From: a bacterium
GTDB taxonomy: Bacteria > Patescibacteriota > Minisyncoccia > Minisyncoccales > JAZDGI01
Length of the DNA: 64,000 bases
Direction: 5' to 3'
Assembly (NCBI GenBank): GCA_043807085.1
Contig: JAZDGI010000013.1
Location: 1,607-65,606, forward strand
In this document: positions 1 to 64,000 of the stretch, in pieces
Position numbering within the stretch: the first letter of the stretch is position 1
How the letters are laid out: each line of letters opens with the position of its first letter
Made by a program: the position numbers and the translations under genes
Notes under the pieces: model-generated
Databases searched by the model: none
What the model was told of the DNA's origin: nothing
What the model saw: the letters and a program-made list of their open reading frames with translations, nothing else

Positions 1-3000
1 TCGCCGTTGGGCTTTTGGCCGCGCCGGCGTTTTTTATTTCGACCGTTCAGGCGCAGGCGTCAGACATTTCTGAAAAACTTCTGCCTCTGGCGACGGAGCT
101 GGGCTGCGAGACAAAGGTGGCCTGCGCGTCATCATTCACGGCGAATTTCTCAAAAGGGCTTGATTTGGCCGAGAAATACGATATTTACAATACCGAGCAG
201 AAAACGCTGGCGAAATCGTTTAAGCAAGAAGTGCTGGCAAACCTTACAGACGTCAGCGAAGGAGATTTTGAACAAAAAATTATTGAAATTGCGAATAATC
301 TTGTGAAAAATAAGCCCAGTTTGGCCAAACAGCTTGGCGTGAATGCGCAAGGAGTTAAAGCAGCTGAGACAATTGTCGCCGAATTAAAGAGTGTTGGCGC
401 TAATCTGACTGTTTGCAGTCGTCCAGCTGATACCCTCGCACGAGAAGAACTTATTACGTGTTTGAACGCGAGCCGGAAATTGGCGGAACGAGCGGGCGAG
501 GTCAAAACTTATATCACGAAGGAAAGACTGACGACGGCAACCAATGCCTTGAATCTTGAAGAGTCGTTGAGACGCGGCGAATACGGCAATTTAGGCCTGA
601 CGGCCGACGAAGTGGGGATGAAATGTCTTCGGTCCGATTCGCCAGCAGTGTGCGATGAAATCGCAAGTAAATTTTTCGGCGAACAAGGCGTCAAAATGCT
701 TAAAGAAGCGAAGGCTCAAGTGACGCAGACCGAAGAATTTTATCGTCAAAACGTCAAGGATTACACCTTGACAGTCTCTGGCGGAGGAACGTTTATTGGG
801 AAAGAGGCGATCAGTGGAGTTTGTGAAAGCGCATTTAAAGAAAAGAATATTGCGTTGGTGCGCGCCTGTGGCGAATTTGCGGTGAAGAATGGGTTTGCTT
901 CGCAAGTAGATGTGAGCCGCGCACTGGAAATTGTCCAGTCCGTCACCGATAAAAACATAAATTTTGACCTTTGTGTTCAGGATCCCGCCGCCTGTGATAC
1001 TTACGTCTCAAATGAGTTGCGCGGCGAATTTGATGCGATGCGGGAAATAGACAAAATTATGCGTCAGGAGATGGGCTTTGACCCGATGCAGTGTAATCAG
1101 AGCGCCACGAACCCAGAAATCGGAAAAAAATGCTTAGAAGCGTCAAGGCGCGCCTTGCCGCAGATTGAAGCAATCAGCACAAATTCAAAAGAAGCTCAAC
1201 AGCTTGTAGCCAATATCAAAAAACAGATTATTTTTGGAGAAGAAGCGCAGAATCAAAAGAACAAAATCCAGCAAGAATTGACAGTTGGCGGCGGACCGGG
1301 CGGTTGCAAAAACGAAGAGGAATGCAACAAATTCTGCGCGAAACCGGAGAACGGACCAGAATGTCTCGCTTTCGGTACTAAACAGGGTTTTTACAAAGAA
1401 GATGAAATAGCGCAACGTTTTGAAGTGTATAATCAGCAGTTTATTATGCCGACGGATTACATTCAGCCAATGTATCCAACAATGGCGTCAGGAACGCTTC
1501 CTAACGCAATGACCGGGGGAGGAATGGGCCAGAGTCCGGAATGTTTCGCGGCGATTCAGATGGGCGACTTTGCCAAAGCTAAGCAAATTTGTTCTGTGCT
1601 GCAGACATTGTCGATAAATCAAACGTCGATGGAACAATATCAGCAATCCTATCAGCCTGTCTGTCCAATGATTTTTCCGGCGCCGTGCCCAATGGGACAG
1701 TATCGAGAACAACAAATTATGAATGGCTGTTCAGTGTTTGGCGCGTGTGTTTTGTACCAAGGAACGAAGATTCAGTTGCCGACACAGCCGCAGCCGTGCC
1801 CGCAAGTGCCGCCTTGTTCTTCAGGGCAATATCATCCCACGGAATTTAATGGTTGTTTGAAAACGGAATGTCTCGTTTCGCAATGGCAGCAGCCGTCGTT
1901 CCCGATCAACCAAGGCGCCTGCACTGGCAGTCAAATCAGGTGTTATAGTCCCGGTAGTCCGGATGGCTGGTGTCAGATGCCGCCTTGTCCGGTAGTCGTA
2001 CCAGCAACTTCTTGCCCCAGCGGAAACTACTGGGATGGGAGTGCCTGCGTGCCTTCAACGTCTGTGCCGCCAACTGCCTGTACCGGTAGTCAGGTTTGGT
2101 GTCCAAGTCCTTCGGGTGGACCCGGCTGGTGTCAGATGCCGCCCTGTTCGGTAACCACCACTCCTCCAGTAACCACTACTTGTCCCACTGGTCAGTATTG
2201 GTATATGCCGTCAGCCGGTGGAACAGGCTATTGCCGAGATAATGCCAGCGTCAGCGCTTGTACTGGCAGCCAAATAAGATGTTATAATTCCAGCACTCCG
2301 GATGGCTGGAGTCAGATGACGCCCTGTCCGCCGGTTACACCATCAACCACCTGTCCCAGCGGTAATTACTGGGATGGGTCTGCTTGTGTACCCTCAACAC
2401 CCGTGTCACCAACTGCTTGTACCGGCAGCCAAATTAGGTGTTATAATTCCAGCACTCCGGATGGCTGGTGTCAGATGCCGCCGTGTCCGTCTTCAAGCAG
2501 CGGGACAGTATCGTGCTCAGGTTCTTACTCGTCAAATGGAGGACAAGCATGTAATTACTCTATGTGTCCAAATGGATGTATTATAGGGCAAAATGGCTGT
2601 CCTACTGGATGTATGTCTCCTCCGCAAATCAGCGATTGTCCTTCGGGCCAATATTGGTGCGCTCCAACTACTTCGGGGGCAAGCGGATGGTGCCAGTCAT
2701 CGCCGTGTCCGTCTTCAAGCAGCGGGACAGTATCGTGCTCAGGCGCTTACTCCGGTGGAGGGTACGCATGTAATTTTTCAATGTGTCCAAACGGTTGCAC
2801 GTTCGGGTCAGACAATTGCCCGAACGGCTGTATGAGTTCGCCACCGCCAAGCGGTAGCGGTTCCTGTACCGGCAGTCAGGTTTGGTGTCCAGGCTCTTCA
2901 GGAGCAGCCGGCTGGTGTCAGATGCCGCCGTGTCCTGTAGCCGTAACTCCGACAACCTGCCCTAGTGGAAACTATTGGGATGGAAGCGCTTGCGTACCTT

Positions 3001-3161
3001 CAACACCGCCTTCTTGTCCCGATGGCAACTACTGGAATGGAAGCGCTTGCGTCGTCAGCGGCATCTTGTCTGAAAATCAATTAGCTGAAATAGCCTCAGC
3101 TTTCAGCAATCTCCGCAATGAAATATTTGGATTGTTTAATTTGCTTAATTTACCGCGTTAA
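1..3161 (+). CDS. Large secreted cysteine-rich tandem-repeat protein; 5' end lies outside the window (the annotated TTG at 15 sits inside a signal-peptide-like AVGLLAAPAFFISTVQAQA).
   Basis: ORF 15..3161 stays open back to position 3. An N-terminal ~400 aa helical region is followed by at least 6 repeated Cys modules (CTGSQ[IV][RW]C...PDGWCQMPPCP and CPSGNYWDGSACVPST). Confidence 0.7.
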   Translation, partial: AVGLLAAPAFFISTVQAQASDISEKLLPLATELGCETKVACASSFTANFSKGLDLAEKYDIYNTEQKTLAKSFKQEVLANLTDVSEGDFEQKIIEIANNLVKNKPSLAKQLGVNAQGVKAAETIVAELKSVGANLTVCSRPADTLAREELITCLNASRKLAERAGEVKTYITKERLTTATNALNLEESLRRGEYGNLGLTADEVGMKCLRSDSPAVCDEIASKFFGEQGVKMLKEAKAQVTQTEEFYRQNVKDYTLTVSGGGTFIGKEAISGVCESAFKEKNIALVRACGEFAVKNGFASQVDVSRALEIVQSVTDKNINFDLCVQDPAACDTYVSNELRGEFDAMREIDKIMRQEMGFDPMQCNQSATNPEIGKKCLEASRRALPQIEAISTNSKEAQQLVANIKKQIIFGEEAQNQKNKIQQELTVGGGPGGCKNEEECNKFCAKPENGPECLAFGTKQGFYKEDEIAQRFEVYNQQFIMPTDYIQPMYPTMASGTLPNAMTGGGMGQSPECFAAIQMGDFAKAKQICSVLQTLSINQTSMEQYQQSYQPVCPMIFPAPCPMGQYREQQIMNGCSVFGACVLYQGTKIQLPTQPQPCPQVPPCSSGQYHPTEFNGCLKTECLVSQWQQPSFPINQGACTGSQIRCYSPGSPDGWCQMPPCPVVVPATSCPSGNYWDGSACVPSTSVPPTACTGSQVWCPSPSGGPGWCQMPPCSVTTTPPVTTTCPTGQYWYMPSAGGTGYCRDNASVSACTGSQIRCYNSSTPDGWSQMTPCPPVTPSTTCPSGNYWDGSACVPSTPVSPTACTGSQIRCYNSSTPDGWCQMPPCPSSSSGTVSCSGSYSSNGGQACNYSMCPNGCIIGQNGCPTGCMSPPQISDCPSGQYWCAPTTSGASGWCQSSPCPSSSSGTVSCSGAYSGGGYACNFSMCPNGCTFGSDNCPNGCMSSPPPSGSGSCTGSQVWCPGSSGAAGWCQMPPCPVAVTPTTCPSGNYWDGSACVPSTPPSCPDGNYWNGSACVVSGILSENQLAEIASAFSNLRNEIFGLFNLLNLPR
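1915..3050 (+). repeat. DNA-level tandem, imperfect repeats of roughly 120-130 nt that encode the Cys-rich modules.
   Basis: The string ctg(c/t)accggcagtca(a/g)(a/g)t...ggatggctggtgtcagatgccgcc(c/g)tgtcc recurs at about 1921, 2083, 2263, 2413, 2863; the cccagcggaaactactgggatgg unit also recurs. Confidence 0.7.
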
Positions 3162-3169
3162 GTGGGAAA

Positions 3170-3190
3170 TTAGACGTTGAATGTCTAACA
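3170..3190. repeat. REP-like palindrome (ttagacgttgaatgtctaaca) immediately after the stop codon.
   Basis: Inverted arms TTAGAC...GTCTAA, related to the RAYT-flanking REPs at 45408 and 46133 and to the copy at 29013. Confidence 0.55.
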
Positions 3191-3316
3191 ATCTCGCCAA
3201 CGATAGTTGATTATTTTAAAATAGAAGCAGGTTGACTGATTGTCTTGGGTATGCTAAGCTTAACGTTGTTAGGTCGAAACTTTAAATTACTAAGTTAAAA
3301 ATCACAAGCTGTAAAT

Positions 3317-3514
3317 ATGGAAGGAACAATCAAAACTATCACCGACAAAGGCTTTGGATTCATTGCCGTTGACGGAGAGGAAAAAGATTTATTTTTCCAC
3401 AGAAATGAGCTTCAGGGCGTAACTTTCGAAGAGCTGAAAGTAGGAGACAGGGTTTCTTTTGAAAAGGGCGATTCGCCCAAGGGCCCTAACGCCAAAAGCG
3501 TAACCCGCATTTAA
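3317..3514 (+). CDS. cspA: Cold-shock protein (CspA family).
   Basis: 65 aa; KGFGFI and FFH RNP motifs; typical Csp length. Confidence 0.9.
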   Translation: MEGTIKTITDKGFGFIAVDGEEKDLFFHRNELQGVTFEELKVGDRVSFEKGDSPKGPNAKSVTRI

Positions 3515-3607
3515 GTTTATGGGTATAGGATGGCTTACGCAAAAAAGACGCAATAGGAAAACAAGGAAAAAAGGAAAGAAGCAGAGAGAAAAAAGATAGA
3601 AAAGACC

Positions 3608-3657
3608 CCGCCGTCTAAGCAGTATATAAATCATACTAGCCAAGACGGCGGTTTGTT
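3608..3657 (+). terminator. Long imperfect hairpin (outer stem ccgccgtct/agacggcgg, inner stem agtat/atact) followed by tttgtt. Possible cspA terminator or a structured greA leader.
   Basis: Inverted repeats seen in the sequence. The large loop makes a terminator role uncertain. Confidence 0.35.
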
Positions 3658-3672
3658 ATAATTATATTAAAA

Positions 3673-4137
3673 ATGACAAAATATTTAACGGCCGAAGGCC
3701 TTGAAAAATTAAAAAAAGAGCTTGATCATTTAGAGAAAGTGGAGAGAAGGGAGATTTCAGAGAAAATAAGGCAAACAGCGGCTTTCGGCGACCTCAAGGA
3801 AAACTTCGCTTATCACGAGGCAAAAGACGCCCAAGGGTTTTTGGAGGGTAGGATTCGGGAACTAAAGGGAGTTATTGCTGGTGCCAAGGTAATAGAAAAA
3901 AATAGAAGCGGGAAAGTCCAGGCCGGCTCTATTGTTTTGCTTGATTCCAGCGACGGGCAGAGGGAAGGCAAAGAGGAATTCCAGATTGTCGGCCCTGAAG
4001 AAGCCGATATTTTCAAGGGAAAAATTTCTTATCAGTCTCCTTTGGGCGCGGCTCTTTTGGGAAAAACCAAGGGAGATAAAGCAGTCATAAAGTCTTCCGA
4101 TGGCATTATTGAGTATAAAATTTTAGAGATTAAGTGA
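3673..4137 (+). CDS. greA: Transcription elongation factor GreA.
   Basis: 154 aa; N-terminal coiled-coil LEKLKKELDHLE; FGDLKEN and AKDAQGFLEGRI motifs. Confidence 0.9.
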   Translation: MTKYLTAEGLEKLKKELDHLEKVERREISEKIRQTAAFGDLKENFAYHEAKDAQGFLEGRIRELKGVIAGAKVIEKNRSGKVQAGSIVLLDSSDGQREGKEEFQIVGPEEADIFKGKISYQSPLGAALLGKTKGDKAVIKSSDGIIEYKILEIK

Positions 4138-4154
4138 TTTTTCTCAGTCAAAAC

Positions 4155-4180
4155 AAAAACCCCCTTTTCGGGGGTTTTTG
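4155..4180. terminator. Bidirectional rho-independent terminator (aaaaa-CCCCC-tttt-c-GGGGG-ttttt) between convergent greA and the zinc-ribbon gene.
   Basis: GC stem flanked by an A-run and a T-run. Confidence 0.8.
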
Positions 4181-4188
4181 CGATTAGC

Positions 4189-4374
4189 TTATCTGCTGAA
4201 TCTTTGGGCTCTTTTTTTGGCCCAGCAATCTTTGCAGAAAATTGGTCTGTCTTCAGAAGGCGCGAAAGGAAGTTCTGTTATTTCCTTTTGGCATTCAGAG
4301 CAGTTCCAATTGCCTTTGACCATTTCCCTGGGAGCGAAATCTCGGCCAGGCTGGTCATTGAAATTCTTGAACAT
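4189..4374 (-). CDS. Small C4 zinc-ribbon protein, function unknown.
   Basis: 61 aa; CSECQKE...(x17)...CKDCW gives a CxxC-x17-CxxC arrangement. Confidence 0.5.
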   Translation of the reverse strand: MFKNFNDQPGRDFAPREMVKGNWNCSECQKEITELPFAPSEDRPIFCKDCWAKKRAQRFSR

Positions 4375-4401
4375 GTGAGAACGATAATAACTTGAGTTTA
4401 A

Positions 4402-4436
4402 AGCGACCTTTATGACCTAAAAGTCGCTTTTTAATA
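4402..4436. terminator. Hairpin (gcgacctttt...aaaagtcgc) plus ttttt, located upstream of the ZIP transporter promoter.
   Basis: Imperfect 9-bp stem with a T-run. Could be an insulator terminator or a regulatory element. Confidence 0.35.
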
Positions 4437-4475
4437 CGACTCTCGATCTGAGGCTATTATACTCTTTATTAAAAA

Positions 4476-4504
4476 CTTGTCAAATGGGCTGGCTTTGACT
4501 ATAA
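4476..4504 (+). promoter_or_regulatory. Sigma70-like promoter TTGTCA-17-TATAAT. The ATG at 4514 lies about 10 nt downstream, so the mRNA is leaderless or nearly so.
   Basis: Exact hexamers with 17-nt spacing; no Shine-Dalgarno before the ATG. Confidence 0.5.
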
Positions 4505-4513
4505 TGATGAAAA

Positions 4514-5272
4514 ATGAACACGTTCTTCTGGATATTAATTTTTACTTTTTCAATCAGCCTGGTTTCTTTCAGCGGAGCCCTGATTTTATTTTTGAAAGAA
4601 AAAGTTTTAAACAGGGTGCTTTTGCTTTTAGTCGCTTTTTCAGCCGGAGCCTTTCTAGGAAGCGCCTTCCTTGATTTGATTCCGGAAGCATTGGAGGGAA
4701 TAGAGTTTGAACAGGCCCGGATGACGGAAGTTTTTCTTTATCTGATTTTTGGCTTCTGTTCTTTTTTTATTTTAGAGCAGTTTATTCAATGGCACCATCA
4801 TCATTCCCTCAACCATCCGGAGATTAAAGTTTTTTCCCGAATGATTTTATTTTCAGACGGTCTTCATAATTTTATTGACGGGGTTGTTATTGCCGGGGCG
4901 TTTATGGTCGGGTTTCCGGTGGGAGTGGCGGCGGCTTTGGCCGTTGCCCTGCACGAAATTCCCCAGGGCGTTGGCAATTTCAGTTGCTTGCTTTACGGCG
5001 GATTTAAGAAAACCAGAGCTTTGTTTTTGAACTTTATTGCCAATACCACCATAATCTTGGGCGGAGTTTTTGGTTTTTTGCTGGCTGAAAAAGCCGGCGA
5101 GAAAATATTTTTTATCTTGCCTTTTGCCGCCGGCGGTTTTATATATGTTGCGGCGTCTGATCTTATTCCTCAAATCAAAGAGGAGTGGGGAATGAAAAAG
5201 TCTGCCCTTCATTTTTTGCTGTTTCTGGCCGGTATTGCTTTGATGTGGGTATTGACTAGCTTTCTTGCTTAA
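4514..5272 (+). CDS. zupT: ZIP-family metal (zinc) transporter, ZupT-like.
   Basis: 252 aa polytopic membrane protein; HHHH loop; HEIPQG signature. Confidence 0.8.
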   Translation: MNTFFWILIFTFSISLVSFSGALILFLKEKVLNRVLLLLVAFSAGAFLGSAFLDLIPEALEGIEFEQARMTEVFLYLIFGFCSFFILEQFIQWHHHHSLNHPEIKVFSRMILFSDGLHNFIDGVVIAGAFMVGFPVGVAAALAVALHEIPQGVGNFSCLLYGGFKKTRALFLNFIANTTIILGGVFGFLLAEKAGEKIFFILPFAAGGFIYVAASDLIPQIKEEWGMKKSALHFLLFLAGIALMWVLTSFLA

Positions 5273-5368
5273 ATTAAGCTAGAATAAGTTAAAGTTATAG
5301 AGAGGGCGATGCCTCTAACACAATAAAAAGAAAAAGGTCGGTTTTGAAAATTAATTTTGCATACTAAA

Positions 5369-5530
5369 ATGGCATCAATCGCTTACTGCGTTAAATGTAA
5401 GGCAAAGAGAGAAATGTTGGGAGAGAAAGAAGTCCCGATGAAGGGAAAGGGTGGAGTAAAGAGAAGGGCTTTAACCGGCACCTGCTCCAAATGCGGAACA
5501 AAGATGTTTAGGATTTTAGGCAAGGCCTAG
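5369..5530 (+). CDS. DUF5679-like small C4 zinc-ribbon protein (53 aa).
   Basis: Absent from the ORF track because it is under 60 aa. MASIAYCVKCKAKREM...GTCSKCGTKMFRILGKA gives CxxC...CxxC. Confidence 0.55.
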   Translation: MASIAYCVKCKAKREMLGEKEVPMKGKGGVKRRALTGTCSKCGTKMFRILGKA

Positions 5531-5553
5531 TTTTAATCGTCGTATCTCTTTTT

Positions 5554-5592
5554 AAAACGCCCGAGGCAGTTTTTCTGCTCTCGGGCGTTTTA
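5554..5592 (+). terminator. Rho-independent terminator (aaaacgcccgag...ctcgggcgtttt).
   Basis: 8-bp GC-rich stem followed by a T-run. Confidence 0.7.
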
Positions 5593-5667
5593 AGTTAAAA
5601 AGAGTTTGCATGAGGCCGGACCTCATACAACTTTCTAGGTTTATTGTTTTAAAAAAAAGAAGAACCC

Positions 5668-5695
5668 CGGGCTGAACAGTTTTCTGTTCAGCTCG
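5668..5695 (-). terminator. Hairpin gctgaacag/ctgttcagc downstream of the minus-strand secreted-protein gene.
   Basis: On the minus strand the T-tract lies about 12 nt beyond the stem, so this is a weak terminator. Confidence 0.3.
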
Positions 5696-5710
5696 AGGTT
5701 ATAAAACCCG

Positions 5711-6418
5711 CTAATCCGCAGGTCCCGGGGAATAATAGATGGGGGAGTGCCAATCTTCCCCACCCCAGGAAGAGAAATGACACATTATATAGTATTCTCC
5801 TCCTGGGAACGACTCGACAAACGAATTGATATTAATCGAGCATTCCCCGTTATCCGCCACTGCGGCGGAGTGAAAGAGGTTTTGCGGAACTGAAAAAAGG
5901 TTCATCCTTATCGGTTCCCCTCCAGCATTTCCAATGGACTCCCAGCTGACGTGAACAACGCCAGCTTTCATCTGGAACTTAACGTTCCGCAGCTGTGGCA
6001 GCTCGCGCAATACTGTTTCAATCAGTACGGGGCTATTTTCCCGCCAGAGGAGGGTGACCATGGCTTTGCAATTTTGTCCAGGAAGAACCTCTATTTGATT
6101 CTTCCCGGGGAAAATATGGGTTCCGTCCTTGTGCTGGATTGAAAGGAAGACTCTACAGGAGCCAGTGTCCCCCAAGAAGAACATATTGACCGTGACAAAT
6201 CGAGTAATGCCGGTGTTGTTTTGCAGGGAAAAACGTTGATAAAGCCAGTTTTCCCCTACCATTTTCTCCTCAAGGGCTATGTTTAGGCCTTGAGCTACAA
6301 TAAACCGAGGAGGTAGTATTATGATATCACTCGGGGCGGCTGAGGTAGGCGTTGGCTGCCAAGCCAGCCCAATCACTGCCACTAAGATTGCCAGAAATAC
6401 CGAGGTTACGTTTTTCAC
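5711..6418 (-). CDS. Hypothetical secreted protein.
   Basis: 235 aa; N-terminal signal peptide MKNVTSVFLAILVAVIGLAWQPTPTSA; no recognised catalytic motif. Confidence 0.5.
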   Translation of the reverse strand: MKNVTSVFLAILVAVIGLAWQPTPTSAAPSDIIILPPRFIVAQGLNIALEEKMVGENWLYQRFSLQNNTGITRFVTVNMFFLGDTGSCRVFLSIQHKDGTHIFPGKNQIEVLPGQNCKAMVTLLWRENSPVLIETVLRELPQLRNVKFQMKAGVVHVSWESIGNAGGEPIRMNLFSVPQNLFHSAAVADNGECSININSFVESFPGGEYYIMCHFSSWGGEDWHSPIYYSPGPAD

Positions 6419-6581
6419 CTTGTTCCTCCTAGACGTATATTTTCCTGGACGGCAATGCCGTCCGAAATCCCTATTTTGACGCGATATTTAATGACCTAAA
6501 GCGATTATACAGATATTTTAATAATTGTCAAGGAGGAGTTTTTTAAAAACATGATAGGCTGAATATATAGACTGAATATAT

Positions 6582-7445
6582 ATGATAGGAAGAATGAAGA
6601 AAAATCAGATTTTGATAATTTTGAGCGGGCTGGTCTTTTTCAATGTTTTGGCTTGGCTGGTAGTTTATGATTCAAGCAAGAATAAGTTTTTGGAAGTGAA
6701 TTTTTTTGATGTGGGACAAGGGGATAGTATTTTTATTGAGACTCCCGGCCGAGCGCAGATTTTGATTGACGGCGGGCCCGACTCGGCTGTTTTAGAAAAG
6801 CTGGCAAAAGAAATGCCTTTTTGGGATAGGACGATTGATCTGGTCATTTTAACGCATCCGGAGAAAGATCATTTGGCAGGTCTTTTGGATGTTTTGAGCA
6901 AATACAAAGTGGAAAATATTTTATGGACAGGAATTATCCGAGATACCGCCGAATATCAAGAATGGGTAAAGCTGATTGAGTCCGAAGGGGCGAAAATCTT
7001 TATCGCCAAAGCCGGCACGCGCGCGCTCTCGGAGAGCGCGCGTATTGATATTTTATCTCCGCTTGAAAGTCTGGTTGGTCAGGAATTCAAAGACAGCAAC
7101 GACACCTCAATCGTTGCTAAATTAACTTTTGGCGAAAGTTCTTTTTTGTTCACCGGCGACATCTCAAAATCAGTTGAAAAAGAGCTGAATAAGAATGATG
7201 TTGATTCCGACGTTTTAAAAGTCGGCCACCACGGCAGTAAAACATCAAGCGGAGAAGAGTTTATCAAAGAGGTTTCTCCGCAAATCGCCGTAATTTCGGC
7301 TGGCAAAAATAACTCTTACGGCCATCCCCATAAAGAAGTCTTGGATATTTTAAATGAATATGGTATTCATATATATGAGACAGGCAAAGACGGCGATATA
7401 AAAATAATTTCAGACGGAGAAAATTATGCAATTTCCAATTTTTAA
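6582..7445 (+). CDS. Membrane-anchored metallo-beta-lactamase-fold protein, ComEC/Rec2 C-terminal domain type. The true start may be ATG 6594 (MKKNQ..., SD-like ggaag).
   Basis: N-terminal transmembrane segment; DVGQGDSIFIETPG, THPEKDHLAGL and VGHHGSKTSS match ComEC MBL motifs. Confidence 0.7.
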   Translation: MIGRMKKNQILIILSGLVFFNVLAWLVVYDSSKNKFLEVNFFDVGQGDSIFIETPGRAQILIDGGPDSAVLEKLAKEMPFWDRTIDLVILTHPEKDHLAGLLDVLSKYKVENILWTGIIRDTAEYQEWVKLIESEGAKIFIAKAGTRALSESARIDILSPLESLVGQEFKDSNDTSIVAKLTFGESSFLFTGDISKSVEKELNKNDVDSDVLKVGHHGSKTSSGEEFIKEVSPQIAVISAGKNNSYGHPHKEVLDILNEYGIHIYETGKDGDIKIISDGENYAISNF

Positions 7446-8490
7446 AACTAAAATTGAAAGATCGGCTAAGAAATTTAATTTAACCGACCCAGTGGAGCAA
7501 GAGGAGTATTTTGAATTAAAAGCCGGTTCGGAAATTCAAAAAATAAAAGATTATTTAAAAACCAATACTTTCGTCGCTTATCTTTTAGGCAAGAAAAATT
7601 CCGGCAAAGGTACTTATGCAAAAATGTTCGGGGAAATTGTGGGCAAAGACAAGGTAGAACATCTGTCAGTCGGGGATATGATCAGGAATATTGATAAGGA
7701 ACTCCAGAATCCCGAAACAAAAAAAGAACTAATAGCTTTTTTGGAAAAAAATTATCGGGGGAGGCTTCCTTTAGCCGAAATAACTTCGGCCTTGGCAAGG
7801 AGAAGCACCAAGACCCTTTTGCCTACGGAATTGATTCTGGCCTTGGTTAAAAGAGAGATAGCTAAGAAAGAAAAAAAAGCAGTTTTTATTGACGGATTTC
7901 CCAGGGATTTAGATCAAATTAATTTTTCTCTGTTTTTCCGCGACCTGATAGGCTACCGAGAAGATCCGGATATTTTTGTTTTGATTGATGTGCCGACCGC
8001 CGTCATAGACGAGAGGATTAAATGGAGAAGAGTTTGTCCCGTTTGCCAGACTTCCAGAAATTTAAAGCTCCTCCTGACCTCAAAAGTGGGCTACCGAGAA
8101 AAAACCAAAGAATTTTATTTGATTTGTGATAACCCCGAATGCCAAGAAGCGGAAATGCTTCCCAAGGAGGGAGATAAGGCAGGGATTAAGCCGATTAAAA
8201 AGAGATTAAAGATGGATGAAAAATTGATTGGCGAGGCGTTTTCCCTTTACGGCATACCTAAAATTTTATTGCGGAATTCCGTGCCCCAAAAATCCGCTCA
8301 AAATTATGTTGACGATTACGAGATTACTCCCGAGTATTCTTTTGACTGGGATGAAAAAAACAAAAAAGTTAAAATTATTGAAAGGCCTTGGCTGATAAAA
8401 GATAGCGAAGGAATCCGGTCTTACAGTTTATTGGCCCAACCAGTAGTAGTTTCTCTGATTAAACAAACGGCTAAAGTTTTAAATTTGTAA
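7426..8490 (+). CDS. Adenylate-kinase-family NMP kinase with long insertions (354 aa) and a Zn-lid.
   Basis: P-loop GKKNSGKGT; SVGDMIR; FIDGFPRDLDQ (Adk IDGFPRT motif); lid RRVCPVCQ...CDNPEC. Confidence 0.6.
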   Translation: MQFPIFKTKIERSAKKFNLTDPVEQEEYFELKAGSEIQKIKDYLKTNTFVAYLLGKKNSGKGTYAKMFGEIVGKDKVEHLSVGDMIRNIDKELQNPETKKELIAFLEKNYRGRLPLAEITSALARRSTKTLLPTELILALVKREIAKKEKKAVFIDGFPRDLDQINFSLFFRDLIGYREDPDIFVLIDVPTAVIDERIKWRRVCPVCQTSRNLKLLLTSKVGYREKTKEFYLICDNPECQEAEMLPKEGDKAGIKPIKKRLKMDEKLIGEAFSLYGIPKILLRNSVPQKSAQNYVDDYEITPEYSFDWDEKNKKVKIIERPWLIKDSEGIRSYSLLAQPVVVSLIKQTAKVLNL

Positions 8491-8500
8491 GCGCGCGTAG

Positions 8501-8571
8501 TCGGGCTGTGGGGAATTGAACCCCAATCTTACCCACCCCAAGGGTAAATACTGCCGTTGTACTACAACCCG
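8501..8571 (-). tRNA. tRNA-Pro (anticodon GGG).
   Basis: Reverse complement folds as a cloverleaf: acceptor CGGGTTG/CAGCCCG, anticodon loop TTGGGGT (G37), T-loop TTCAATT. Confidence 0.7.
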
Positions 8572-8595
8572 ATTTTTGGTTTCACGCTTCCCTTA

Positions 8596-8784
8596 TTATT
8601 TTTTCTTTCCTGCGGCTTTAATGCATTTGGCGCAAACCAAAATCCGTTTTCCAGCAGGTCCAGCGAACCATTGGAGATTGGGAAGCTGTTTTCTTTTGAT
8701 AGTCGGATTGTAGCGCTGGTGGAATTTCACTCTCCGCCAGACCATTTTACTGCCTTTGCCGCAGATGGCGCATTTTTTAGTCAT
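8596..8784 (-). CDS. rpmB: 50S ribosomal protein L28.
   Basis: 62 aa; MTKKCAICGK...KRKQLPNLQ matches L28; C4 variant. Confidence 0.85.
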   Translation of the reverse strand: MTKKCAICGKGSKMVWRRVKFHQRYNPTIKRKQLPNLQWFAGPAGKRILVCAKCIKAAGKKK

Positions 8785-8840
8785 AAAATTATTTTAGCAA
8801 AGATTTTAAATATTTTCAAGAATAGTGTAAAATAAACAAT

Positions 8841-9449
8841 ATGGAATATATTTTCATAATCGCAGTTTTAATTTTTTCCGTCATTATTCACGAAATTTCC
8901 CACGGGGCGATGGCGAATAAATTGGGCGATCCCACGGCCAAGCTTGCCGGCCGGCTTACATTGAATCCCCTGAAACATTTGGATCCGATTGGTTCGGTGA
9001 TTCTGCCCTCTATTTTGATAATATTAAAGAGCGGTTTCATTTTCGGCTGGGCAAAACCCGTGCCTGTTAATCCCAATAATTTCAGCGATCAAAAATACGG
9101 CCAGGCCAAAGTCGCTCTGGCCGGGCCGGCCTCAAACTTATTAATCGCTTTAATATTCGGCCTTTTGCTGCGTTTTTTTTCCGATTGGCCGATTCTTCAA
9201 TCTTTTTCTTTCGCCTTTTCTTACATTGTTTATATAAATCTTCTTTTGTGCATATTTAATTTGCTGCCAGTTCCTCCTTTGGATGGTTCTCATATTTTTT
9301 TCCTTTTTTTTCCGGCAGCGGAGAAAATAAAAATATTTTTGAGTAAATTCAACATTTTTATTCTGATTGCTTTTATTTTTTTCCTTTTCCCTTTGCTTAG
9401 CTCGGTCGTCAGCCGCATTTTCAATCTCCTCGTCGGCCATTATTTATAA
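8841..9449 (+). CDS. Site-2 protease family (peptidase M50) membrane metalloprotease.
   Basis: HEISH (HExxH) in a transmembrane helix; LPVPPLDGSHIF (LDG motif). Confidence 0.8.
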   Translation: MEYIFIIAVLIFSVIIHEISHGAMANKLGDPTAKLAGRLTLNPLKHLDPIGSVILPSILIILKSGFIFGWAKPVPVNPNNFSDQKYGQAKVALAGPASNLLIALIFGLLLRFFSDWPILQSFSFAFSYIVYINLLLCIFNLLPVPPLDGSHIFFLFFPAAEKIKIFLSKFNIFILIAFIFFLFPLLSSVVSRIFNLLVGHYL

Positions 9450-9455
9450 AAAGCA

Positions 9456-9484
9456 TTGACACATTAGGATTCATTTGTTAAATT
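9456..9484 (+). promoter_or_regulatory. Candidate promoter TTGACA-17-TAAATT upstream of rpsL.
   Basis: Hexamers and spacing seen; 8 nt before the ATG at 9493. Confidence 0.4.
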
Positions 9485-9492
9485 ATATTGGT

Positions 9493-9909
9493 ATGCCGAC
9501 GTTGAGACAACTCGTCAGAAAAGGAAGAAAACGAGCCAAAAAGAAAGACAAGACTCCTGCCTTGAGTTTCGGTTTTAATACAAGGAAAAATTGTCCGGTT
9601 GAATATCCTTCTCCGTTTAAAAGAGGGGTTTGCATTAAGGTTTTTACTGTTACTCCTAAAAAACCTAATTCGGCCTTAAGAAAAGTGGCGAGAGTCCGTT
9701 TAACCAATAGTAAGGAAGTGACGGCTTATATTCCCGGCGAAGGTCACAATATTCAGGAGCACTCAATAGTCATTATTCGCGGCGGGAGAGTAAAGGATTT
9801 ACCCGGAGTCAGGTATCATATTGTCAGGGGACTGTTGGACGCCGCTGGAGTGGAAGGCCGCAAGCAGGAAAGGAGTAAATACGGCGTGAAGCGTCCAGCC
9901 GCCAAATAA
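9493..9909 (+). CDS. rpsL: 30S ribosomal protein S12. The true start is MPTLRQLV; the ORF-track start at 9475 is upstream.
   Basis: [18 protein letters not shown] and [17 protein letters not shown] motifs; carries an approximately 12-aa insertion near the N-terminus. Confidence 0.95.
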
Positions 9910-9912
9910 TCT

Positions 9913-10380
9913 ATGGCTAGATCTAAAAAAGAAAAACATATTGTTCTGCCCGACCCTCTTTATAGCAATTTAATGGTTTCCAAGTTGGTCAATTACGTAA
10001 TGAAGGGAGGAAAGAAAAATACGGCGCGTAGAATAGTCTACGACGCTTTTGAGATAATCAAAGAAAAAACCAAAAAAGAGGCGGTGGAAATTTTTGAGCA
10101 GGCCTTAATTAATACGAGGCCTCTTTTGGAGGTCAGGCCGAAAAGAATCGGCGGAGCGACATATCAGGTTCCCAGGCCCGTGGCCGAAAATAGGGGAACG
10201 GCCTTGGCCTTGCGTTGGATTTTGTCAGCGGCCAGAACGAAAAAAGGCCAGCCAATGCATAAAAAGTTGGCTGAAGAATTAATCGGAGCCGCAAACAACA
10301 CTAGCGCGGCCATAAAAAAGAAAGAGAATATGCACAAAATGGCTGAGGCTAACAGGGCTTTCGCTCACTTCGCCTGGTAA
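9913..10380 (+). CDS. rpsG: 30S ribosomal protein S7.
   Basis: 155 aa; position in the str operon; S7 conserved blocks. Confidence 0.9.
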
Positions 10381-10404
10381 AAATCAGCGAATAGCGAACT
10401 TGAT

Positions 10405-12489
10405 ATGCGACAATACCCTATAGAAAAATACCGCAATATCGGAATAATTGCCCACATTGACGCCGGTAAAACCACTACGACCGAGCGGATTTTATTTTAC
10501 ACCGGCATGACCCATAAAATCGGCGACATTGACGAGGGCACGACAGTAATGGATTGGATGGCCCAGGAGAGAGAAAGGGGAATCACTATTACTTCGGCGG
10601 CCACCACTTGTTTTTGGCGGTTAGATGGAGCTGAATACAGGATAAATATCATTGATACTCCTGGGCACATTGACTTTACGGCCGAGGTTCAGAGGTCTTT
10701 GAGAGTTTTAGACGGCGGCGTTGTTGTTTTTGACGGAGTTTCCGGGGTGGAGCCCCAATCGGAAACAGTCTGGCGCCAGGCAGACAAGTTTCAGGTTCCG
10801 AGAATTTGTTTTATCAATAAAATGGATAGAATGGGCGCTAATTTTGAGGAAAGTCTGAAATCCATTTTGGAAAAATTAACTCCAAACGCCGTAGCTTTGC
10901 AGATACCCATTGGAGCGGAAGAGAATTTTTCTGGCGTTGTTGACTTGCTGAAAATGAAAGCCGTAAGATTTGAAGGCGCTTCCGGTGAAAAACTCGCAGA
11001 AGAAGAAATCCCCGGCGACTTGATGGAAAAGGCCAAAGAATGGCGCCGTAATTTAGTTGAAAGAGTCGCGGCCGAGGACGAAACTTTGCTGGAAAAATTT
11101 TTGGCGAAAAAAGATATCGCGGCGGAAGAATTGAGAGCTGTTTTAAGAAGAGCTACTCTTGATTATAGGTTGGTTCCGGTTTTCTGCGGGTCTTCTTTAA
11201 AAAATAAAGGCATCCAGCCCGTATTGGACGGAGTCGTTTATTACTTGCCTTCGCCCGCTGATTTGCCGCCAGCCAAAGGCACGGACCCAAAAACGGGCGA
11301 GTTTGTTGAGAGGAAGGTTTCCGATCAAGAATCTTTTTCCGCTCTGGCTTTTAAAATTGCCAGCGACCCTTATGTCGGAACTCTTACTTTTTTCAGGATT
11401 TATTCGGGCACGTTGAAAAAGGGCTCTTACGCATTAAACACGACAACTTTGGAAAAAGAGAGGATCGGCAGAATTTTAAGAATGCACGCCAACAGCCGGG
11501 AAGAAGTTGACGAAGTTTTTGCCGGAGATATTGCCGCCACCGTCGGCTTGAAGAATACTTCCACCGGCCATACTCTTTGCGATGAAAACAATCAGATTGT
11601 TTTGGAAAAAATAGTGTTTCCAGAGCCTGTAATTTCAATCAGGATTGAGCCTAAAACCAAAGCTGACCAGGAGAAAATGGGTATGGCTCTGAAAAAACTG
11701 GCCGAAGAAGATCCGACTTTCAGAGTAAAGGGAAACGCTGATACCGGAGAAACGATTATTTCGGGTATGGGCGAACTGCATCTTGAAATTATTGTTGACA
11801 GAATGAGGCGGGAATTTAAAGTGGAAGCCAATGTCGGCCGGCCGCAGGTCGCTTACAAAGAAACGATTACAGCCATGGCTGAAGCTGAAGGAAAATACAT
11901 AAAGCAGTCTGGAGGCAGGGGGCAATACGGACACGTTTATTTGAGGGTTGAGCCCAAAGAGAGAGGGCAGGGTTTTGAATTTATTGACGAAATTACTGGC
12001 GGAGTTATTCCCAGAGAATTTATTCCCGCTGTCGGCAAAGGAGTCAAAGAAGCCGCTGATAAAGGAGTAATCGCTGGATACCCCTTAGTGGATTTGGCAG
12101 CTACCTTATATGACGGATCTTTTCATGAGGTTGATTCTTCGGAAATCGCTTTTAAAATCGCGGGCTCTATGGCTCTGCAGTCTTGCGTGAAAAAAGCCAA
12201 GCCGGTTTTGCTGGAGCCGATAATGAAACTAGAAGTAATTGTCCCGCCGAATTTTTTTGGCGATGTAATCGGAGACCTGTCTTCAAAGAGAGGAAAGATT
12301 GAAGAAACCAAAGACAGATTGAATGTCAAAGTGATTGACACTAAAGTTCCTTTGTCTGAAATGTTCGGCTACGCCACGAGCTTACGCTCCTTGACAGAGG
12401 GCCGGGGAACATTTACTATGGAATTTGACCATTATGAACAAGTGCCGGCCAATATAGCGCAAGAAATTGTTGAAGGAAAGAGAAAATAA
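10405..12489 (+). CDS. fusA: Elongation factor G.
   Basis: 694 aa; GTPase motifs [18 protein letters not shown]. Confidence 0.95.
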
Positions 12490-12567
12490 TTAACATTGAC
12501 TTTTAAAAAGGTTCGGAGTAAAATAATAAACATAATAATTAATTAAGCTCTAAATTATTAAACTAAT

Positions 12568-13767
12568 ATGGCGGAAAAAGAAAAGTTCGTTAGGGAAAAA
12601 CCCCATTTAAACATCGGCACTATTGGCCACGTTGACCACGGCAAAACCACTTTGACGTCGGCAATTCTGCACGTCTTAAGACTTAAGGGTTTTAAAGCCA
12701 AAGAAAAGTCGGTTGACGAAATTGACGCGGCGCCTGAAGAGAAAGCAAGAGGGATTACGATTTCCATCACTCATCTTGAATACGAAACCGAAAAAAGACA
12801 TTACGCCCATATTGATTGTCCGGGCCACGCCGATTACATTAAGAATATGATTACAGGAGCCGCCCAAATGGACGGAGGAATTTTAGTTGTTTCCGCTCCA
12901 GACGGCCCGATGCCTCAAACTAGAGAGCATATATTATTGGCCCGTCAGGTGGGGCTACCGGCTTTGGTTGTCTTTTTGAACAAATGCGACGCCGTTGAGG
13001 ATCCTGAAATGATTGATTTGGTTGAAGGCGAGGTAAGGGAATTACTGAAAAAGTATCAGTTCCCGGGCGACCAAACTCCGATTATTCGCGGTTCGGCCTT
13101 AAAGGCGCTGGAAGTGAAATCCGCTGATGATGAAGCGGCAAAGCCTATTTTAGATTTGATGAAAGCGGTAGATGATTTTATTCCCGAGCCCTCACGCGAA
13201 AAAGAAAAGCCATTTTTAATGGCTATTGAAGATATTTTCAGCATTGAGGGGCGGGGAACGGTGGCTACCGGCAGGATTGAACGAGGCGTGGTTCATTCTA
13301 ATGAGGAAGTGGAAATAATTGGTATTAGGCCAACAAGCAAAACAACCGTTGTTTCCATTGAAATGTTCAATAAAATACTTGACGAAGGAATGGCCGGAGA
13401 TAACGTTGGAATTCTTTTAAGAGGATTGAAGAAAGAAGATGTGGAAAGAGGCCAGGTTTTGGCCAAGGCAGGATCGGTTACTCCTCATGCCGAGTTTGCT
13501 GGAGAGGTTTATATTTTGACCAAAGAAGAAGGCGGCCGGCATACGCCATTTTTCACCGGCTATAAGCCCCAGCTTTATTTTAGGACTACCGACGTGACCG
13601 GCGAAGTGACTTTGCCCCAGGGGACGGAAATGGTTATGCCTGGCGACACTGTCACCTTGGATATTAAATTGATTGTGCCCGTGGCTATGGAAGAAAAACA
13701 GAGGTTCGCCATCAGAGAAGGAGGCAAAACCGTGGGAGCCGGCGTTGTAACCAAAATAATTAAATAA
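12568..13767 (+). CDS. tuf: Elongation factor Tu.
   Basis: 399 aa; [18 protein letters not shown]. Confidence 0.95.
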
Positions 13768-14108
13768 TGCCCACCAAAAAGAAAGCGCCACAGGAACAGC
13801 AGGTCAAACCAAAGCTCCGTATTAAATTGCGGGCTTACGATCATAAGGTTATTGACAGCTCTGCTAAACAGATAATTGAAACCGCTTTAAGACACGGGAG
13901 CGATATCTTGGGTCCGGTTCCTCTTCCAACCGAAATACGGAAGTTCACCGTCAATCGTTCTTCTTTCATACACAAAGACGCTCGGGAACAGTTTGAAATG
14001 CGCGTTCACAAAAGAATAATTGACATTATCAGTCCCGATCAAAAAATTATTGAGTCATTGATGAGCTTAAATCTTCCGGCCGGCGTGGACATTGAAATTA
14101 AGATGTAG
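13767..14108 (+). CDS. rpsJ: 30S ribosomal protein S10, with an N-terminal extension.
   Basis: 113 aa; [14 protein letters not shown]...GPVPLPT. Confidence 0.9.
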
Positions 14109-14115
14109 TATTTAG

Positions 14116-14141
14116 AAAAACCGCCGTTAGGCGGTTTTTTG
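14116..14141 (+). terminator. Rho-independent terminator (CCGCC-gtta-GGCGG-TTTTTT) after rpsJ.
   Basis: Seen directly in the sequence. Confidence 0.75.
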
Positions 14142-14180
14142 GCGGCGGTTGAAACTTATCTCTATAGCGCGCTGTAATCG

Positions 14181-14209
14181 TTGACATTTGGTTTGTCTTC
14201 GGCTATACT
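14181..14209 (+). promoter_or_regulatory. Strong sigma70-like promoter TTGACA-17-TATACT driving rplC and downstream genes.
   Basis: Consensus-like -35 and -10 with 17-nt spacing. A ~75-nt leader follows, containing hairpin cggggttagtgccccg (14254-14269) plus a T-rich tract. Confidence 0.6.
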
Positions 14210-14291
14210 TTCTAATATGGAATAAAAGGAGTACTAACCGGATTTAATACGCGGGGTTAGTGCCCCGTGTTTTGTTGGTAAGATAAACAGC

Positions 14292-14861
14292 ATGAAATTT
14301 ATTTTGGGGAAAAAATTGGGAATGAGCCAGATTTTTAACGAAAAAGGAAATTTTGTCCCGGTGACTTTGATTGAGGCCGGTCCATGCCAGATTACTCAAA
14401 TTAAAGACAAGGCGGTTCAGGTCGGCTTTATTAAAAAGACAAAAAGAATAAAAAAGACAGAGAAGGGGAAAGAGTTTAAATATCTAAGAGAATTCAGAAT
14501 TCAAAATCCAGAACTTAAAACGGGCGACATGATTGACGTTTCCGCGTTTCAGGAAGGAGATATGGCTAAAATTTCCGGCATTTCCAAGGGAAAGGGTTTT
14601 CAGGGAGTGGTCAAGAGATGGGGGTTTCACGGCCGGCCCACGACTCACGGCATGAAACACGAAGGAAGAACGCCAGGATCGGTGGGATGTTCGGGCCCGG
14701 AAAGAGTTATTAAGGGCAAGAAGCTGGCTGGTCATTACGGGGCTTGCAGCGTATCGGTGAAAAATTTGTTGATTGTAAAAATAGACAAGGAAAATAATCT
14801 TATAGCCGTCCGGGGAGCCGTGCCCGGTCCCAAAGGCGCTTTGTTGGAAATTTCCATATGA
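14292..14861 (+). CDS. rplC: 50S ribosomal protein L3.
   Basis: 189 aa; L3 blocks; position. Confidence 0.9.
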   Translation: MKFILGKKLGMSQIFNEKGNFVPVTLIEAGPCQITQIKDKAVQVGFIKKTKRIKKTEKGKEFKYLREFRIQNPELKTGDMIDVSAFQEGDMAKISGISKGKGFQGVVKRWGFHGRPTTHGMKHEGRTPGSVGCSGPERVIKGKKLAGHYGACSVSVKNLLIVKIDKENNLIAVRGAVPGPKGALLEISI

Positions 14862-15502
14862 AAATATCTGTTTACAACCAAAAAGGCGAAGAAACCGGAA
14901 GCGCCTTGCTGCCAAAGGAAATTTTTGATGTTGCTTTGGCGCAGGACTTAGTTCATCAGGTTGCGGTTTCCCAAATGGCTAACCGCCGGCAAGTCATAGC
15001 GAGCACAAAAACCAGAGGCGAGGTCCGGGGCGGAGGCAAAAAACCTTGGGCGCAGAAAGGAACGGGAAGGTCCAGGCACGGCTCAATCAGGTCGCCTTTG
15101 TGGCGCCACGGAGGAATAACTTTTGGTCCGACCAAAGAAAGGATTTTTAAAGAAAAAATTCCCCGTAAGATGAGAATCAAAGCGCTTTTTATGGTTTTGT
15201 CGGCTAAGGCCAAAAATAATTTCCTCGTGGTTTTAGACGAGCTGAAGATTGATCAGGCAAAAACCAAAGTAATGGCCGAAATAATTGAAAATTTAAAATC
15301 AAAAGCGGAAAATTTCAAATCGGGAACCGTTTTGATCGCTTTGGCCGAAGCTGACAAGGGTGTGATTTTGTCGGCCAGAAATCTTCCTGGGATTAAAACT
15401 ATTCAGGCAAAAGATTTAAATGCTCTGGATTTGCTGTCTTTCAAGTATCTGATTATGACAAAAGACGGCATAAAGACAATTAAAGAAAATTTTTTGAAAT
15501 AA
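14858..15502 (+). CDS. rplD: 50S ribosomal protein L4.
   Basis: 214 aa; overlapping ATGA junction with rplC. Confidence 0.9.
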   Translation: MKISVYNQKGEETGSALLPKEIFDVALAQDLVHQVAVSQMANRRQVIASTKTRGEVRGGGKKPWAQKGTGRSRHGSIRSPLWRHGGITFGPTKERIFKEKIPRKMRIKALFMVLSAKAKNNFLVVLDELKIDQAKTKVMAEIIENLKSKAENFKSGTVLIALAEADKGVILSARNLPGIKTIQAKDLNALDLLSFKYLIMTKDGIKTIKENFLK

Positions 15503-15506
15503 AGCG

Positions 15507-15878
15507 ATGCTAAATATTTTTAAAAAGAAAGCTTCTCAAAAAGCGCAGAATGAGCCGAAAGCGGAGCGGCAGGTCACAAAATCAGAAAAGAGAATATCTG
15601 GTTCGTGGAAAGTGCTGAAATTTCCCCATATTGCCGAAAAATCAACGGAATTGGCGAAAAAAAATCAGTATGTTTTCAAAGTTTTCCCCGACACTAACAA
15701 ACCTGAAGTAAAACGGGCTGTAAGCTCAAAGTACGGCGTGGACGTTGTAAAAGTTAATATCGTAAATGTGCCTCACAAAAAAAGAAGACTTGGCAAGATC
15801 GCTGGCTTCAGGAAGGCTTATAAAAAAGCGATTGTTAAAATAAAAGAAGGTCAAAAAATAGACTTAATGCCAAGATAA
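15507..15878 (+). CDS. rplW: 50S ribosomal protein L23, with an N-terminal extension.
   Basis: 123 aa; position; L23 core. Confidence 0.85.
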   Translation: MLNIFKKKASQKAQNEPKAERQVTKSEKRISGSWKVLKFPHIAEKSTELAKKNQYVFKVFPDTNKPEVKRAVSSKYGVDVVKVNIVNVPHKKRRLGKIAGFRKAYKKAIVKIKEGQKIDLMPR

Positions 15879-15894
15879 GTATTACTATAATAAT

Positions 15895-16665
15895 ATGACA
15901 ATAAAGCTGTCAAAAAAAAGGCCGGAAAAAAGATTGCTGTTAGCCCAAAAAGAATCGGCTGGACGCGGCGCCCAGGGCAGGATCACCATAAGGCATCGTG
16001 GAGGAGGAGTAAAAAAACTTTACCGGATGATTGATTTTGGCCAAAAAAGGCGGGGTGCGCCAGCTGTTGTTGTTTCTTTAGAATACGATCCGAACAGATC
16101 GGCTTTTATCAGCCTTATTCAGTATCCTCAAGATGGCAGGAAAGCTTATGTTTTGGCGGCTGAAGGACAGAAAGAGGGAGATCAAGTTATTTGCGACGAA
16201 ATTGCGGAAATTAAAATTGGCAATAGAATGACGCTGAAAAACATACCCGTGGGCCAGCAGGTTTTTAATGTTGAATTGGAGCCGGGTCGGGGCGGAAAAT
16301 TGATCAGGGGAGCAGGGGCTTCGGCTAAAGTGCTGGCGCAGGAAGATTGTTTTACACAATTGGAGCTTCCGTCAAAGGAAATCAGGAAAATTTTTAATAC
16401 TTGTTATGCTACAATAGGTCAGGTGTCGCACGCTGATCATCGGTTTGAAGATTTTGGGAACGCCGGATCTAAAAGAAGAAAGGGTTGGAGGCCGACAGTC
16501 AGGGGAACGGCGATGAATCCGCCCGATCACCCTCATGGAGGAGGCGAAGGTAAAACGCCCATAGGATTGAAGTACCCCAAAACTCCGTGGGGAAAGTCGG
16601 CTCATGGTGTAAAAACCAGAAAAAAGAAGTGGACGGAAAAATATATAATTCAACGGCGAAAATAG
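15895..16665 (+). CDS. rplB: 50S ribosomal protein L2.
   Basis: 256 aa; GRNxxG and HPHGGGEG motifs. Confidence 0.95.
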
Positions 16666-16666
16666 T

Positions 16667-16984
16667 ATGTCAAGAAGTTTAAAAAAAGGTCCATATATTG
16701 ACGAAAGATTGATGGAGAAAATAAAGAAAGCAAAGCCCGGCGGAATAATCAAAACTTGGTCAAGGCGGGCTACTATTACGCCTGAAATGGTGGGGATTGT
16801 TTTTGCCGTGCACAACGGTAAAGAATTTATAGAAGCCAAGGCGACCGAGGAAATGGTCGGGCACAAGCTGGGAGAATTTTCGCCTACGACAAAATTTCAC
16901 CGCCACGGCGGGAAAATGCAGAGAGAAATTGAATCAAAGGAAGCTGGAAAAGAAACGACAAAAGTAAAAGAAGCAATCAAATAA
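16667..16984 (+). CDS. rpsS: 30S ribosomal protein S19.
   Basis: 105 aa; SRSLKKGPY; C-terminal extension. Confidence 0.9.
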
Positions 16985-16985
16985 T

Positions 16986-17486
16986 ATGCCAGCCATAGCT
17001 AAATTAAGATATTTGCATATTGCGCCGAGAAAGGTAAGGCTGGTGGCCGATTTGATCAGGGGAAAATCGGTTGAATCAGCTGAAGCCATTTTAAGATTTA
17101 CCCGCAAGAGAGCGGCCGAAGTTGTCTTAAAGCTTTTGAAATCGGCGGTTGCCAACGCTAAAAATCAGCTGCAGATGGAAGCGTCAGGCTTGTATATTAA
17201 GAAAATTTTTGTTGATGAAGGGCCAAAATATAAAAGATTTATGCCCAGGGCTAGAGGTCAGGCTTACGCAATCCAAAAGAAAGTTTCGCACATAACCCTG
17301 GTTTTGGAAAAAAAGGAAGGAGCCAAGGAGGCGATGGCTGAGGAGATCAAATCTGAAAAAATTGCCGAGCCTGAAGATATTAAGGCGAAAAAGAAAGAAA
17401 TCAGGCCAAGATTTACGCCCAAAGGCGGGGGATTAAAGCCGAAAATCAGACTAGCAAGAAGAATATTCAGACGCAAGGCATTTTAA
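16986..17486 (+). CDS. rplV: 50S ribosomal protein L22, with a long C-terminal extension.
   Basis: 166 aa; L22 core plus a K/E-rich tail. Confidence 0.85.
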
Positions 17487-17488
17487 TT

Positions 17489-18130
17489 ATGGCGCATAAA
17501 GTCCACCCAAAATCGTTCAGAATAAAAGGATTATATGACTGGGATTCGCGTTGGTTTTCCGGAAAAAATTTTCCGAAAATGTTGGAGGAAGATTTTGAGA
17601 TTAGGAAAATCATTGGAAAGAAAACGGCAAAATTGGCCGTGGAAAAAATTGAGATTGAAAGGTTTCCTGAGAAATTGAGTGTTATTATATTTTCCGCCCG
17701 ACCAGGCTTGCTTATCGGCCGAGGAGGCGAGGGAATTGAAGAATTAAAGAAAGTTTTGGCATCAAAAATTTTTTTGAAAAAGCCAAAAAGCGAATTAAAG
17801 ATAGAAATTAAAGAGGTCAAAAATCCTTGGATGTCAGCTTCCCTGGTCGCCCAGGGGGTAGCCGCTCAAATTGAAAAAAGAATGCCCTTCAGAAGGATTT
17901 TAAAACAGTCCGCGGAAAAAGTTATGTCAGCTAAGGCGCAGGGCGTCAGAATTGAAATAGCAGGCAGATTAAATGGCGCGGAAATTGCCAGGAGGGAGTG
18001 GCTAATGAGGGGCAGAATGCCGAGGCAAACCATAAGAGCCGAGATTGATTACTGTCAGACCCAGGCTTTCTGCACCTACGGAGTCATAGGAATAAAAGTA
18101 TGGATATATAAAGGCGATAAGTTTGAATAA
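17489..18130 (+). CDS. rpsC: 30S ribosomal protein S3.
   Basis: 213 aa; KH domain; position. Confidence 0.9.
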   Translation: MAHKVHPKSFRIKGLYDWDSRWFSGKNFPKMLEEDFEIRKIIGKKTAKLAVEKIEIERFPEKLSVIIFSARPGLLIGRGGEGIEELKKVLASKIFLKKPKSELKIEIKEVKNPWMSASLVAQGVAAQIEKRMPFRRILKQSAEKVMSAKAQGVRIEIAGRLNGAEIARREWLMRGRMPRQTIRAEIDYCQTQAFCTYGVIGIKVWIYKGDKFE

Positions 18131-18132
18131 TT

Positions 18133-18537
18133 ATGTTAATGCCGAAAAAACAAAAGCACCGCAAGTGGATGAGAGGAACATCTAAGGGAGTGGACGCCAG
18201 AGCCACCGAGTTGGTTTTCGGCTCTTTCGGATTGAAAAGTCTGGCTACCAAATGGGTTTCCGCGAATCAAATTGAAGCCGGCCGAAGGGCTATTTTAAGA
18301 TATTTTAAAAAAGGGGGAAAGATGTGGATCAGGATTTTTCCGGATAAACCTGTTACGAAAAAGGGGGTGGAGGTTCCGATGGGCGGCGGCAAGGGCGGCG
18401 TTGACCATTATGTTTTCCCGGTAAAGCCAGGCCGTATTATTTTTGAAATTGAAGGGATAAAAGGCGATATGGCTAGAGAGGCGTTGCAAAAAGCCGCGGC
18501 TAAATTGCCGGTAAGAACTAAAATTATTTCAAGATAA
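18133..18537 (+). CDS. rplP: 50S ribosomal protein L16.
   Basis: 134 aa; position; L16 blocks. Confidence 0.9.
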   Translation: MLMPKKQKHRKWMRGTSKGVDARATELVFGSFGLKSLATKWVSANQIEAGRRAILRYFKKGGKMWIRIFPDKPVTKKGVEVPMGGGKGGVDHYVFPVKPGRIIFEIEGIKGDMAREALQKAAAKLPVRTKIISR

Positions 18538-18743
18538 TGGCGAAATTTCAAGAGCTAAAACAAAATAGCGAGTCAGATCTTGGCAAAATCCTTCAAGACA
18601 ACCGCGAAAAGTTGGGTCAGATGCGTTTTGATTTAGCAGCCGGCAAAGTAAAAAACGTTCGCGAGGTGCGGCAGATCAAAAAAGACATTGCGAGAATACT
18701 AACAATATTAAATTCATGGCAAAGAAACAATTACAAGGAATAG
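18537..18743 (+). CDS. rpmC: 50S ribosomal protein L29.
   Basis: 68 aa; position. Confidence 0.85.
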
Positions 18744-18961
18744 TGGTTTCCGATAAAATGGCTAAAACCGTTGTGGTTGAAGTTGAGAGAAAAAAAGAAA
18801 ATCTTAAGTATAAAAGGAGATATAATACCCGCAAGAAGTATAAGGCTGACGATGAAAAAAAAGAATATAAAGTGGGGGATATAGTTGTGATTGAGGAGAC
18901 GAGGCCTATTAGCAGAGACAAGAAATGGAAAGTGGTTAAAAAAGTAACGGCCAACATATGA
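18716..18961 (+). CDS. rpsQ: 30S ribosomal protein S17.
   Basis: 81 aa; [20 protein letters not shown]. Confidence 0.9.
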
Positions 18962-19329
18962 TTCAGCTAAGAACAATGTTAAAAGTCGCCGATAACTCCG
19001 GAGCGAAAATTCTCCAGTGTTTTCATGTTATGGGCGGGTCCCGGAAAAGATATGCTAGGATTGGCGACGTTATCGTCGGAACCGTCAAGGAGGCGGAGCC
19101 GCGTCGGCTTGTTAAAAAGCACGATGTGGTAAGAGCGGTTATAATCCGCCAGAGAAAAGAATTTAAAAGACCAGACGGCTCTTTAATTCGTTTTGACGAT
19201 AATGCCTGCGTTATTCTTGAGGGGAAGACGACAGATCCAAAAGGCGGAAGAATTTTTGGGCCCGTGGCTAGAGAATTAAAAGAAAAAGGATTTGAAAAAG
19301 CGGCGGCCTTGGCCGAGGAGCTGGTATAA
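18958..19329 (+). CDS. rplN: 50S ribosomal protein L14.
   Basis: 123 aa; [17 protein letters not shown]. Confidence 0.95.
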
Positions 19330-19335
19330 AATATT

Positions 19336-19641
19336 ATGCGAATCAAAAAAGGAGACACGGTTTTAATAATTTCCGGAAAAGATCGGACAAGAAAGGGTAA
19401 GATTTTGAAAGCTTTTCCCAAAGAAAAGAGGGTTTTGGTTGAGGGGATTAATTTGAGGAAAAAACACCAGCGTCCCAAAAAATCAGGTGAAAAGGGCCAG
19501 GTGATTGAGTTACCCGGAACTATTTCCGTTTCCAGCGTTAAATTGATTTGCGCCAAATGCGGCAAGGCCGTGAGAACCGGGTATAAAATTGAAAACAATA
19601 AAAAATATAGGGTTTGCAAGAAATGTAATTCCGAAATATAA
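19336..19641 (+). CDS. rplX: 50S ribosomal protein L24, a C4 zinc-binding variant.
   Basis: 101 aa; KOW motif GDTVLIISGKD; C-terminal CAKCGK...CKKC. Confidence 0.9.
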   Translation: MRIKKGDTVLIISGKDRTRKGKILKAFPKEKRVLVEGINLRKKHQRPKKSGEKGQVIELPGTISVSSVKLICAKCGKAVRTGYKIENNKKYRVCKKCNSEI

Positions 19642-19642
19642 T

Positions 19643-20200
19643 ATGCCGAGGTTAAAAGAAAAATATAAAAAAGAAGTAATTCCCGCTATGCGGGAGAAGT
19701 TCGGTTATGGCAACGATATGGCCGTTCCTAAGATTGAAAAGGTTGTGGTCAATACGGGATTCGGCCGGTTGGTTGCGGATAAGACCAAAGACGAACAAGC
19801 CAAGATTCACGATTCTATTTTGCAGGACCTCGCCGCTATCTGCGGCCAAAAGCCGATTTTGAGAAAATCAAAAAAGTCAATTGCCGCTTTCAAAACAAGG
19901 GAAGGCATGGAGATCGGAGCTTCTTGCACCTTGAGAAAAAAGCGAATGTATGATTTATTAGAGAGGTTAATTGATATCGCTCTTCCCAGAACCCGCGATT
20001 TTCAGGGTATTGACCAGAAAGCGGTTGACCGGCAGGGAAATTTGACAGTTGGCATCAAAGAACACAGCGTTTTTCCCGAAATTTTGCCGGAAAAAATGAA
20101 AGCGGTCTTCGGGCTGGAAATAACGGCGGTAACAAACGCCAAGAACGGTGAGGAAGGATTGGAATTATTCAAACTAATGGGATTTCCCATCAAAAAATAA
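19643..20200 (+). CDS. rplE: 50S ribosomal protein L5. The true start is MPRLKEKY; the ORF-track start at 19589 overlaps rplX.
   Basis: L5 blocks; position. Confidence 0.9.
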   Translation: MPRLKEKYKKEVIPAMREKFGYGNDMAVPKIEKVVVNTGFGRLVADKTKDEQAKIHDSILQDLAAICGQKPILRKSKKSIAAFKTREGMEIGASCTLRKKRMYDLLERLIDIALPRTRDFQGIDQKAVDRQGNLTVGIKEHSVFPEILPEKMKAVFGLEITAVTNAKNGEEGLELFKLMGFPIKK

Positions 20201-20386
20201 ATGGCGACGAAAGCTCAAATTGCCAAATCAAAAAGAAAACCAAAATTCACCGTAAGAATATCGCGGCGCTGTTTCCGTTGCGGGAGAAAGAGGGGCTATA
20301 TGAGAAAGTTCGGGCTTTGCCGTATTTGCTTCAGGGAAATGGCGAATCAAGGCTTGATTCCCGGGGTTAAAAAATCAAGCTGGTGA
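20201..20386 (+). CDS. rpsN: 30S ribosomal protein S14, type Z (zinc).
   Basis: 61 aa; [23 protein letters not shown]. Confidence 0.95.
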
Positions 20387-20399
20387 TTTAAACTCAAAT

Positions 20400-20822
20400 A
20401 TGCATCCAATTTCAGATATGTTAATAAAAATAAAAAACGCTCAAGCCGTTTGGCATCCAACGGTTGATATTGCTTTCTCTAAGATAAAATACGAAATCGC
20501 GAGCATTTTAGAGAGAGAGGGATTTATTGGAAAGGTTGAGAAGAAAAAAAAGAAGATAGACCGTTATGGAAAAATAAAGCCCGTGATTGAGATCGTTTTA
20601 AAATATTTACCGTCTGATCAGGACAGGAGAGGGTTGCCTGGCATTTCCGGGATTAAGATTGTTTCCAAGCCCGGCCAGAGAATTTATCTTCCTTATTCTA
20701 AAATAAGGAAAATAAAAAGCGGCTACGGAATGTCCGTCATATCTACTTCCAAGGGATTGATGTCGGATAAAGAAGCCAGAAATAAAAAAACAGGAGGAGA
20801 AGTCATCTGTGAAATTTGGTAA
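20400..20822 (+). CDS. rpsH: 30S ribosomal protein S8.
   Basis: 140 aa; SDMLIKIKNA; position. Confidence 0.9.
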   Translation: MHPISDMLIKIKNAQAVWHPTVDIAFSKIKYEIASILEREGFIGKVEKKKKKIDRYGKIKPVIEIVLKYLPSDQDRRGLPGISGIKIVSKPGQRIYLPYSKIRKIKSGYGMSVISTSKGLMSDKEARNKKTGGEVICEIW

Positions 20823-20826
20823 TCAT

Positions 20827-21372
20827 ATGTCTAGAATCGGTAAAAAGCCAATAGAAATATCCGAAGGAATTGAAGTTAAGGTGGATGAGCAGAAGGTTTT
20901 TGTCAAAGGTCCGAAGGGCGAAATTTCAAGAGAATTTCGACCCGAGTTTAAGATTTCGGCGCAGGGAAATAAAATTTTAGTTGAGCCTTTATCGGAAAAA
21001 AAAGGCGTTAAAGCCCTCTGGGGGACAACAAGAGCTATTTTAGCCAATATGGTAAAAGGAGTTCAGTCAGGATTTGAAAAGAAGCTGGAAATAGAGGGTT
21101 TGGGATTCAAGGCTATTATTGTGGGGCAAGACTTGGAATTGTCTTTGGGATTTAGCCATCCGGTCAAAATAAAAGCGTTAGATGGCGTGAAATTTTCAGT
21201 TGAAAAAAATATAATAACTGTTTCTGGCATTGACATTGAAAAGGTTTCAAAAATCGCCGCCTTAATTAAGCGGGCCAGACCGCCAGAACCTTACAAGGGG
21301 AAAGGAATCAGGTATCAAGGCGAGTTTGTCAGGAGAAAGGAGGGCAAAAAAGCCACGGCCGCCGCAAAATAA
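20827..21372 (+). CDS. rplF: 50S ribosomal protein L6. Start chosen at MSRIGKKPI.
   Basis: Position; L6 blocks. Confidence 0.9.
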   Translation: MSRIGKKPIEISEGIEVKVDEQKVFVKGPKGEISREFRPEFKISAQGNKILVEPLSEKKGVKALWGTTRAILANMVKGVQSGFEKKLEIEGLGFKAIIVGQDLELSLGFSHPVKIKALDGVKFSVEKNIITVSGIDIEKVSKIAALIKRARPPEPYKGKGIRYQGEFVRRKEGKKATAAAK

Positions 21373-21382
21373 CATTTTTGAA

Positions 21383-21745
21383 ATGACAAATATTAAACTA
21401 AAACTTAAGAAAAAAAACCGCCGCCGGAGCAGGGTGATGGCGAAAATTTTCGGGACAGAGCAGGTGCCTCGGCTTTCTGTTTTCAGGTCTAACAGGCATA
21501 TTTACTGGCAACTGGTTGACGATAGCAAGAAAAAGATAATATTGTCAGCTGGCGACTTTAAGGGCAGTAAGCTTAAGAAAAAAATGACAAAAACGGCCTC
21601 TGCTTACGAAACGGGTAAGTTGATTGCTCAAAAGGCCAAAGATTTAAAAATTGAGAAAATTGTTTTTAGTCGTGGCGGTTATAAATACCACGGCCGCATA
21701 AAAGCTCTGGCTGAAGGGGCGAGAGAAGGAGGGCTTAAATTTTAA
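21383..21745 (+). CDS. rplR: 50S ribosomal protein L18. Start chosen at MTNIKLK, after the rplF stop.
   Basis: RLSVFRSNRHIYWQLVDD; position. Confidence 0.85.
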   Translation: MTNIKLKLKKKNRRRSRVMAKIFGTEQVPRLSVFRSNRHIYWQLVDDSKKKIILSAGDFKGSKLKKKMTKTASAYETGKLIAQKAKDLKIEKIVFSRGGYKYHGRIKALAEGAREGGLKF

Positions 21746-21762
21746 ATTTCTAATTTCTAATT

Positions 21763-22266
21763 ATGGTATACGTTAAAAGGTCAAGGTTCGGAGAAAGGCC
21801 AAGGGACGAATTTGAAACCAAGCTTTTGGATTTAGCCAGGGTGTCTCATACGAGGGCCGGCGGCAAAAAATTAAGATTCAGAGCTGTTATTGTGGCCGGC
21901 AATAAGGCGGGAAAAATCGGCGTTGGTTCGGCTTCCGGATTGGATGTCGCCCAGGCGGTGGAAAAAGCCACTTTTCAGGCGAAGAAAAACGTTATTATCG
22001 TGCCGATTATTGAAGAAACCATCCCTTATGAAGTCAAAGAAAAGTTTAGTTCAGCTAGAGTGCTTTTGAGGCCCCAGAAAAAAGGCCGCGGCTTGATTGC
22101 TGGCGGAACAGTCAGGATTATGTGCCAGCTGGCCGGCATTAAAAATATCTCGTCAAAAATTTTAGGCCGGACGGGAAATAAATTGAACAATGCTAAGGCG
22201 ACCATAAGAGCGTTTAAAAAATTAAGAATAAAACATGCAGCTTCATCAAATCAGACCAATCCATAA
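21763..22266 (+). CDS. rpsE: 30S ribosomal protein S5.
   Basis: 167 aa; S5 dsRBD and C-terminal domain. Confidence 0.9.
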   Translation: MVYVKRSRFGERPRDEFETKLLDLARVSHTRAGGKKLRFRAVIVAGNKAGKIGVGSASGLDVAQAVEKATFQAKKNVIIVPIIEETIPYEVKEKFSSARVLLRPQKKGRGLIAGGTVRIMCQLAGIKNISSKILGRTGNKLNNAKATIRAFKKLRIKHAASSNQTNP

Positions 22267-22657
22267 ACCGAAAAGAAAAAAAAGAATAGGCCGCGGCGGA
22301 AAACACGGGTTTACTTCGGGTTCGGGTTCCAAGGGCCAAAAATCAAGAGCTGGCCGCAAATTTCAGCCCTTAATCAGGCAGATAATTAAGAGATACCCGA
22401 AACTAAGAGGTCATAATCAGGAGGTCAGACTGCCAGCCGGAGTAGCGTTAATAAATCTTAATGATTTGGAGAAAAATTTCGCTTCCCATGAAAAAGTAAG
22501 TCCTGCGGCCTTGCTGAAAAAAAGATTAATCAATAAAATAAAAGGAAAGGCACCAAAAGTGAAAATTTTGGGCAGCGGAGCGATAACCAAAAAATTGATT
22601 ATTGAAGACTGCGAAATGTCAAAATCCGCGGAAAAGAAAATCAAAGCCGCTTTATGA
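22235..22657 (+). CDS. rplO: 50S ribosomal protein L15. It follows rpsE directly, with no rpmD (L30) between them.
   Basis: 140 aa; KRKKRIGRGGKHG. Confidence 0.9.
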   Translation: MQLHQIRPIHKPKRKKRIGRGGKHGFTSGSGSKGQKSRAGRKFQPLIRQIIKRYPKLRGHNQEVRLPAGVALINLNDLEKNFASHEKVSPAALLKKRLINKIKGKAPKVKILGSGAITKKLIIEDCEMSKSAEKKIKAAL

Positions 22658-23949
22658 ATTGGTTCCAAAAAATAATTCAAATTTTTAAGTTAAAAGACCT
22701 AAGGAACAAAATACTTTTTATTTTGGCGATTTTCGTTGTTTTTAGACTAATGGCCACCATCCCCATTCCCGGAGTGGACGTGGAGAATTTAAAAAACTTT
22801 TTTGGGCAATATCAGGCTTTTGGCTTATTAAACGCCTTTACCGGAGGAGCCTTAGACAAGGTTTCAATTATTATGCTGGGATTAGGCCCTTACATTACCT
22901 CCACCATTATTTTACAGCTTTTGACAATGATTTTTCCCCAAATGGAAAGAATGTACAAAGAAGAGGGGGAGCAGGGCAGGCAGAAGTTTAATCAGTATGG
23001 CAGAATTATTACCGTGCCCTTGGCAATGCTTCAGGGCTACGGCATGCTTTCTTTACTGCAGAGCGGAAGCAGTCCGGTTTTGGGGCATCTTTCGCCGATT
23101 ATGCTTTTAACTTCTATACTAACTATAGCCGCAGGCAGTCTTTTTTTAATGTGGCTGGGAGAATTAATTTCAGAGAAGGGGATTGGCAATGGAGTTTCTC
23201 TCTTAATTTTCGCTGGCATTATCGCCGATTTCCCTAACAATATCCAGCAATTGATTCTGCAGATCCAAACCGGAGGAGCGAGTCAGGTTTTCAACGCCGT
23301 CATCTTTTTTATGATGGCTTTGGGTATGATTGCGGCCGTGGTCTTAATCAACGAAGCTAGACGCAACATTCCGGTTTCCTATGCCAAAAGAGTCAGAGGA
23401 ACGAAGCTTTACGGAGGTTCATCCACTTATTTGCCGTTGAATATAAATCCGGCCGGCGTCATACCTATAATTTTTGCTTTGTCAGTTCTGATTTTCCCGT
23501 CAATGATCTCTAATTTTTTGGGTGGAATGGCTGGAAATGTCGGGCAATTTGCCAAAGCCGCCGCTTTATTTTTTCAAAATTCGTGGGTCTACGGCATCTC
23601 TTATTTTATTTTAGTCTGCGCTTTTACTTATTTTTACACGGCAGTTACCTTTGACCCGAAAGCGATTTCTACGAATTTACAGAAAATGGGCGGGTTTGTC
23701 CCGGGTATTAGGCCGGGGGCGTCAACCGCCAGCTTTCTTTATTATATTTTAAATCGCGTCCTGCTTATCGGAGCTATTTCCTTGGGCTTGATCGCTGTTA
23801 TGCCTTCCATTGTCGGCGGAATTACCGGAGTTCAGGTTTTTAGTTTTCTTATTGGCGGAACATCTCTTTTAATCGTGGTTTCCGTGGTCCTGGAAACCCT
23901 TCGTCAGGTAAGGGCGCAGCTTCAAATGCATGAATACGAATCTTTCTAA
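22654..23949 (+). CDS. secY: Preprotein translocase SecY.
   Basis: 431 aa; 10 transmembrane segments; position. Confidence 0.95.
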   Translation: MNWFQKIIQIFKLKDLRNKILFILAIFVVFRLMATIPIPGVDVENLKNFFGQYQAFGLLNAFTGGALDKVSIIMLGLGPYITSTIILQLLTMIFPQMERMYKEEGEQGRQKFNQYGRIITVPLAMLQGYGMLSLLQSGSSPVLGHLSPIMLLTSILTIAAGSLFLMWLGELISEKGIGNGVSLLIFAGIIADFPNNIQQLILQIQTGGASQVFNAVIFFMMALGMIAAVVLINEARRNIPVSYAKRVRGTKLYGGSSTYLPLNINPAGVIPIIFALSVLIFPSMISNFLGGMAGNVGQFAKAAALFFQNSWVYGISYFILVCAFTYFYTAVTFDPKAISTNLQKMGGFVPGIRPGASTASFLYYILNRVLLIGAISLGLIAVMPSIVGGITGVQVFSFLIGGTSLLIVVSVVLETLRQVRAQLQMHEYESF

Positions 23950-24661
23950 TAATCAAAATTCCGCGAATAAAATTAGCTATCAGGCAATTATTTTTTTGGG
24001 TCCGCCTGGTTCGGGCAAAGGAACGCAGGCCGATCTTTTGGCTAAAAGGCTGGATTTTTATCATCTTGAAACCAGCGAGCTTATTGAGAAAAAATTATCC
24101 GGCATTAAAAGCGGCGCTTTTGAAATCGTTGACGGACAAAAATATTTTTTAGAGGAAGAAAAGCGGCTGCGGGAATCTGGCGAAATAATGAGCCCTTATT
24201 TGATTGCTTCTTGGGTGAAGAACAAAGTCCGGAGATTGGCCAACGACGGGGAAGGCGTGATTTTTTCCGGTTCGCCGCGAACGCTTCAAGAAGCTCAAGA
24301 AGTTATTCCTCTTTTGAAAGAGCTGTACGGCCGGAATAAAATTATCATAATTTCAGTCAAGCAAAATTTGGAAGTTTCCCTTCATAGAAACAGCAAAAGA
24401 AGAACTTGCTCCCTAATGCGCCACCCCATTTTGTTTAACGAAGAAACAGCCGGCCTGACGATTTGTCCTTTGGACGGTTCAGCGCTGGTGGCCAGAAAAG
24501 ACGATGACCCGGAAATAATCAAAGCCAGGCTGAAAAAATATAAAGAAAGAACTCTTCCGGTGATTAACTATCTGAAAACCCAGGACCTGATAATGAAAGA
24601 AGTGGATGGCGAAAGAAATGTGTCTGAAGTTTTCAACGATATTATCGCGAAAATAGGTTAA
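23930..24661 (+). CDS. Divergent adenylate-kinase-family NMP kinase.
   Basis: LGPPGSGKGTQA P-loop; FSGSPRTLQEAQ; lid RRTC...ICPLDG...RKDDD. Confidence 0.65.
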   Translation: MNTNLSNNQNSANKISYQAIIFLGPPGSGKGTQADLLAKRLDFYHLETSELIEKKLSGIKSGAFEIVDGQKYFLEEEKRLRESGEIMSPYLIASWVKNKVRRLANDGEGVIFSGSPRTLQEAQEVIPLLKELYGRNKIIIISVKQNLEVSLHRNSKRRTCSLMRHPILFNEETAGLTICPLDGSALVARKDDDPEIIKARLKKYKERTLPVINYLKTQDLIMKEVDGERNVSEVFNDIIAKIG

Positions 24662-24671
24662 TTTTAATCCG

Positions 24672-25349
24672 GTGAAAAATTCAAACCCTTTAATAATTAT
24701 TCTTTTGGGATATTCGGGCTCGGGAAAGGGAACGCAGGCCGAGTTTTTGCGGAAAGAATTTAACTTGGACTATATGGACAGCGGCACCCTGTTGAGAGAG
24801 AGAAAGAAAAAGAATGATTTTACGGGGAGGCAAATCGCCAAAGTTATAGACGCGGGAGGACTGCTTCCCACGCCTATTATTTTTAAGCTGTGGCTTGATA
24901 AATTTGAAGAGCTGAAAAAGGATAAAGATTTTAAGGGTTTCATAACGGGTGGCAGTCCGCGAAAAATTATGGAAGCTCGTTTGATTGACGAGGCTCTGGA
25001 ATGGTACGGCTGGAATAAAAAAGTGAAGATTTTTTTAATTAAGGTTTCTCCCGAAGAAGTAATAACGCGGCTGGCCAAAAGAAGGGTTTGTCAAAAGTGC
25101 GGCAAGATTTTTGTTTTTGCTTCGCCAGCCGATAAAATAAAAGAATGTCCTGTCTGCGCCGGCAAAATCATAAAAAGGAAAGACGACAGCGAAAGCGGCG
25201 TAAAAAAGAGATTGGTCTGGTTTAAAACCGAAGTGGGGCAGGTTATTGATTATTATCGCGGAGCCGGCCGTCTGACAGAGATTGATGGCGAGCAAAGCAT
25301 CGAGGAAGTTTTCAAAGATATTTTTAAAAAAATAAATGGTGGAAATTAA
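24672..25349 (+). CDS. adk: Adenylate kinase, canonical Zn-lid type.
   Basis: LLGYSGSGKGTQAE; lid CQKCG...CPVCAG; 225 aa. Confidence 0.85.
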   Translation: MKNSNPLIIILLGYSGSGKGTQAEFLRKEFNLDYMDSGTLLRERKKKNDFTGRQIAKVIDAGGLLPTPIIFKLWLDKFEELKKDKDFKGFITGGSPRKIMEARLIDEALEWYGWNKKVKIFLIKVSPEEVITRLAKRRVCQKCGKIFVFASPADKIKECPVCAGKIIKRKDDSESGVKKRLVWFKTEVGQVIDYYRGAGRLTEIDGEQSIEEVFKDIFKKINGGN

Positions 25350-26085
25350 GACGCCCGAAGAAATTAAAATAATGGCTGAAGGCGGCAAGCTTCTGGCCGT
25401 TATTTTGAATAAGCTGGAAAAAGCGGTTCGGCCCGGAATCGCGACCAAAGAGCTGGATGGACTAGCCGAAAAATTGATTTTAAATTCCGGCGGTCAGTGC
25501 TCGTTTAAGGGCTACCAGGGGTATCCTTCCTGTCTCTGCACGTCGGTGAACGAGGAGATTGTTCATGCTGTGCCTTCAGAGAGGGTTTTAAAAGATGGTG
25601 ATATTATTTCTCTTGATCTGGGAGTTTTATATAAAGGATTCCATACTGATATGGCTATTACGGTGCCTGTGGGCAAGGTCAAGTCGGAAGTCAAAAAACT
25701 CGTTGAGGTCACAAAAAAGTCTTTGGCGATTGGGATAAAAGAAGTTAGGCCGGGAAATCATTTGGGCGATATTGGCTGGGCTATTCAAAAATACGTAGAG
25801 TCGCAAAAATTTAATGTCATCCGCGATTTGTGCGGCCACGGCATCGGTAGGGAACTGCACGAAGATCCGCAAATTTTGAATTATGGGAAAAGAGGGACAG
25901 GTCCCGAGCTTAAAGACGGAATGGTTTTATGTTTGGAGCCGATGATTACAGCTGGAAATTGGAGAATAAAAAAAAGCGCAGACGGCTTTAGCTATATAAC
26001 TCAAGACAATTCTCTTTCCTGTCACTTTGAGCACACCACCGCCGTTACTAAAACCGGCCCCGAAATCTTGACAGAGTTAGTATAA
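25336..26085 (+). CDS. map: Methionine aminopeptidase type I.
   Basis: 249 aa; metal ligand blocks; position after adk. Confidence 0.9.
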   Translation: MVEIKTPEEIKIMAEGGKLLAVILNKLEKAVRPGIATKELDGLAEKLILNSGGQCSFKGYQGYPSCLCTSVNEEIVHAVPSERVLKDGDIISLDLGVLYKGFHTDMAITVPVGKVKSEVKKLVEVTKKSLAIGIKEVRPGNHLGDIGWAIQKYVESQKFNVIRDLCGHGIGRELHEDPQILNYGKRGTGPELKDGMVLCLEPMITAGNWRIKKSADGFSYITQDNSLSCHFEHTTAVTKTGPEILTELV

Positions 26086-26097
26086 GAGGTAAGGACG

Positions 26098-26130
26098 TTT
26101 TGGCGGTTAGACAATCCGCCTTTTTTTTGT
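26098..26130 (+). terminator. Rho-independent terminator (GGCGG-ttagacaat-CCGCC-TTTTTTTT) after map.
   Basis: Seen directly in the sequence. Confidence 0.75.
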
Positions 26131-26158
26131 TTGGCCTGTATTATGTTATAATAATTTA

Positions 26159-26881
26159 ATGTACTTATCTATTATTATTCCGGCGTATAATGAGGAAAAA
26201 CGGCTACCCAAGACCTTGGCGGAAATTGACAGATATTTATCAAAGCAATCTTACGATTACGAGATTTTGGCGGTTGATAACGGCTCAACCGATAAAACTT
26301 CAGAAATTGTCAGAGGATTAGTCAGTCAGATTAAAGGATTAAAATTGCTTGAAGGTTCAGTCGGGAAAGGGAAGGGCTACGCCGTTAAAAAAGGCATGCT
26401 GGAAGCCAGTGGCGATTTTAGGATTTTTACCGATGCCGATAACTCCACGGCCATTAACCAGATTAAAAAAATGTGGCCGGAATTCCAAGCGGGTTTTGAT
26501 ATTGTTATTGGTTCAAGAGACGTTAGGGGGGCAGTTTTAGATCCGCCCCAGCCCTTTTTAAGGAATATTATTTTGGGAGAAGGATTCAAGTTGTTTAGAA
26601 AAATAGTTATCGGTCTTTGGGATTTGGAAGATACCCAATGCGGCTTTAAGGGATTTACCAAAAGGGCGGCTGAATCAATTTTTCCCAAGGCGATAATTTC
26701 TCATTTTGCTTTTGATCCGGAAATTTTGGTTATCGGAAAGAGAGCCGGCTTTAAAATCAAAGAGATTCCGATCTCGTGGAAAAACGATCTGGAAAGCAAA
26801 GTAAAATTCGGGTCAATAATAAAAATGGCCGCTGATTTAATAAAAATAAGGCTAAACTTAATCAGAGGGATTTATGGCTAA
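26159..26881 (+). CDS. Family 2 glycosyltransferase (dolichol-phosphate mannosyltransferase-like).
   Basis: SIIIPAYNEE, AVDNGSTD and FTDADN (DxD) motifs. Confidence 0.75.
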   Translation: MYLSIIIPAYNEEKRLPKTLAEIDRYLSKQSYDYEILAVDNGSTDKTSEIVRGLVSQIKGLKLLEGSVGKGKGYAVKKGMLEASGDFRIFTDADNSTAINQIKKMWPEFQAGFDIVIGSRDVRGAVLDPPQPFLRNIILGEGFKLFRKIVIGLWDLEDTQCGFKGFTKRAAESIFPKAIISHFAFDPEILVIGKRAGFKIKEIPISWKNDLESKVKFGSIIKMAADLIKIRLNLIRGIYG

Positions 26882-27842
26882 GAAGACAAAAATAAAATTT
26901 CCGTCAGAATTGAGGCTTGATCTTATCTCCAGGGATTGGGTGGTTATCGCCACTGGCCGCGGCCGCCGGCCGGAAATGTTTAAAAAAGAAAAGAGAAGCG
27001 GTCAGGAGGCGGCAAAAAAAGACTGTCCGTTTTGCCGTCTTGAGAAGAAAAGAGTTTTTGTCGTGCCCAATAAATATCCCGCTTTTTTGCCGTCAAAAAC
27101 GCTGGGAAAAAAAGTTGAGGGAGGTATTTATCAGACAATGAATGCTGTCGGCTTTTGCGAGCTGGTCGTGACCCGAGACCATAAAAAATCTTTAGCTCTT
27201 TTGCCTCAAGGCGACGTTGAAGAGGTTATCGGTGTTTATCAGGAAAGATACCTGGAATTGATGGAAAAACCCCACGTTAATTATGTTTCAATCTTTCATA
27301 ACCACGGAGCTGAAGCAGGAGCGAGTCAACCCCATCCTCACTCTCAGATTATTACCACGCCCTTGGTAGACGCCGATTTAAAAAACGCTCTTTTGAATTC
27401 GGAAAAATATTTTAGGGAAAATAAAAAATGCGTCTATTGCCAAATGATAGAATGGGAAAAAGCGATAAAGAGAAGAATTATTTTTGAAAATGAGGATTTT
27501 TTGGCTATTTGCCCCTTTGCTTCCAAAGCGGCTTTTGAGATTATCGTTTCTCCAAAGAACCACCTTCCTTATTTTGAGAGAATAAACGAAAAAGAAAAAA
27601 AACAATTGGCTGAAGCCTTGAGAATAAGCCTGCGCAAGCTTTACAAAGGGGTCGGCGATCCTGCTTACAATTTTTATTTGCACACGGCTCCCTGCGATGG
27701 AAAAGATTATTCTTATTATCATTGGCATTGGACAATTTTGCCCAAGACAGCGACCTGGGCCGGCTTTGAGCTTGGCGCCAAAATGGAAATTTCCGCAATT
27801 GCGCCCGAAAAAGCCGCCGAATATTTGAAAAAACAAAAATGA
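26874..27842 (+). CDS. galT: Galactose-1-phosphate uridylyltransferase-like (GalT / HIT superfamily branch).
   Basis: CPFC zinc motif; HPHSQ active-site pentapeptide; 322 aa. Confidence 0.65.
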   Translation: MAKKTKIKFPSELRLDLISRDWVVIATGRGRRPEMFKKEKRSGQEAAKKDCPFCRLEKKRVFVVPNKYPAFLPSKTLGKKVEGGIYQTMNAVGFCELVVTRDHKKSLALLPQGDVEEVIGVYQERYLELMEKPHVNYVSIFHNHGAEAGASQPHPHSQIITTPLVDADLKNALLNSEKYFRENKKCVYCQMIEWEKAIKRRIIFENEDFLAICPFASKAAFEIIVSPKNHLPYFERINEKEKKQLAEALRISLRKLYKGVGDPAYNFYLHTAPCDGKDYSYYHWHWTILPKTATWAGFELGAKMEISAIAPEKAAEYLKKQK

Positions 27843-28453
27843 AACCATTAATTGTTGCTAATTGGAAAATGAATCCTGCTTCTTTAGCTGATGCCAAGAA
27901 GCTTTTTAACGCAGTTAAAAGCACAAGGACAATCATTTGTCCGCCGTTTGTTTATTTGTCTGCCTTAAAAGCCTCTGGATCTCAAGATTGTTTTTGGGAA
28001 AATTCCGGCGCTTTTACCGGAGAAGTTTCTCCGAAGATGTTGAAAGATTTAGGCGTGGAGTATGTCATCCTTGGTCATTCGGAAAGAAGGAGATATCTTG
28101 GAGAAACCAACGAGATGATTGATAAAAAAATAAAAGCGTGTTTGGCTGCCGGCCTTAAGCCGATTTTATGCGTTGAGAAGCCGGAGCAAATTAAAAAATG
28201 GCAAGATATAATTATCGCTTTTGAGCCGGTTTTAGCAATCGGCACGGGCGAGCCATTTGATATTCAAAAAGCTAAAAAAATGCGCGAATCTCTTTTTGGT
28301 TTCCCGGTAGTTTTATACGGCGGCAGCGTTGATTCTAAGAACGCATCAGATTATATAAAAAAAGCCGGTTTTCAAGGTCTTTTAGTCGGGACAGAGTCTC
28401 TTTCGGCCAAAGAGTTTATCAAGATAGCAAAAGCCGTAGATTCTGTTGATTAA
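27839..28453 (+). CDS. tpiA: Triosephosphate isomerase, compact form (204 aa).
   Basis: ANWKMN, GHSERR, EPVLAIGTG and YGGSV motifs. Confidence 0.8.
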   Translation: MKPLIVANWKMNPASLADAKKLFNAVKSTRTIICPPFVYLSALKASGSQDCFWENSGAFTGEVSPKMLKDLGVEYVILGHSERRRYLGETNEMIDKKIKACLAAGLKPILCVEKPEQIKKWQDIIIAFEPVLAIGTGEPFDIQKAKKMRESLFGFPVVLYGGSVDSKNASDYIKKAGFQGLLVGTESLSAKEFIKIAKAVDSVD

Positions 28454-28473
28454 TTTTCTGTTTTGAGTATATA

Positions 28474-28989
28474 ATGCAGGATATGGATAAAGTTTTAGAC
28501 GGCAAGTTTTTTAATCCGACCCGGGGAAACTTAACTCTGCCTGAAGTCATAGGAGAAATGAAAAGCTACATCAAACAAAAGCCAGAGAAATTTTACGATA
28601 TTATTGTCGGTTGCGATTCCTCTTCGTCCGAAACCCCGAATTTTCCTTTGGCTATTGTCGCTTTGAGAGTCGGGGAAGGCGGCAGATTTTTTCTTAAAAA
28701 GATTGGCTATCAAAACAGGATTTTTCATAGCCGCTGGAGAGAGCGAATTTTAGAAGAAGTTTTTTTATCCTGTCAGCTTGCTCTGCATTTGCGCGGGAGC
28801 TTGGAAAAGGCGTTTGATGAGCAAAACTTTAAGTATCAATTCCGCTACATTCATGCTGACGTCGGCGAAAATGGCGCCACCAAGGATATGATTAGAGAGG
28901 TAACTGGTTTAATTCGCGGCAACGGCTTTGAGCCGAAAATCAAACCCGAATCATTTGCCGCATCCAACGTCGCCGACCGGTATAGTTAG
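28474..28989 (+). CDS. Hypothetical protein; possibly an RNase H-like YkuK/DUF458-type protein.
   Basis: 171 aa; vague resemblance only; no firm motif. Confidence 0.3.
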   Translation: MQDMDKVLDGKFFNPTRGNLTLPEVIGEMKSYIKQKPEKFYDIIVGCDSSSSETPNFPLAIVALRVGEGGRFFLKKIGYQNRIFHSRWRERILEEVFLSCQLALHLRGSLEKAFDEQNFKYQFRYIHADVGENGATKDMIREVTGLIRGNGFEPKIKPESFAASNVADRYS

Positions 28990-29012
28990 TTGACATTATT
29001 TCCAGTGAGTTT

Positions 29013-29037
29013 GTTAGACATTGAATGTCCGACAATC
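29013..29037. repeat. REP-like palindrome, degenerate copy (gttagacattgaatgtccgacaatc).
   Basis: Nearly identical over ~25 nt to the copy at 3170-3194 (ttagacgttgaatgtctaacaatc). Confidence 0.5.
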
Positions 29038-29063
29038 AGTCCTTTAAATAAACAAAAAACGGC

Positions 29064-29092
29064 TTGAAGTTATCTCCCCGTGTCGGTAGAAT
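29064..29092 (+). promoter_or_regulatory. Candidate promoter TTGAAG-17-TAGAAT. The alaS ATG at 29099 would be leaderless.
   Basis: Hexamers and spacing seen; -10 ends 6 nt before the ATG. Confidence 0.4.
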
Positions 29093-29098
29093 AGAATA

Positions 29099-30826
29099 AT
29101 GACCTCTTCAGGGCTAAGAGAAAAGTTTTTGGAATTTTTTGAGAAAAACGGGCATGCTATTATACCTTCAGCTTCTTTAGTTCCGGAGAATGATCCAACC
29201 GTGCTTTTTACCACGGCCGGCATGCACCCATTGGTGCCTTTTTTGTTGGGAGAAAAACATCCGGCCGGCAAAAGGCTGGCTAATTTTCAGGCCTGCGTGC
29301 GCACCGACGATATTGAGGAGGTGGGAGATGAAACGCACCATACTTTTTTTGAGATGCTAGGCAACTGGTCGCTGGGAGATTACTTTAAAGAAAAAGCGAT
29401 AAAATTAAGTTTTGAATTTTTGACGGCAAAAGATTGGCTCGGTTTGGCAAAAGAAAAATTAGCTGTTTCTGTTTTTGCGGGAGACAACGACGCGTCAAAA
29501 GATGAAGAGTCAAAAAAAATCTGGCTTAGTCTGGGCGTTCCCGAGGCGCTGATCAAAGAGCTTTCAAGGAAAGATAATTGGTGGGGGCCAGCTGGCGCAA
29601 CCGGGCCCTGTGGCCCTGACACGGAAATATTCTATTGGGCGGGCCGTGAGTCGGTTCCCGAAGAATTTAATCCGGAAGATAAACACTGGGTGGAAATATG
29701 GAACGATGTTTTTATGGAGTATTTTAAGAATAAAGAAGGGAAATACGAACCGCTTTCTCAAAAAAATGTTGACACCGGTATGGGCATGGAAAGAACGTTG
29801 GCGGCGCTTAACGGCTTTGACGATAATTATAAAACAGATATATTTTGGCCGATTGTTGAGGAGATAGAAAAATTGTCCGGCGGAAAAAAGTATGAAGAGA
29901 ATAAAAAAGAGCTCCGCATAATTGCCGACCATATTAAAGCCGCGGTTTTTTTGATTGCGGATGGAATTTTGCCTTCCAATGCGGAGAGGGGATATGTTTT
30001 GAGGAGGATTTTAAGAAGAGCGATCAGATACGGAAAATTACTCGGCTTTGCCGAGCAATTCCTGATTCCGCTGGCGCAGAAAGTTGTTGAAATTTATCAA
30101 GACGTTTATCCGGAAGTTAAGGCAAAAGAAAATGATATTCTGAATGTTATTCTGGTTGAGGAAGAAAAATTTGAAAAAACATTAGAGGATGGGCTAAAAC
30201 AATTTGAAAGAGGGCTGGACGCTTTTGAGCTATATACAACTTATGGTTTTCCCATAGAGCTGACAATAGAGCTAGCTAAAGAAAGAGGCAAAAGCGTTGA
30301 CACGGAAGAGTTTAATAAAAAATTTAAAGAGCACCAGGAGCTTTCCAGGACAGCTTCCGCCGGAATGTTTAAGGGGGGATTGGCCGACACCGGGGAAACG
30401 GCCACCAGATATCATACTGCTACGCACCTGCTATTGGCTTCTTTGCGGCAAATTTTAGACCCGGAGACTTATCAAAAAGGCAGCAATATAACAGCCGAAC
30501 GTTTAAGATTTGATTTCAATTATTCCCAAAAATTGACCGAAGCGCAGATTAAGCAAGTCGAAGATTTAGTTAACCAGAAGATTCAAGAAGACATAAAGGT
30601 TGAAATGATTGAAATGCCCAAAGACGAGGCAATTAAAATCGCTAAAATTTCTTTTGATCCTGCCAAATACGGCGAGATCGTCAAAGTTTATAAAATCGGC
30701 GATTTCAGCATTGAACTTTGCGGCGGGCCGCATATTGACAGAACGGGAAAGCTGGGGAAATTTAAGATTGTTAAGGAAGAGGCGTCAAGCGACGGTGTTA
30801 GAAGAATTCGGGCAATTTTGGAATAA
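29099..30826 (+). CDS. alaS: Alanyl-tRNA synthetase, short form (575 aa) with catalytic and editing domains and no C-Ala domain.
   Basis: FTTAGM; GNWSLGDYFK; HTATHLL editing-domain zinc motif; ends right after CGGPH. Confidence 0.85.
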   Translation: MTSSGLREKFLEFFEKNGHAIIPSASLVPENDPTVLFTTAGMHPLVPFLLGEKHPAGKRLANFQACVRTDDIEEVGDETHHTFFEMLGNWSLGDYFKEKAIKLSFEFLTAKDWLGLAKEKLAVSVFAGDNDASKDEESKKIWLSLGVPEALIKELSRKDNWWGPAGATGPCGPDTEIFYWAGRESVPEEFNPEDKHWVEIWNDVFMEYFKNKEGKYEPLSQKNVDTGMGMERTLAALNGFDDNYKTDIFWPIVEEIEKLSGGKKYEENKKELRIIADHIKAAVFLIADGILPSNAERGYVLRRILRRAIRYGKLLGFAEQFLIPLAQKVVEIYQDVYPEVKAKENDILNVILVEEEKFEKTLEDGLKQFERGLDAFELYTTYGFPIELTIELAKERGKSVDTEEFNKKFKEHQELSRTASAGMFKGGLADTGETATRYHTATHLLLASLRQILDPETYQKGSNITAERLRFDFNYSQKLTEAQIKQVEDLVNQKIQEDIKVEMIEMPKDEAIKIAKISFDPAKYGEIVKVYKIGDFSIELCGGPHIDRTGKLGKFKIVKEEASSDGVRRIRAILE

Positions 30827-30857
30827 GCCCCTTATTTGTTATAATAAAAAGACCATT

Positions 30858-32096
30858 ATGCCAAAAAAGATAATTGATATTATGCCTCCGGGAATAGAAA
30901 GCTCCGGCCGTAAAAAAAAATCGGCCGAGGTTTTGCCAGAAAGCGGAGCAAAGCCGTCTTTTAAGATATTTTTTAGCAAAAAATTCTATTTAATAATCGC
31001 TTTTTTGGCGTTGGCGGGAGCCGCGGCTTTTTTTAGCCAAAGCCGGGCTGAAATAAGAATTTTTCCGGCAACGGAAGATTTGACCTTTGAAACAAAATTA
31101 AGCGTAGCCAGCAACGGCTTGGCAGAGTTGGCCGGCGTTATTTTTGAAGAAGAAAAGACGGTGACGAAAGAATTCTTAGCTACCGGGAAAAAAGTCATAG
31201 AAAAGAAAGCTGAAGGCACGATCAGGATTTATAACAATTATCATTCAAGTCAGGCATTAGTGGCGAACACTCGGCTGCAGGCTACTTTGGAAAAATTTCA
31301 GCCAGCTTTGGAAAAAGACGAGAAGCCGTGGTTCAGAATTGTATCAGCGGTCACGATTCCGGCCAAGAGTTATGTTGACGTCAAGGTTGTCGCTGACAGT
31401 TCCGGCGAAAAATACAATATCAAGTCTTCAAAGTTTTCCGTTCCTGGATTAGCGGGAACCCCTCAATATACCCTGATTTACGGCGAATCGTTTCAGGATT
31501 TCCAAGGAGGGAGTCGAAAAGAAAGCCCTCAAATTTCAGCCGCTGACCTGGCAAAAGCAAAAGATGAAATTTCTCAAATAGCCAAAGAGGCAAGCGTATC
31601 CCAGCTTAAAGAAAAGATTCCGGCCGATTTTACCTATTTTGAGGACGCTTTTAAGACAGAAGCTTTAGAAACATTTTCTATTTCTAAGGCGCTTGACGAA
31701 TCGGAAAAATTCAATTATCAGGCCAAAGCCAAAGCAAAAACCATGGCTGTTAAAAAAACCGACTCGGATAATTTTGCCAAAGAATTTGTTCTTTCTGAAA
31801 TCGGAGACAAAAAAATTGACGAAAAAAATCTAAAAATCAATTATTCTTTATATTCAATTGATAACCAGTTGAACAAAATGATGCTGGCGCTTGACATAGA
31901 TTCAATAGTTTACTCCCTGGGCGGCGATGAGGATTTGTTGAAAAAAAATCTTTCCGGGAAATCTCTGGCCGACGCTAAATATTTCCTGGAAAATCAGTCA
32001 GGGAGCATAAAAGAGGCAAAAATTAAAGTCTGGCCGTTTTGGGCGAACTCTCTTCCAAAAGACTTGACCAAAATAAAGATTTTTGTTAATATCTAA
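30858..32096 (+). CDS. Hypothetical membrane-anchored protein (412 aa). Start chosen at MPKKIID, after the alaS stop.
   Basis: N-terminal transmembrane segment; the ORF-track extension overlaps alaS in another frame. Confidence 0.5.
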
Positions 32097-32320
32097 TGGT
32101 GAATCAAAACCCCAAGGCTTTTAGGGCGTCAGGAACCGTAATCGAGGCTTTACCGAGCACTAATTTCAAAGTGAAGCTGGATGACGGGAGGGAGGTTTTT
32201 TGCCATTTAGCCGGAAGACTGAGAATGTTCCGGATTAAAATTTTGCCCGGGGATAGGGTTCAGATTGAGATGACGCCGTACGATGAGACAAAGGGTAGGA
32301 TAGTCTATCGCGGCAGGTAA
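32096..32320 (+). CDS. infA: Translation initiation factor IF-1.
   Basis: 74 aa; S1-like domain; [16 protein letters not shown]. Confidence 0.9.
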
Positions 32321-32334
32321 TTCGTATTTGAAGT

Positions 32335-32448
32335 ATGAAAGTTAGGCCATCAATAAAAAAGATTTGCAGTCATTGCAAAATTGTTCGCCGAAAAAGGCGA
32401 ATTTATGTAATTTGCAAAAATCCTAAACATAAACAGCGCCAAGGATAA
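32335..32448 (+). CDS. rpmJ: 50S ribosomal protein L36 (37 aa), not in the ORF track.
   Basis: Hand translation gives [37 protein letters not shown] (C3H zinc ribbon). Confidence 0.85.
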
Positions 32449-32452
32449 AATT

Positions 32453-32842
32453 ATGCCAAGAATCGGCGGGGTGAACATCCCCGACAACAAACAAATAGAA
32501 TTTGCTTTAACTTATATTTACGGCATAGGCCGCTCTTTAAGCAGAAAAATTTTAAGCGCGGTCAAGGTTGATCCGGCGGCTCGCGCCAAAGATCTTACCG
32601 CTGACCAAATAAATCAGCTGAAAGATTTTATTGAAAAAAAATATAAAACAGAAGGAGATCTTCGGCGTGAAATAATGGCCAACATAAAAAGATTAAAAGA
32701 CATTTCAGCTTGGCGGGGGTTGCGTCATATGAGAAAATTGCCGGTCAGGGGACAGAGGACGCGGACCAATACCAGGACTGTGAGGGGAAATGTCCGCAAA
32801 ACAGTGGGGTCGGGCCGCAAACCGGCGGCCGAGCCGACGTAA
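32453..32842 (+). CDS. rpsM: 30S ribosomal protein S13.
   Basis: 129 aa; MPRIGGVNIP. Confidence 0.9.
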   Translation: MPRIGGVNIPDNKQIEFALTYIYGIGRSLSRKILSAVKVDPAARAKDLTADQINQLKDFIEKKYKTEGDLRREIMANIKRLKDISAWRGLRHMRKLPVRGQRTRTNTRTVRGNVRKTVGSGRKPAAEPT

Positions 32843-32849
32843 AACATTT

Positions 32850-33290
32850 ATGGGTAAAAAGCATGTAATTGCGCAGACTCAAGAAGACCTGTTGAAAGAA
32901 AAAGATAAAGTGGTAAAGCAGCAAACAGCCGCTCCTAAAATTCAAATTCAGGAGGGGCGAATTTATATTTTTTCATCTTATAACAACACTATTATGAACC
33001 TGACCGATCCGCGGGGCAATAGCTTGTTTTGGGTAAGTTCTGGTTCAATTGGTTTTAAGGGAAGCAAAAAATCCACGCCTTTCGCCGCTTCAAAAGTCGC
33101 TGAAATGGTGTCGGAAGCCGCTAAAAAATTGGGAGTGAAAGAAATAAAAGTTTTTGTAAAGGGAATCGGATCGGGAAGAGAGTCGGCTATCAGGTCTTTG
33201 GCGGCTAGGGGACTGGAAATAATTTCAATTAAAGATATCACTCCGATGCCTCACAACGGGTGCCGACCGCCCAAAGTAAGGCGCGTTTAA
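32850..33290 (+). CDS. rpsK: 30S ribosomal protein S11. Start chosen at MGKKHV.
   Basis: S11 core; position. Confidence 0.9.
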   Translation: MGKKHVIAQTQEDLLKEKDKVVKQQTAAPKIQIQEGRIYIFSSYNNTIMNLTDPRGNSLFWVSSGSIGFKGSKKSTPFAASKVAEMVSEAAKKLGVKEIKVFVKGIGSGRESAIRSLAARGLEIISIKDITPMPHNGCRPPKVRRV

Positions 33291-33302
33291 TCATATATTT
33301 TT

Positions 33303-33932
33303 ATGCAAAGTTCACTTTGTCAAACTTGCCGCCGTTCTGGGATTAAACTCTTTTTGAAGGGCGAGCGTTGCGTTACGGCAAAATGCGCGATCATAAAAAG
33401 GCATGACCCGCCGGGTCCTAGAAAAAAAAGGCGGCCAGCTCCGCTTTCTGAATACGGGAAACAGCTCAGAGAAAAGCAAAAGTTAAAAAATTGGTATAAT
33501 TTAAGAGAGCAGCAGCTATCAAACTACGTAAAGGCGGCTCTCAAAAAGAGGGGCAGTTCCGAGGATCCGATAGTCTTATTAATTAAAACTTTGGAAGGTC
33601 GTTTAGATAATGTGATTTTCCGTTTAGGGTTTGCCATTTCTCGCAAGATGGCAAAGCAAATGGTTACCCACGGACTTTTTTTAGTTAACGGGAAGCCGGC
33701 TAATATCCCTTCGTATCAAGTAAAAAAGAGCGATATCGTTTCGGCAAAGGCTGCTAAAATAAAAAAATCAATTTTCCAGAAGATATCAGGTCAGCTGAAA
33801 AAACACAAAGCTCCTTCTTGGCTTGAATTAAACGCGGAAAAATGGGAAGGGAAAGTTGTTTCAGATCCCATAGCCGATACGGCCGAGCTGCCAGCGGAAA
33901 TATCCTCAATTTTTGAATTTTATTCGCGATAA
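33303..33932 (+). CDS. rpsD: 30S ribosomal protein S4, zinc-finger type.
   Basis: CQTC...C..C N-terminal finger; S4 domain. Confidence 0.9.
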   Translation: MQSSLCQTCRRSGIKLFLKGERCVTAKCAIIKRHDPPGPRKKRRPAPLSEYGKQLREKQKLKNWYNLREQQLSNYVKAALKKRGSSEDPIVLLIKTLEGRLDNVIFRLGFAISRKMAKQMVTHGLFLVNGKPANIPSYQVKKSDIVSAKAAKIKKSIFQKISGQLKKHKAPSWLELNAEKWEGKVVSDPIADTAELPAEISSIFEFYSR

Positions 33933-33962
33933 TAAATATAATCACCTAATAATTATAATTTT

Positions 33963-34739
33963 ATGATATCATTGCCGCTCAAGCCAAAAATTATCAAAAG
34001 AGACGGAAATCGGGCAGTTTTTGAAATTGAAGCCCTTTATCCGGGATACGGGGTTACTATAGGGAATTCAATGAGAAGGATTCTTCTTTCTTCTCTGGAG
34101 GGCGCCGCGGTTACTCAAATGAAAATCAAAAACGTTCCGCACGAATTTTCAACTATCGCTGGGATAATAGAGGACGCGGTCACGATTATGCTTAATTTGA
34201 AGCAGTTAAGATTTAAAATTTTCAGCCCCGAGCCCCAAAAGGCGGTTTTAAAAGCAAAAGGCGAAAAAAGAGTAAAAGGTTCTGATTTTGAAATTCCGGC
34301 CCAATTGGAGCTAGTAAATCCCGATTGCCACATTGCGACATTAACCCAAAAATCGGCCGAGCTGGAAATAGAGATTTTGGTTGAAAAAGGGATAGGTTAT
34401 TCGCCCAGAGACGGAAGAAAGAAGCAGGAAAAGGTGGAGATTGGAACTATTCCGGTTGACGCAATTTTTACGCCGATAAAGAGGGTGGGGTTTCGGGTGG
34501 AAAATATGAGAGTGGGAGAGCGAACAGATTTTGATCGGCTTTTTTTGGAAATTGAAACCGACGGCGTAGTCGCGCCCGAGGATGCTTTCTCGCAAGCGGC
34601 TGAAATCCTGCTTAATCATTTTTCGCTGTTTGCCGAGGCGTTTAAGAAAGAGCCCAAAACAGAGTCAGCTGGAACCGTTGCCAAGAAAAAACCATTAAAG
34701 AAAAAAAATGAGAAAAAGAAAAAGGGGAAGAAGGCTTAG
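33963..34739 (+). CDS. rpoA: DNA-directed RNA polymerase alpha subunit, N-terminal domain only (258 aa), with a Lys-rich tail.
   Basis: Alpha NTD blocks; ends KKKPLKKKNEKKKKGKKA; no alpha-CTD helix-hairpin-helix. Confidence 0.85.
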   Translation: MISLPLKPKIIKRDGNRAVFEIEALYPGYGVTIGNSMRRILLSSLEGAAVTQMKIKNVPHEFSTIAGIIEDAVTIMLNLKQLRFKIFSPEPQKAVLKAKGEKRVKGSDFEIPAQLELVNPDCHIATLTQKSAELEIEILVEKGIGYSPRDGRKKQEKVEIGTIPVDAIFTPIKRVGFRVENMRVGERTDFDRLFLEIETDGVVAPEDAFSQAAEILLNHFSLFAEAFKKEPKTESAGTVAKKKPLKKKNEKKKKGKKA

Positions 34740-35058
34740 CTTAAAAACGGATCAAAGAAAAGCGCTTTTGCGTTCTTTGGCCAGTTCTCTTTTTTTGAAA
34801 GAGAAAATCACGACTACTTACGCCCGGGCAAAAGAGTTGGCTATTTTTGCTGAAAAACAAATAACAAGAGCAAAGATCGGCGACCTTTCCGGTCGAAGGA
34901 GGCTTGCCGAGAAATTTTCTGAAAATATTGTAAAAAAGCTGATTAAAGAATTTGCGTTAAGGTACAAGGAAAGAAAAGGCGGCTATACCAGGATTATCAA
35001 CTTAGGCCCCAGAAAAAGCGACGGAGCGAAAATGGCCATTATTGAGCTGATTAAATAA
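34708..35058 (+). CDS. rplQ: 50S ribosomal protein L17.
   Basis: MRKRKRGRRLSL...; overlaps the rpoA tail by 32 nt. Confidence 0.85.
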   Translation: MRKRKRGRRLSLKTDQRKALLRSLASSLFLKEKITTTYARAKELAIFAEKQITRAKIGDLSGRRRLAEKFSENIVKKLIKEFALRYKERKGGYTRIINLGPRKSDGAKMAIIELIK

Positions 35059-35405
35059 TGAAACGTGAAACTCGTACAATTGACGCAACGGGCGTGGTAT
35101 TAGGCAGACTAGCAAGTGAAATCGCGGTTTTATTGCGCGGCAAATACCGGCCCGATTTTTATCCCTATAAGGATATGGGAGATATTGTCATTGTGAAGAA
35201 TGCGGATAAAATGAAAATAACCGGCAACAAGCTTGAGCAAAAAAAATATTTCCGCCATTCCGAATGGCTTGGCAGCTCAAAAGAAATTTCTTTGAAGGAC
35301 GTCCTTAAGAAAAATCCAGGAGACGCTTTAAGAAGGGCTGTATTGGGTATGTTGCCAAAAAATAAATTGCAAGACAAAATGATAAAGAGGCTAAAATTTG
35401 AATAA
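35058..35405 (+). CDS. rplM: 50S ribosomal protein L13.
   Basis: 115 aa; L13 blocks. Confidence 0.9.
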   Translation: MKRETRTIDATGVVLGRLASEIAVLLRGKYRPDFYPYKDMGDIVIVKNADKMKITGNKLEQKKYFRHSEWLGSSKEISLKDVLKKNPGDALRRAVLGMLPKNKLQDKMIKRLKFE

Positions 35406-35408
35406 AAA

Positions 35409-35846
35409 ATGGTTACTAAGAAAATTTCAGCAAAAAAAATTGAAGCGGAAAAGCCGGGCAAATATTTTGGAGCGACAGGCCGCCGGAAAACCGCTACGGC
35501 CAGGGTCCGTATTTTCACTAAAAACGGCAAGTTTTTTTTGGTTAATAAAAAACCGGCAGAAAAATATTTTTCTACCCTGGAGCTTCAGCGGGTAGTTAAG
35601 GCCGCGTTGGAAAAGATGGATTGCCTTGATAAATTTAGCGTTGAAGCCTTAGTAAGAGGCGGCGGACTTCATGCTCAAGCGGAAGCCATAAGGCATGGTC
35701 TGGCCAGAGCTTTGGTTTTGTTTGACGCCAGCTTCAGGCCGCAATTAAAAAGGGCCGGTTATCTGAAAAGAGACCCCAGGATGCGGGAGAGAAAGAAATT
35801 CGGCCTAAAAAGGGCAAGGCGTGCGCCTCAATTTTCAAAGCGGTAA
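35409..35846 (+). CDS. rpsI: 30S ribosomal protein S9.
   Basis: 145 aa; GGGLHAQAEAIRHGLARAL; C-terminal KR. Confidence 0.9.
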   Translation: MVTKKISAKKIEAEKPGKYFGATGRRKTATARVRIFTKNGKFFLVNKKPAEKYFSTLELQRVVKAALEKMDCLDKFSVEALVRGGGLHAQAEAIRHGLARALVLFDASFRPQLKRAGYLKRDPRMRERKKFGLKRARRAPQFSKR

Positions 35847-35863
35847 GCATCAGCGTATCGGCG

Positions 35864-36562
35864 TTGAGTATTATGCTCAGGGAATTTATAGATAAATTTT
35901 ATTTGGAGAAAGAAAGATCTAAAGAACAGCGCCATTTTTATATTACGGACGCCGGGAAATGCCCTCGGGCGATTTTTTTTAAATTCAAAAACGCTCCCCG
36001 TAAGGAAATGGAGGCTAACATTTTAAGGATGTTTGATCACGGGGACCATATCCACCAGATGATTATGAAGCCCCTGCTTTCAATCCATGATATTCATGTG
36101 GTCGCCTCAGAAATAAATATTCCGCCTCAAGAGCTGATTTCAGGAAGAGCCGATGCTATAATTTCCGATGGCAAGGATTTATATGTTTTAGATATCAAAA
36201 GCATGAACTCCATGATTTTTCGGACTTTGGAATTTCCCAAAGAGGAAAACATCAATCAGCTTCAGCTTTATTTGCATTATTTTAGAATCCCTCAAGGGAT
36301 TTTGCTGTACGTCAGCAAAGACAATCAGGAATTGAAAGAATTTTTAGTGAAGTACGACAGAGATCGATCTGAAAAGCTTATTGCTAATTTAGCCGATCTA
36401 AAAAACAAAATTAATTCCGATATTGTTCCTGACAGAATTTCCGGATATTCGGACGATTGGCAGTGCAGATACTGCCAGTTTAGAGAAATTTGCCAAATGG
36501 CGGGTTCCGGGCAAATAGCCTGGTCCAATTTCAAAGATCGCGTCGTTAGCGTCTCTGCTTGA
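35864..36562 (+). CDS. Cas4-like / RecB-family PD-(D/E)XK nuclease with an Fe-S cluster; stand-alone.
   Basis: N-terminal Cys (GKCPRA); GRADAIISDG...LDIKS (D, ExK); QLQLY (QxxxY); C-terminal CRYCQFREIC. Confidence 0.65.
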   Translation: MSIMLREFIDKFYLEKERSKEQRHFYITDAGKCPRAIFFKFKNAPRKEMEANILRMFDHGDHIHQMIMKPLLSIHDIHVVASEINIPPQELISGRADAIISDGKDLYVLDIKSMNSMIFRTLEFPKEENINQLQLYLHYFRIPQGILLYVSKDNQELKEFLVKYDRDRSEKLIANLADLKNKINSDIVPDRISGYSDDWQCRYCQFREICQMAGSGQIAWSNFKDRVVSVSA

Positions 36563-36584
36563 TTGAGCCGAACAGGCTCTTTTT

Positions 36585-37820
36585 TTATTTGAGCAAGGGC
36601 TCGGATTGGTAGAGAGAGTTAGAACTTAAAACGTAGAGTTTTTTGTCCGATTCGCTGAAAGATATTTCTGGATCTGGAAAGCTGGCGATATTCCAAAGTT
36701 GAATTCGGTCGCGACTGTTGGTTTCAGTCGCTATAATTTTTTCACCCGCGTTAAATATCAAATAATCCGGATTTAGCCAGAGAACATTGCCGATTTTTTC
36801 TGAAAACCGAGCTAAAAACAATTTTTCTCCGGCTTTTCTTTCTGGGCTGATAAGTATGTCCTGCAGGTAGAAAAGCCAAATTTCGGAATTTGAAGAAAAA
36901 ACCAGCTTTTTTTTGTCGGGAGAAATTTTGATACTTTCCAGCCCGTCAAAAAATTTTTCAAAAATACCCGAGTTTTTATTAAATAAATATAAGGTTTTGT
37001 CCTCTTGCAGGAATAAATAAGCGGAGAACTCTCTTAATTTGTATTCCGTTTCCTGCTTAATCGGGAAGGGTGTTTGGCTTAATTTGGTTTTTTGTTTGAA
37101 AAGATAGCCGGCATCGTCAAGGTAATAAATTTCATCTTCTGAAAGAGTATCGGACGCAGCTTCTTTCAGAAGGGGAGAGGTATTGTCTATTTTCAGGACG
37201 AATTTTTTCTCCTGTTCTTTTGTCCCTACGTAAAGGTAAGCCTCTTTGGAGCCTGGCGACCATTCCAGATTCATCAGATCGGCTCCTTTTGAAGATATGT
37301 CTTTTTCAAAAATAAGATGACTTTTTATATTTGTTTCCAGCGAATACAATTTTAATCCCCAGCTCATAGTTTTGTTAGCTGCGGGTTCATAAATAATGAT
37401 TTTCTTTCCGTCGGGAGAAATCCAAAAATCGTTGGCTGTTTTAGTTATGCTGGCGAATTGAACGTTGGAGGGAAACAGAACAACTCCTTTGGCTTCGGCC
37501 ACTTCTTTTGGTCTGACTTCCATGGTTTTTCGCCAGGACAAAAACCCCTCTTTTTTTATTTCTACAGCGTATGATTTGGGCAAAAGATTTTTAATCAAAA
37601 CAGAGCCGAAGAAAAAATCTGTTTTTTGGACCAATTTTTGATCTAGATAGATTTCGGCTTGCTTTGGATGGGTTTTTATAAAAATGCCGCCAACTTGAGT
37701 AATTATTTTTTTTTGAAAATCAAAGCGATAGCCCTGTGAATGGAAAACAATCGCCGGCGCTATCAGAAAAAACAGAGCCACCATGGTCAAAAAGAGGATT
37801 GTCCGTTTTCTTTTAGTCAT
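36585..37820 (-). CDS. PEGA-domain membrane-anchored protein with a C-terminal beta-rich region.
   Basis: N-terminal transmembrane segment; PEGA-like IKNLLPKSYAVEIKKEGFLSWRKTMEV. Confidence 0.5.
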   Translation of the reverse strand: MTKRKRTILFLTMVALFFLIAPAIVFHSQGYRFDFQKKIITQVGGIFIKTHPKQAEIYLDQKLVQKTDFFFGSVLIKNLLPKSYAVEIKKEGFLSWRKTMEVRPKEVAEAKGVVLFPSNVQFASITKTANDFWISPDGKKIIIYEPAANKTMSWGLKLYSLETNIKSHLIFEKDISSKGADLMNLEWSPGSKEAYLYVGTKEQEKKFVLKIDNTSPLLKEAASDTLSEDEIYYLDDAGYLFKQKTKLSQTPFPIKQETEYKLREFSAYLFLQEDKTLYLFNKNSGIFEKFFDGLESIKISPDKKKLVFSSNSEIWLFYLQDILISPERKAGEKLFLARFSEKIGNVLWLNPDYLIFNAGEKIIATETNSRDRIQLWNIASFPDPEISFSESDKKLYVLSSNSLYQSEPLLK

Positions 37821-37960
37821 TTAGTCATTATAGCAAAAATCGTTTTTGCCACAAAGTTGACAAAGCCCTGACATAGAGCGTCAAGCGCTCGGAACTGATA
37901 TTCATAAAATATCAGCCCCGAGCGCATTTTCTTTTTCCAAAAAATTGTTAGAATAATTAA

Positions 37961-39142
37961 ATGAGTATTTTTCCGAAAATTGAAAAAATTACGAGAGATG
38001 CGACGATATCGCATTTTTTATTGATGTTCGGCTACAAGCTTTACTCTTTTTATTTTCCTTTGTTTTTGGTCGCCAAAGGATTTTCTTTGGCTCAAGTCGG
38101 CTACACCAGTTTTTTAATCTATTTGCCTATTGCTATTTTCGCTCCGATTGCCGGATTTTTGAATCATAAAATAAATCCGGCCGTGCTTTCTTCAATCGGC
38201 ATTGCTGGCTATGGCATCCATGCCGCTGGAATGATTATATTTCCCAATTTTTTATCTTTTTATTTGCTTCAGGTAATTCTTGGAATATCGGCGGCTTTAT
38301 TTTTTGTAAGCTCCAGATCAATGCTAATGGGTTCCCATCTGGAAAATCACGATCAATCTTTCGCTTGGTTTTATTCGGCCAACACTTATGCGGCGGCCGT
38401 GTCGCCGGCTATCGGCGCGGTTTTAATATGGAAGTTCGGCTTTACCGGCGTTTTTATTCTAAGTTTAATTTTCCAGTTATTTAACGCAGTTTTTACTTTT
38501 AGCCGCCGAGGTCAGATTAGTCATCTAAGCAGCGGCATAAAAATAAAAGAAGTAGGCCGCAATTATTTGGACGCCGGCCGCGAGTTGAAAAAGAGAAATG
38601 CGTTGCCGTTTGTTTTGATTTCTTTTTTGGTTTTGGTTTTGGCCGGATTCAACAATACCTTTTTCGTTTTATTTTTAAAAAATCTTGGCTGGTCGCAAAA
38701 CTTAATTTTAGTTTTTAATTCCATTTTGTCTTTGGCCTTTTTGCCGATTTCTTTTTGGATAATCAAGCAAGTCGCCAGATTTAAGAGCGAGTTCAATATC
38801 TCTAGCGGCGGCCAGCTAGCCGGCATTTTCTCGGTTTTGCTGGGCGGACTGGCAGCTCTCCTTAATTTTTATTCCGCTTTTTTGATTATGCTCGGTCAGG
38901 CGGTCGGCGATTTAATATCTAGCTCGGGACGCAGCGGTCTTTTGTCGCTGAGGCTCAAAAAAAATCCGGAAGAATCAGCCGCGATAGACACGATTTTTTC
39001 TCCCTTGGCTACGGCTTTCGGGTCTTTAGCTGGCGGTTTGATCATCGGATTTTTAGGGTTTCCGTTGGTCTTTGTTGCCGGAGGGGTTTTGCTTTTCGGA
39101 GCAGGAACCATTGGCCGGCGATTTGCCAAAAAGCAAAAATAA
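37961..39142 (+). CDS. MFS transporter.
   Basis: 393 aa; about 12 transmembrane segments. Confidence 0.65.
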   Translation: MSIFPKIEKITRDATISHFLLMFGYKLYSFYFPLFLVAKGFSLAQVGYTSFLIYLPIAIFAPIAGFLNHKINPAVLSSIGIAGYGIHAAGMIIFPNFLSFYLLQVILGISAALFFVSSRSMLMGSHLENHDQSFAWFYSANTYAAAVSPAIGAVLIWKFGFTGVFILSLIFQLFNAVFTFSRRGQISHLSSGIKIKEVGRNYLDAGRELKKRNALPFVLISFLVLVLAGFNNTFFVLFLKNLGWSQNLILVFNSILSLAFLPISFWIIKQVARFKSEFNISSGGQLAGIFSVLLGGLAALLNFYSAFLIMLGQAVGDLISSSGRSGLLSLRLKKNPEESAAIDTIFSPLATAFGSLAGGLIIGFLGFPLVFVAGGVLLFGAGTIGRRFAKKQK

Positions 39143-39157
39143 AGCTAAAGTAGAGCC

Positions 39158-40156
39158 ATGAAAATAGGTATTGATTTAGGAACTTGCAACTCTTTAGTTT
39201 TTCTGCCCAAAAAAGGCGTGGTTTTAGAGGAACCGTCGGTTGTGGCAGTGACTATCGCCGAGAACAAGATTCTGGCCGTGGGCCAGCAGGCAAAAGAAAT
39301 GATGGGTAGGACTCCAGACACTATCAGGATTTACCGGCCATTAAGAGACGGCGTTATTGCCGATTTTAGAGTTACCTTGGCGATGATTAAGTATTTTATT
39401 GAAAAAGTTTCCGGCAGTTTCCGGTTCTTAAAACCGGAATTGCTGATCGGCGTGCCAGCCGGCATTACCTCTACAGAAAGAAGGGCGGTGATTGAAGCCG
39501 GGTTAATGGCCGGGGCTAAAGCGGTTTATTTGGTTAAAGAGCCGATTTTGGCCGCTATCGGGGCAGGGGTGCCGATTAATTCGTGTGTTGGCAATATGAT
39601 TGTTGACATTGGCGGCGGAACTTCGGAGGTCGCTGTAATTTCTCTGGGCGGAATAGTTACCTTTCATTCGCTTCGCGTGGCCGGCGACAAAATGGACGCC
39701 GCCATTACCGAATACATCAGAAAAAAACATAATTTAGCCATCGGCGAGCAAACGAGCGAAGATGTAAAGATAAAAATTGGCACGGCATTGCCGGAAAAAG
39801 AAAATAGGGTTTTAGAAATAAGGGGCAGGGATTTGGTGCTTGGCTTGCCTCGTAACATCAAAATTTCTTCCAATGAAATCTGCGAGGCGGTTTCCGACAC
39901 CCTGTCTGAAATCATTCAGGCTGTCAAAATCGTTTTGAGAGAAACGCCGCCAGAGCTTTCCGCCGATATTATGGACAAAGGAATGGTTTTGTCGGGCGGC
40001 GGAAGCTTGTTAAGGAATCTTCCCGCTTTGGTGGCAAAATCCACCGGCGTGCCTTGTTCTTTGGCCGAAGACGCTTTGTTCTGCGTGGCTAAAGGAACTG
40101 GAGCTGTTCTGGAGAACTTGGATATTTATAAAAAGAGCATAATGGTAAAAAAATAA
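39158..40156 (+). CDS. mreB: Actin-like rod-shape protein MreB, paralog 1.
   Basis: IGIDLGTCNS; DIGGGTSEVAVIS; 332 aa. Confidence 0.85.
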   Translation: MKIGIDLGTCNSLVFLPKKGVVLEEPSVVAVTIAENKILAVGQQAKEMMGRTPDTIRIYRPLRDGVIADFRVTLAMIKYFIEKVSGSFRFLKPELLIGVPAGITSTERRAVIEAGLMAGAKAVYLVKEPILAAIGAGVPINSCVGNMIVDIGGGTSEVAVISLGGIVTFHSLRVAGDKMDAAITEYIRKKHNLAIGEQTSEDVKIKIGTALPEKENRVLEIRGRDLVLGLPRNIKISSNEICEAVSDTLSEIIQAVKIVLRETPPELSADIMDKGMVLSGGGSLLRNLPALVAKSTGVPCSLAEDALFCVAKGTGAVLENLDIYKKSIMVKK

Positions 40157-40162
40157 CCTTTT

Positions 40163-41014
40163 GTGGTTTTAGGCCATCAAAAACAACTTCAATTTTTGAA
40201 AAAAAGCGCCGAGTCGGATAGGCTGGCCCATGCCTATCTTTTTTCCGGTCCGGCGCAAATTGGTAAAAAAACAATTGCTAAAGAATGGGCTAGCCGGTTG
40301 CTTGGAGAAAATGTTCAGTCAGCGATTCAGCCCGATTTAATTTTACTTGAGCCAGATCCGGAAAGCGGGGAGATTGAAATCGGCCAAATTCGCGAGCTTA
40401 TCTGGAAGCTATCGTTAAAGCCGGCGGCTGCCGCTTTGAAAGTGGCGATTTTGAACGATTGTCACTTAATGAACCAGCATGCGCAGAACTGTTTCTTGAA
40501 AACGCTTGAAGAACCGAAAGGAGATACGGTTTTGATTTTAGTCACCGACAGGCCTCGGGTTTTACTGCCGACAATCGCTTCTCGTTGCCAGGAAATTAAA
40601 TTTTATCCGGTTGCCAGAAAAGAAATTGACAAATACCTTCTTCAAGCTGGCAAATCAGCTGACATTGCCGAAGAAATCGGCAAAATTGCGGCTGGTTTTC
40701 CCGGCAGGGCAATAGAGTTGGTTGAATTTCCCGAAAAATTAAACGATTATCGGGAAACCATGAAAGACATTGAAAAGATTCTAAATGGCAGTTTAGCCGC
40801 GCGTTTTCAATACGCCCAAAAAACCGCCGATAGAGAAGATTTGCTTGAGGTTTTAAAAATTTGGCTGGCTTATTTCCGCAACAACTTGATTTCCGGGGCT
40901 GGCGATAAGAAAATAAAAAATATCCTTCTGCGAATTCAAAAAATCTTTTTTTTGCTTTCCACCACCAACGTTAGCCGCCGTTTGGCCGTGGAAATTTTGA
41001 TGCTGGAATTGTGA
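40163..41014 (+). CDS. holB: DNA polymerase III delta-prime subunit.
   Basis: AHAYLFSGPAQIGKKT P-loop; 283 aa. Confidence 0.75.
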   Translation: MVLGHQKQLQFLKKSAESDRLAHAYLFSGPAQIGKKTIAKEWASRLLGENVQSAIQPDLILLEPDPESGEIEIGQIRELIWKLSLKPAAAALKVAILNDCHLMNQHAQNCFLKTLEEPKGDTVLILVTDRPRVLLPTIASRCQEIKFYPVARKEIDKYLLQAGKSADIAEEIGKIAAGFPGRAIELVEFPEKLNDYRETMKDIEKILNGSLAARFQYAQKTADREDLLEVLKIWLAYFRNNLISGAGDKKIKNILLRIQKIFFLLSTTNVSRRLAVEILMLEL

Positions 41015-41038
41015 ACTGGTTTTTGTTATATTTAATAT

Positions 41039-41596
41039 ATGACATACAAAGAAATTGTGGATAAAATCAAGCCGGAAATGGATAAAGCTATTGGCTTTTT
41101 GGTTCAAGAAATGGGAAAGATCCGGACTGGTCGGGCTAGTCCTTCTTTAGTTGAAGATGTGGTGGTTGATTGTTTTGGTCAAAAATTTCCCCTTAAGCAA
41201 TTAGCGGCTTTGTCAACGCCCGAACCAAAACAGATTCTAATTCAGCCCTGGGACAAATCTTATATTGAAGGCATTGTCGCGTCTTTGGCTAAAACCGGCG
41301 TTGGAGCCAACGCTATTGTTGATAAAGACGTAATCAGAATAAACCTGCCCTTTTTAACCGAAGAATACCGCAAAGAATTGGCTAGATTGATAGCCGAAAA
41401 ACAGGAAGCCGCCAAAAAAACAATTCGCCACTGGAGAGAGGATTCTTGGTCAGAGCTCCAGACAAGGGAAAGGGCGGGAGAAATCAGGGAAGACGATAAA
41501 TTCAGGGGCAAAGACGAGCTTCAGAAATTAGTTGACGAATACAACAAAAAAGCAGACGAACTGGCCGAGAAAAAGAAAAAAGAGATTTCAGAATAA
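41039..41596 (+). CDS. frr: Ribosome recycling factor.
   Basis: 185 aa; RRF blocks. Confidence 0.9.
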   Translation: MTYKEIVDKIKPEMDKAIGFLVQEMGKIRTGRASPSLVEDVVVDCFGQKFPLKQLAALSTPEPKQILIQPWDKSYIEGIVASLAKTGVGANAIVDKDVIRINLPFLTEEYRKELARLIAEKQEAAKKTIRHWREDSWSELQTRERAGEIREDDKFRGKDELQKLVDEYNKKADELAEKKKKEISE

Positions 41597-41610
41597 GGCG
41601 GCAAAATACA

Positions 41611-42702
41611 ATGGTTATTACAATTGTCATTGCAATTTTTAGCTTAATGGGGTTGGTCGTTCTCCACGAGCTTGGTCATTTTTTATTGGCCAAGAAATTT
41701 GGCGTAAAAGTGGAAGAGTTCGGAATTGGTTTGCCTCCGAGAATTATCGGCAAAAAATTTGGCGATACCGTTTATTCTTTGAATCTTTTACCGGTCGGCG
41801 CTTTTGTTAGGCTTTTTGGCGAGGAAAAAAGAAGCAAAGAGTCCAAAAGCTTTTCTGGCAAGCCGGTTTGGCAGAGAGCTCTGATTGTTGCCAGCGGGGT
41901 AATAACTTTTTGGCTGGTAACCTTTGTTATTCTTTCCGTTTTGGGCGCGACATTAGGCATTCCGTCGGCCGTGGACGACCAGGATCGTCAAAATTTGAAA
42001 AATCCGGTTGTTCAGATAACGGCGGTGGCTAAGAATTCTCCGGCAGAACTAGCCGGGTTGAAAGCCGGAGATATTATAGAGGAACTTAAGACTCAGAATT
42101 CAAAATTCAAAATTGCCAAAGTGAGCGAGCTGCAGGGTTTAACCGAAGAATATAAGGGTCAAGAAATAACCTTGACTATTCAGCGGGGAAAAGAGATATT
42201 TGGCGTTCCTTTAACGCCGCGAGTGTCTCCGCCGACTGGAGAAGGTCAAATAGGCGTTGGCTTAGCCAGAGTGGCCTTTCTTGTTTATCCATGGCATAAA
42301 GCTCCTTTGGGAGGCGCTTTGCTGACAGCCAGAATAACCGGCGATGTTTTTATCGGCTTTGGAAAAATTATCGCTAATTTAACTAAAGGCCAGGGAGTTC
42401 CCGCCGGCTTTCAGGCGGTTGGACCCATAGGTATTTTTGACCAGCTTAAAAACGCTTTTGGCATGGGCTTAAATTACTTTCTTTATTTCGTGGCTGTTAT
42501 TTCCGTTTATCTGGCGATTTTTAATATCCTGCCCATTCCAGCGGTTGACGGGGGAAGATTAATTTTTCTGGGCATTGAAGCTTTAGCTAAAAAACCCGTA
42601 CCCGAAAAGCTTGAAAAAGGCGTTATTTGCGTTTCCTTTTTCATTTTGATCGGCCTTGTGCTTTTTGTTTCTTTCAAAGATATTACAAGAATAATTCAAT
42701 AA
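41611..42702 (+). CDS. rseP: RIP zinc metalloprotease RseP (site-2 protease with a PDZ domain).
   Basis: HELGHF; PDZ-like central domain; LDGG motif. Confidence 0.85.
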   Translation: MVITIVIAIFSLMGLVVLHELGHFLLAKKFGVKVEEFGIGLPPRIIGKKFGDTVYSLNLLPVGAFVRLFGEEKRSKESKSFSGKPVWQRALIVASGVITFWLVTFVILSVLGATLGIPSAVDDQDRQNLKNPVVQITAVAKNSPAELAGLKAGDIIEELKTQNSKFKIAKVSELQGLTEEYKGQEITLTIQRGKEIFGVPLTPRVSPPTGEGQIGVGLARVAFLVYPWHKAPLGGALLTARITGDVFIGFGKIIANLTKGQGVPAGFQAVGPIGIFDQLKNAFGMGLNYFLYFVAVISVYLAIFNILPIPAVDGGRLIFLGIEALAKKPVPEKLEKGVICVSFFILIGLVLFVSFKDITRIIQ

Positions 42703-42703
42703 A

Positions 42704-43924
42704 ATGAGACAGTCGCAGCTTTTCGCCAAAACAAAAAAAGAATTTCCAAAAGACGAAACGAGCGTTAATTCTCAGCTCTTAATTCGGGCTGGCTTTATTG
42801 ATAAATTAATGGCTGGCGTTTATTCATACTTGCCTTTAGGATTGAGGGTTATTAAAAAAATTGAAAATATTGTCAGGGAAGAAATGGTGAATATCGGCGG
42901 CCAGGAAATTTTAATGCCAGCCTTGCAGCCCAAAAACCTCTGGGAAAAAACAGGCAGGTGGCGGTACGAGGAAATGTTCAAATTGAAGAATAGGGAAGAA
43001 AAAGATTTTTCTTTGGGCTGGACGCATGAGGAGGTTATTACTCCTTTGGTTCAAAAGTTCGTTAATTCCTACAAAGATTTGCCAGTTTTCGTTTTTCAGA
43101 TTCAAGATAAATTCAGAGACGAACTGCGGGTAAAATCGGGACTATTGCGAGGCCGCGAGTTTTTAATGAAAGACCTTTATTCTTTTCATAAAGACGAAAA
43201 AGACCTGGACGATTATTACGAAAAGGTAAGGAGGGCCTATTTTAAAGTTTTTGCCAGATGCGGATTAAAAAAGCAAACTTTTTTGACCTTAGCCTCGGGC
43301 GGTACTTTTAGCAAATACTCTCACGAATTTCAGACTATTACTTCGGCTGGCGAGGACGAGATTTATCTCTGTCCCAAATGCCAGATTGCCATAAATAAAG
43401 AAATTATTGAAACAGAAAAGCATGCTTGTTCAAATTGTCAAAGTAAAGATTTAGAAATCAAAAAAGCGGTTGAGGTTGGAAATATATTTAAACTCAAAGA
43501 GAAATACACCCAAGCTTTTGATTTTAGATTTAAAGACGAATTCGGAGAGGAAAAAAATGTTTTGATGGGCTGTTACGGAATAGGTCTTGGCCGGCTGATG
43601 GGCGCGATCGTTGAGATTCATCATGACGAAAAGGGGATTATCTGGCCGGAAGAAGTCGCGCCTTTTCGGGTGCATCTTATTGAGATTAAAGTTTCAGCTA
43701 AAAAAATATATGACGAGTTAATCAAGTCGGGAGTTGAAGTATTATACGACGATAGAGATAAAACGGCCGGGGAAAAATTCGCTGAAGCTGATTTAATCGG
43801 ACTTCCGACAAGAATTGTGGCAAGCGAGAGAACGTTGGAGAAAGATTCGGTTGAATTAAAGCAAAGGAACAGCCAAAAAGCCAAGCTGATTAAAATTAAG
43901 AGCTTAAAAAATATAATTCGCTAA
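42704..43924 (+). CDS. proS: Prolyl-tRNA synthetase, compact form (406 aa) without an editing insertion.
   Basis: Class II motifs; ProRS catalytic core. Confidence 0.8.
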   Translation: MRQSQLFAKTKKEFPKDETSVNSQLLIRAGFIDKLMAGVYSYLPLGLRVIKKIENIVREEMVNIGGQEILMPALQPKNLWEKTGRWRYEEMFKLKNREEKDFSLGWTHEEVITPLVQKFVNSYKDLPVFVFQIQDKFRDELRVKSGLLRGREFLMKDLYSFHKDEKDLDDYYEKVRRAYFKVFARCGLKKQTFLTLASGGTFSKYSHEFQTITSAGEDEIYLCPKCQIAINKEIIETEKHACSNCQSKDLEIKKAVEVGNIFKLKEKYTQAFDFRFKDEFGEEKNVLMGCYGIGLGRLMGAIVEIHHDEKGIIWPEEVAPFRVHLIEIKVSAKKIYDELIKSGVEVLYDDRDKTAGEKFAEADLIGLPTRIVASERTLEKDSVELKQRNSQKAKLIKIKSLKNIIR

Positions 43925-43927
43925 TTT

Positions 43928-44980
43928 ATGCTGGAAAAATTCTTAAGATTGTTTTCCGAGGATGTCGCCATTGACTTGGGTACGGCCAATTCTTTGGTTT
44001 ATGTTTCGGGCCGAGGAATCGTTATTCAGGAGCCCTCGGTAGTGGCAGTAAACCAAAAAACAGGACAGGTTTTGGCTATTGGCGTTGAGGCAAAAAAAAT
44101 GGTGGGCCGGACCCCCAGTCACATTGTTGCCACCAGGCCATTGAGATCGGGCGTGGTTTCCGATTTTGAAGTGACCGAGCAGATGCTGAGATATTTTATT
44201 GAGAAGTCCTGCAAGAAAAAATTTTTTATAAACTCAAGACCCAGGGTAATCATTGGCATTCCTTATGGAGTGACTGAGGTGGAGAAAAAAGCGGTAATAG
44301 ACGCGGGAATGTCGGCAGGAGCCAGGGAGGTTTTTTTGATAGAAGAACCTATGGCCGCGGCCATAGGTTCAAGGCTGCCTGTGCAGGATGCCGGCGGAAA
44401 TTTTATTGTTGACATCGGAGGAGGAACGACCGAAGTGGCAATAATCTCGCTGGGCGGCATTGTTTTGGCAAAAAGCCTAAGAATTGCCGGAGATAAACTA
44501 AATGAAGATATCGTGCAATACGCCCAAGAAGAATATAAATTGCTGATAGGAGAGCGAACAGCCGAAGCGATTAAAATCGGCATTGGTTCGGCTTATCCTC
44601 TGAAGGAAAAGAGAGAAATTCCGATGCGCGGCCGCAATTTGGTTACCGGCTTGCCGGAGGAGATAATCGTTTCCGACAACGATATCCGCCAGGCTATGGA
44701 AAAGTCAGTCAAGCAGATTGTTGAGGAGATAAAAATGGCTGTTGAAGAAACTCCGCCCGAGCTTTTGGCCGACATTATGGTTGACGGAATTCATCTTTCA
44801 GGCGGCGGTTCTTTGTTGCGCGGTTTGAGCACCTTGATTCAGAAAGAAACCAAAATTCCCACTAAGGTTATTGAAGACCCAATGACCGCCGTGGTCAGGG
44901 GAGCTGGCGTGGTGCTGGAGAATTTAGACGAGCTGGAAGAAGTATTAGTGGAGACAGAAGAATTAGAACCGCCAAAGTAA
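43928..44980 (+). CDS. mreB: Actin-like protein MreB, paralog 2.
   Basis: AIDLGTANS; DIGGGTTEVAIIS; 350 aa. Confidence 0.85.
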   Translation: MLEKFLRLFSEDVAIDLGTANSLVYVSGRGIVIQEPSVVAVNQKTGQVLAIGVEAKKMVGRTPSHIVATRPLRSGVVSDFEVTEQMLRYFIEKSCKKKFFINSRPRVIIGIPYGVTEVEKKAVIDAGMSAGAREVFLIEEPMAAAIGSRLPVQDAGGNFIVDIGGGTTEVAIISLGGIVLAKSLRIAGDKLNEDIVQYAQEEYKLLIGERTAEAIKIGIGSAYPLKEKREIPMRGRNLVTGLPEEIIVSDNDIRQAMEKSVKQIVEEIKMAVEETPPELLADIMVDGIHLSGGGSLLRGLSTLIQKETKIPTKVIEDPMTAVVRGAGVVLENLDELEEVLVETEELEPPK

Positions 44981-44984
44981 AAAT

Positions 44985-45239
44985 ATGCTATCAAAACAAG
45001 AAGTCCAACATATTGCCAAGTTAGCCCGGCTGGGCTTGACTGAAAAAGAAATTGAGAAGTTTCAAAAGGACTTGTCACAAATTTTGAATTATGTTGAAAA
45101 ATTAAAAGAAGTTGACGTTGAAGAGATAGAGCCGACCAGTCATTCGGTGGTGGTGGAAAATATAACTAGAAAAGACGAATCTTTTAAATTTAACAAGAAA
45201 CTTATCGAAGGTTATTTAAAAGTAAAATCTGTTTTTTAA
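44985..45239 (+). CDS. gatC: Asp/Glu-tRNA(Asn/Gln) amidotransferase subunit C.
   Basis: 84 aa; HIAKLARL. Confidence 0.85.
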   Translation: MLSKQEVQHIAKLARLGLTEKEIEKFQKDLSQILNYVEKLKEVDVEEIEPTSHSVVVENITRKDESFKFNKKLIEGYLKVKSVF

Positions 45240-45407
45240 CGCTAAAAAAGAGGGGCTACCAAACTATGGATAGCCATATGATTGCTGAGGGAGAAGAACT
45301 CTTCTCCTCCCTCAGCCCGGGGGGGTCAGCGCAGGAATAATGGAAACTTTCCTTTCATCAACCTCCTTTCTCGCGCTCAAGCCAAGTTTTAAGTGGATAA
45401 CTTTGAT

Positions 45408-46175
45408 GTTAGACATCGGATGTCTAACATACTACAATAAAGCATATGATAAGAAAAATTCAATTTACTCCAGGCTCGTATTATCACATCTATAACAGAA
45501 GTAATGACGAACGGTCGATATTCCTTGATGAAAAAGACTATGCCCGATTTCTGTTTTTAATTCTTTTTTACCAAGCGTCAGTTCCCCTTTATAATCTTGG
45601 CCTCCAGACCTCTTATTTTGTTAAACATTCAATGTTTAATATATCTGCAAAAACTCTTCAAAATATAATAATGGCAAGAAGAGTAGAGCTTAATTCTTTT
45701 GCAATAATGCCCAATCATTTTCACCTCTTTTTGCAAGAAAAAGATAAAAAAGGAATTTCTTTCTATCTTCAACGAATCCAAAATGGATACGCGAAATATT
45801 TTAATGCAAAACACGCGAAAAGGGGACATCTCTTCCAGGGCGCTTTCCGCGCCGTCCCCGTAGAAACAGACGAGCAACTTCTCTATCTCTCGGCGTACAT
45901 TCATCGTAATCCAAGAGAAATAGCGGAATGGAAAGATAAAGAAGCAAAATACCCGTGGTCTAGTTATCAAGATTTCATCGGAAAGAATCGTTGGAATGAA
46001 CTTTTAAGACCAAACATTATTCTTGATCACTTTTCTGGCGCCAAGGATTATTACGAATTTGTAGAAACAAGTACTGCGAAAATAAAACCCAGCGAGCTTA
46101 AAACATTCGCTAAAGACTTTTTTCTTGAGGATGTTAGACATCGGATGTCTAACATATCATCGGATGTCTAACATA
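45408..46175 (+). mobile_element. REP-associated tyrosine transposase unit: RAYT gene flanked by perfect REP palindromes (gttagacatcggatgtctaac).
   Basis: The identical 21-bp palindrome occurs at 45408-45428 and 46133-46153, with an extra partial copy at 46158-46174. The unit lies between gatC and gatA. Confidence 0.75.
45446..46171 (+). CDS. REP-associated tyrosine transposase (IS200/IS605-like Y1 HUH transposase).
   Basis: HUH motif NHFHLFL; catalytic Tyr in SAYIHRNP; 241 aa. The 3' end reads through the REP copies. Confidence 0.8.
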   Translation: MIRKIQFTPGSYYHIYNRSNDERSIFLDEKDYARFLFLILFYQASVPLYNLGLQTSYFVKHSMFNISAKTLQNIIMARRVELNSFAIMPNHFHLFLQEKDKKGISFYLQRIQNGYAKYFNAKHAKRGHLFQGAFRAVPVETDEQLLYLSAYIHRNPREIAEWKDKEAKYPWSSYQDFIGKNRWNELLRPNIILDHFSGAKDYYEFVETSTAKIKPSELKTFAKDFFLEDVRHRMSNISSDV

Positions 46176-46189
46176 TCAAAATTAATTCT

Positions 46190-47605
46190 ATGAGTTTGAC
46201 CGGTTTGACAATCAAGCAAGTCCATGACGGTTTGGTAAAAAAGGAATTTTCGGTTGTGGAATTGACTAAGGCCTATTTGGAAAAAATAAAAAAAGTTGAT
46301 AAAGACATCAACGCTTATTTGGCTGTGACCGAGGATTTGGCTTTGGCGCAGGCCGAAGAAGTTGATAAAAAAATCGCCAGAGGAGAGGAATTGGATATTT
46401 TATCGGGCGTTCCCTGTTCCCTGAAAGATGTTTTTATGCTGGAGGGAGTAAAATGCACGGCCGGGTCGCGAATTCTGGAAAATTACATTGCGCCTTACGA
46501 CGCCACTGTGGTTAAAAAAATCAAGGATAGGGGAGCGGTAATTTTAGGGAAAAACAATACGGATGAGTTTACTATGGGGTCTTCGGGTGAAAATTCAGCT
46601 TTTGGCCCGACGAAAAATCCTTTGGATTTGAGTCGGGTGCCGGGTGGTTCTTCTTCGGGCCCGGCCGCGGCCGTGGCGGCTGATATGGCAGTCTTTGCTT
46701 TAGGCACAGACACGGGAGGATCAATTCGCCAGCCTGCTTCTTTTTGCGGCATAGTCGGATTAAAACCGACTTACGGCGCCGTTTCCCGTTACGGCGAAAT
46801 AGCTTACGCTTCATCTTTGGACCAGGCGGGACCGCTGGCTAAGACCGCGGAAGATTGCCAGATTGTATTTGAAGCCATAAAAGGCAAAGACCCAGCTGAT
46901 TCGACATCCGTCAAATCTAAGGTTTCGGATTTCGGATTTCGGATTTCGGATTTACGCATTGGTGTTCCCAAAGAATACTTTATTAAGGGGATTGATACCG
47001 AAGTTGAAAAAATAATAAAAAATGCGATAAAGAGATATGAAAAAATGGGAGCGAAAATTGAAGAAATCAGCTTGCCGCATACAAAATATGCTTTAGCGTG
47101 CTATTATATAATTGCAACCTCTGAAGCGTCGGCGAACTTGGCTCGTTATGATGGCATTAAATACGGGGCAAGCCAAAAAGCTGAAAACTTATTGGATGTT
47201 TATTTGAAGAGCAGGGAGGAGGGGCTTGGGCCGGAAGCGAGAAGGAGGATTGTGCTTGGGACCTATGTTTTGTCAGCCGGTTATTATGAGGCTTACTACT
47301 TAAGAGCGCAAAAAGTCAGAACGTTGATACGGCGTGATTTTGAAAAGGCTTTTGAGAAAGTGGATGCGATTTTTACACCAGTTTCTCCGACTACAGCTTT
47401 TAAATTAGGCGAAAAAATTGATGACCCTTTGACAATGTATTTATCTGATATTTTTACGATTTCCATAAACTTGGCTGGTTTGCCGGCGCTTTCTTTACCG
47501 GTCGGTTCGGCTAACGGTTTGCCGGTCGGTTTGCAAATAATCGGCCGTTGGTTTGAAGAAAATAAAATTTTAAATATCGGCAAGCTCTATGAGCAGCATA
47601 CTTGA
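46190..47605 (+). CDS. gatA: Glutamyl-tRNA(Gln) amidotransferase subunit A.
   Basis: Amidase signature GGSSSG...GTDTGGSIR; 471 aa. Confidence 0.9.
   Translation: MSLTGLTIKQVHDGLVKKEFSVVELTKAYLEKIKKVDKDINAYLAVTEDLALAQAEEVDKKIARGEELDILSGVPCSLKDVFMLEGVKCTAGSRILENYIAPYDATVVKKIKDRGAVILGKNNTDEFTMGSSGENSAFGPTKNPLDLSRVPGGSSSGPAAAVAADMAVFALGTDTGGSIRQPASFCGIVGLKPTYGAVSRYGEIAYASSLDQAGPLAKTAEDCQIVFEAIKGKDPADSTSVKSKVSDFGFRISDLRIGVPKEYFIKGIDTEVEKIIKNAIKRYEKMGAKIEEISLPHTKYALACYYIIATSEASANLARYDGIKYGASQKAENLLDVYLKSREEGLGPEARRRIVLGTYVLSAGYYEAYYLRAQKVRTLIRRDFEKAFEKVDAIFTPVSPTTAFKLGEKIDDPLTMYLSDIFTISINLAGLPALSLPVGSANGLPVGLQIIGRWFEENKILNIGKLYEQHT
46923..46954 (+). repeat. Tandem 7-nt repeat (TTTCGGA) x4.5 inside the gatA coding sequence.
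   Basis: ggtttcggatttcggatttcggatttcggattta. Confidence 0.7.
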
Positions 47606-48113
47606 TTTTGACATAATACAATTTTTTACCTCGCCGATCTATCGGACCCTGTTTTTCGTTTTTAAGTATGGCATGATGGTTTTTTCCGCGTTTTTATTCG
47701 GCATTATTGTTTTCTCTCTGCTTAAGACCACTTGGCTGAAAAGGCTCATTCTTTGGGATGCGCAGGAATTTTTGAGCTATCAGCCACACGACGCTAGGAA
47801 AATTCTTAAAGATTGGCAGAGGATTAAGAAAAGAATGGATACCGGTTTGGAGTCGGAATTCAAGATAGCGGTTATTGAGGCGGACACGATGCTTGACGAT
47901 GTTTTGAAAAAAATGGGCCGGTCCGGCGATAGCCTCGGAGAAAGACTGGATAAATTGACAACCGACACTCTTGGCAATCTCGCGGAGGTAAGGACGGCTC
48001 ATCAGACTAGAAATAATATAGTCCACGATCCTGATTACAGGTTAAGCATGGATGAAGCTGGAAAAGTTATTCAAATCCTAGAAAAAGCCCTTACCGATTT
48101 ACAAGCGCTCTAA
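47589..48113 (+). CDS. Membrane-anchored protein with a C-terminal DUF4145/HEPN-like domain. The start may instead be at the internal MMVF (~47673).
   Basis: N-terminal transmembrane segments; C-terminal LGERLDKL...LAEVRTAHQTRNNIVHDPDY gives an R-x4-H HEPN-type motif. Confidence 0.45.
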   Translation: MSSILDFDIIQFFTSPIYRTLFFVFKYGMMVFSAFLFGIIVFSLLKTTWLKRLILWDAQEFLSYQPHDARKILKDWQRIKKRMDTGLESEFKIAVIEADTMLDDVLKKMGRSGDSLGERLDKLTTDTLGNLAEVRTAHQTRNNIVHDPDYRLSMDEAGKVIQILEKALTDLQAL

Positions 48114-48131
48114 TTTTTGGTAAGATTACGC

Positions 48132-48202
48132 CGCGGGATAGAGTAGCAGTAGCTCGCGGGTCTCATAAGCCCGAGGCCCCCGTGCAAATCGGGGTCCCGC
48201 AA
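48132..48202 (+). tRNA. Initiator tRNA-fMet (CAT).
   Basis: Near-colinear with E. coli tRNAfMet; C1-A72 mismatch (CGCGGGA/TCCCGCA); GGG/CCC run in the anticodon stem; loop CTCATAA. Confidence 0.75.
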
Positions 48203-48210
48203 CATTTATT

Positions 48211-48282
48211 GCCGGCGTAGCTCAGTGGTAGAGCAATGCTTTCATAAGGCAGTGGTCGTCAGTCCGAATCTGACCGCCGGCA
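48211..48282 (+). tRNA. tRNA-Met (CAT), elongator; a lysidine tRNA-Ile cannot be excluded.
   Basis: Acceptor GCCGGCG/CGCCGGC; D-arm TAGCTCAGTGGTAGAGC; anticodon loop TTCATAA. Confidence 0.7.
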
Positions 48283-48301
48283 TTTGTCGAATTATTTATT
48301 T

Positions 48302-48376
48302 GGGCCCATAGTGTAGCCTGATTAACACGTCTCCCTGTCACGGAGAAGATCAGGGGTTTAAATCCCCTTGGGCCCG
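48302..48376 (+). tRNA. tRNA-Asp (GTC).
   Basis: Acceptor GGGCCCA/TGGGCCC; anticodon loop CTGTCAC; T-arm AGGGGTTTAAATCCCCT; followed by a T8 run. Confidence 0.75.
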
Positions 48377-48475
48377 CTTTTTTTTATTGACAACACTCTC
48401 TATTGTGTTAAAAGAGAATCAAGCGGGAGGGAGTACCTTCCCAATTAAATTTGACAAGAAAGGAGGTGATAGGTA

Positions 48476-48661
48476 ATGCCGGGAGCGATAGTCTTTACCG
48501 ATAGAATGACTGGAAGAATGGCCGAAGAGATTAGTAGGCAGACGGGTGAGCCAATAAGCTCTGAAAAAATCAGGGATATGCTAGAAAAGCCGGGCCCAGA
48601 AGAATTGATAGTTGAGGCGATTGTGGCGCGATTAAAGACGCCAGTTGGGTCGTCTTTGTAA
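48476..48661 (+). CDS. Small hypothetical protein (61 aa) at the 5' edge of the GC-shifted island.
   Basis: Strong SD aaaggaggtg 8 nt upstream; no recognisable motif. Confidence 0.4.
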   Translation: MPGAIVFTDRMTGRMAEEISRQTGEPISSEKIRDMLEKPGPEELIVEAIVARLKTPVGSSL

Positions 48662-48679
48662 AAAACAGAAAGGAAAGAT

Positions 48680-48895
48680 ATGGCGATAACGATTAGGGAT
48701 CTTCCTCTCGGACAAGGCGACATTACTCTTTCTTTCCGTAACAGAAAAAAAGAGAGAGTGAGAGGCTTGGTGGTTTTGCGTGGACGGAGAAAATATTTCA
48801 TTGCTCGAAATTCGCCCAAAGAGTCTTTCGGCCCTGGCACTTGCGTGGAAGATATTTGGTCTTTGAAAGGAAGTGCAAGACAGAAAAAAGCGTGA
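48680..48895 (+). CDS. Small hypothetical basic protein (71 aa).
   Basis: SD-like gaaaggaaag; 19 nt after the previous ORF; no recognisable motif. Confidence 0.35.
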   Translation: MAITIRDLPLGQGDITLSFRNRKKERVRGLVVLRGRRKYFIARNSPKESFGPGTCVEDIWSLKGSARQKKA

Positions 48896-48926
48896 GTCAG
48901 TAATAGAAAGAAGGAGTAAAAGGAAA

Positions 48927-49910
48927 ATGGAAGCAAGTAGTTTCGTTAACAGGTACTTTAAACGGGTGGCAAGCACTGAGTCAGTCCTCTGCGTTGGTTT
49001 GGACCCCACTCCCGAGCACGTGCCGCTCGATATGCGGAACGGGAATATTATTGGCGATATTGAGAGATATCTCCGCAAGGTTATTAGCATCGCCGCTCCG
49101 TTGGTGCCTGTCGTCAAGACTCAAGTCGCTTACTACTCTGCTCTCGGTCCAGAAGGCGAGGTAATGCTTAAAAGATTGATAGCCTACGCCCACGCCCTGG
49201 GGTTGCTTGTTATTCTTGATGCCAAGCGCGCGGACATCGGCGAGACCATGGAGCAGTACGGCAATGAGGTGTTCGGCGAATACGGGGTAGACGCTTGTAC
49301 CTTTGTTCCGTATCTCGGGCCTACTTTCAACCCGTCGTGGATGAAGTGGCTGGCACAAGGCCGGATGGTTATTTCCATGATTAGGATCAGTAATCCGGAG
49401 GCCGCGATACTCCAGGACCTTGAGCTGAAAGAAAGCGGACTCAAAGTTTACGAGTACTTGGCGGAGCTTGTGGCCGCTTGGAATGCTAAAGTCGTTAAGG
49501 AAACCAGTGGCTTAGGTGGTGTTGGCGGTGTCGTCGGGGCGACTTGGCCAGAGCAGGCGCCAAGATGTCGTGAGCTCGCCGGCGACGAAGTGTTCTTTCT
49601 AACTCCTGGCTACGGCGCCCAGGGTGGCGGAGCCGATGGGGCCGTCGCTGGGCTGCCAACCATCCCTAAGAAGGTAGATACCCTGGAGGTGGTGGGTGGT
49701 AGAAAGCTAATGGGCACCGTGAACAGTTCACGGGGCATCACGCTAACAAGCTGGTGGGACCCGAAAGCGAAACAGCCGCGAGAGGGGAAAGCGCTTGACT
49801 TAGTCGAGGCTGCGATTAAGGCTGCGAATACCGACCTTAACGCCGCGCTCGCACGCAAGCTCGGTATCCCTATATTGGTATCTCCTTATAGTGTAGTGTC
49901 TTTCGCATAG
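48927..49910 (+). CDS. pyrF: Orotidine 5'-phosphate decarboxylase, type 2 (actinobacterial/archaeal-like). Start chosen at MEASSF, after SD aaggag.
   Basis: LCVGLDPTPEH, VKTQVAYY, ILDAKRADIGETM, RISNPEA, GVVGATWPEQAP and LTPGYGAQGG match type-2 PyrF blocks. Confidence 0.8.
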   Translation: MEASSFVNRYFKRVASTESVLCVGLDPTPEHVPLDMRNGNIIGDIERYLRKVISIAAPLVPVVKTQVAYYSALGPEGEVMLKRLIAYAHALGLLVILDAKRADIGETMEQYGNEVFGEYGVDACTFVPYLGPTFNPSWMKWLAQGRMVISMIRISNPEAAILQDLELKESGLKVYEYLAELVAAWNAKVVKETSGLGGVGGVVGATWPEQAPRCRELAGDEVFFLTPGYGAQGGGADGAVAGLPTIPKKVDTLEVVGGRKLMGTVNSSRGITLTSWWDPKAKQPREGKALDLVEAAIKAANTDLNAALARKLGIPILVSPYSVVSFA

Positions 49911-49981
49911 GTAATCACTGAATAGGCGGCGGGGCGCGACGCGCGACCCGCCGCCACCAAAAACTCAAAAGGAGGTAAAAG

Positions 49982-50746
49982 ATGGGTGTTTTGATTGAGA
50001 TTTCCGATGACCACTTGGAGACACTTCGCAGATGCGGAGGATACTATGAATGTCCTAAGGATAGTAAGGGGCGTAGGATGGGACCCTTAGTCGGTTACGC
50101 CGGGAAATATCCGGGCCCTGATGGAATGGAGAAGCAATGGGTAGGGGATGTTTATGCGAATTTCGCAAAGGCAGACGAACACCCAAACGTGCTTTACAAC
50201 TACGCAACTTGCATGAACGTGAGGTTGTTAGGGTCAGTAATCGACAACATCGATGTATTCTGCGGTACGCCGATAGGTGGTTACAATTTCTCGGTAATTC
50301 TCGGGTGGACCTATAATCGCCGCGTCGTTAAAGCGGAGAAAAAAGTGACCGCTCTTGCCACTGAAAAAACGCGTGAGCAAACCGAGCTAGTCTTCGCCCG
50401 GCATGACATTGAAAGGGGGGTACGTTATGCGATCGTGGAGGATGTATGTAATAATTTCTCCACAACCGAGACGTTGATCGCCTTAATTATGTCGCTCGGG
50501 GGAAGCGTTACCGCTATCGTATGCGAACTGAACAGGTCACTCGACTTCGAGGATTACTACTATCCATCGAAAGTCGCCGGGGGACGTCTAATTCCGGTCG
50601 CCAGTCTGGTACGGAAGCCGATTCCGGAATACAGACAAGACGACCCCGCCGTGATAGACGATATCAGAATCGGTAATGTCGTCTGGAAGCCCAAAATCGA
50701 ATGGCCTCGCTTAATGAAAGCGATGGCAGATTCTCGCAACTATTGA
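49982..50746 (+). CDS. pyrE: Type I phosphoribosyltransferase, putative orotate phosphoribosyltransferase (PyrE-like).
   Basis: PRTase PRPP-binding motif YAIVEDVCNNFSTTETLIAL; FCGTPIGGYNF loop; strong SD aaaaggaggt; sits between pyrF and pyrD. Confidence 0.5.
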   Translation: MGVLIEISDDHLETLRRCGGYYECPKDSKGRRMGPLVGYAGKYPGPDGMEKQWVGDVYANFAKADEHPNVLYNYATCMNVRLLGSVIDNIDVFCGTPIGGYNFSVILGWTYNRRVVKAEKKVTALATEKTREQTELVFARHDIERGVRYAIVEDVCNNFSTTETLIALIMSLGGSVTAIVCELNRSLDFEDYYYPSKVAGGRLIPVASLVRKPIPEYRQDDPAVIDDIRIGNVVWKPKIEWPRLMKAMADSRNY

Positions 50747-50897
50747 GGTTCGGCCTCGATAGACGGCCCAAAGGGATTAAACGAATTTAATCCCCGCGGG
50801 CTTTTCTTTTTATTTAAATATGCTAGTTTCGGGGAAAGGGGAGGGATGGCACCTGGATAGCTCCTTCTCAATTTTAAAAGAAAGGACAAGGTTAGAA

Positions 50898-51821
50898 ATG
50901 ATCAAATTGAGCAATGGACACGAGTTGGAATTCCTGGCCGCGTCTGGTTCTTTGGCTTTTGACGGACGAGGCTGGCCGTGGGAATGGCCGCTTCGGTGGT
51001 TGGGGCTGCTGGATCCTTATCTTTTTACCATCGTGACCAAGACCATAATGCCGGAGCCCTGGAGGGGTAACCTTCGGTGGACTCATCCCTGGGATGTGGT
51101 GAAGTTTATATCCGAAGAGGGGAAGGAAATCCATCCGATTAAAGCGTTAACGAATCCTGCCTCAATTGGCGGAGTAATAAACGCAATTGGCTTGACCGGG
51201 CCGGGCGTTGAAACGTGGATAGAAAATGATTATCCTAAAATTGAGCGATCTGGACTTAAGGTGATTGTTTCAATCACCAGAGAGAGGGGGCAGAGCTGTC
51301 GTGGTATGGTTAAGAGGCTAAGCGGTCTTAAAAACGTTGTGGGGATTGAGTATAATTCCTCTTGCCCGAATGTTGGCCCCATTCTTTTAGATAGCCCAGA
51401 GATAGTGATCAGAAATTGTTGCGAAATAAAGGGGGAGTCTGACTATCCTGTTTTGTTAAAGCTTGGTTACGCACAGCCGTACCTTGAGATTGCCATGGCA
51501 TTACAGGGTACAGTTGAGGCAATCAGCATCAATACCGTTCCTTGGAAAACAATTTTTGGCGGAAAAATTTCTCCCTTGGCGAAGTACGGCGGAGGAGGAG
51601 TTTCGGGACCTGTTGCCAAGCCGATTATCTGGAAAATGATTTCCGAGCTAGCTCGGGAGATATCCATTCCGGTTATCGGCGCTGGTATTTGGGAGTACGA
51701 AGACATTTCGCGGCTGAAGAGTTTTGGCGCTTCCGCTTTCCAAACGGGCACTTTGTTTTTGCCTTACCCTTGTCGGCCGACAAGGTATGTTAAGAGATGG
51801 CGGCAAGAGAGGGGGGGGTGA
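50898..51821 (+). CDS. pyrD: Dihydroorotate dehydrogenase, class 1(A)-like. Start chosen at MIKLSNG.
   Basis: IEYNSSCPNV (ELNLSCPN motif with catalytic Cys); GGGGVSGPVAKP; IPVIGAGIWEYED...TGTLF. Confidence 0.8.
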   Translation: MIKLSNGHELEFLAASGSLAFDGRGWPWEWPLRWLGLLDPYLFTIVTKTIMPEPWRGNLRWTHPWDVVKFISEEGKEIHPIKALTNPASIGGVINAIGLTGPGVETWIENDYPKIERSGLKVIVSITRERGQSCRGMVKRLSGLKNVVGIEYNSSCPNVGPILLDSPEIVIRNCCEIKGESDYPVLLKLGYAQPYLEIAMALQGTVEAISINTVPWKTIFGGKISPLAKYGGGGVSGPVAKPIIWKMISELAREISIPVIGAGIWEYEDISRLKSFGASAFQTGTLFLPYPCRPTRYVKRWRQERGG

Positions 51822-51865
51822 TGACCGTTGAATCTTTTTGGTTCAGCGGCTTTTTGTTTGCCTTC

Positions 51866-51889
51866 GCTCGCTTTTGGCGAGCTTTTTTG
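51866..51889 (+). terminator. Rho-independent terminator (GCTCGC-ttttg-GCGAGC-TTTTTT) at the island's right edge.
   Basis: Seen directly in the sequence. Confidence 0.7.
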
Positions 51890-51964
51890 TTGAATGAGAT
51901 GGGCCTAAGTTATCCCCAGCTTGGGGTTGATTTTGGTTAAAAATTAAGCTATAATTAAAGAGTT

Positions 51965-53110
51965 ATGCGGAAAAACATTGCCATAAAAGACGAAAAGGAA
52001 AACGTTTTGATTGAGGATCTGAACAAAAGAAACGATATCAAAGCGGAAAGAATAAAGAGGTTGTTAAGGCTTCCGGACCTGACAAAAAAAGAAAATTCTC
52101 CGGTTAAAATTTTGACTGACGAGATTATCAAATTGCCAAGATTTGCCGATTTTGATTTGGTTGATATTCCAAGAATAGTTACAGTAGAAAAATGTTTTGA
52201 CTTACTTAATGCGCCGAAGGATCATCCTAGCAGGAGGGAAACAGATACTTATTATCTTACAGATAAAGATATTTTAAGAACAGAAATGACCGTAATGTGG
52301 CCCTATTATTTGAGAGATAAAGAGGTTTTAGAAAGATTGGAAAAAGAAGGATATGTCGCTGCTTTGTCTCCGGGAATAGTTTTTAGAAAAGATGAAATTG
52401 ACAGAAAGCATTTTCCGGCTTTCCATCAAATAGATTTTTTGTATATTTGCCGAAAAGACCAAAGAATCATTACTTTAAAAGAATTGCAAGACGTTCAGGC
52501 CGATGGAGTTAAAATTATTTTTGGAGAAGATATAGGGTTTAGGTTTTTGGTTGATACCTTTCCTTTCACGGATCCATCCACTCAAATAGAAATTAAAGTT
52601 GGAGAGAATTGGATAGAGGTTGCAGGATCTGGTCTTGTGCATACGCAGTGTCTTAAAAATTTTGGATTAGATCCGGAAGTTTACAACGGCTGGGCCGGTA
52701 CTTTTGGAATTGATAGACTCGCTATGATAAAAATGGGGATTCCTGACATTAGAATACTTTGGTCGGATGACCCAAGGATTACCAGCCAGTTCAAAGACAT
52801 AAATAGCAAGTATAAAGAAGTAAGCAAATACCCGGAAATTTCAAGAGACATTTCTTTTGTCATTGATAAAAATATAAATTTGAATAATTATTACGAAATT
52901 GTCAGAGATTTTGCCGAGAATTTGATAGAAGAAGTGAGGCTTATAGACAGCTACGAAGATGAAAAAAAGTTTGGCAAAGACAAAAAGAGCTACACTTTCA
53001 GGATTGTTTATCGGTCTCCGGAAAGAACATTAAAGAATGATGAAGTAAATAAAATTCAGGAAGAAATAAGAAACAAAACAAAGCAAGATTTAAATGCCGT
53101 CTTACGTTAA
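51965..53110 (+). CDS. pheS: Phenylalanyl-tRNA synthetase, apparently a single-chain form: PheS catalytic core fused to a C-terminal FDX-ACB anticodon-binding domain.
   Basis: DHPSRRETDTYY motif 1 region; FRKDEIDRKHFPAFHQIDFL; C-terminus YPEISRDISFVID...RTLKNDEVN resembles the PheT/mitochondrial PheRS FDX-ACB domain. Confidence 0.7.
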   Translation: MRKNIAIKDEKENVLIEDLNKRNDIKAERIKRLLRLPDLTKKENSPVKILTDEIIKLPRFADFDLVDIPRIVTVEKCFDLLNAPKDHPSRRETDTYYLTDKDILRTEMTVMWPYYLRDKEVLERLEKEGYVAALSPGIVFRKDEIDRKHFPAFHQIDFLYICRKDQRIITLKELQDVQADGVKIIFGEDIGFRFLVDTFPFTDPSTQIEIKVGENWIEVAGSGLVHTQCLKNFGLDPEVYNGWAGTFGIDRLAMIKMGIPDIRILWSDDPRITSQFKDINSKYKEVSKYPEISRDISFVIDKNINLNNYYEIVRDFAENLIEEVRLIDSYEDEKKFGKDKKSYTFRIVYRSPERTLKNDEVNKIQEEIRNKTKQDLNAVLR

Positions 53111-55041
53111 TGACCAAACCTAAAATAATCAAAGAAGGGGATTCTTATACTGCCAAAGATATTTATGTCTTGGAGGGATTGGAACCTGTTAGAAAACGGC
53201 CGGGAATGTATATTGGAACGACAGGTCTTGAGGGACTGCATCATTTGATTTGGGAGGTAGTGGACAATTCGCTGGACGAAGCAATGGCCGGATACTGCAA
53301 AAATATAGAAGTCGTTCTTTTGTCAAACGGCCAGGTTAGGGTTGCAGACGACGGCCGGGGAATTCCGACCGAAATTCATCCTCAAACCAAAAAATCAGCC
53401 CTAGAGACCGTAATGACTACCCTGCATGCCGGCGCTAAATTCGGCGGTAAATCTTATCAGATCTCGGGCGGTTTGCACGGAGTGGGCGTTTCGGTTGTGT
53501 GCGCTTTGTCCGCTTGGATGAGGGTTGAGGTTTGCCGTAACGGAGTAAAATTTTCTCAAGAGTATGGCCGGGGGAAAGTGAAGACAAAAGTCAAAAAAGA
53601 AGGTAGCTGCCGGCAAACCGGAACTATGGTTATTTTTGAACCAGACTCCCAGATATTTCCTGAAACAAAGTTTGATTTTAAAAAAGTTATCAATCACCTT
53701 CGCCAGCAGGCCTATTTAACCAAGGGAGTGAAAATTAAAATTGTGGATGAGAGAGAAAAGCCGTCAGATTCTTACGTTTTTTATTTTGAGGGAGGACTGG
53801 GTTCTTATGTTAAATATTTGACTAGGGGAGTTACTCTAAGGCATCCCACTATTTTTTATTGCCAGGGAGAGAAAGATGGAGTGCTGGTTGAATCAGCCAT
53901 TCAATATACTGAAGAGTTTGAGTGTTACGAAGAAAGTTTTGCCAACAATATCCATACGGGAGAAGGCGGCACTCATTTAACCGGCTTCCGGTCAGCTTTG
54001 ACGAGGACTTTTAACGATTACGCCAGGAAAAATGGAATATTGAAAGAAAAAGGCGACGAAAACTTGGGTGGAGAAGATATTAGGGAAGGTTTAACAGGCG
54101 TGGTATCGGTGAAAATAAGGGATCCTCAATTTGAGGGCCAGACAAAAGCTAAATTAGGAAATCCCGAGGCAAAATCCGCCGTAGAATCGGTGACAGCTGA
54201 AAATTTAACCGACTTCCTGGAAAGAAATCCTCAAGATGCAAGGGCGATTATTGAAAAGTGCATTCTTTCGCAGAAGGCCCGCAAGGCTGCCAAGACCGCC
54301 AGAGAAACCGTCTTAAGAAAGGGGATTCTGGAAGGTTTGGCATTGCCGGGCAAGCTAGCTGATTGCGCCTCAAGAGATCCTGAAGAATCCGAGCTCTTCA
54401 TAGTGGAAGGCGATTCGGCTGGCGGCAGCTGTAAGATGGGTCGCGATCGGCGGTTTCAGGCTATTCTTCCGTTGCGCGGAAAGATTCTCAATGTGGAAAG
54501 GGCGAGAATTGACAAGGTTCTGGCTTTCAAAGAGATTAAATCTTTAATTATTGCCCTGGGAACGGCCGTGGCAGAAGATTTTGACCCGGAAAAAGTAAGG
54601 TATAAAAGGATAATTTTAACCTTGGATGCGGATGTTGACGGCTCCCATATCAGGACACTGCTTTTAACTCTGTTTTATCGGTATTTTAAGCCCTTGATTG
54701 ACCGGGGTTATCTCTACATTGCCCAGCCGCCGCTTTATAAGATTCAAAGCGGCAAAGAAATAAAATATGTTTATTCGGAAGAACAAAAATTGGCTTTGCT
54801 AAAAACAATGGGAAAGGCGACTGGCATTTCAGTCCAAAGATATAAAGGATTGGGAGAGATGAATCCCGAAGAATTATGGGAAACAACGATGAATCCACAG
54901 AATCGGATTCTGCTTCAGGTTCATATTGACGTCGTCAAGGACGCTGATCGGATTTTTGACACCCTGATGGGAGACGAAGTGTCTCCCCGAAAAAAGTTCA
55001 TTGAGAGCCATGCCAAAAAAGTGAAGAATCTTGACATATAA
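53110..55041 (+). CDS. gyrB: DNA gyrase subunit B.
   Basis: 643 aa; GHKL ATPase and TOPRIM blocks (EGDSAGG, PLRGKILN). Confidence 0.95.
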   Translation: MTKPKIIKEGDSYTAKDIYVLEGLEPVRKRPGMYIGTTGLEGLHHLIWEVVDNSLDEAMAGYCKNIEVVLLSNGQVRVADDGRGIPTEIHPQTKKSALETVMTTLHAGAKFGGKSYQISGGLHGVGVSVVCALSAWMRVEVCRNGVKFSQEYGRGKVKTKVKKEGSCRQTGTMVIFEPDSQIFPETKFDFKKVINHLRQQAYLTKGVKIKIVDEREKPSDSYVFYFEGGLGSYVKYLTRGVTLRHPTIFYCQGEKDGVLVESAIQYTEEFECYEESFANNIHTGEGGTHLTGFRSALTRTFNDYARKNGILKEKGDENLGGEDIREGLTGVVSVKIRDPQFEGQTKAKLGNPEAKSAVESVTAENLTDFLERNPQDARAIIEKCILSQKARKAAKTARETVLRKGILEGLALPGKLADCASRDPEESELFIVEGDSAGGSCKMGRDRRFQAILPLRGKILNVERARIDKVLAFKEIKSLIIALGTAVAEDFDPEKVRYKRIILTLDADVDGSHIRTLLLTLFYRYFKPLIDRGYLYIAQPPLYKIQSGKEIKYVYSEEQKLALLKTMGKATGISVQRYKGLGEMNPEELWETTMNPQNRILLQVHIDVVKDADRIFDTLMGDEVSPRKKFIESHAKKVKNLDI

Positions 55042-55066
55042 CGCATCTTCCGCTATGCTTTAAGCA

Positions 55067-55088
55067 GTGGCGGAGGCGCCACCTTTTT
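55067..55088 (+). terminator. Rho-independent terminator (GTGGCG-gagg-CGCCAC-cTTTTT) after gyrB.
   Basis: Seen directly in the sequence. Confidence 0.7.
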
Positions 55089-55095
55089 AAATACA

Positions 55096-55284
55096 ATGCC
55101 TTCATTCAAACTTGTAAATTTTTTAAAAGAAGTTAAATTGGAATCAGCAAAGGTTAATTGGCCTACCAAAAACCAGACGATAAAATATACTTTGGCTGTC
55201 ATAGGAATATCTTTGGTTATCGCCGTGTTTTTGGGCGGCATAGATAAAATTCTCCAGTTCGTTCTGAATACGTTTATTCTGTAA
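55096..55284 (+). CDS. secE: Preprotein translocase SecE.
   Basis: 62 aa; single C-terminal transmembrane segment; precedes nusG. Confidence 0.8.
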   Translation: MPSFKLVNFLKEVKLESAKVNWPTKNQTIKYTLAVIGISLVIAVFLGGIDKILQFVLNTFIL

Positions 55285-55291
55285 ATAAACA

Positions 55292-55837
55292 ATGCCAAAA
55301 CAGCAACTGCCCCAAGAAAGAAATTGGTATGTCATCCATACTTATTCCGGATACGAAGACGCCGTGGCCAGCAATTTGAAGCAGCGGATTGAGTCTTTGG
55401 GCATGGAAGACAAAATTTTCAACGTTATTGTCCCAAAGGAAAAAAAGATTAGAATAAAAGATGGCAAGAGAAAGGTTACCGAAGAAAAGATTTATCCGGG
55501 ATATGTTTTAGTGGAAATGGTTGTGACCGATGATTCTTGGTATGTGGTCAGAAACACGCCCAATGTTACCGGTTTTGTGGGGGCCGGAACAACTCCGGTG
55601 CCGGTTTCAAAGTCAGAAATTGAAAGCCTTAAAAAGAGAATGGGGGTGGATGAGCCTCAATACAAAATTGAAGTGGAAATAGGGGATTTGGTAAAAATTA
55701 TTGACGGCCCTTTCAAGGATTTTGACGGAAAAGTGTCGGAGATTGACGCAGAGCGGGGCAAAGTTAAAATATTGGTTAATATGTTCGGTCGAGATACGCC
55801 CGTAGAACTGGATTCATTGCAAATCAAAAAAATATGA
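55292..55837 (+). CDS. nusG: Transcription antiterminator NusG.
   Basis: NGN domain [11 protein letters not shown]; KOW motif. Confidence 0.9.
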
Positions 55838-56253
55838 AGAAGATAAAAGCAATAGTTAAGCTTCAAATTTCCGCCGGACAGGCTACGCCGGCGCCGCCCG
55901 TCGGCCCGTCTTTAGCCACTCAAGGAGTGAACATTATGGATTTCTGCCAGAAGTTTAATGAATTGACCAAGAATCAGGTCGGCTTTAAAATTCCAGTAGA
56001 GATTACGGTTTACGAAGACAGGACTTATACCTTAGTTTTTAAACAACCGCCCGCTTCGGAGTTATTGAAAAAAGCGGCGGGCATTGAAAAGGGTTCTGGC
56101 CAGCCCAATAAAGTGAAAGTGGCTAAAATAACCAAAGAGCAGTTAAAGAAAATTGCCGAGCAAAAAATGGCCGATTTGAATGCCAGCAGTATTGAAGGCG
56201 CAATGAAGATTATCGCCGGCACAGCCCGCCAAATGGGCATTGAAATAGAGTAA
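55834..56253 (+). CDS. rplK: 50S ribosomal protein L11.
   Basis: 139 aa; [18 protein letters not shown]. Confidence 0.9.
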
Positions 56254-56258
56254 TAACT

Positions 56259-57101
56259 ATGGAGAAGAAAAGTCTCATTTTATATCTCCCTGTTTTGCAC
56301 AGGGGGTATTTAGAATTTTTAGAAAAAGAAAAGGATAAAATCTCTAATGTTTATATTATGGACGAAAATCTCCAGAAGGAGCTTTCTGAATTTAGTCCGG
56401 ATATTGCCGCTATTGATAGCGAAGGAACTATCAAAATTTTGAATGCGATTGGCATAACCAATACGGCAAGCGTTTCTTTGGATAATATTGGGAAAGTTGC
56501 TCAAAGCGGCGGCACAATTCTTATTGACGATGAAATTTCGCGAAATTTGGCTAAGAAATATTTGAAAGATAAAGACGTAGAGTGGCGAACGGTTTTTTTC
56601 CGCCACGACAAGAAAGAGGTTCTTGTTGAAAAACCGCCAGAAAACGTCGTCGTCTCAAAAGACCCATTTGATGTTGGAATGATGAACGAGGCCCGCAAAG
56701 AAGCGCAGAAAACAGGGGATTGGTGGCGACAAATCGGAGCGGTTTTGGTAAAAAATAAAGAAATTTTAATCTGCGGCTACAATAGAGACTTGCCTTCAGA
56801 CCACACGCCATATCAAGTTGGCGAAGCTAGAGACTTTTTTAAGGCCGGGGAAAGACAGGAATTAGCAAGTACTATTCATGCCGAACAAAACATTGTCGCT
56901 CAAGCTGCCAAAAAAGGGATTTCCATTGAAGGAGCATCTCTTTATGTTACCACCTTTCCTTGTCCGGTTTGCGCCAAATTAATCGCTTGCTCTGGTATAA
57001 AAAATCTTTATTTTAGCGAGGGCGGTTCCAATTTTGACGCTCAAAAAGTCCTAGTTTCTGCTGGAGTCAAAATCATTTGCGTCCCAACAAATTTTATGTA
57101 G
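56259..57101 (+). CDS. dCMP deaminase (ComEB-like) with a ~130-aa N-terminal extension of unknown function.
   Basis: C-terminal HAEQNIV...PCPVCAKLI zinc motif; the N-terminal 130 aa carry no recognised motif. Confidence 0.7.
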   Translation: MEKKSLILYLPVLHRGYLEFLEKEKDKISNVYIMDENLQKELSEFSPDIAAIDSEGTIKILNAIGITNTASVSLDNIGKVAQSGGTILIDDEISRNLAKKYLKDKDVEWRTVFFRHDKKEVLVEKPPENVVVSKDPFDVGMMNEARKEAQKTGDWWRQIGAVLVKNKEILICGYNRDLPSDHTPYQVGEARDFFKAGERQELASTIHAEQNIVAQAAKKGISIEGASLYVTTFPCPVCAKLIACSGIKNLYFSEGGSNFDAQKVLVSAGVKIICVPTNFM

Positions 57102-57110
57102 AATAAGGGC

Positions 57111-57932
57111 ATGAAACAATATTTGGATCTATTAAAATATGTTTTGGAGAATGGCGAGAGGAAGGGTGATCCCCAAGGAGTGGGAAATATCGCCGTTTGC
57201 GGCTATCAGATGAGGTTCAAAATGGATGACGGCTTTCCCTTATTGACAACTAAAAAAATGCCTTTAAAATCCATTATTTACGAACTTTTATGGTTTTTAA
57301 AGGGCGATACTAATGTGAAATACCTCCAAGACCACGGAGTGACTATTTGGGACGAGTGGGCTACTCCAGAGGCTTGCGCAAAATACGGTTTTCCTACTGG
57401 CGAATTAGGCCCGATTTACGGCGAAAAATGGCGGGCTTGGAAAACAAGAGACGGCAGAACGATCGATCAAATATCCAATGTGATAAAAGAGTTAAAAGAA
57501 TTTCCAGACACGAGAAGGCTGGTCGTAACAAGCTGGGATCCGGAAGACGTTGACAAAGTTTTCGTCGCTCCCTGCCATTGTTTTTTCAAGTTTTTCCACG
57601 CCCAAGGGAAATTATCCCTGCACTTATTCCAAAGAAGTTGCGATGTATTTTTGGGGGTGCCCTTTAATATCGCTTCTTATTCGTTGCTTTTAATGATGTT
57701 GGCTCAAGCGACCGGTTTGAAAGCCCACGAATTTGTCCATACGTTGTCAGATACCCATATTTATTTAAATCATATTGAGCAGGTAAAACTTCAGTTAACT
57801 CGGGAACCGAAACCTTTGCCTAAAATAATTTTAAATCCAGAAATAAAAAATATCTTCGATTTTGATTACGAAGATTTTAAACTAGAAGGTTATGATCCGT
57901 ACCCGGCAATTAAGGCTGAGATCGGCATCTAG
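57111..57932 (+). CDS. thyA: Thymidylate synthase ThyA.
   Basis: [11 protein letters not shown]...[22 protein letters not shown] is near-colinear with E. coli ThyA. Confidence 0.9.
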
Positions 57933-58369
57933 CCGATAGGAAAATTGACGGTTAGGGACCTGCTTGTTTTTTTATTTATTTTAGGAGAAATGATATGAAA
58001 ATGGATATGGGCCACCGAAGCTCCTGTAAAATCAGTATCGCCGAATCTCATGCAAATCGCCCCGCCTTTTATTTTAAAGTTTTTAATCGCCCAATTAGTT
58101 AAAAAAGAAACGTCCTCAAAATCATTTTTTTTCAATTCGGAAAAATTTTCATAATGTTTCTTCCCGACGATTAAAAGATGCTCGATGGTATTTTTATACG
58201 GCCAGCTGTTGTTGGTCAGAAACCAATTTCCCTTTGTTTTATAAATTGGTTTTTTATGGTATTTGAAATTTTCTGGACAAAAAGGGCATCTGCCGGTTTT
58301 GGCGATTTTTTCAATTACTTTTTTATACTCTCCCTTTCTGGCGTTTTTAGTATCGACAAATTTTTTCAT
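57929..58369 (-). CDS. HIT-family nucleotide hydrolase with an N-terminal CPFCP.
   Basis: Histidine triad HIHFHII; 146 aa. Confidence 0.7.
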
Positions 58370-58917
58370 AAAGCCTGTTGCCCCTTCTTCGTCATATTAG
58401 ACAGCATTGCTTCAAGGTGTGTTTTCATCATTCTCTCGATGATTTCAGTGGTGGATGTTTTTTCGGCTTGCCTCGGGAAAATAACCACTTCGTCGGAATA
58501 TGATTTTATATTTTTGATCTGCTCTTCGGGATAGGCTTCGGGAGTGGCCACGAAAAAGTTGGGCCTTATTACTTTGATCAGTTCGTATTGCCATTTTCCT
58601 TCCTCGTCTATGTCGTCAATCAAAGTGACGTAATCCACGCATTCCTGATATTTCAACATTTCCATTCTTTCTTCTTGGGGAATGACTGGTCTCAATTTAT
58701 TCTTTTTATACAATTTTATTCCTCTGTCGCTGTCTACGCCAACAACCAACACGTCGCCATGCTCTTTTGCTCGAATCAAGTACCTTAAGTGCCCAATATG
58801 AAGCATGTCCCAGGAACCTACGGTGCAGACTATTTTGTGTCCCAGGGTTTTATGGGCGTCAATGATTTTTTTCAGCTCCTGATAATCTTGAATAATATGG
58901 TTATTTTGCACTTTCAT
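58366..58917 (-). CDS. Cytidylyltransferase-family nucleotidyltransferase (TagD/RibL-like).
   Basis: GSWDMLHIGH (HxGH motif); KTSTTEI (ISTT motif); 183 aa. Confidence 0.6.
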   Translation of the reverse strand: MKVQNNHIIQDYQELKKIIDAHKTLGHKIVCTVGSWDMLHIGHLRYLIRAKEHGDVLVVGVDSDRGIKLYKKNKLRPVIPQEERMEMLKYQECVDYVTLIDDIDEEGKWQYELIKVIRPNFFVATPEAYPEEQIKNIKSYSDEVVIFPRQAEKTSTTEIIERMMKTHLEAMLSNMTKKGQQAL

Positions 58918-58940
58918 ATATTTTAAGATAGTATATTATT

Positions 58941-59420
58941 ATGATTATATCAATTATCGCCGCCATAGGCAACGATCGTGTTATCGGAAAAAATAACAAG
59001 CTTCCTTGGAATTTACCTGAAGATATGGAACATTTTAAGAAATTGACCATGGGCAAACCCGTAATTATGGGGCAGAGAACCTTTGAATCAATAGGGAGGC
59101 CCTTGCCCGAAAGAAAAAATATTATCTTGAGCCGCGATGATAATTTTCAGACTTCGGGCTGTTTGGTTGCCAAGTCAATCGATGAAGCGCTAGAGGCGGC
59201 CAGAGAGACAAAAGCCGCCGAAGTTATGATAATAGGCGGGGAGTCAGTTTACGTGCAATTCTTGCCGTTAGCCGATAAAATGTATCTTACTGTCGTAGAA
59301 GGTGACTTTGAAGGCGATGCATATTTTCCAGAGTTTAGTTATAATGAGTGGAAGGAAACAGAAAGGGTTGATAATAATGGGTATAGTTTTATTACCTTAG
59401 AAAGGCAATATGGATTTTAG
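58941..59420 (+). CDS. folA: Dihydrofolate reductase.
   Basis: IAAIGNDRVIG, LPW and TFESIGRPLP motifs; 159 aa. Confidence 0.85.
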   Translation: MIISIIAAIGNDRVIGKNNKLPWNLPEDMEHFKKLTMGKPVIMGQRTFESIGRPLPERKNIILSRDDNFQTSGCLVAKSIDEALEAARETKAAEVMIIGGESVYVQFLPLADKMYLTVVEGDFEGDAYFPEFSYNEWKETERVDNNGYSFITLERQYGF

Positions 59421-59739
59421 AGAATATCAAAAATTAAGCAGAAAAACAGCCATATACCCGAATCTTGATAAAAATTTTATTTATCCTACTTTGGGTCTAG
59501 TAGGGGAATCTGGGGAGGTAGCCGAAATCATCAAAAGAATTATCAGGGATAATAACAATATTGTTGATGAAAAAGTAAAAATGGAATTGACAAAAGAGCT
59601 GGGGGATGTTTTATGGTATCTATCACAGTTAGCAATGGAATTTAATCTTTCTTTGGATGAAATAGCATCGGATAACATCAAAAAATTACAGGACAGAAAA
59701 GCCCGTGACTCTCTCCACGGCAAAGGCAACGAAAGATAA
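59410..59739 (+). CDS. MazG-like nucleoside triphosphate pyrophosphohydrolase.
   Basis: GLVGESGEVAE...ELGDVLWYL, the EExxE...ELGD MazG fold. Confidence 0.7.
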   Translation: MDFREYQKLSRKTAIYPNLDKNFIYPTLGLVGESGEVAEIIKRIIRDNNNIVDEKVKMELTKELGDVLWYLSQLAMEFNLSLDEIASDNIKKLQDRKARDSLHGKGNER

Positions 59740-59743
59740 AAAA

Positions 59744-60211
59744 ATGGAAAAAGAAAAATCTATTTATATTTGCGGGCCGCTTACCGAGCTGCTTCCAGAG
59801 GAGCAACAACGAGTAAAAAATTTTTATGTGAAGCTCGCCGACGCGTGCGAAGAGATAACCTGCATAAGGGCTTTCGTGCCTCACGAACATTACGATCCGA
59901 TTAAGCAGGCAAATTATACTCCCCAGCAGGTTGATGAAGCGGAGAGAAAGCAGGTTTGCGAGAACGCTTCTTTTGTTTTAGTTGTTGCGATTGCGCCTTC
60001 TTGGGGCGGTGGCATTGAAGTGGAAATGGCTAATAGAAGCGGTGTTCCTGTAATAGTTTTATGCGAGAAAGAAAAATTGGAACAAAGAAAAATTTCTCGT
60101 CTTTTACGAGGAAACCCGGCAGTTGTTTCAATAATTATCTATACATCCGAAGAAGAAGCTATTGAAAAATTACAGGAGGAATTAAGTGTTCGCGCGAGTA
60201 AGGCAATATAA
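59744..60211 (+). CDS. Nucleoside 2-deoxyribosyltransferase-like / dNMP N-hydrolase (Rcl/DNPH1-like). Start chosen at MEKEKS.
   Basis: IYICGPL N-terminal motif; GGGIEVEMANRSGVPVI (catalytic Glu context). Confidence 0.55.
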   Translation: MEKEKSIYICGPLTELLPEEQQRVKNFYVKLADACEEITCIRAFVPHEHYDPIKQANYTPQQVDEAERKQVCENASFVLVVAIAPSWGGGIEVEMANRSGVPVIVLCEKEKLEQRKISRLLRGNPAVVSIIIYTSEEEAIEKLQEELSVRASKAI

Positions 60212-60219
60212 TAAAAACT

Positions 60220-60873
60220 ATGGAATACGCCAAGCTTATAGACCAGACGTTTTTGAAGAAGGGCGCGGGAGAGGATGAGATAAAAAAAGTTTGCGAGGAA
60301 GCGAAAAAATACGGCTTCCGGGCGTTTTGTATTTATCCCGAACACACAAAATGGGCTAAAGAATTTTTGAAAGATGCGGCTGTTAAGATAACGACTTTGA
60401 TTGACGCGCCCACGGGAGTAAGCGAGACAAAAGACCGGAAAAAAATGATTGAAAGCGCGGGCAGAGCCGGCAGCGATGAAATTGAGTTAGTGATGAAAAT
60501 AGACGCTTTCAAAAATAAAAAATATGACGAAGTTTTAACCGATCTAAGGGAGCTCTGTAAGATTCTGCCGACAAAAGTCATAATTGGTTCCGGCTATTTA
60601 ACCGACGAAGAAATAAAAAAAGCCTCGGAAATGGTCAAGGAAGCCGGGGCCATTTGCGTTAAAACCGCCACGGTTGACGACCCTTTAGACAGCACGGAAT
60701 TAGTAGAGAAAGCAAAGCACATAAAAATTATGCGAGAATCAGCTCCGGGGATTTTGGTAAAAGCGTCGGGCGCCATCCGAACTTTGGCTGATTTGAAGGT
60801 GATGGTTGACGCCGGCGCGGATATTATCGGCACGAGTTCTGGCGTTGAAATTATTGAGGAATCTAAAAAATAA
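60220..60873 (+). CDS. deoC: Deoxyribose-phosphate aldolase.
   Basis: VKTATV...VKASGAIRT (Schiff-base Lys region); 217 aa. Confidence 0.8.
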   Translation: MEYAKLIDQTFLKKGAGEDEIKKVCEEAKKYGFRAFCIYPEHTKWAKEFLKDAAVKITTLIDAPTGVSETKDRKKMIESAGRAGSDEIELVMKIDAFKNKKYDEVLTDLRELCKILPTKVIIGSGYLTDEEIKKASEMVKEAGAICVKTATVDDPLDSTELVEKAKHIKIMRESAPGILVKASGAIRTLADLKVMVDAGADIIGTSSGVEIIEESKK

Positions 60874-62259
60874 ATGGCATACAAACCGACAATCGGCTTA
60901 GAAATTCATATTGAATTAAACACGAAGAGCAAAATGTTTTGCTCTTGCTTGAATAATCCTGATGAGCGCAAGCCAAATATAAATATCTGTCCGGTCTGTA
61001 CGGCCCAGCCCGGAACGCTTCCGGTAATAAACGAAGAAGCGGTCAGAAAGGTGATTAAAACCGGATTATCTTTAAATTGCCAGATTCCGGAATTTTCCAA
61101 GTTTGATAGAAAAAATTATTTCTATCCCGACTTGCCTAAGGGTTATCAGATTTCTCAATACGATAAACCGTTATGCGAAAATGGATTTTTGGAGATCGGA
61201 TCTCCGATTTTTAAGAAAATAAGAATAACAAGAGTGCATCTGGAAGAAGATACAGCCAGATTGATTCATGAAAAAGACACCTCTCTTGTTGATTTTAATC
61301 GAGCTGGCATTCCTTTGATGGAATTGGTAACCGAGCCGGATATCAATTCCGCCAAAGAGGCAAAACAATTCGCCGAGGAGCTGCATTTGATTATGCATTA
61401 TCTTGATGTTTCCGACGCTGACATGGAAAAAGGAGAAATGAGAGTTGAGGTTAATATCTCACTCTCTAAGGATTCTAAGCTGGGAACAAAAGTTGAAATC
61501 AAAAATTTAAATTCTTTTAGGTCGGTAGAGAGGGGGATTGATTACGAAATTGAAAGGCAGACAAAGGTTTTAGAATCTAAGGGAAAAGTTATCCAAGAAA
61601 CCCGCGGCTGGCTCGATGTCAAAGGGATTACGGTAAGCCAGAGAGAAAAAGAAGAGGCCTATGACTATCGGTATTTTCCAGAGCCAGACTTGCCGCCTCT
61701 TCATTTTACGAGAGAAGAAGTGGAAAGAATCAGGGTTGGAATCCCGGAGCTGCCGCAGCTCAGGCAAGAGAGGTTCATTAAAGAATATCAGCTTGACAGA
61801 GATAGCGCCGTTACTTTGGTCTACAACAAAGAGTTAGGAGATCGTTTTGAAAAATCCGCCGTAACATTGCCGAAAGACTTATTTAAAACAGCTTCAGATT
61901 TTTTAATCAATACCGAAGCGAAGAATTACGATATTCCGCCAGCTCATTTTAATCAGCTGATGGTTTTAATCAAAGATGGGAAAATATCAAATATTGCGGC
62001 TAAAGAAATTTTAACTGAAATAATTGAGCAAGATCCCTCGGCAGTAATTGAGAAAAGGGGATTGGGCCAAGTAAGCGACGTCAAAGAGCTGAAAAAAATA
62101 GCTGAAGAAATCGTAAAAAACAACCAAAAGGTTGTTGGAGATTTAAAGGCTGGCAAGGCTAACGCCCTCCAGTTCTTGATCGGCCAGACGATGGCTAAAA
62201 CCAAGGGCCGGGCCAATCCTGAGCTAGTCAGAGATATTTTGCAGAAACTTCTCGGTTAA
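60874..62259 (+). CDS. gatB: Asp/Glu-tRNA amidotransferase subunit B.
   Basis: 461 aa; GLEIHIELNT...; CxxC; MELVTEPD. Confidence 0.9.
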   Translation: MAYKPTIGLEIHIELNTKSKMFCSCLNNPDERKPNINICPVCTAQPGTLPVINEEAVRKVIKTGLSLNCQIPEFSKFDRKNYFYPDLPKGYQISQYDKPLCENGFLEIGSPIFKKIRITRVHLEEDTARLIHEKDTSLVDFNRAGIPLMELVTEPDINSAKEAKQFAEELHLIMHYLDVSDADMEKGEMRVEVNISLSKDSKLGTKVEIKNLNSFRSVERGIDYEIERQTKVLESKGKVIQETRGWLDVKGITVSQREKEEAYDYRYFPEPDLPPLHFTREEVERIRVGIPELPQLRQERFIKEYQLDRDSAVTLVYNKELGDRFEKSAVTLPKDLFKTASDFLINTEAKNYDIPPAHFNQLMVLIKDGKISNIAAKEILTEIIEQDPSAVIEKRGLGQVSDVKELKKIAEEIVKNNQKVVGDLKAGKANALQFLIGQTMAKTKGRANPELVRDILQKLLG

Positions 62260-63138
62260 ATTCTCGGCTTTTCGGTAGTCCTCAATCCATTTAATTCGTT
62301 TATCTTTTTTGAACCAGGTCATTTGCCGTTTGGCAAAATGCCGAGTGTTTTTTTTGATTCTTTCAACCGCCTCGGCCAAAGAAATTTTTTTGGTTAAATA
62401 ATCAATAATCTCTTTATATCCGATGGCGTCAAAAGCCGGCAGATTTTTGCCGTAAAGGCGAACAAGTTTTTTAACTTCCTTCATTAAGCCGTCTTCCATC
62501 ATTTTATCCGTTCTTTTTTCGATTTTTTCTATTAATTTTTCTTTGCTTGGCTCACGGCCGATAATCAGGGGGTTAAAAAGCGGTTTTCCTTTTTTTCTTT
62601 GCTGGGAAAATGGTTTCTTGGTCTTAATCGCCACCTCAAGCGCCCTGATAATTCGCCGCGGATTTTGAGGATCAACGATATAAGCCGCTTCCGGATCAAT
62701 TTCAATAAGTTCATCATAAAGGCTTCTTAATCCCTGTTTTTTAATTTTTAATTCTAATTTTTTTCTCAATTTAAAATCCGGTTTCACCTGCGGGATTTCT
62801 AAATTATCAATCACTGATTTTAAATAAAGTCCGGTTCCGCCGACTAAAAAGGGAACTTTGCCCTTTTGAATGATTTTATTAATGGCCTTAATCGCGTCTT
62901 TTTTATATTGCCAAGCAGTGTAGAGCTGATTCGGATTTTTAATATCAATCAAATAATGCTTAATCGTTTCCATGTCTTTTTTCCCGGGTTTGGCCGTGCC
63001 GATATTCATGCCTTTGTAAACCTGCCTTGAATCAGCCGAAACAACTTCGCCGCTGAATTTCTCGGCAAGCCTTATAGCCAACTCGGTTTTGCCCGAAGCG
63101 GTCGGGCCTAGTATAACAATGAGTTTAGGATTTTCCAT
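62224..63138 (-). CDS. miaA: tRNA dimethylallyltransferase.
   Basis: GPTASGKT P-loop; ADSRQVYKGMNIGTAKP. Confidence 0.9.
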   Translation of the reverse strand: MENPKLIVILGPTASGKTELAIRLAEKFSGEVVSADSRQVYKGMNIGTAKPGKKDMETIKHYLIDIKNPNQLYTAWQYKKDAIKAINKIIQKGKVPFLVGGTGLYLKSVIDNLEIPQVKPDFKLRKKLELKIKKQGLRSLYDELIEIDPEAAYIVDPQNPRRIIRALEVAIKTKKPFSQQRKKGKPLFNPLIIGREPSKEKLIEKIEKRTDKMMEDGLMKEVKKLVRLYGKNLPAFDAIGYKEIIDYLTKKISLAEAVERIKKNTRHFAKRQMTWFKKDKRIKWIEDYRKAENLTEKFLQNISD

Positions 63139-64000
63139 CTTCGTTTTTTCTCTTTTGGCGAGACATCATCTTTTAATTTGAAAGCGGCCGTGCCAGGACG
63201 TGGAGAGTATCTAGAGATATAGGCCATATCAAATTTTGTTTCCTTAAAAAGTTTAACGGTGTTTCCAAATTGTTTTTTAGTCTCTCCTGGGAAACCGACA
63301 ATCGCATCGGTTGACAGGTTTAAGTCTGGAATTTTTTTTCTAATTTTTTTGACTAGAGCCATGTATTGTTTTACCGTATATTTGCGGTTCATTTTTTTTA
63401 ATATTTTATCGTCGCCGGATTGCAGTGGCAAATTAAGATATTTAGCGATTTTCATGGAGTCGGCCATAACATCAATCAACTCATCGGAAAAGTCCGCGGG
63501 GTTTGGAGACATAAGCCTGATTTTAAAATCACCCGGAATTTCGCTTGTCATTTTCAATAATTTTGCAAAGTTTATGCCTCTCGAGTTATAGTCGTTGACA
63601 TTTTGGCCTAAGAGCCAGATTTCTTTGAAGCCTTTATCGGTCGCATTTTTAACTTCAGCCAGAATTTTTTGGTGATCGCGACAAACAAGCGGCCCTCGAG
63701 TAAAAGGCACAACGCAATAAGTGCAGCCGTTATTGCAGCCGCTAGAAATCGGCACATAGTAAACAGTACTACGAGCTAGTCTGTGGTACTGTTTAGGGAT
63801 CCCATTATTTAATAGATCTTTTTTGTCCTGGATTTCGTCAAATTTTTCTTTGAATTTTTGCTTGTCTTTTTTCAAAAGACATCCCGTCAAGACAGCTTTG
63901 AGTTTTGGATTTTTAGCTTTAAGCTTAGCAAGTCTTTGAGTTAAGCCATAAACCCTGTTAACCGCCGATTGCCTGACAGAGCACATATTAACCACTATTA
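63108..64000 (-). CDS. miaB: Radical-SAM methylthiotransferase MiaB-like. The 5' part (N-terminal MTTase domain) lies beyond the window end.
   Basis: CNNGCTYC radical-SAM motif; TRAM-like C-terminus; the ORF is open to position 64000. Confidence 0.8.
   Translation of the reverse strand, partial: IVVNMCSVRQSAVNRVYGLTQRLAKLKAKNPKLKAVLTGCLLKKDKQKFKEKFDEIQDKKDLLNNGIPKQYHRLARSTVYYVPISSGCNNGCTYCVVPFTRGPLVCRDHQKILAEVKNATDKGFKEIWLLGQNVNDYNSRGINFAKLLKMTSEIPGDFKIRLMSPNPADFSDELIDVMADSMKIAKYLNLPLQSGDDKILKKMNRKYTVKQYMALVKKIRKKIPDLNLSTDAIVGFPGETKKQFGNTVKLFKETKFDMAYISRYSPRPGTAAFKLKDDVSPKEKKRRWKILNSLLY

Follow-up and report, generated by a model that had tools for sequence, protein, structure and literature searches.

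How can a gene for a Y1 transposase, together with its repeats, sit within the essential gatCAB operon without harm? The window analysed here, a stretch of 64,000 nucleotides, offers a test case. On its forward strand a Y1 gene lies between gatC upstream (44985-45239, 84 aa; TIGR00135, 69.5 bits, and Pfam GatC) and gatA downstream (46190-47605, 471 aa; TIGR00132, 616.7 bits), and these matches identify both neighbours as the initial annotation had named them. That the two genes are normally adjacent, as it had also held, is borne out by a more distant relative (L205) with an empty site, in which gatC abuts gatA, the gatC stop codon TAG being followed directly by the gatA ATG. The suggestion of a CPR genome agrees with the taxonomy of the homologues, mostly Patescibacteria. 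All the sequence features listed at the outset were recovered at their positions, and the observation as a whole is confirmed. For a domesticated transposase that lives with a lasting population of repeats, the RAYT/REP system is the textbook case, and nearly all of the known, characterised examples come from Proteobacteria, Cyanobacteria and Bacteroidetes; Patescibacteria have streamlined genomes in which each kilobase is under pressure and few repeats are assumed to exist. A RAYT/TnpA_REP with its REPs, such as yafM/rayT of E. coli (PDB 4er8), is called a 'REPtron' (Nunvar 2010; Ton-Hoang 2012; Bertels & Rainey 2011, 2017). Judging from the sequence, we consider it likely that the unit is of this type, a vertically kept gene for a class 2 Y1/HUH single-stranded DNA endonuclease (RAYT/TnpA_REP) with a cognate 23-25-bp hairpin.

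First, what kind of enzyme is encoded? The gene (45446-46171, forward strand) specifies a RAYT-type Y1/HUH tyrosine endonuclease of 241 aa, with NHFH at codons 90-93 (HUH at 45716-45724) and YIHRNP at codons 151-156 (catalytic Tyr151 at 45896-45898), as originally read. It matches Pfam Y1_Tnp (PF01797) at 40.8 bits against a cut-off of 23, and the name of that domain, 'Transposase IS200 like', speaks for an alternative that we regard as unlikely: an autonomous IS200-like insertion sequence, in which a mobile unit of ~770 bp (hairpin, tnpA, hairpin) has inserted between gatC and gatA and the flanks are its subterminal ends. The unit is indeed compact, and it shares with IS200/IS605 TnpA (IS608, ISDra2, IS200; subclass 1.1) the Y1/HUH fold, a small gene set between subterminal hairpins and, in the window, a direct hairpin orientation. 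The motifs, however, belong to another class: NHFH and Y-x3-NP take the place of the DH[VI]H and Y[IV]ENQ (Y-x3-Q) of IS200, and Y-x3-NP defines class 2 TnpA_Y1 (Quentin et al. 2018, PMC6006769), which sets the protein apart from ordinary IS200 TnpA. The profile models point the same way. The RAYT model (NF047646, NCBIfam REP_Tyr_transpos) scores 40.2 bits, below its curated cut-off of 80, and the IS200 model (NF033573) only 14.7 bits, below its cut-off of 55; among 28 aligned family members the former matches all 28 (best E 1.1e-12) and the latter 12 (best E 4.5e-4). The best PDB fold match to the AF2 model, whose core has pLDDT >90, is 4er8, the complex of TnpA_REP with a REP hairpin (E 1.7e-6), with Foldseek probability 1.00 to 4er8, 2a6o and 2xma. 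Motif, fold and model scores thus support the RAYT-type reading of the initial annotation. The NHFH, FQG and YIHRNP motifs are invariant among aligned members, with N90-H91-F92-H93 (on predicted strand 91-98), Y151 (at the end of predicted helix 142-152), I152, H153, R154 and N155 unchanged in all 28 and P156 conserved in at least 90%. An HTH family was sought with Pfam and matched in none of the 28, and a PHROGs search gave no match.

Second, what surrounds and interrupts this gene? The left cognate, REP-like hairpin (45406-45430) is the 25-bp palindrome ATGTTAGACATCgGATGTCTAACAT, and the right one (46131-46155) is identical, in the same orientation and translated within the tail of the ORF. 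The identical 21-bp palindromes first reported, GTTAGACATCGGATGTCTAAC, occur exactly at 45408-45428 and 46133-46153 and in none of 100 shuffles, and the repeat common to both flanks extends to 27 nt, GATGTTAGACATCGGATGTCTAACATA, with 12-bp arms around one central base. Folded as single-stranded DNA, the hairpins reach -8.9 kcal/mol (z = -6.6). What had been described as a partial third copy at 46158 is a half-copy comprising loop and right arm (46158-46176), a 19-nt tandem duplication in which CATCGGATGTCTAACATAT of 46139-46157 is repeated; the ORF takes its in-frame stop, TAA, from it. The last 15 codons (DVRHRMSNISSDV and the stop) are, as proposed, encoded through the right palindrome and this half-copy. 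Relatives are ~225 aa long (called genes 223-225 aa) and end in ...LE, lengths being taken to the first in-frame stop. The initial annotation had overlooked an internal cognate hairpin, TGTTAAACATTCAATGTTTAATA (45619-45641), which is translated in frame at codons ~58-66 as FVKHSMFNI. Across the family this internal hairpin co-varies with those of the flanks; its main site, upstream of HuH, keeps its position in lineages with unrelated hairpins, residue 62 varying with the loop triplet between S, R, L and Q, and some lineages have a second internal site just past the Y motif. The Y1 gene is intact, with its catalytic motifs, two identical flank hairpins and a third copy in frame. No other palindrome family is repeated within the 64-kb window. 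A chance pair of palindromes, or an assembly artefact, has practically no probability left: the region is AT-rich, the one point in favour, but the shuffles gave no match and the architecture recurs in ~90 independent assemblies, and we count this explanation as refuted.

Third, does the hairpin travel beyond its gene? The related degenerate palindromes noted earlier are present, TTAGACGTTGAATGTCTAAC at 3170-3189 and TTAGACATTGAATGTCCGAC at 29014-29033, each differing at 4 of 21 positions, and the degenerate pattern occurs zero times in shuffles. Both copies are intergenic. One lies 9 nt past the stop of a 1048-aa ORF (15-3161), and the other (29013-29033) 24 nt past the stop of the ORF at 28474-28989 and 66 nt before alaS. 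A placement of these copies 3' of rpoC and rplQ was considered and dropped, Pfam assigning no family to the 1048-aa ORF and RNaseH_like to the other. In the relatives, 646 kb of sequence contain 11 dispersed copies of cognate hairpins (~1 per 59 kb), and 6,277 kb contain 2 of non-cognate control hairpins (~1 per 3,100 kb); the REP density is low, about 1 per 50-60 kb. A scan of metagenomes used a 16-base pattern, short enough for chance matches, and returned 145 matches, from which the 40 with a non-pairing centre were set aside; of the 105 whose centre extends the stem, 19 lie beside a Y1 gene and 35 at a clear distance from any. The exact 23-mer of the window is found in >20 metagenome contexts with unrelated flanks and, together with the two degenerate copies in the window, this means that the palindrome is not unique to the locus. 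Dispersal of the hairpin alone, without the gene, argues against an autonomous insertion sequence.

Could the hairpins instead serve only in cis, as operator, terminator or mRNA stabiliser, with the enzyme a host factor for single-stranded DNA processing unrelated to their spread? We think this unlikely, although their placement speaks for it. The upstream hairpin overlaps a promoter-like site (45410-45438, forward strand) whose -35 hexamer, TAGACA, lies inside that hairpin and is followed by a 17-nt spacer and the -10 hexamer TACAAT; the downstream hairpin lies at the stop codon, the dispersed copies of the window stand just past the ends of ORFs, and dispersal is low. Against it stands the behaviour of the hairpin across the family. 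Nearly all of the ~90 relatives (28-75% identity, mostly Patescibacteria; best GTDB-representative match to the window protein 71%; 623 clusters at 50% identity and E<=1e-30 in the whole family) carry a lineage-specific hairpin ~35-55 nt upstream, and in 70 of 89 the stop codon has one too (median offset 0, counted from the first in-frame stop). Its sequence changes completely between lineages, the window stem starting TGTTAGAC and others TCCAAGG, TACAAGG, TGTACACC and so on, yet it matches across the flanks, the interior and the nearby dispersed copies, as expected for enzyme-substrate co-evolution and not for generic terminators. The stems, those of the right hairpins included, have no T-run after them. 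Moreover, half-copies like that of the window adjoin the same palindrome in five other loci (L114, L167, L184, L192, L208), and such recurrent duplications point to processing at the DNA level.

The promoter deserves a closer look. Its -10 hexamer ends only 7 nt before the Y1 ATG, which implies a leaderless mRNA; in the family, TAnnnT starts at -12/-13 in 47 of 87 genes, against a per-position background of 2.7%, and 86 of the 87 start with ATG. This overlap of the upstream hairpin with an apparently leaderless Y1 promoter had gone unnoticed in the initial annotation. A role for the hairpin as a portable -35 element of other genes found no support, as the dispersed copies, inspected by eye, have no correctly spaced -10 hexamer.

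Fourth, how did the unit come to its present site, and how has it been inherited? A relative (L004) has the gene order ProRS-MreB-GatC-Y1-GatA, with 80% identity to the window in both GatC and GatA (the GatA of L205 is 67% identical), and the unit has been at the gatC-gatA junction since before the lineages of the window and L004 split. That the position is conserved although synonymous sites in the flanking genes of that genome are close to saturation is a further argument against the autonomous insertion sequence. In the same comparison Y1 has a dN/dS of 0.17. Its synonymous divergence is lower than that of the neighbouring genes, which fits simple vertical descent poorly. On the side of mobility are the empty site, the related units at other intergenic sites in other genomes, and the several paralogues that one genome can hold; L205 itself carries the window palindrome unaltered beside a Y1 gene ~4 kb from gatA, and from this location and the differing sites it follows that the whole unit has moved on evolutionary time-scales. 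Identical copies, however, were not seen: the window has a single Y1 gene, and one related MAG holds six paralogues, which share 31-72% identity and each have a hairpin of their own. No tnpB is present beside Y1 among the called genes of the eight loci for which these are listed (L001-L008). Flank orientation tells against an autonomous insertion sequence as well, for the copies in the window are direct (both with loop CGG) but the family is mixed, with 26 direct and 20 inverted; as the stems are perfectly palindromic, the two strands can be told apart only by 1-3 bases of the loop. The canonical GT[AG]G foot is absent from the hairpin base in the window and in the stems of other lineages; neither this nor the unfixed orientation had been remarked on in the initial annotation.

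Fifth, where does the family stand among known systems? In classical REPtrons the flanking REPs are consistently inverted. The CPR family resembles RAYT/TnpA_REP in its HUH motif and single Tyr, its Y-x3-NP and its best fold match, in cognate hairpin repeats that flank the gene and are also dispersed in extragenic DNA, and in an apparently low copy number, divergent paralogues with their own repeats, conserved synteny and purifying selection. It departs from RAYT/TnpA_REP in the curated-model score (40 bits against a cut-off of 80), the length of ~225 aa, with ~35 aa inserted ahead of the HUH strand, a C-terminal tail of distinct type that includes YPWSSYQD, short perfectly palindromic hairpins with neither a GT[AG]G foot nor a REPIN doublet, unfixed flank orientation, a density of only ~1 per 50-60 kb, and the host phylum, Patescibacteria. 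The model score, the missing foot, the orientation, the sparse and degenerate extra copies and the past movement of the whole unit count against our reading. From IS200/IS605 TnpA it differs in motif class, in the lack of identical copies and of tnpB, and in hairpins dispersed alone. Subclass 2.4 (Bertels Group 4; Cyanobacteria, Bacteroidetes) is the only one reported with in-frame REPs inside tnpA_REP and with 'double-foot' REPs (PMC6006769). The CPR family is like it in having an in-frame cognate REP that does not disrupt the transposase gene, a palindrome with symmetric feet on both sides and a low REP abundance (in Group 4, the 16-mer of the flanks has about 14 copies), and unlike it in that the main in-frame hairpin lies upstream of HuH (codons ~58-66) and the motifs are FQ, not WQ, and YIHRNP, not YIxNNP. 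With subclass 2.1 (Bertels Group 1; 'TIRYT') it shares the combination NH[YF]H / FQ / Y[IV]H.NP, a proximal tail with an 'SS' motif and a size of ~238 aa. That subclass is reported without REP-like hairpins and with a C-terminal HTH (Bac_DnaA_C, HTH_23 or HTH_28; PMC6006769), and the NH[YF]H/FQ match therefore counts in favour of hairpins that act only in cis; in the CPR family, by contrast, hairpins are nearly universal and an HTH family is found in 0 of 28 members. In the library searched, no paper linked RAYT or REPtron with CPR, and the family is apparently an undescribed, divergent CPR version of the known RAYT/REP system of domesticated transposase plus repeat.

How, then, might such a unit work, and how might gatA still be expressed? 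If the enzyme acts like TnpA_REP of E. coli and TnpA of IS608, it would bind its hairpin when this has folded in single-stranded DNA, such as the lagging-strand template, and Tyr151 would nick and rejoin adjacent to or inside it, whereby hairpin copies could be copied, moved and homogenised. Such activity would account for hairpins that are sparsely dispersed, for flanks that change in concert and for the recurrent half-hairpin duplications. The gene's own promoter, with its -35 and spacer in the upstream hairpin, would transcribe Y1 as a leaderless mRNA, and enzyme bound to that hairpin, perhaps also to the internal one, may exert negative autoregulation. Expression of gatA would probably occur by read-through across the right hairpins, which lack a T-run. 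Between gatC and the left palindrome lies a further non-coding stretch of 166 nt (45240-45405), absent from the empty site, which holds two hairpins (45254-45275 and 45284-45316) whose stems are both kept in L004 through different sequences. It was considered as a repeat and as a known RNA, and both ideas were set aside: BLAST against all fetched loci gave no match, and Rfam only a meaningless miRNA match (E 0.13).

More tentatively, the gene may itself form a small array of the enzyme's substrate, with copies at the promoter, at a fixed coding position and at the stop codon; through these the enzyme would sense the gene that encodes it, repress it and continually correct it, a reading that we think possible, though on balance doubtful. 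If it is true, the hairpin translated within the gene would be maintained as an operator or as a site of copy correction, the DNA target and the protein loop (residue 62) would be forced to evolve together, and the unusually low synonymous divergence of Y1 may also be accounted for. A minimal hairpin of ~23 nt and the interleaving of gene, promoter and substrate offer many natural pairs of enzyme and hairpin specificity in which to study how HUH enzymes read hairpins, and these pairs are useful for HUH-tag and ssDNA-editing tools. For the Patescibacteria, the analysis shows a large RAYT-type family in streamlined genomes, and the self-correcting array, if real, would be a self-referential module of enzyme-substrate co-evolution common to hundreds of CPR lineages.

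A 241-aa open reading frame for a HUH/Y1 endonuclease (Y1; 45446-46171) separates gatC (44985-45239) from gatA (46190-47605), as the initial annotation had recognized, and it is bracketed by the perfect palindromes reported there: exact copies of the 21-mer GTTAGACATCGGATGTCTAAC start at 45408 and 46133, and 100 shuffles gave none. The repeat common to the left (45406-45430) and right (46131-46155) flank hairpins measures 27 nt, with two 12-bp arms separated by a single central base and the same orientation on both sides; folded as single-stranded DNA, the hairpin reaches -8.9 kcal/mol (z = -6.6). The partial third copy proposed earlier is present and consists of a 19-nt tandem duplication, in which 46139-46157 recurs at 46158-46176. 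Translation continues through the right palindrome, so that the final 15 codons are indeed encoded by the REP, and because the duplication moves the frame by one base, the TAA within GTCTAAC becomes the stop; relatives of Y1 have ~225 aa and end in ...LE ahead of the hairpin. Half-hairpin duplications (loop plus right arm) adjoin an identical palindrome in at least five contexts besides the window, an arrangement suggestive of processing at or close to the loop. Partial duplications beside full copies are seen in unrelated contexts (L114 ~1231, L167 ~155, L184 ~806, L192/L208, L205 20-41 and window 46158-46176), mostly of loop plus right arm, and some are left-arm fragments.

The Y1 protein passes the Pfam Y1_Tnp model (40.8 bits) and scores 40.2 bits on the NCBIfam RAYT model (REP-associated tyrosine transposase) and 14.7 bits on the IS200 model, below the respective cut-offs of 80 and 55; the RAYT model is matched by all 28 aligned family members and the IS200 model, weakly, by 12. 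Invariant across this 28-member alignment are the motifs NHFH, GH-FQG and YIHRN, the last continued by P in at least 90% and followed by YPWSSYQD. In a published classification, class 2 (TnpA_REP/RAYT) is marked by Y-x3-NP, and IS200 by DH[VI]H and Y[IV]ENQ (Quentin et al., 2018; PMC6006769). The AlphaFold model (mean pLDDT 72; core >90, C-terminal third poor) best matches Escherichia coli TnpA_REP with bound REP hairpin (4er8, E 1.7e-6), followed by IS608 TnpA and ISDra2 TnpA, PDB relatives that are remote when compared by sequence alone. A full HMMER scan places 623 clusters at 50% identity in the family (E<=1e-30), and its taxon-labelled close homologues are Patescibacteria. Members of ~35% identity also turn up among MAG contigs that bear the labels Nanoarchaeia, Bathyarchaeia, Gammaproteobacteria, Pseudomonadales, Spirochaetia or Omnitrophota (L036, L057, L059, L065, L066, L071-L075, L078, L046, L067); the explanation is either wrong binning or labelling of CPR contigs or a spread of the family beyond Patescibacteria.

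The normal adjacency of gatC and gatA, assumed from the outset, is seen in the relative's locus L205 (GatA 67% identical), where the gatC stop TAG directly abuts the gatA ATG, which makes the 950-bp block an insertion between two genes that normally adjoin. L004, a locus from Hainich groundwater, shares the window's gene order ProRS-MreB-GatC-Y1-GatA-ORF, with identities of 80% for GatA, 85% for MreB and 76% for Y1, so the insertion is older than the window/L004 split. Between these two loci Y1 evolves under purifying selection, with a dN/dS of 0.17, and its DNA-level conservation (77-85%) exceeds that of its neighbours, although its amino-acid identity is below theirs: at identical residues, 0.29 of third positions differ in Y1 (45446-46126 vs L004 6001-6681; 0.49 expected at saturation), as compared to 0.48-0.52 in neighbouring genes. 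This low synonymous divergence could reflect a DNA-level constraint in the gene or a later exchange of the cassette between lineages. Relatives of Y1 recur in the ProRS-MreB-GatCA neighbourhood in different gaps, namely upstream of ProRS (L004 2242-3030, L023 7669-8343, L045 9980-10636) and between ProRS and MreB (L138 915-1571); in L205 an identical palindrome marks the tail of a Y1 gene ~4 kb from gatA. The unit is thus not immobile on long time-scales, and the recurring neighbourhood suggests local hopping or a preferred region.

Several other features lie nearby. Between gatC and the left palindrome, a non-coding stretch (45240-45405; cf. L004 5690-5960) carries two hairpins whose stems are kept in L004 through other sequences (GGCTA..TAGCC vs GGCCGCT..AGCGGCC; GAGGGAGAAGAA/TTCTCCTCCCTC vs AAAGGAGAG/CTCTCCTTT), together with a conserved loop AAAC(A/T)ATG and motif ATTGCT; it has no Rfam match and no further copy in any of the fetched loci, and may represent a small RNA, a pair of terminators or a relic. 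The mreB coding sequence contains a perfect 26-nt palindrome, GAACCTATGGCCGCGGCCATAGGTTC (44345-44370; 13-bp arms, no loop). At 48132-48377 and 48476-48895, a tRNA-Met, tRNA-Met, tRNA-Asp cluster precedes two short ORFs (61 and 71 aa), the first with a strong Shine-Dalgarno sequence (AAAGGAGGTGA); this stretch has a GC content of ~50%, above its surroundings, and no Rfam match.

Comparison across relatives (8 loci retrieved through exact-protein look-up, plus 80 taken from GTDB species representatives, 28-75% identical) indicates that the hairpins belong to the Y1 gene. In nearly every relative, the best sequence shared upstream and downstream is a short hairpin, with one copy ~35-55 nt 5′ of the ATG and another at the stop codon; stems of 8 bp or more occur near the stop in 70 of 89 genes (median offset 0). 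The hairpins are lineage-specific (e.g., TGTTAGAC..., TGTCCAAAG..., TCCAAGGTTCGACCTTGGA, TGTACACCTGAGAGGTGTACA, CTATAGAGGTGAGACCTCTATAG), and six Y1 paralogues in the MAG H14-bin043_1, 31-72% identical, each have their own. The same gene-repeat co-evolution has already been described for RAYTs. Flank orientation varies across the family (26 direct, 20 inverted); since the stems are perfect palindromes, both strands show a nearly identical hairpin.

Cognate hairpins, that is, copies of a gene's own hairpin sequence, also occur away from Y1 genes, with 11 in 646 kb of relatives' loci (up to 2 mismatches allowed) against 2 in 6,277 kb for non-cognate controls. In the window, the related degenerate palindromes noted earlier were found at 3170-3189 and 29014-29033, each a few bases past an ORF end; the former starts 9 nt past the stop of a 1048-aa ORF (15-3161) that extends to the window start and is without a Pfam family at E<=1e-5. 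A metagenome scan with TGTTAGAC-N7-GTCTAACA returned 120 loci, and 105 of 145 matches had a stem-extending centre (~6% expected by chance): 19 of these flank and 1 falls within a Y1 gene, another 35, all >800 nt away from contig ends, have no Y1 gene within 200 nt, and for the last 50 a contig end is too close to allow assignment. The window's exact 23-mer has unrelated flanks in >20 metagenomic contexts, and it is thus only the hairpin that is repeated. Repeat density is similarly low in Bertels' RAYT Groups 1 and 4, for which 12-14 copies of the flanking 16-mer were reported, unlike Groups 2 and 3, with 57-140. An autonomous IS200-type insertion sequence is disfavoured, as the motif class is wrong, no identical copies were seen in the window or in H14-bin043_1, no tnpB-like neighbour appears among the called genes of L001-L008, the position is syntenically conserved and the hairpins are dispersed on their own.

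The initial annotation did not mention a further, translated copy inside the gene, TGTTAAACATTCAATGTTTAATA (45619-45641; codons ~58-66, FVKHSMFNI). The aligned internal site is at least 80% identical to the gene's own flank hairpin in 33% of 78 genes, as compared to 1% of non-cognate pairings; LQGSTLE, for instance, is encoded by TCCAAGGTTCGACCTTGGA and VQSRALD by TGTCCAAAGCCGAGCTTTGGACA. Close relatives differ at residue 62 (S, R, L or Q), which, where the DNA was read, tracks the central triplet of the internal hairpin (TCA=S, CTA=L, CAG=Q). Some distant members (L073, L065, L074, L064, L088) carry a second in-frame cognate copy immediately past the catalytic Tyr motif, at roughly +458 to +486 nt from the gene start. 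Both window flanks have the core CATCGGATG, and that of the internal copy is CATTCAATG (reverse complement, CATTGAATG); CATTGAATG occurs in the dispersed copy at 29014 and the L004 right flank, CATTCAATG in the L004 left flank, and CGTTGAATG in the dispersed copy at 3170. The flank copies have changed in concert, through a compensatory T-A to C-G change common to both.

A promoter-like site, TAGACA-17-TACAAT, places its -35 element within the left hairpin and its -10 element ending 7 nt ahead of the ATG; TAnnnT stands at -12/-13 in 47 of 87 family genes (background 2.7% per position), and 86 of the 87 start with ATG. This spacing and these starts imply a probably leaderless Y1 mRNA, whose promoter would overlap the presumed binding site of the enzyme. 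By analogy with TnpA_REP and IS608 TnpA, we infer that Y1 would bind the hairpin as folded in single-stranded DNA, where Tyr151 would nick and rejoin DNA, spreading and homogenizing the hairpin copies, and that binding to the promoter hairpin would repress Y1's own transcription; gatA would be transcribed by read-through from upstream, since no T-run terminator follows the right hairpins. A purely regulatory role of the hairpins would not account for the way in which flank, internal and dispersed copies match one another within each lineage.

The searched literature holds no description of such a RAYT/REP variant for CPR. The motif class, the RAYT model match, the TnpA_REP fold and the dispersed hairpins bear out the original RAYT/REP reading: the locus is a real, coherent RAYT/REP-type unit, and one divergent relative to the described RAYT subclasses.

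Follow-up and report, generated by a model that had tools for sequence, protein, structure and literature searches.

A single-chain phenylalanyl-tRNA synthetase-like protein with a C-terminal FDX-ACB domain as the probable housekeeping enzyme of a patescibacterial cell

Bacterial phenylalanyl-tRNA synthetase (PheRS) is usually described as an (alpha-beta)2 enzyme with an editing site in the beta subunit, whereas single-chain PheRS is regarded as a peculiarity of organelles. The 64-kb stretch of patescibacterial DNA analyzed here (further called the window), from a member of the candidate phyla radiation (CPR) with its very small genomes, raises the question whether a bacterium can rely on a PheRS made of one polypeptide. 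Our preferred answer, to which we assign a probability of roughly three in four, is that the PheRS-like gene of this locus encodes the housekeeping PheRS of the cell as a single polypeptide without editing domain. This reading is based on the domain map, the fold, the pocket residues, the gene context, a conservation similar to that of core genes and the spread across Parcubacteria/Paceibacteria. We infer that the protein is active in aminoacylation, is monomeric and replaces the canonical pheS-pheT pair rather than accompanying it. In the literature searched, we found no account of a single-chain PheRS that serves a bacterium as housekeeping enzyme; the single-chain form is discussed there for mitochondria only.

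The first-pass annotation, made from the letters of the window, had described one 381-aa protein with a PheS class II core, a short N-terminus without long coiled coil and a C-terminal FDX-ACB (ferredoxin-fold anticodon-binding) domain as in PheT, and had asked for a profile-based domain map. Such a map recovers all these elements (Table 1). The strings quoted in that annotation (DHPSRRETDTYY, FRKDEIDRKHFPAFHQIDF, RDISFVID and YRSPERTLKNDEVN) are all present in the open reading frame, and the protein is identical to an NCBI entry (P0001, 'MAG: hypothetical protein V1705_01730 [bacterium]') located on a 114,876-bp contig. Pfam tRNA-synt_2d matches aa 39-276 with an E-value of 1e-50 (173 bits versus a cut-off of 19.8), and the FDX-ACB profile is matched end to end (positions 1-94 of 94, E 1.3e-26, 93.3 bits versus a cut-off of 31.1). 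Both E-values are far beyond chance. The C-terminus matches in addition the last 107 positions (692-798 of 798) of TIGR00472 pheT_bact, and the C-termini of beta subunits in the PDB match the same region. The core is preceded by about 43 residues, and there is no Pfam match in the protein to the coiled-coil family Phe_tRNA-synt_N (PF02912), while positions 38-323 of the TIGR00468 profile align to aa 9-277. The N-terminal segment is modeled by AlphaFold2 as two helices (residues 10-21 and 25-35) and has invariant columns at D24, K26, E28-K31, L34, L36 and D38-K41 in the alignment of relatives. Canonical PheRS, represented by E. coli and T. thermophilus, consists of two subunits, of which PheS has the same motifs 2 and 3 and the same Phe pocket and PheT has a B8 domain homologous to the C-terminus of our protein. 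Here, PheS core and B8 are joined in one chain, the coiled coil of PheS is cut down to about 43 aa, and the B1-B7 domains of PheT are lacking and with them, therefore, the editing site.

Table 1. Features of the PheRS-like gene and its immediate surroundings (positions refer to the window; Tt, T. thermophilus; Ec, E. coli).
Feature	Position	Strand	Remarks
Single-chain PheRS-like gene	51965..53110	+	ORF list: ATG start, 381 aa plus stop
Short N-terminal helical segment, aa 1-43	51965..52093	+	Remnant of the PheS coiled-coil end
Class II PheS-type catalytic core, aa 39-276	52079..52792	+	Pfam tRNA-synt_2d
Clade-specific insertion of ~20 residues, aa ~108-130 (...TVMWPYYLRDKEVLERLEKEG)	52286..52354	+	Alignments
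Motif 2, aa 139-157, VFRKDEIDRKHFPAFHQID	52379..52435	+	ATP/amino-group ligands R141, H149, F153, Q155, D157
FPFTDPS, aa 199-205	52559..52579	+	Phenyl-ring sandwich/specificity residues (Tt F258, F260, V261 / Ec T251)
Motif 3, aa 242-254, GWAGTFGIDRLAM	52688..52726	+	Holds A244 (Tt A314 / Ec A294) and R251
Inter-domain hinge/linker, aa 260-287, DIRILWSDDPRITSQF...KYKEVSKYP	52742..52825	+	Colinear with the mtPheRS junction
FDX-ACB domain (PheT B8-type), aa 287-381	52823..53107	+	Pfam PF03147
Promoter-like site TTGATT-17-TATAAT	51927..51955	+	10/12 match; 10 nt ahead of the ATG
Two terminator-like hairpins	51825-51849, 51866-51882		Just upstream, behind the preceding gene
gyrB	53110..55041	+	Stop of the PheRS-like gene and ATG of gyrB have one base in common (TAATG)

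The combination of this core with FDX-ACB is the architecture of the mitochondrial single-chain enzyme, as had been proposed, and human mitochondrial PheRS (mtPheRS) is indeed the best structure match both in sequence and in fold. The best PDB sequence matches are human mtPheRS entries (3CMQ, 8P8X and others, E ~2e-47), with residues 184-372 aligning to residues 217-405 of the human chain in one unbroken alignment across the core/FDX-ACB junction. Bacterial alpha subunits in the PDB match the core only (E ~1e-33) and beta subunits the C-terminus only. The AlphaFold2 model is of medium confidence (mean pLDDT 73.8), the hinge (residues 260-287) being disordered in it with pLDDT below 50. In Foldseek, human mtPheRS again provides the best matches (E 2e-26, ~390 columns), with a TM-score of only ~0.47 because the inter-domain orientation differs; 3CMQ, 3TUP and 5MGU match the fold over the full length. 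Bacterial alpha subunits come next, with a TM-score of ~0.75 that is normalized to target length and concerns the core.

Similar to our protein, the mitochondrial enzymes (human FARS2, yeast MSF1; 3CMQ, 3TUP) carry an alpha-type class II core and a C-terminal FDX-ACB domain in one chain, have a colinear junction (…DIR.LWS.D.R….QF…KYP…DISF) and lack the B3/B4 editing domain. Yet the identity is only ~29-31%, the eukaryotic insertion at query position ~165-180 is absent from the bacterial protein, and the latter has an insertion of its own at aa ~108-130 in which the residue equivalent to T. thermophilus Q183 is replaced by Trp. Moreover, the mitochondrial enzyme is an organelle-targeted product of a nuclear gene, whereas the gene studied here is a bacterial chromosomal one in a housekeeping setting. 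The earlier term 'mitochondrial-type' thus applies to the architecture but not to the family, since the score against TIGR00469 pheS_mito (218.6 bits) is below the cut-off of 258.35 and the clade of the protein lies outside the organellar group. P0121, the nearest representative outside the Patescibacteria family proper, scores 264.3 bits, just above the same cut-off. We regard the PheRS-like protein as a genuine and new bacterial form of a single-chain architecture that is known already.

How widespread is this variant? More than 3,957 homologues were obtained at E≤1e-10 in a first search and more than 6,320 at E≤1e-30 in a second one seeded with a 48%-identical representative, totals that may also take in canonical PheS and organellar forms. 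The two-domain architecture is present in all 240 matches listed (345-448 aa, mostly 376-402 aa). Every named homologue among the matches listed comes from a Parcubacteria/Paceibacteria genome, the names being Nealsonbacteria, Staskawiczbacteria, Berkelbacteria, Liptonbacteria, Yanofskybacteria, Paceibacterota, Minisyncoccia and Parcubacteria group; these members are labeled 'hypothetical protein' by NCBI and 'PheRS alpha chain' by JGI. Strict peptide patterns, scanned against the GTDB species genomes, matched 136 of them. The best 80 of these 136 show 66-89% identity, with at least 94% of the query covered in 79 of them, and they are nearly all Patescibacteria, bar a few loose MAG labels; one is a complete chromosome of 876 kb. 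Complete or nearly complete carriers of the gene include OY969557.1 (876,331 bp), JBAZUH010000001.1 (738 kb), CAVXIE010000002.1 (594 kb) and JAKAEA010000001.1 (549 kb). Among 1.84 billion searched, 196 representatives reached E≤1e-30, and the fused architecture occurs in most of the top 150.

A bootstrapped neighbor-joining (NJ) tree was built from the catalytic core and rooted on canonical PheS; in it, the Patescibacteria family and the representatives P0121, P0122, P0125 and P0128 form a clade with 94% support. The phylogeny with organellar and bacterial forms that the first-pass annotation had suggested thus gives the protein a clade of its own and not an organellar position. A separate clade (100% support) is formed by SrmL, the 'PheS-related mystery ligase' (NF051887) of bacteria, with which the query clade pairs weakly (59%). 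The eukaryotic organellar enzymes, marked by the insertion at query position ~165-180, fall into a third, large group, which also holds short forms of 340-370 aa. Three loci of such short forms were examined, and each is a huge-phage gene, on a 160-kb contig (P0142), a 340-kb contig (P0136/P0278) and the 635-kb LR745206.1. These phage proteins of 345-360 aa have the same fused core and FDX-ACB domain, yet they lack the insertion at aa 108-130, are encoded among phage genes and group with the organellar enzymes; P0136, the only phage-context form scored, passes the pheS_mito cut-off with 308.5 bits. The core/FDX-ACB junction is colinear in all groups, which, as judged from the alignment, argues for a single ancestral fusion.

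Whether the protein is likely to handle phenylalanine was assessed from a pocket alignment in which the query and its 120 close relatives were set against SrmL, organellar and canonical sequences and those borne by phages, using as references E. coli and T. thermophilus PheS that are 100% identical to 3PCO_A and 1B70_A, respectively. Class II motifs 2 and 3 are present along with the Phe-specific pocket (T. thermophilus R204, Q218, F258, F260, V261/T, A314 and R321). Invariant in 120/120 relatives are the equivalents of T. thermophilus R204, H212, F216, Q218, F258, F260, G282, A314 and R321, and the V261 equivalent is Thr in all of them, as in E. coli. The query residues F199, F201 and T202 are invariant too, as are G242, A244, F247, G248 and R251 of motif 3. 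Two ligand positions deviate from canonical PheRS. The equivalent of E220 is Asp (D157) in 120/120 relatives, a replacement common to SrmL, most of the short phage-type forms including the huge-phage ones, and 2 of the 18 eukaryotic sequences. In addition, the insertion at aa ~108-130, which is seen in the query clade only and modeled by AlphaFold2 as two helices (109-117 and 119-128), replaces the canonical TSxxQ; S180 is substituted by Thr (T109) and Q183 by Trp (W112), the latter being invariant in 120/120 family members. Taken at the level of residues, the amino-acid pocket indicates phenylalanine as the probable substrate, with some remodeling near the amino-group and adenylate ligands.

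The profile scores raise a different possibility, as the top NCBIfam match is not a PheRS but SrmL, with 246.3 bits, and all PheRS equivalogs remain below their cut-offs (172.7 versus 237.45 bits for TIGR00468 pheS, 89.6 versus 402.65 bits for TIGR00472 pheT_bact). The gene could thus be a non-housekeeping paralogue, an SrmL-like ligase kept beside a canonical pheS-pheT pair and having another substrate or a role outside translation. The weak pairing with SrmL in the tree and the substitutions of Q183 by Trp and E220 by Asp would suit such a paralogue. That other CPR lineages possess a PheRS beta subunit (PMC5370408) counts against the single-chain reading. SrmL shares the two-domain architecture, the colinear junction and the Asp at the E220 position, and curators evidently know bacterial fused proteins of the SrmL type. 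However, the score is also below the SrmL cut-off of 300, whereas the true SrmL proteins P0193 and P0170 reach 402 and 415 bits. The protein therefore belongs to no curated family, given that it stays below the SrmL, pheS_mito and pheS cut-offs alike, and the two clades are well separated. The pocket differs as well: in SrmL, FPF is changed to HPY (F258H, F260Y), G282 to Glu and HPSR to xISR with loss of the His, whereas F199-P-F201, G221 and H87 are retained in our protein as well as in 120/120 relatives; FPFT, G282 and A314 are all kept in the query and replaced in SrmL. The one SrmL locus examined adjoins a DRT-type reverse transcriptase, not translation genes.

The genomic neighborhood weighs further against a paralogue. 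In the window, the gene is preceded, in this order, by genes for a class II aminoacyl-tRNA synthetase (tRNA-synt_2b) and an mreB-like protein, an IS200-like transposase, gatA, orf174, two tRNA-Met, tRNA-Asp and a pyr-like block, and it is followed by gyrB, nusG, rplK, dCMP deaminase, thyA and gatB. The pyr-like block has a higher GC content. On a JGI contig of 414 kb, the surroundings of a homologue with 78% identity repeat the order of the window, but without the pyr block and with secE, nusG and rplK after gyrB. The conserved block can be written as class II synthetase, mreB, gatC, gatA, tRNA-Met (twice), tRNA-Asp, PheRS-like gene, gyrB, secE, nusG, rplK and, further on, gatB. The succession of the PheRS-like gene and gyrB recurs in the loci L001 and L002, and the tRNA-Met/Met/Asp cluster is kept just upstream in many; no tRNA-Phe(GAA) gene was found in the window or in 60 related loci. 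In other relatives the gene is situated between tyrS and valS or before the gene of the CCA-adding enzyme, so that its neighbors are throughout housekeeping genes of translation or replication. The exception is one query-clade member in an Oligoflexia MAG, which sits among unrelated metabolic, non-housekeeping genes, a context in line with a paralogue; it may represent an extra copy there. A reading as a defense-system gene was rejected, as PADLOC gave no match.

Conservation points in the same direction. Across the 29 genomes with all four genes, the PheRS-like protein has a median identity of 73.5% to that of the window, compared with 69.4% for GyrB, 78.5% for NusG and 64.5% for L11, and with 58.2% for GatB, which was found in 10 of the 29. 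A constraint at the level of GyrB, NusG and L11 would fit an essential enzyme. Since the gene shows housekeeping synteny and is conserved like a core gene in genomes of only ~0.5-0.9 Mb, we regard a non-housekeeping paralogue as unlikely and retain the housekeeping single-chain PheRS.

A single chain would also have to do without a beta subunit. The search for pheS and pheT covered the window and 82 related loci (±10 kb around homologues), thus 83 sources and 1.26 Mb; the PheT query was a real protein of 797 aa encoded in the pheST locus of a Firmicute (L086). The statement of the first-pass annotation that no pheT follows the gene and that gyrB is next agrees with the ORF list and with tblastn, which in the 64-kb window found no pheT-like sequence besides the FDX-ACB part of the gene itself. 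No pheT adjoins the gene in the window or the 82 related loci, and the 1.26 Mb contain neither a second PheS-like, PheT-like or FDX-ACB-bearing gene nor any B3_4, B5 or beta-core sequence. Those canonical PheS representatives that are most similar to our protein come from a sporulating Firmicute and a non-CPR bacterium. A pheT elsewhere combined with a C-terminus free of any FDX-ACB profile match had been named as the result that would contradict the proposal; the FDX-ACB match is strong.

It is conceivable that the protein still acts as an alpha subunit and forms a hetero-oligomer with a beta-like protein of reduced make-up, either a PheT without B8 or a stand-alone B2/YtpR-like protein, the anticodon-binding domain having moved onto alpha. 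PheRS beta subunits of CPR bacteria are documented to lack domains, B2 being absent from many of them (PMC5370408), and in 6 of the 82 related loci a gene for a PheT-B2-like tRNA_bind protein of 139-145 aa lies immediately upstream of the PheRS-like gene. This B2-like gene is, however, absent from the window and from most related loci, and a search with it gave stand-alone tRNA_bind proteins only. The lack of B3_4, B5 and beta-core sequence in all 83 sources, the truncation of the N-terminal coiled coil that (alpha-beta)2 enzymes use and an architecture that in full is that of the self-sufficient mitochondrial monomer make a reduced partner improbable, and the single-chain enzyme without partner is preferred.

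The base composition of the gene seems to tell of a foreign origin at first sight, with a GC content of 0.347 versus 0.426 for the window. Together with the occurrence of single-chain PheRS genes on huge-phage contigs and with the higher-GC pyr-like block and the IS200-like transposase upstream, it could suggest a recent acquisition, with a huge phage or the organelle lineage of a eukaryote as donor. But the low GC is a trait of the family, the gene being below its flanks in 50 of 53 loci (median -0.04), and a recent transfer deduced from it was rejected because the offset is family-wide. The clade is moreover deep (sub-clades are ~48% identical), restricted to Patescibacteria and syntenic, and it is not nested in the phage/organellar group of the NJ tree. 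A recent transfer is consequently very improbable, and a long-established housekeeping PheRS is the reading we follow below.

In this housekeeping single-chain enzyme, the alpha-type class II core would bind ATP and phenylalanine and form Phe-AMP, while the FDX-ACB domain, mounted on the flexible hinge, would bind the GAA anticodon of tRNA-Phe. Anticodon binding would place the acceptor end in the active site of the same chain, as in human mtPheRS. For the human enzyme, the work on 3CMQ and 3TUP reportedly established that the hinged FDX-ACB domain holds the anticodon and brings the acceptor end to the chain of which it is itself a part. Because the B3/B4 editing module is absent, Tyr-tRNA-Phe would not be proofread in cis.

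A broader proposal is more tentative, and we consider it slightly less than an even bet: the Parcubacteria/Paceibacteria class as a whole would decode Phe by a single-chain PheRS without editing domain or beta subunit, and the fused architecture would not be a novelty of eukaryotes or mitochondria but an old invention of prokaryotes, ancestral to the SrmL forms and to those of organelles and huge phages. If true, this breaks the rule that bacterial PheRS is always (alpha-beta)2 and bears on the origin of the mitochondrial PheRS architecture. It also predicts that these ultra-small cells either tolerate Tyr-for-Phe mistranslation or possess an unknown trans-editing route. As pheS and pheT serve as markers for phylogeny and genome completeness, these genomes would consistently be scored as 'missing' both. 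The situation is hidden by KO-based pipelines, which name the PheRS-like gene 'alpha chain' and an unrelated 140-aa tRNA-binding protein 'beta chain'. A compact bacterial PheRS of 381 aa would further be of use in engineering and would constitute a divergent target, or a non-target, for PheRS inhibitors.

Concerning expression, the promoter-like site ahead of the ATG is weak evidence for a promoter of the PheRS-like gene, as such sites are no more numerous in the region than in shuffles. The gene and gyrB overlap by 1 nt and are therefore probably co-transcribed or translationally coupled.

In six of the 82 related loci (L015, L067, L068, L069, L070 and L072), a stand-alone tRNA_bind gene (PF01588; 139-145 aa) is the sole gene separating tyrS from the single-chain PheRS gene, which is followed in turn by valS. 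The encoded protein is of the PheT-B2-like/YtpR/EMAP type and shares ~42% identity with amino acids 24-155 of a Firmicute PheT. It has more than 300 relatives; among the 120 matches listed, PF01588 is the sole domain in every case (108-191 aa), and those that are named belong to Parcubacteria or Moranbacteria. This protein could serve as a trans-acting tRNA-binding helper, and no such stand-alone gene is present within the 64-kb window. JGI labels these proteins as 'phenylalanyl-tRNA synthetase beta chain', and KO-based surveys would therefore mis-score such genomes as pheT-positive.

Compact single-chain PheRS proteins of 348-354 aa are also encoded on three huge-phage-like contigs, which carry PcfJ, PhageMetallopep and thyX and otherwise mainly small ORFs of unknown kind. 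These short forms cluster with organellar enzymes, and P0136, the cluster representative of the gene on the 340-kb contig, scores above the cut-off of the curated mitochondrial profile pheS_mito. A true SrmL ('PheS-related mystery ligase') is followed in its locus by two ~740-aa proteins that fall into no known family, a reverse transcriptase of the DRT type (PADLOC matches RT, RT_UG26 and Drt9) and a PLD-like protein, a neighborhood that suggests a defence-island context for SrmL. In the case of P0122, a member of the query clade from an Oligoflexia MAG, the surrounding genes encode a peptidase, GCS2, an enolase-superfamily protein and a beta-lactamase rather than housekeeping functions. P0122 is possibly an additional PheRS copy, carried by a bacterium whose genome is of normal size.

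Coordinates of the features described (window positions, positions within the ±10-kb loci around homologue matches, L-numbers, or positions on LR745206.1)
Feature	Location	Strand	Remarks
1048-aa ORF	window 15-3161	+	GC of stretch 0.48, on the higher side
AlaRS gene	window 29099-30826	+	575 aa; tRNA-synt_2c + tRNA_SAD
495-aa ORF	window 30609-32096	+	TTG start; follows and overlaps AlaRS gene
IS200-like (Y1_Tnp) transposase gene	window 45446-46171	+	between mreB-like gene and gatA
tRNA-Met/Met/Asp cluster	window 48132-48377		conserved
Three-gene block	window 48873-51821		inserted between tRNA cluster and PheRS gene
Single-chain PheRS gene	window 51965-53110	+	
'tRNA-Phe'	L007:5738-5816	+	ARAGORN; 79 nt; unusual anticodon AAA
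Stand-alone tRNA_bind gene	L015:9465-9884	+	PF01588
Stand-alone tRNA_bind gene	L070:9543-9980	+	PF01588
Compact PheRS	L083:10001-11065		160-kb contig; core + FDX-ACB
Compact PheRS	L090:10001-11047		340-kb contig; core + FDX-ACB
Compact PheRS	LR745206.1:613875-614906		core + FDX-ACB
P0122	L085:10001-11245		414 aa; GCA_019694465.1
SrmL	L088:605-1741		402 bits; neighbours to 9741

The PheRS gene is AT-richer than its surroundings (GC 0.347 versus 0.426 in the window), and its counterparts fall below their flanks in 50 of 53 related loci (median -0.04); this probably reflects protein composition rather than transfer. The three-gene block upstream, in contrast, reaches a GC of 0.51 and comprises an OMP-decarboxylase-like gene, a 254-aa ORF without a Pfam match and a dihydroorotate-dehydrogenase-like gene. 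L022, L024, L026 and L064 likewise carry the last of these ahead of their PheRS gene; the first two were found in none of the related loci. Relatives of the IS200-like transposase occur in L022, L024, L028 and L041. The 'tRNA-Phe' of L007 is possibly a false call, or else a tRNA of an odd kind.

Elsewhere in the window, the 1048-aa ORF matches no Pfam family at E<=1e-5, and the 495-aa ORF has no Pfam match. The AlaRS preceding the latter is so short, with its tRNA_SAD domain ending at amino acid 570, that it is without the C-terminal C-Ala region, and may represent a further aaRS domain reduction in this genome.

Follow-up and report, generated by a model that had tools for sequence, protein, structure and literature searches.

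Known thymidylate operons include those of the Bacillus thyB-dfrA type and frd-td-cd of phage T4, and dUMP reaches thymidylate synthase either from a dCMP deaminase or through dcd plus dut. DCTPP1, one member of the human DCTPP1/DCTD/DNPH1 sanitation axis, is a MazG-type enzyme. In human cells DCTD yields hmdUMP, which is destroyed by DNPH1 (PMC13184875). MilB, BcmB and BlsM, the CMP N-glycosidases of nucleoside-antibiotic clusters, have the NDT-superfamily fold and are genetically linked to a ThyA-family gene (PMC4081090). In CPR bacteria and archaea, AMP phosphorylase, R15P isomerase and form III RuBisCO lead the sugar phosphate of nucleotides to lower glycolysis (PMC7304191).

The stretch of patescibacterial DNA analysed here (64 kb, hereafter the window) carries between rplK and gatB a gene cluster that resembles each of these systems in part. 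We consider it probable that the cluster is the local form of a housekeeping 'thymidylate island', which many Parcubacteria (Patescibacteria/CPR), bacteria with very small genomes, have at this site. The features of the island and its surroundings are as follows.

48873-49910, plus strand: pyrF (TIGR02127, 185 bits; cutoff 110.6)
49982-50746, plus strand: PRT-like protein (weak pyrE match, 28.8 bits)
50820-51821, plus strand: pyrD-like protein (DHO_dh, 58 bits; NF005574, 106.6 bits, below cutoff)
55096-55284, plus strand: secE, upstream border of the island
55292-55837, plus strand: nusG, upstream border
55834-56253, plus strand: rplK, upstream border (Pfam L11 domains; TIGR01632, 202 bits)
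56259-57101, plus strand: fusion gene of an N-domain and a dCMP-deaminase domain
56259-56678, plus strand: N-domain of this gene, Rossmann-like
56679-57101, plus strand: dCMP-deaminase domain of the same gene (PF00383, dCMP_cyt_deam_1, 71.8 bits)
57111-57932, plus strand: thyA, thymidylate synthase (NF002497, 409 bits, cutoff 327; PF00303, 365 bits)
57929-58369, minus strand: HIT-family protein (PF01230, 31 bits; cutoff 21.5)
58366-58917, minus strand: cytidylyltransferase-like nucleotidyltransferase, CTase (PF01467, CTP_transf_like, 67.5 bits)
58918-58940: divergent CTase/folA spacer, 23 nt
58941-59420, plus strand: folA, dihydrofolate reductase (PF00186, DHFR_1, 196 bits; NF008037, 163.9 bits)
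59410-59739, plus strand: small single-domain MazG-type NTP pyrophosphohydrolase (PF03819, 39.9 bits; phrog_229, 122 bits)
59744-60211, plus strand: DNPH1/Rcl-like protein (AF2 model, fold match, conserved residues)
60220-60873, plus strand: deoC, deoxyribose-5-phosphate aldolase (TIGR00126, 157 bits; cutoff 117.3)
60874-62259, plus strand: gatB, downstream border of the island
62224-63138, minus strand: miaA, downstream border

The pyrF, PRT-like and pyrD-like genes, 5-8 kb upstream of the island, represent late steps of de novo pyrimidine synthesis.

Positions 56259-60873 hold eight ORFs, all of them where the initial annotation had placed them, and the tight packing that it described is real: throughout, neighbours overlap or are separated by at most 23 nt. 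The gaps measure 5 nt from rplK to the deaminase gene, 9 nt from there to thyA, 4 nt from the MazG gene to the DNPH1-like gene, 8 nt from the latter to deoC and 0 nt from deoC to gatB. The convergent thyA and HIT genes overlap by 4 nt, the HIT and CTase genes by 4 nt, and folA and the MazG gene by 11 nt, while the CTase gene and folA diverge from 23 nt. The eight genes, whose co-regulation the initial annotation had suggested, cannot form one operon, since they are transcribed in two directions. Because the divergent spacer is so short, any promoters of the CTase gene and folA must overlap adjoining coding sequences; promoter-like hexamers occur at 58972-58944 (minus strand) and 58869-58896 (plus strand). 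Promoter-like sites in the region did not exceed the shuffled expectation in number, and the promoter and terminator scan did no better than on shuffled sequence; we therefore infer the transcription units solely from spacing.

Every family that the initial annotation had guessed was upheld, including MazG by profile searches and the Rcl/NDT-like protein by its AF2 fold and conserved residues. The deaminase, ThyA and FolA assignments bear out its route from dCMP through dUMP to dTMP with folate recycling. ThyA carries a PCH cysteine and a D-T-H-I-Y-L-N-H asparagine, read from the sequence, which we take to have the roles of their E. coli ThyA counterparts; an ExxE...ExxD metal motif can likewise be read in MazG. 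The island thus has the same core enzymes as the thymidylate operons, leading from a deoxycytidine nucleotide to dUMP and dTMP with recycling by DHFR. It differs from them in its fixed location between rplK and gatB, in an interchangeable pyrophosphatase slot, in a deaminase with an extra N-domain of roughly 135 aa, and in a HIT and nucleotidyltransferase pair encoded antisense between thyA and folA.

To follow the arrangement in relatives, we used 80 metagenome loci seeded by the HIT gene, with per-gene denominators restricted to loci with enough flank. There, thyA adjoins the HIT gene in 51 of 54 loci and the CTase gene does so in 62 of 69; the fusion deaminase occurs in 49/49, rplK in 42/46. 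As these four genes recur around the HIT gene, the clustering is not due to chance. The order rplK, fusion deaminase, thyA, HIT (minus), CTase (minus), folA, a variable slot and gatB is found in dozens of Patescibacteria contigs. After folA there is usually one (d)NTP pyrophosphatase of an interchangeable family (Nudix-like, MazG or dUTPase), so that the place of the window's MazG is taken in relatives by a Nudix-like protein or a dUTPase; tmk, deoC, glyA/folD or a DNPH1-like gene are optional. Among 26 complete HIT-seeded loci, spanning rplK to gatB, the fusion deaminase, HIT and CTase are present in all 26, thyA in 25 and folA in 23; Nudix-like genes occur in 16, tmk in 12, deoC in 9, and MazG, dut and glyA+folD in 3, 2 and 3, respectively, with no recognisable pyrophosphatase in five. 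The proposal that the cluster is kept in relatives is accordingly right for the core and wrong for MazG, the DNPH1-like gene and deoC, which belong to the variable slot.

The borders are shared as well. The secE-nusG-rplK border recurs in L001, L004 and L048-L054; at the other end, L001, L004, L024, L048 and L050-L052 have both gatB and miaA beside the island and L049 has gatB alone, and where HIT-seeded loci extend far enough, most show the pair or gatB alone. Both dUMP routes alternate at this locus, dcd+dut in L001 and L004 versus the fusion deaminase in L048-L054. The initial annotation had described the cluster as inserted where rplA-rplJ-rplL would be expected. Homologues of these three genes were indeed found neither in the 64-kb window (tblastn) nor beside rplK in relatives, but the junction of rplK with the deaminase gene or dcd is common to many Parcubacteria and is a lineage trait. 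One Parcubacteria subgroup is reported to lack ribosomal protein L1 (10.1101/2022.01.07.475337).

In the fusion deaminase the PF00383 match is confined to residues 141-253, and the zinc motifs of this domain, HAE and PCxxC, do not vary. In the PDB, the domain comes closest, by sequence and by fold, to the dCMP deaminases of T4, cyanophage S-TIM5, S. mutans and human, and its best NCBIfam match, a local one only, is to an anti-phage dCTP deaminase; on sequence grounds the substrate may be either dCMP or dCTP. Residues 1-140 gave no Pfam match. Their AF2 model has a beta-alpha-beta topology (pLDDT about 80-90), and P11, H14, G16, Y17 and F-L-R-W-D are conserved family-wide. Aligned with the CTase family by hhalign, the N-domain gave P=0.003 (reversed control, 0.13) for a match of 44 columns that takes in the HxGH helix, and it may be a degenerate cytidylyltransferase-type nucleotide-binding domain in which HxGH has become HxGY. 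Of the 150 listed 50%-identity representatives, 102 have the length of the fusion (255-330 aa). Weak matches to NARF (Nucleotidyltransferase-Associated Rossmannoid Fold, PF20299) appeared in the N-domains of 9 of 24 relatives (best E 2e-4, below cutoff). The N-domain resembles NARF in that a nucleotidyltransferase gene always accompanies it; it differs in that the highest score, 22 bits, stays under the cutoff of 25, with only about 47 of 112 model positions matched, and the window copy itself gives no match. The literature library that was searched contained nothing on NARF.

Most enzymes of the island are ordinary, but the constant association of HIT, CTase and fusion deaminase was an unexpected result. 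The HIT protein, which also weakly matches DcpS_C, CwfJ_C_1 and DUF4931_N, has an N-terminal CPFC motif and a HIHFHII triad, invariant in eight orthologues. The CTase resembles HldC and RfaE domain II and carries the motifs HIGH and TSTT; it scores 100.5 bits with TIGR02199 (under the 181.5 cutoff) and has 5x9q as best PDB match (59 bits). Both genes accompany the fusion in all 26 complete loci, both are absent where dcd+dut (L001, L004) or a plain deaminase (L024) is used, all three genes stay together despite a rearranged order (L005, L011, L127-L134), and protein P0270 unites CTase, N-domain and deaminase in one chain. The universal co-occurrence, the joint absence and the triple fusion link the CTase to the deaminase, and HIT and CTase would function jointly with it. 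Far from being merely encoded between the other genes, as first described, they are the deaminase's most tightly conserved partners.

The protein encoded at 59744-60211, which begins with the ATG at 59744 and not with the GTG at 59705, gave no Pfam (PF05014 included), NCBIfam or PHROG match. Its AF2 model (pLDDT 91.4) has the DNPH1/NDT fold, with DNPH1/Rcl (TM up to 0.73), MilB, BlsM, BcmB and NDT as Foldseek matches in the PDB. The invariant Y8, E67, S86, E92 and S118 correspond to Y24, D80, S98, E104 and S128' of DNPH1 (residue roles from PMC10603095), so that the protein, though 16-21% identical to DNPH1 and with Glu for D80, keeps the catalytic pair of Tyr and Glu, the two Ser that bind phosphate and the Tyr that specifies a deoxy substrate. 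MilB, BcmB and BlsM share the fold and are the best PDB sequence matches (E 0.01-0.04). However, they have ribo-specific Phe where the window protein has Tyr (rule from PMC4081090 and PMC10603095) and a hydroxymethyl-recognising Arg/Lys where it has Thr (MilB R23), they are without the second phosphate-binding Ser (PMC10603095), and the window's neighbouring ThyA is a genuine thymidylate synthase. Model and residues together predict a 2'-deoxynucleoside 5'-monophosphate N-glycosidase of a family outside Pfam. Its gene is missing from all 26 complete HIT-seeded loci, and when the gene itself is the seed, it does not adjoin thyA in 40 of the 44 species-level loci, so its link to the thymidylate pathway is clade-specific; its closest relatives (70-77% identity: L001, L004, L005, L052-L054) all lie within the island. 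The pairing of this putative glycosidase with DeoC, already proposed, is supported; deoC follows directly 3' in the window, after 8 nt, and in L052, and after a PEP-utilizer gene in L054. The island thus brings together the three protein types of the human axis (MazG, deaminase, DNPH1-like), and differs in coupling the last to DeoC, which would dispose of the sugar phosphate. With the AMP phosphorylase-RuBisCO pathway the island would share the concept of leading the sugar phosphate of a nucleotide to lower glycolysis. Enzymes and substrates are different, however: the predicted hydrolytic dNMP glycosidase and DeoC would serve the deoxyribose branch, and both genes are present in only a minority of islands.

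The initial annotation had explained the cluster as a pure DNA-precursor salvage unit that makes up for the total absence of de novo nucleotide synthesis. In its favour, CPR bacteria are generally described as unable to synthesise nucleotides (PMC7304191), DeoC and a dNMP glycosidase belong to catabolism or salvage, and the 64-kb window yielded no dut, dcd, tmk or ndk homologue (tblastn) and no nrd gene. Against this, deaminase, ThyA and FolA constitute the de novo dTMP route, to which relatives add glyA+folD and tmk; pyrF and the PRT-like and pyrD-like genes lie nearby; and the island contains no nucleoside kinase, phosphorylase or transporter, which makes the explanation unlikely. Genome compaction alone, without functional coupling and with HIT and CTase as unrelated cell-envelope genes, would suit the tight packing of all genes in this genome and the similarity of the CTase to heptose-1-phosphate adenylyltransferases and other sugar- or alcohol-phosphate nucleotidyltransferases, but it is distinctly improbable given the cohesion of the three genes through rearrangement, the joint loss of HIT and CTase where dcd+dut replace the fusion, and P0270.

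We give very little credence to a phage-derived or anti-phage module, depleting dCTP, for example, by deaminase and pyrophosphatase in place of a housekeeping role. Over its full length MazG shares 48-50% identity with phage MazG-like proteins, the genes cd, td and frd occur in T4-type phages, and the deaminase matches the NCBIfam model 'anti-phage dCTP deaminase' and PADLOC dCTPase, as HIT weakly does ThsC. Yet these defence-model matches span only a zinc-motif stretch of ~60 residues (71.8 versus a cutoff of 400), PADLOC was negative for ThyA, FolA, CTase, MazG, the DNPH1-like protein and DeoC, and neither HIT nor the DNPH1-like protein matched any phage protein. Moreover, the island keeps a fixed chromosomal site amid ribosomal and translation genes in dozens of genomes, its gene GC (0.35-0.44) overlaps that across most of the window (0.38-0.44), and it is flanked by neither integrase nor repeats. 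Equally far-fetched is a pathway to modified pyrimidines of the MilA/MilB or BcmA/BcmB kind, where a hydroxymethylase resembling ThyA would work with an NDT-like glycosidase to make a free modified base. The ThyA linkage of MilB-type glycosidases and the BlsM and BcmB matches speak for it; but ThyA exceeds the cutoff of the thymidylate-synthase equivalog model and retains the Asn that specifies dUMP, the glycosidase has Tyr and Thr at the two discriminating positions, and most islands are without it.

In the thymidylate island, a deoxycytidine nucleotide would be converted to dUMP by the deaminase, which strips the amino group, and the pyrophosphatase, which strips pyrophosphate; between dCTP and dUMP the intermediate would be either dCMP or dUTP, depending on which enzyme acts first. 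ThyA would methylate dUMP to dTMP, with tetrahydrofolate regenerated by FolA. As a best guess, HIT and CTase would handle a cytidine-type nucleotide that supplies the deaminase, or would sense it. The accessory genes of the window would add pool sanitation and disposal: MazG would remove unwanted dNTPs, the DNPH1-like enzyme would split a 2'-deoxynucleoside 5'-monophosphate, probably a non-canonical pyrimidine dNMP such as the product of the deaminase on a modified dCMP, into base and deoxyribose-5-phosphate, and DeoC would cleave the latter to glyceraldehyde-3-phosphate and acetaldehyde. The island would serve mainly de novo dTMP synthesis and pool sanitation, rather than pure salvage.

An ORF listing and profile searches recovered every gene that the initial annotation had named in the thymidylate gene block at window positions 56259-60873, here called the island, which lies between secE-nusG-rplK and gatB. 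The packing is as tight as had been described, with neighbouring genes overlapping by up to 11 nt or lying at most 23 nt apart. The island ends at the base next to the start of gatB, with which miaA is convergent.

Genes of the island and its borders (window coordinates; profile scores in bits, model cutoff in brackets)
55096-55284, secE, upstream border
55292-55837, nusG, upstream border
55834-56253, rplK, upstream border
56259-57101, fusion deaminase (N-domain plus dCMP deaminase), 280 aa; dCMP_cyt_deam_1 (PF00383) 71.8 (25), residues 141-253 only
57111-57932, plus strand, ThyA; NF002497 409.2 (327), TIGR03284 402.6 (108)
57929-58369, minus strand, HIT protein; PF01230 31 (21.5)
58366-58917, minus strand, cytidylyltransferase-like protein (CTase); CTP_transf_like 67.5 (21)
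58941-59420, FolA; DHFR_1 196.3 (25)
59410-59739, MazG, 109 aa; PF03819 39.9 (22), phrog_229 122
59744-60211, DNPH1-like protein, 155 aa; fold-based assignment
60220-60873, DeoC; TIGR00126 157.2 (117.3), residues 2-212 of 217
60874 onwards, gatB

The base composition of the island is unremarkable, and a scan for promoter and terminator consensus sequences gave counts not above shuffled expectation. Co-regulation had been suggested; since the genes are transcribed in two directions, a single operon is ruled out, and three transcription units are predicted: secE to thyA, the antisense CTase-HIT pair, and folA to gatB. The stop codons of thyA and of the opposing HIT gene share the palindrome CTAG (57929-57932), and this convergent pair is retained in relatives. 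The ThyA translation shows the motifs APCHCFF and DTHIYLNH, in which we take PCH to hold the catalytic Cys and the Asn of DTHIYLNH to specify dUMP. FolA scores slightly under the cutoff of a second model, NF008037 (163.9 versus 168 bits). MazG carries its metal motif ExxE...ExxD as GESGEVAE and ELGD, and matched no sequence in the PDB at E≤0.1.

The island core is most likely a de novo dTMP route. A deoxycytidine nucleotide would lose its amino group and pyrophosphate, yielding dUMP, which ThyA would methylate while FolA recycles folate; the sequence fits deamination at either the mono- or the triphosphate level. The genes glyA, folD and tmk found in relatives complete the same pathway. Reading the block purely as a salvage unit therefore overstated the case, the core deaminase, ThyA and FolA being the de novo route itself. 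The accompanying statement that the organism cannot make nucleotides de novo is unsupported for pyrimidines, because pyrF, a PRT-like gene and a pyrD-like gene are present in the window (48873-51821). They follow tRNA genes for Met, Met and Asp in a segment of raised GC (48132-51821, 0.48-0.50), and pyrF scores above its equivalog cutoff. Elsewhere in the window, a 354-aa adenylate/UMP-CMP-kinase-like protein (7426-8490, plus strand), encoded besides the regular adk of the ribosomal cluster (23930-24661), may be a kinase of nucleoside monophosphates with a bearing on pyrimidine metabolism.

Conservation was analysed in loci seeded by homologues of the fusion deaminase, by the closest DNPH1-like proteins and by the HIT protein (80 metagenome loci). 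All three seeds led to the same locus: gyrB, secE, nusG, rplK, the N-domain-deaminase fusion, thyA, HIT (minus strand), CTase (minus strand), folA, a variable slot, gatB and miaA (minus strand).

Gene content of HIT-seeded loci (first four lines, only loci with enough flank; remaining lines, the 26 loci spanning rplK to gatB)
thyA next to HIT, 51/54
CTase next to HIT, 62/69
Loci having the fusion deaminase, 49/49
rplK present, 42/46
Fusion deaminase, HIT and CTase, 26/26 each
thyA, 25/26
folA, 23/26
Nudix-like protein (~200 aa), 16/26
tmk, 12/26
deoC, 9/26
MazG, 3/26
glyA and folD, 3/26
dUTPase, 2/26
DNPH1-like gene, 0/26

The expectation that the cluster would be conserved in relatives thus holds for the core between rplK and gatB; the folA-MazG-DNPH1-like-deoC stretch recurs in close relatives only, namely in locus L054 (L numbers denote loci retrieved from relatives and metagenomes), partly in L053, where tmk takes the place of deoC, and in L052, with a Nudix gene instead of MazG. 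The block had also been described as inserted where rplA-rplJ-rplL would be expected. None of these genes follows rplK in the window, as had been noted, but none was found there in any syntenic locus either, and L1 is reported missing from a Parcubacteria subgroup (10.1101/2022.01.07.475337). The position of the island is therefore a feature of the lineage and not the result of a recent insertion.

The slot following folA is most often filled by a Nudix-like family of ~200-217 aa, which gives sub-threshold NUDIX matches (15-18 bits) or none, lies outside the Pfam and NCBIfam cutoffs, and bears a Nudix-box-like motif, GHINP...REWxEE. Members are found at L049:10194-10802, L050:9758-10375, L051:10184-10789 and L052:5852-6505. 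At the island's opposite end, two loci with the same borders (L001 and L004) have dcd and dut in place of the fusion deaminase. The occurrence of three unrelated dNTP pyrophosphatase families in one slot, and of dcd plus dut for the deaminase, has the appearance of non-orthologous replacement inside a single pathway.

The product of 59744-60211 had been called Rcl-like, and this call stands on structural grounds, although the protein has no match in Pfam (including PF05014 and related families), NCBIfam, PHROGs or PADLOC and none in phages by tblastn; an identical protein is annotated as hypothetical in an NCBI MAG. A sequence search yielded 377 relatives at E≤0.001; among the matches listed, 0/120 carried a Pfam domain and the source labels were mostly Patescibacteria lineages. 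An AlphaFold (AF2) model built from the family alignment (pLDDT 91.4, pTM 0.87) adopts the flavodoxin-like fold of nucleoside 2'-deoxyribosyltransferases (NDT). Foldseek against the PDB ranked an uncharacterised Enterococcus protein at the top and matched DNPH1/Rcl (TM 0.65-0.73), then MilB, BlsM, BcmB and NDT enzymes, with probability 1.00.

The family is well conserved (mean column identity 55% in a 30-sequence alignment), and several of its conserved residues can be matched to those of DNPH1. The stretch P85-S86-W-G-G-G-I-E92, invariant in the 30 sequences, aligns with PSLGVGYE of DNPH1 (hhalign) and with BlsM and BcmB (phmmer), and SRLLRGNP aligns with SAMIRGA of DNPH1 (hhalign). Accordingly placed by hhalign, S86, E92 and S118 fall on DNPH1 S98, E104 and S128', S118 being invariant as well. 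In DNPH1, E104 is the nucleophile and S98 and S128' bind phosphate, the latter from the partner subunit; the two phosphate-binding serines separate nucleotide hydrolases from nucleoside transferases (PMC10603095). The invariant E67 was placed by phmmer on the catalytic Asp of BlsM and BcmB, the position of DNPH1 D80, a conservative Asp-to-Glu change. The invariant Y8, within Y-I/V-C-G, was matched to DNPH1 Y24 by motif comparison (YFCG versus YICG), without a significant alignment. A Tyr after strand 1 marks 2'-deoxy preference and a Phe ribo preference, as in CMP hydrolases, where changing Phe to Tyr flips the preference to deoxy substrates (PMC10603095, PMC4081090). An invariant P-H-E-H lies on a short helix near the place of the DNPH1 E55-H56 element, without an established register, and the family has Thr where MilB has its hydroxymethyl-recognising Arg/Lys. 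On the basis of the modelled fold and of the catalytic, phosphate-binding and sugar-specificity residues, we read the protein as a predicted 2'-deoxynucleoside 5'-monophosphate N-glycosidase, in a new sequence family inside the known NDT superfamily. Its link to the island is confined to near relatives: members above ~70% identity all lie within the island, as do 4 of the 44 species-level loci retrieved with this seed, and every other neighbour recurs in ≤9 loci.

MazG, the DNPH1-like enzyme and DeoC would add to the core the removal of unwanted dNTPs and dNMPs and the disposal of deoxyribose-5-phosphate. The MazG, deaminase and DNPH1-like genes mirror the parts list of the human DCTPP1/DCTD/DNPH1 axis, where toxic hmdUMP, formed from hmdCMP by DCTD, is eliminated by DNPH1 (PMC13184875). 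By analogy, the accessory genes of the window may serve sanitation of the DCTPP1/DCTD/DNPH1 type. A PADLOC search of the island did not support assigning it to a defence system, and the deaminase matches the anti-phage dCTP deaminase model only locally (71.8 bits, cutoff 400).

The deaminase domain retains the zinc motifs HAE and PCxxC, with H207, E209, C235 and C238 invariant. Its best fold and sequence matches are dCMP deaminases, and it scores 63 bits against the ComEB equivalog (cutoff 219). For the N-domain alone, a word-indexed protein search gave one relative and a full HMMER search the wider family. Judging from these sequences, the N-domain occurs almost only in the deaminase fusion: among the matches listed, most of the 150 representatives at 50% identity are ~255-330 aa long and carry it N-terminally. 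It is modelled as a Rossmann-like beta-alpha-beta unit, with the conserved motifs P-V-x-H-x-G-Y, after strand 1, and F-L-R-W-D. At residue 50 (window 56406-56408), Arg (D-I-R motif) is found in 92% of 103 diverse representatives, and Ala (D-I-A) in the window protein and in its near relatives.

The origin of the N-domain was sought in several ways. Its profile found nothing below E=0.2 among PDB sequences, and Foldseek with the two-domain model returned deaminase-domain matches only. Pfam NARF (PF20299) matched it in 9/24 relatives, always sub-threshold (best 22 versus 25 bits), and did not match the window copy. An earlier, shallow profile gave non-significant hhalign results against the CTase, DNPH1-like and HIT families. 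The deep profile aligned to the CTase family with P=0.003, versus 0.13 for the reversed control, over the HxGH helix and the next strand. Because of this alignment, the N-domain may be a degenerate cytidylyltransferase fold, a suggestive but not an established relationship.

The two minus-strand genes co-occur with this fusion. HIT and CTase accompany the fusion deaminase in every fusion-bearing locus, including rearranged ones (L005, L011, L127-L134), and are missing where dcd (L001, L004) or a plain deaminase (L024) is used. Their occurrence thus follows that of the N-domain-deaminase fusion and not that of thyA or folA themselves. A 469-aa metagenome protein from outside the window, P0270, found on two contigs, joins CTase, N-domain and dCMP deaminase in a triple fusion, its CTase part being 36% identical to the window CTase (E 2e-25). 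The HIT triad H121, H123 and H125 is invariant in 8 orthologues; the CPFC motif, together with weak CwfJ/DUF4931 matches, hints at the GalT-like branch as opposed to Hint or Fhit. The window CTase, judged by its profile matches, reaches the cutoff only of the general CTP_transf_like family and not of the heptose-1-phosphate adenylyltransferase equivalog (RfaE domain II/HldC, TIGR02199; 100.5 bits, cutoff 181.5). Its phage matches are generic heptose-type transferases, and tblastn found no phage match for the HIT protein. Besides the antisense HIT, a further HIT paralogue is encoded by the plus strand, between the deaminase gene and thyA, in L056, L063, L065-L067, L089, L095, L111, L112, L124 and L125; the window has one HIT gene.

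Tentatively, and with more doubt than confidence, we propose that CTase, HIT and N-domain form an undescribed three-part device supplying or controlling the substrate of the deaminase. Such a device could take two forms. The CTase might make a nucleotidylated dCTP intermediate that HIT resolves to the monophosphate for the deaminase; alternatively, the transferase might make a small nucleotide ligand that HIT destroys and the N-domain senses. Classical dCMP deaminases are under dCTP/dTTP allostery, which ligand sensing would replace if the second form were true.

Several further features of the window were recorded. A single 381-aa PheRS (51965-53110, plus strand) combines a tRNA-synt_2d core (173 bits) with FDX-ACB (93 bits), as monomeric mitochondrial PheRS does; the next gene is gyrB, not pheT. 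L001 shares this architecture, and in L048, L049 and L051 pheS and pheT are separate genes. An ORF at 15-3161 (plus strand), at least 1048 aa from the window start and of GC 0.48 versus the ~0.41 typical of the window, was considered as rpoC, an identity that would have accounted for where rplJ and rplL lie; this candidate was rejected, the ORF having no Pfam or NCBIfam match. An IS200/REP-associated tyrosine transposase-like gene lies at 45446-46171 (plus strand; Y1_Tnp 40.8 bits; NF047646 40 bits, below cutoff). Two full-length MreB paralogues (39158-40156 and 43928-44980, plus strand, ~450 bits each) stand 4 kb apart, separated by genes for the DNA polymerase III delta' subunit, RRF, an M50 protease and a class II tRNA synthetase.

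Taken together, the island is real, strongly conserved and mostly conventional, and its gene content had been read correctly. Searches of the literature turned up no account of the cluster or of NARF. The chief novelty is the invariant trio; also new are the rplK-to-gatB site, fixed across Parcubacteria, and two uncharacterised families, DNPH1-like and Nudix-like. Swaps at one locus (dcd plus dut versus fusion deaminase; Nudix versus MazG versus dUTPase) help to assign functions, and the DNPH1-like family outside curated models, the ~200-aa Nudix-like family and the CTase/HIT/N-domain-deaminase trio are targets for biochemistry. Nucleotide synthesis is commonly said to be beyond Patescibacteria; the island shows that, in a large group of them, a compact dTMP-synthesis unit is retained at a fixed position beside core translation genes. 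If either form of the proposed device were true, the dCTP:dTTP balance would be set by a novel means in a large bacterial radiation.
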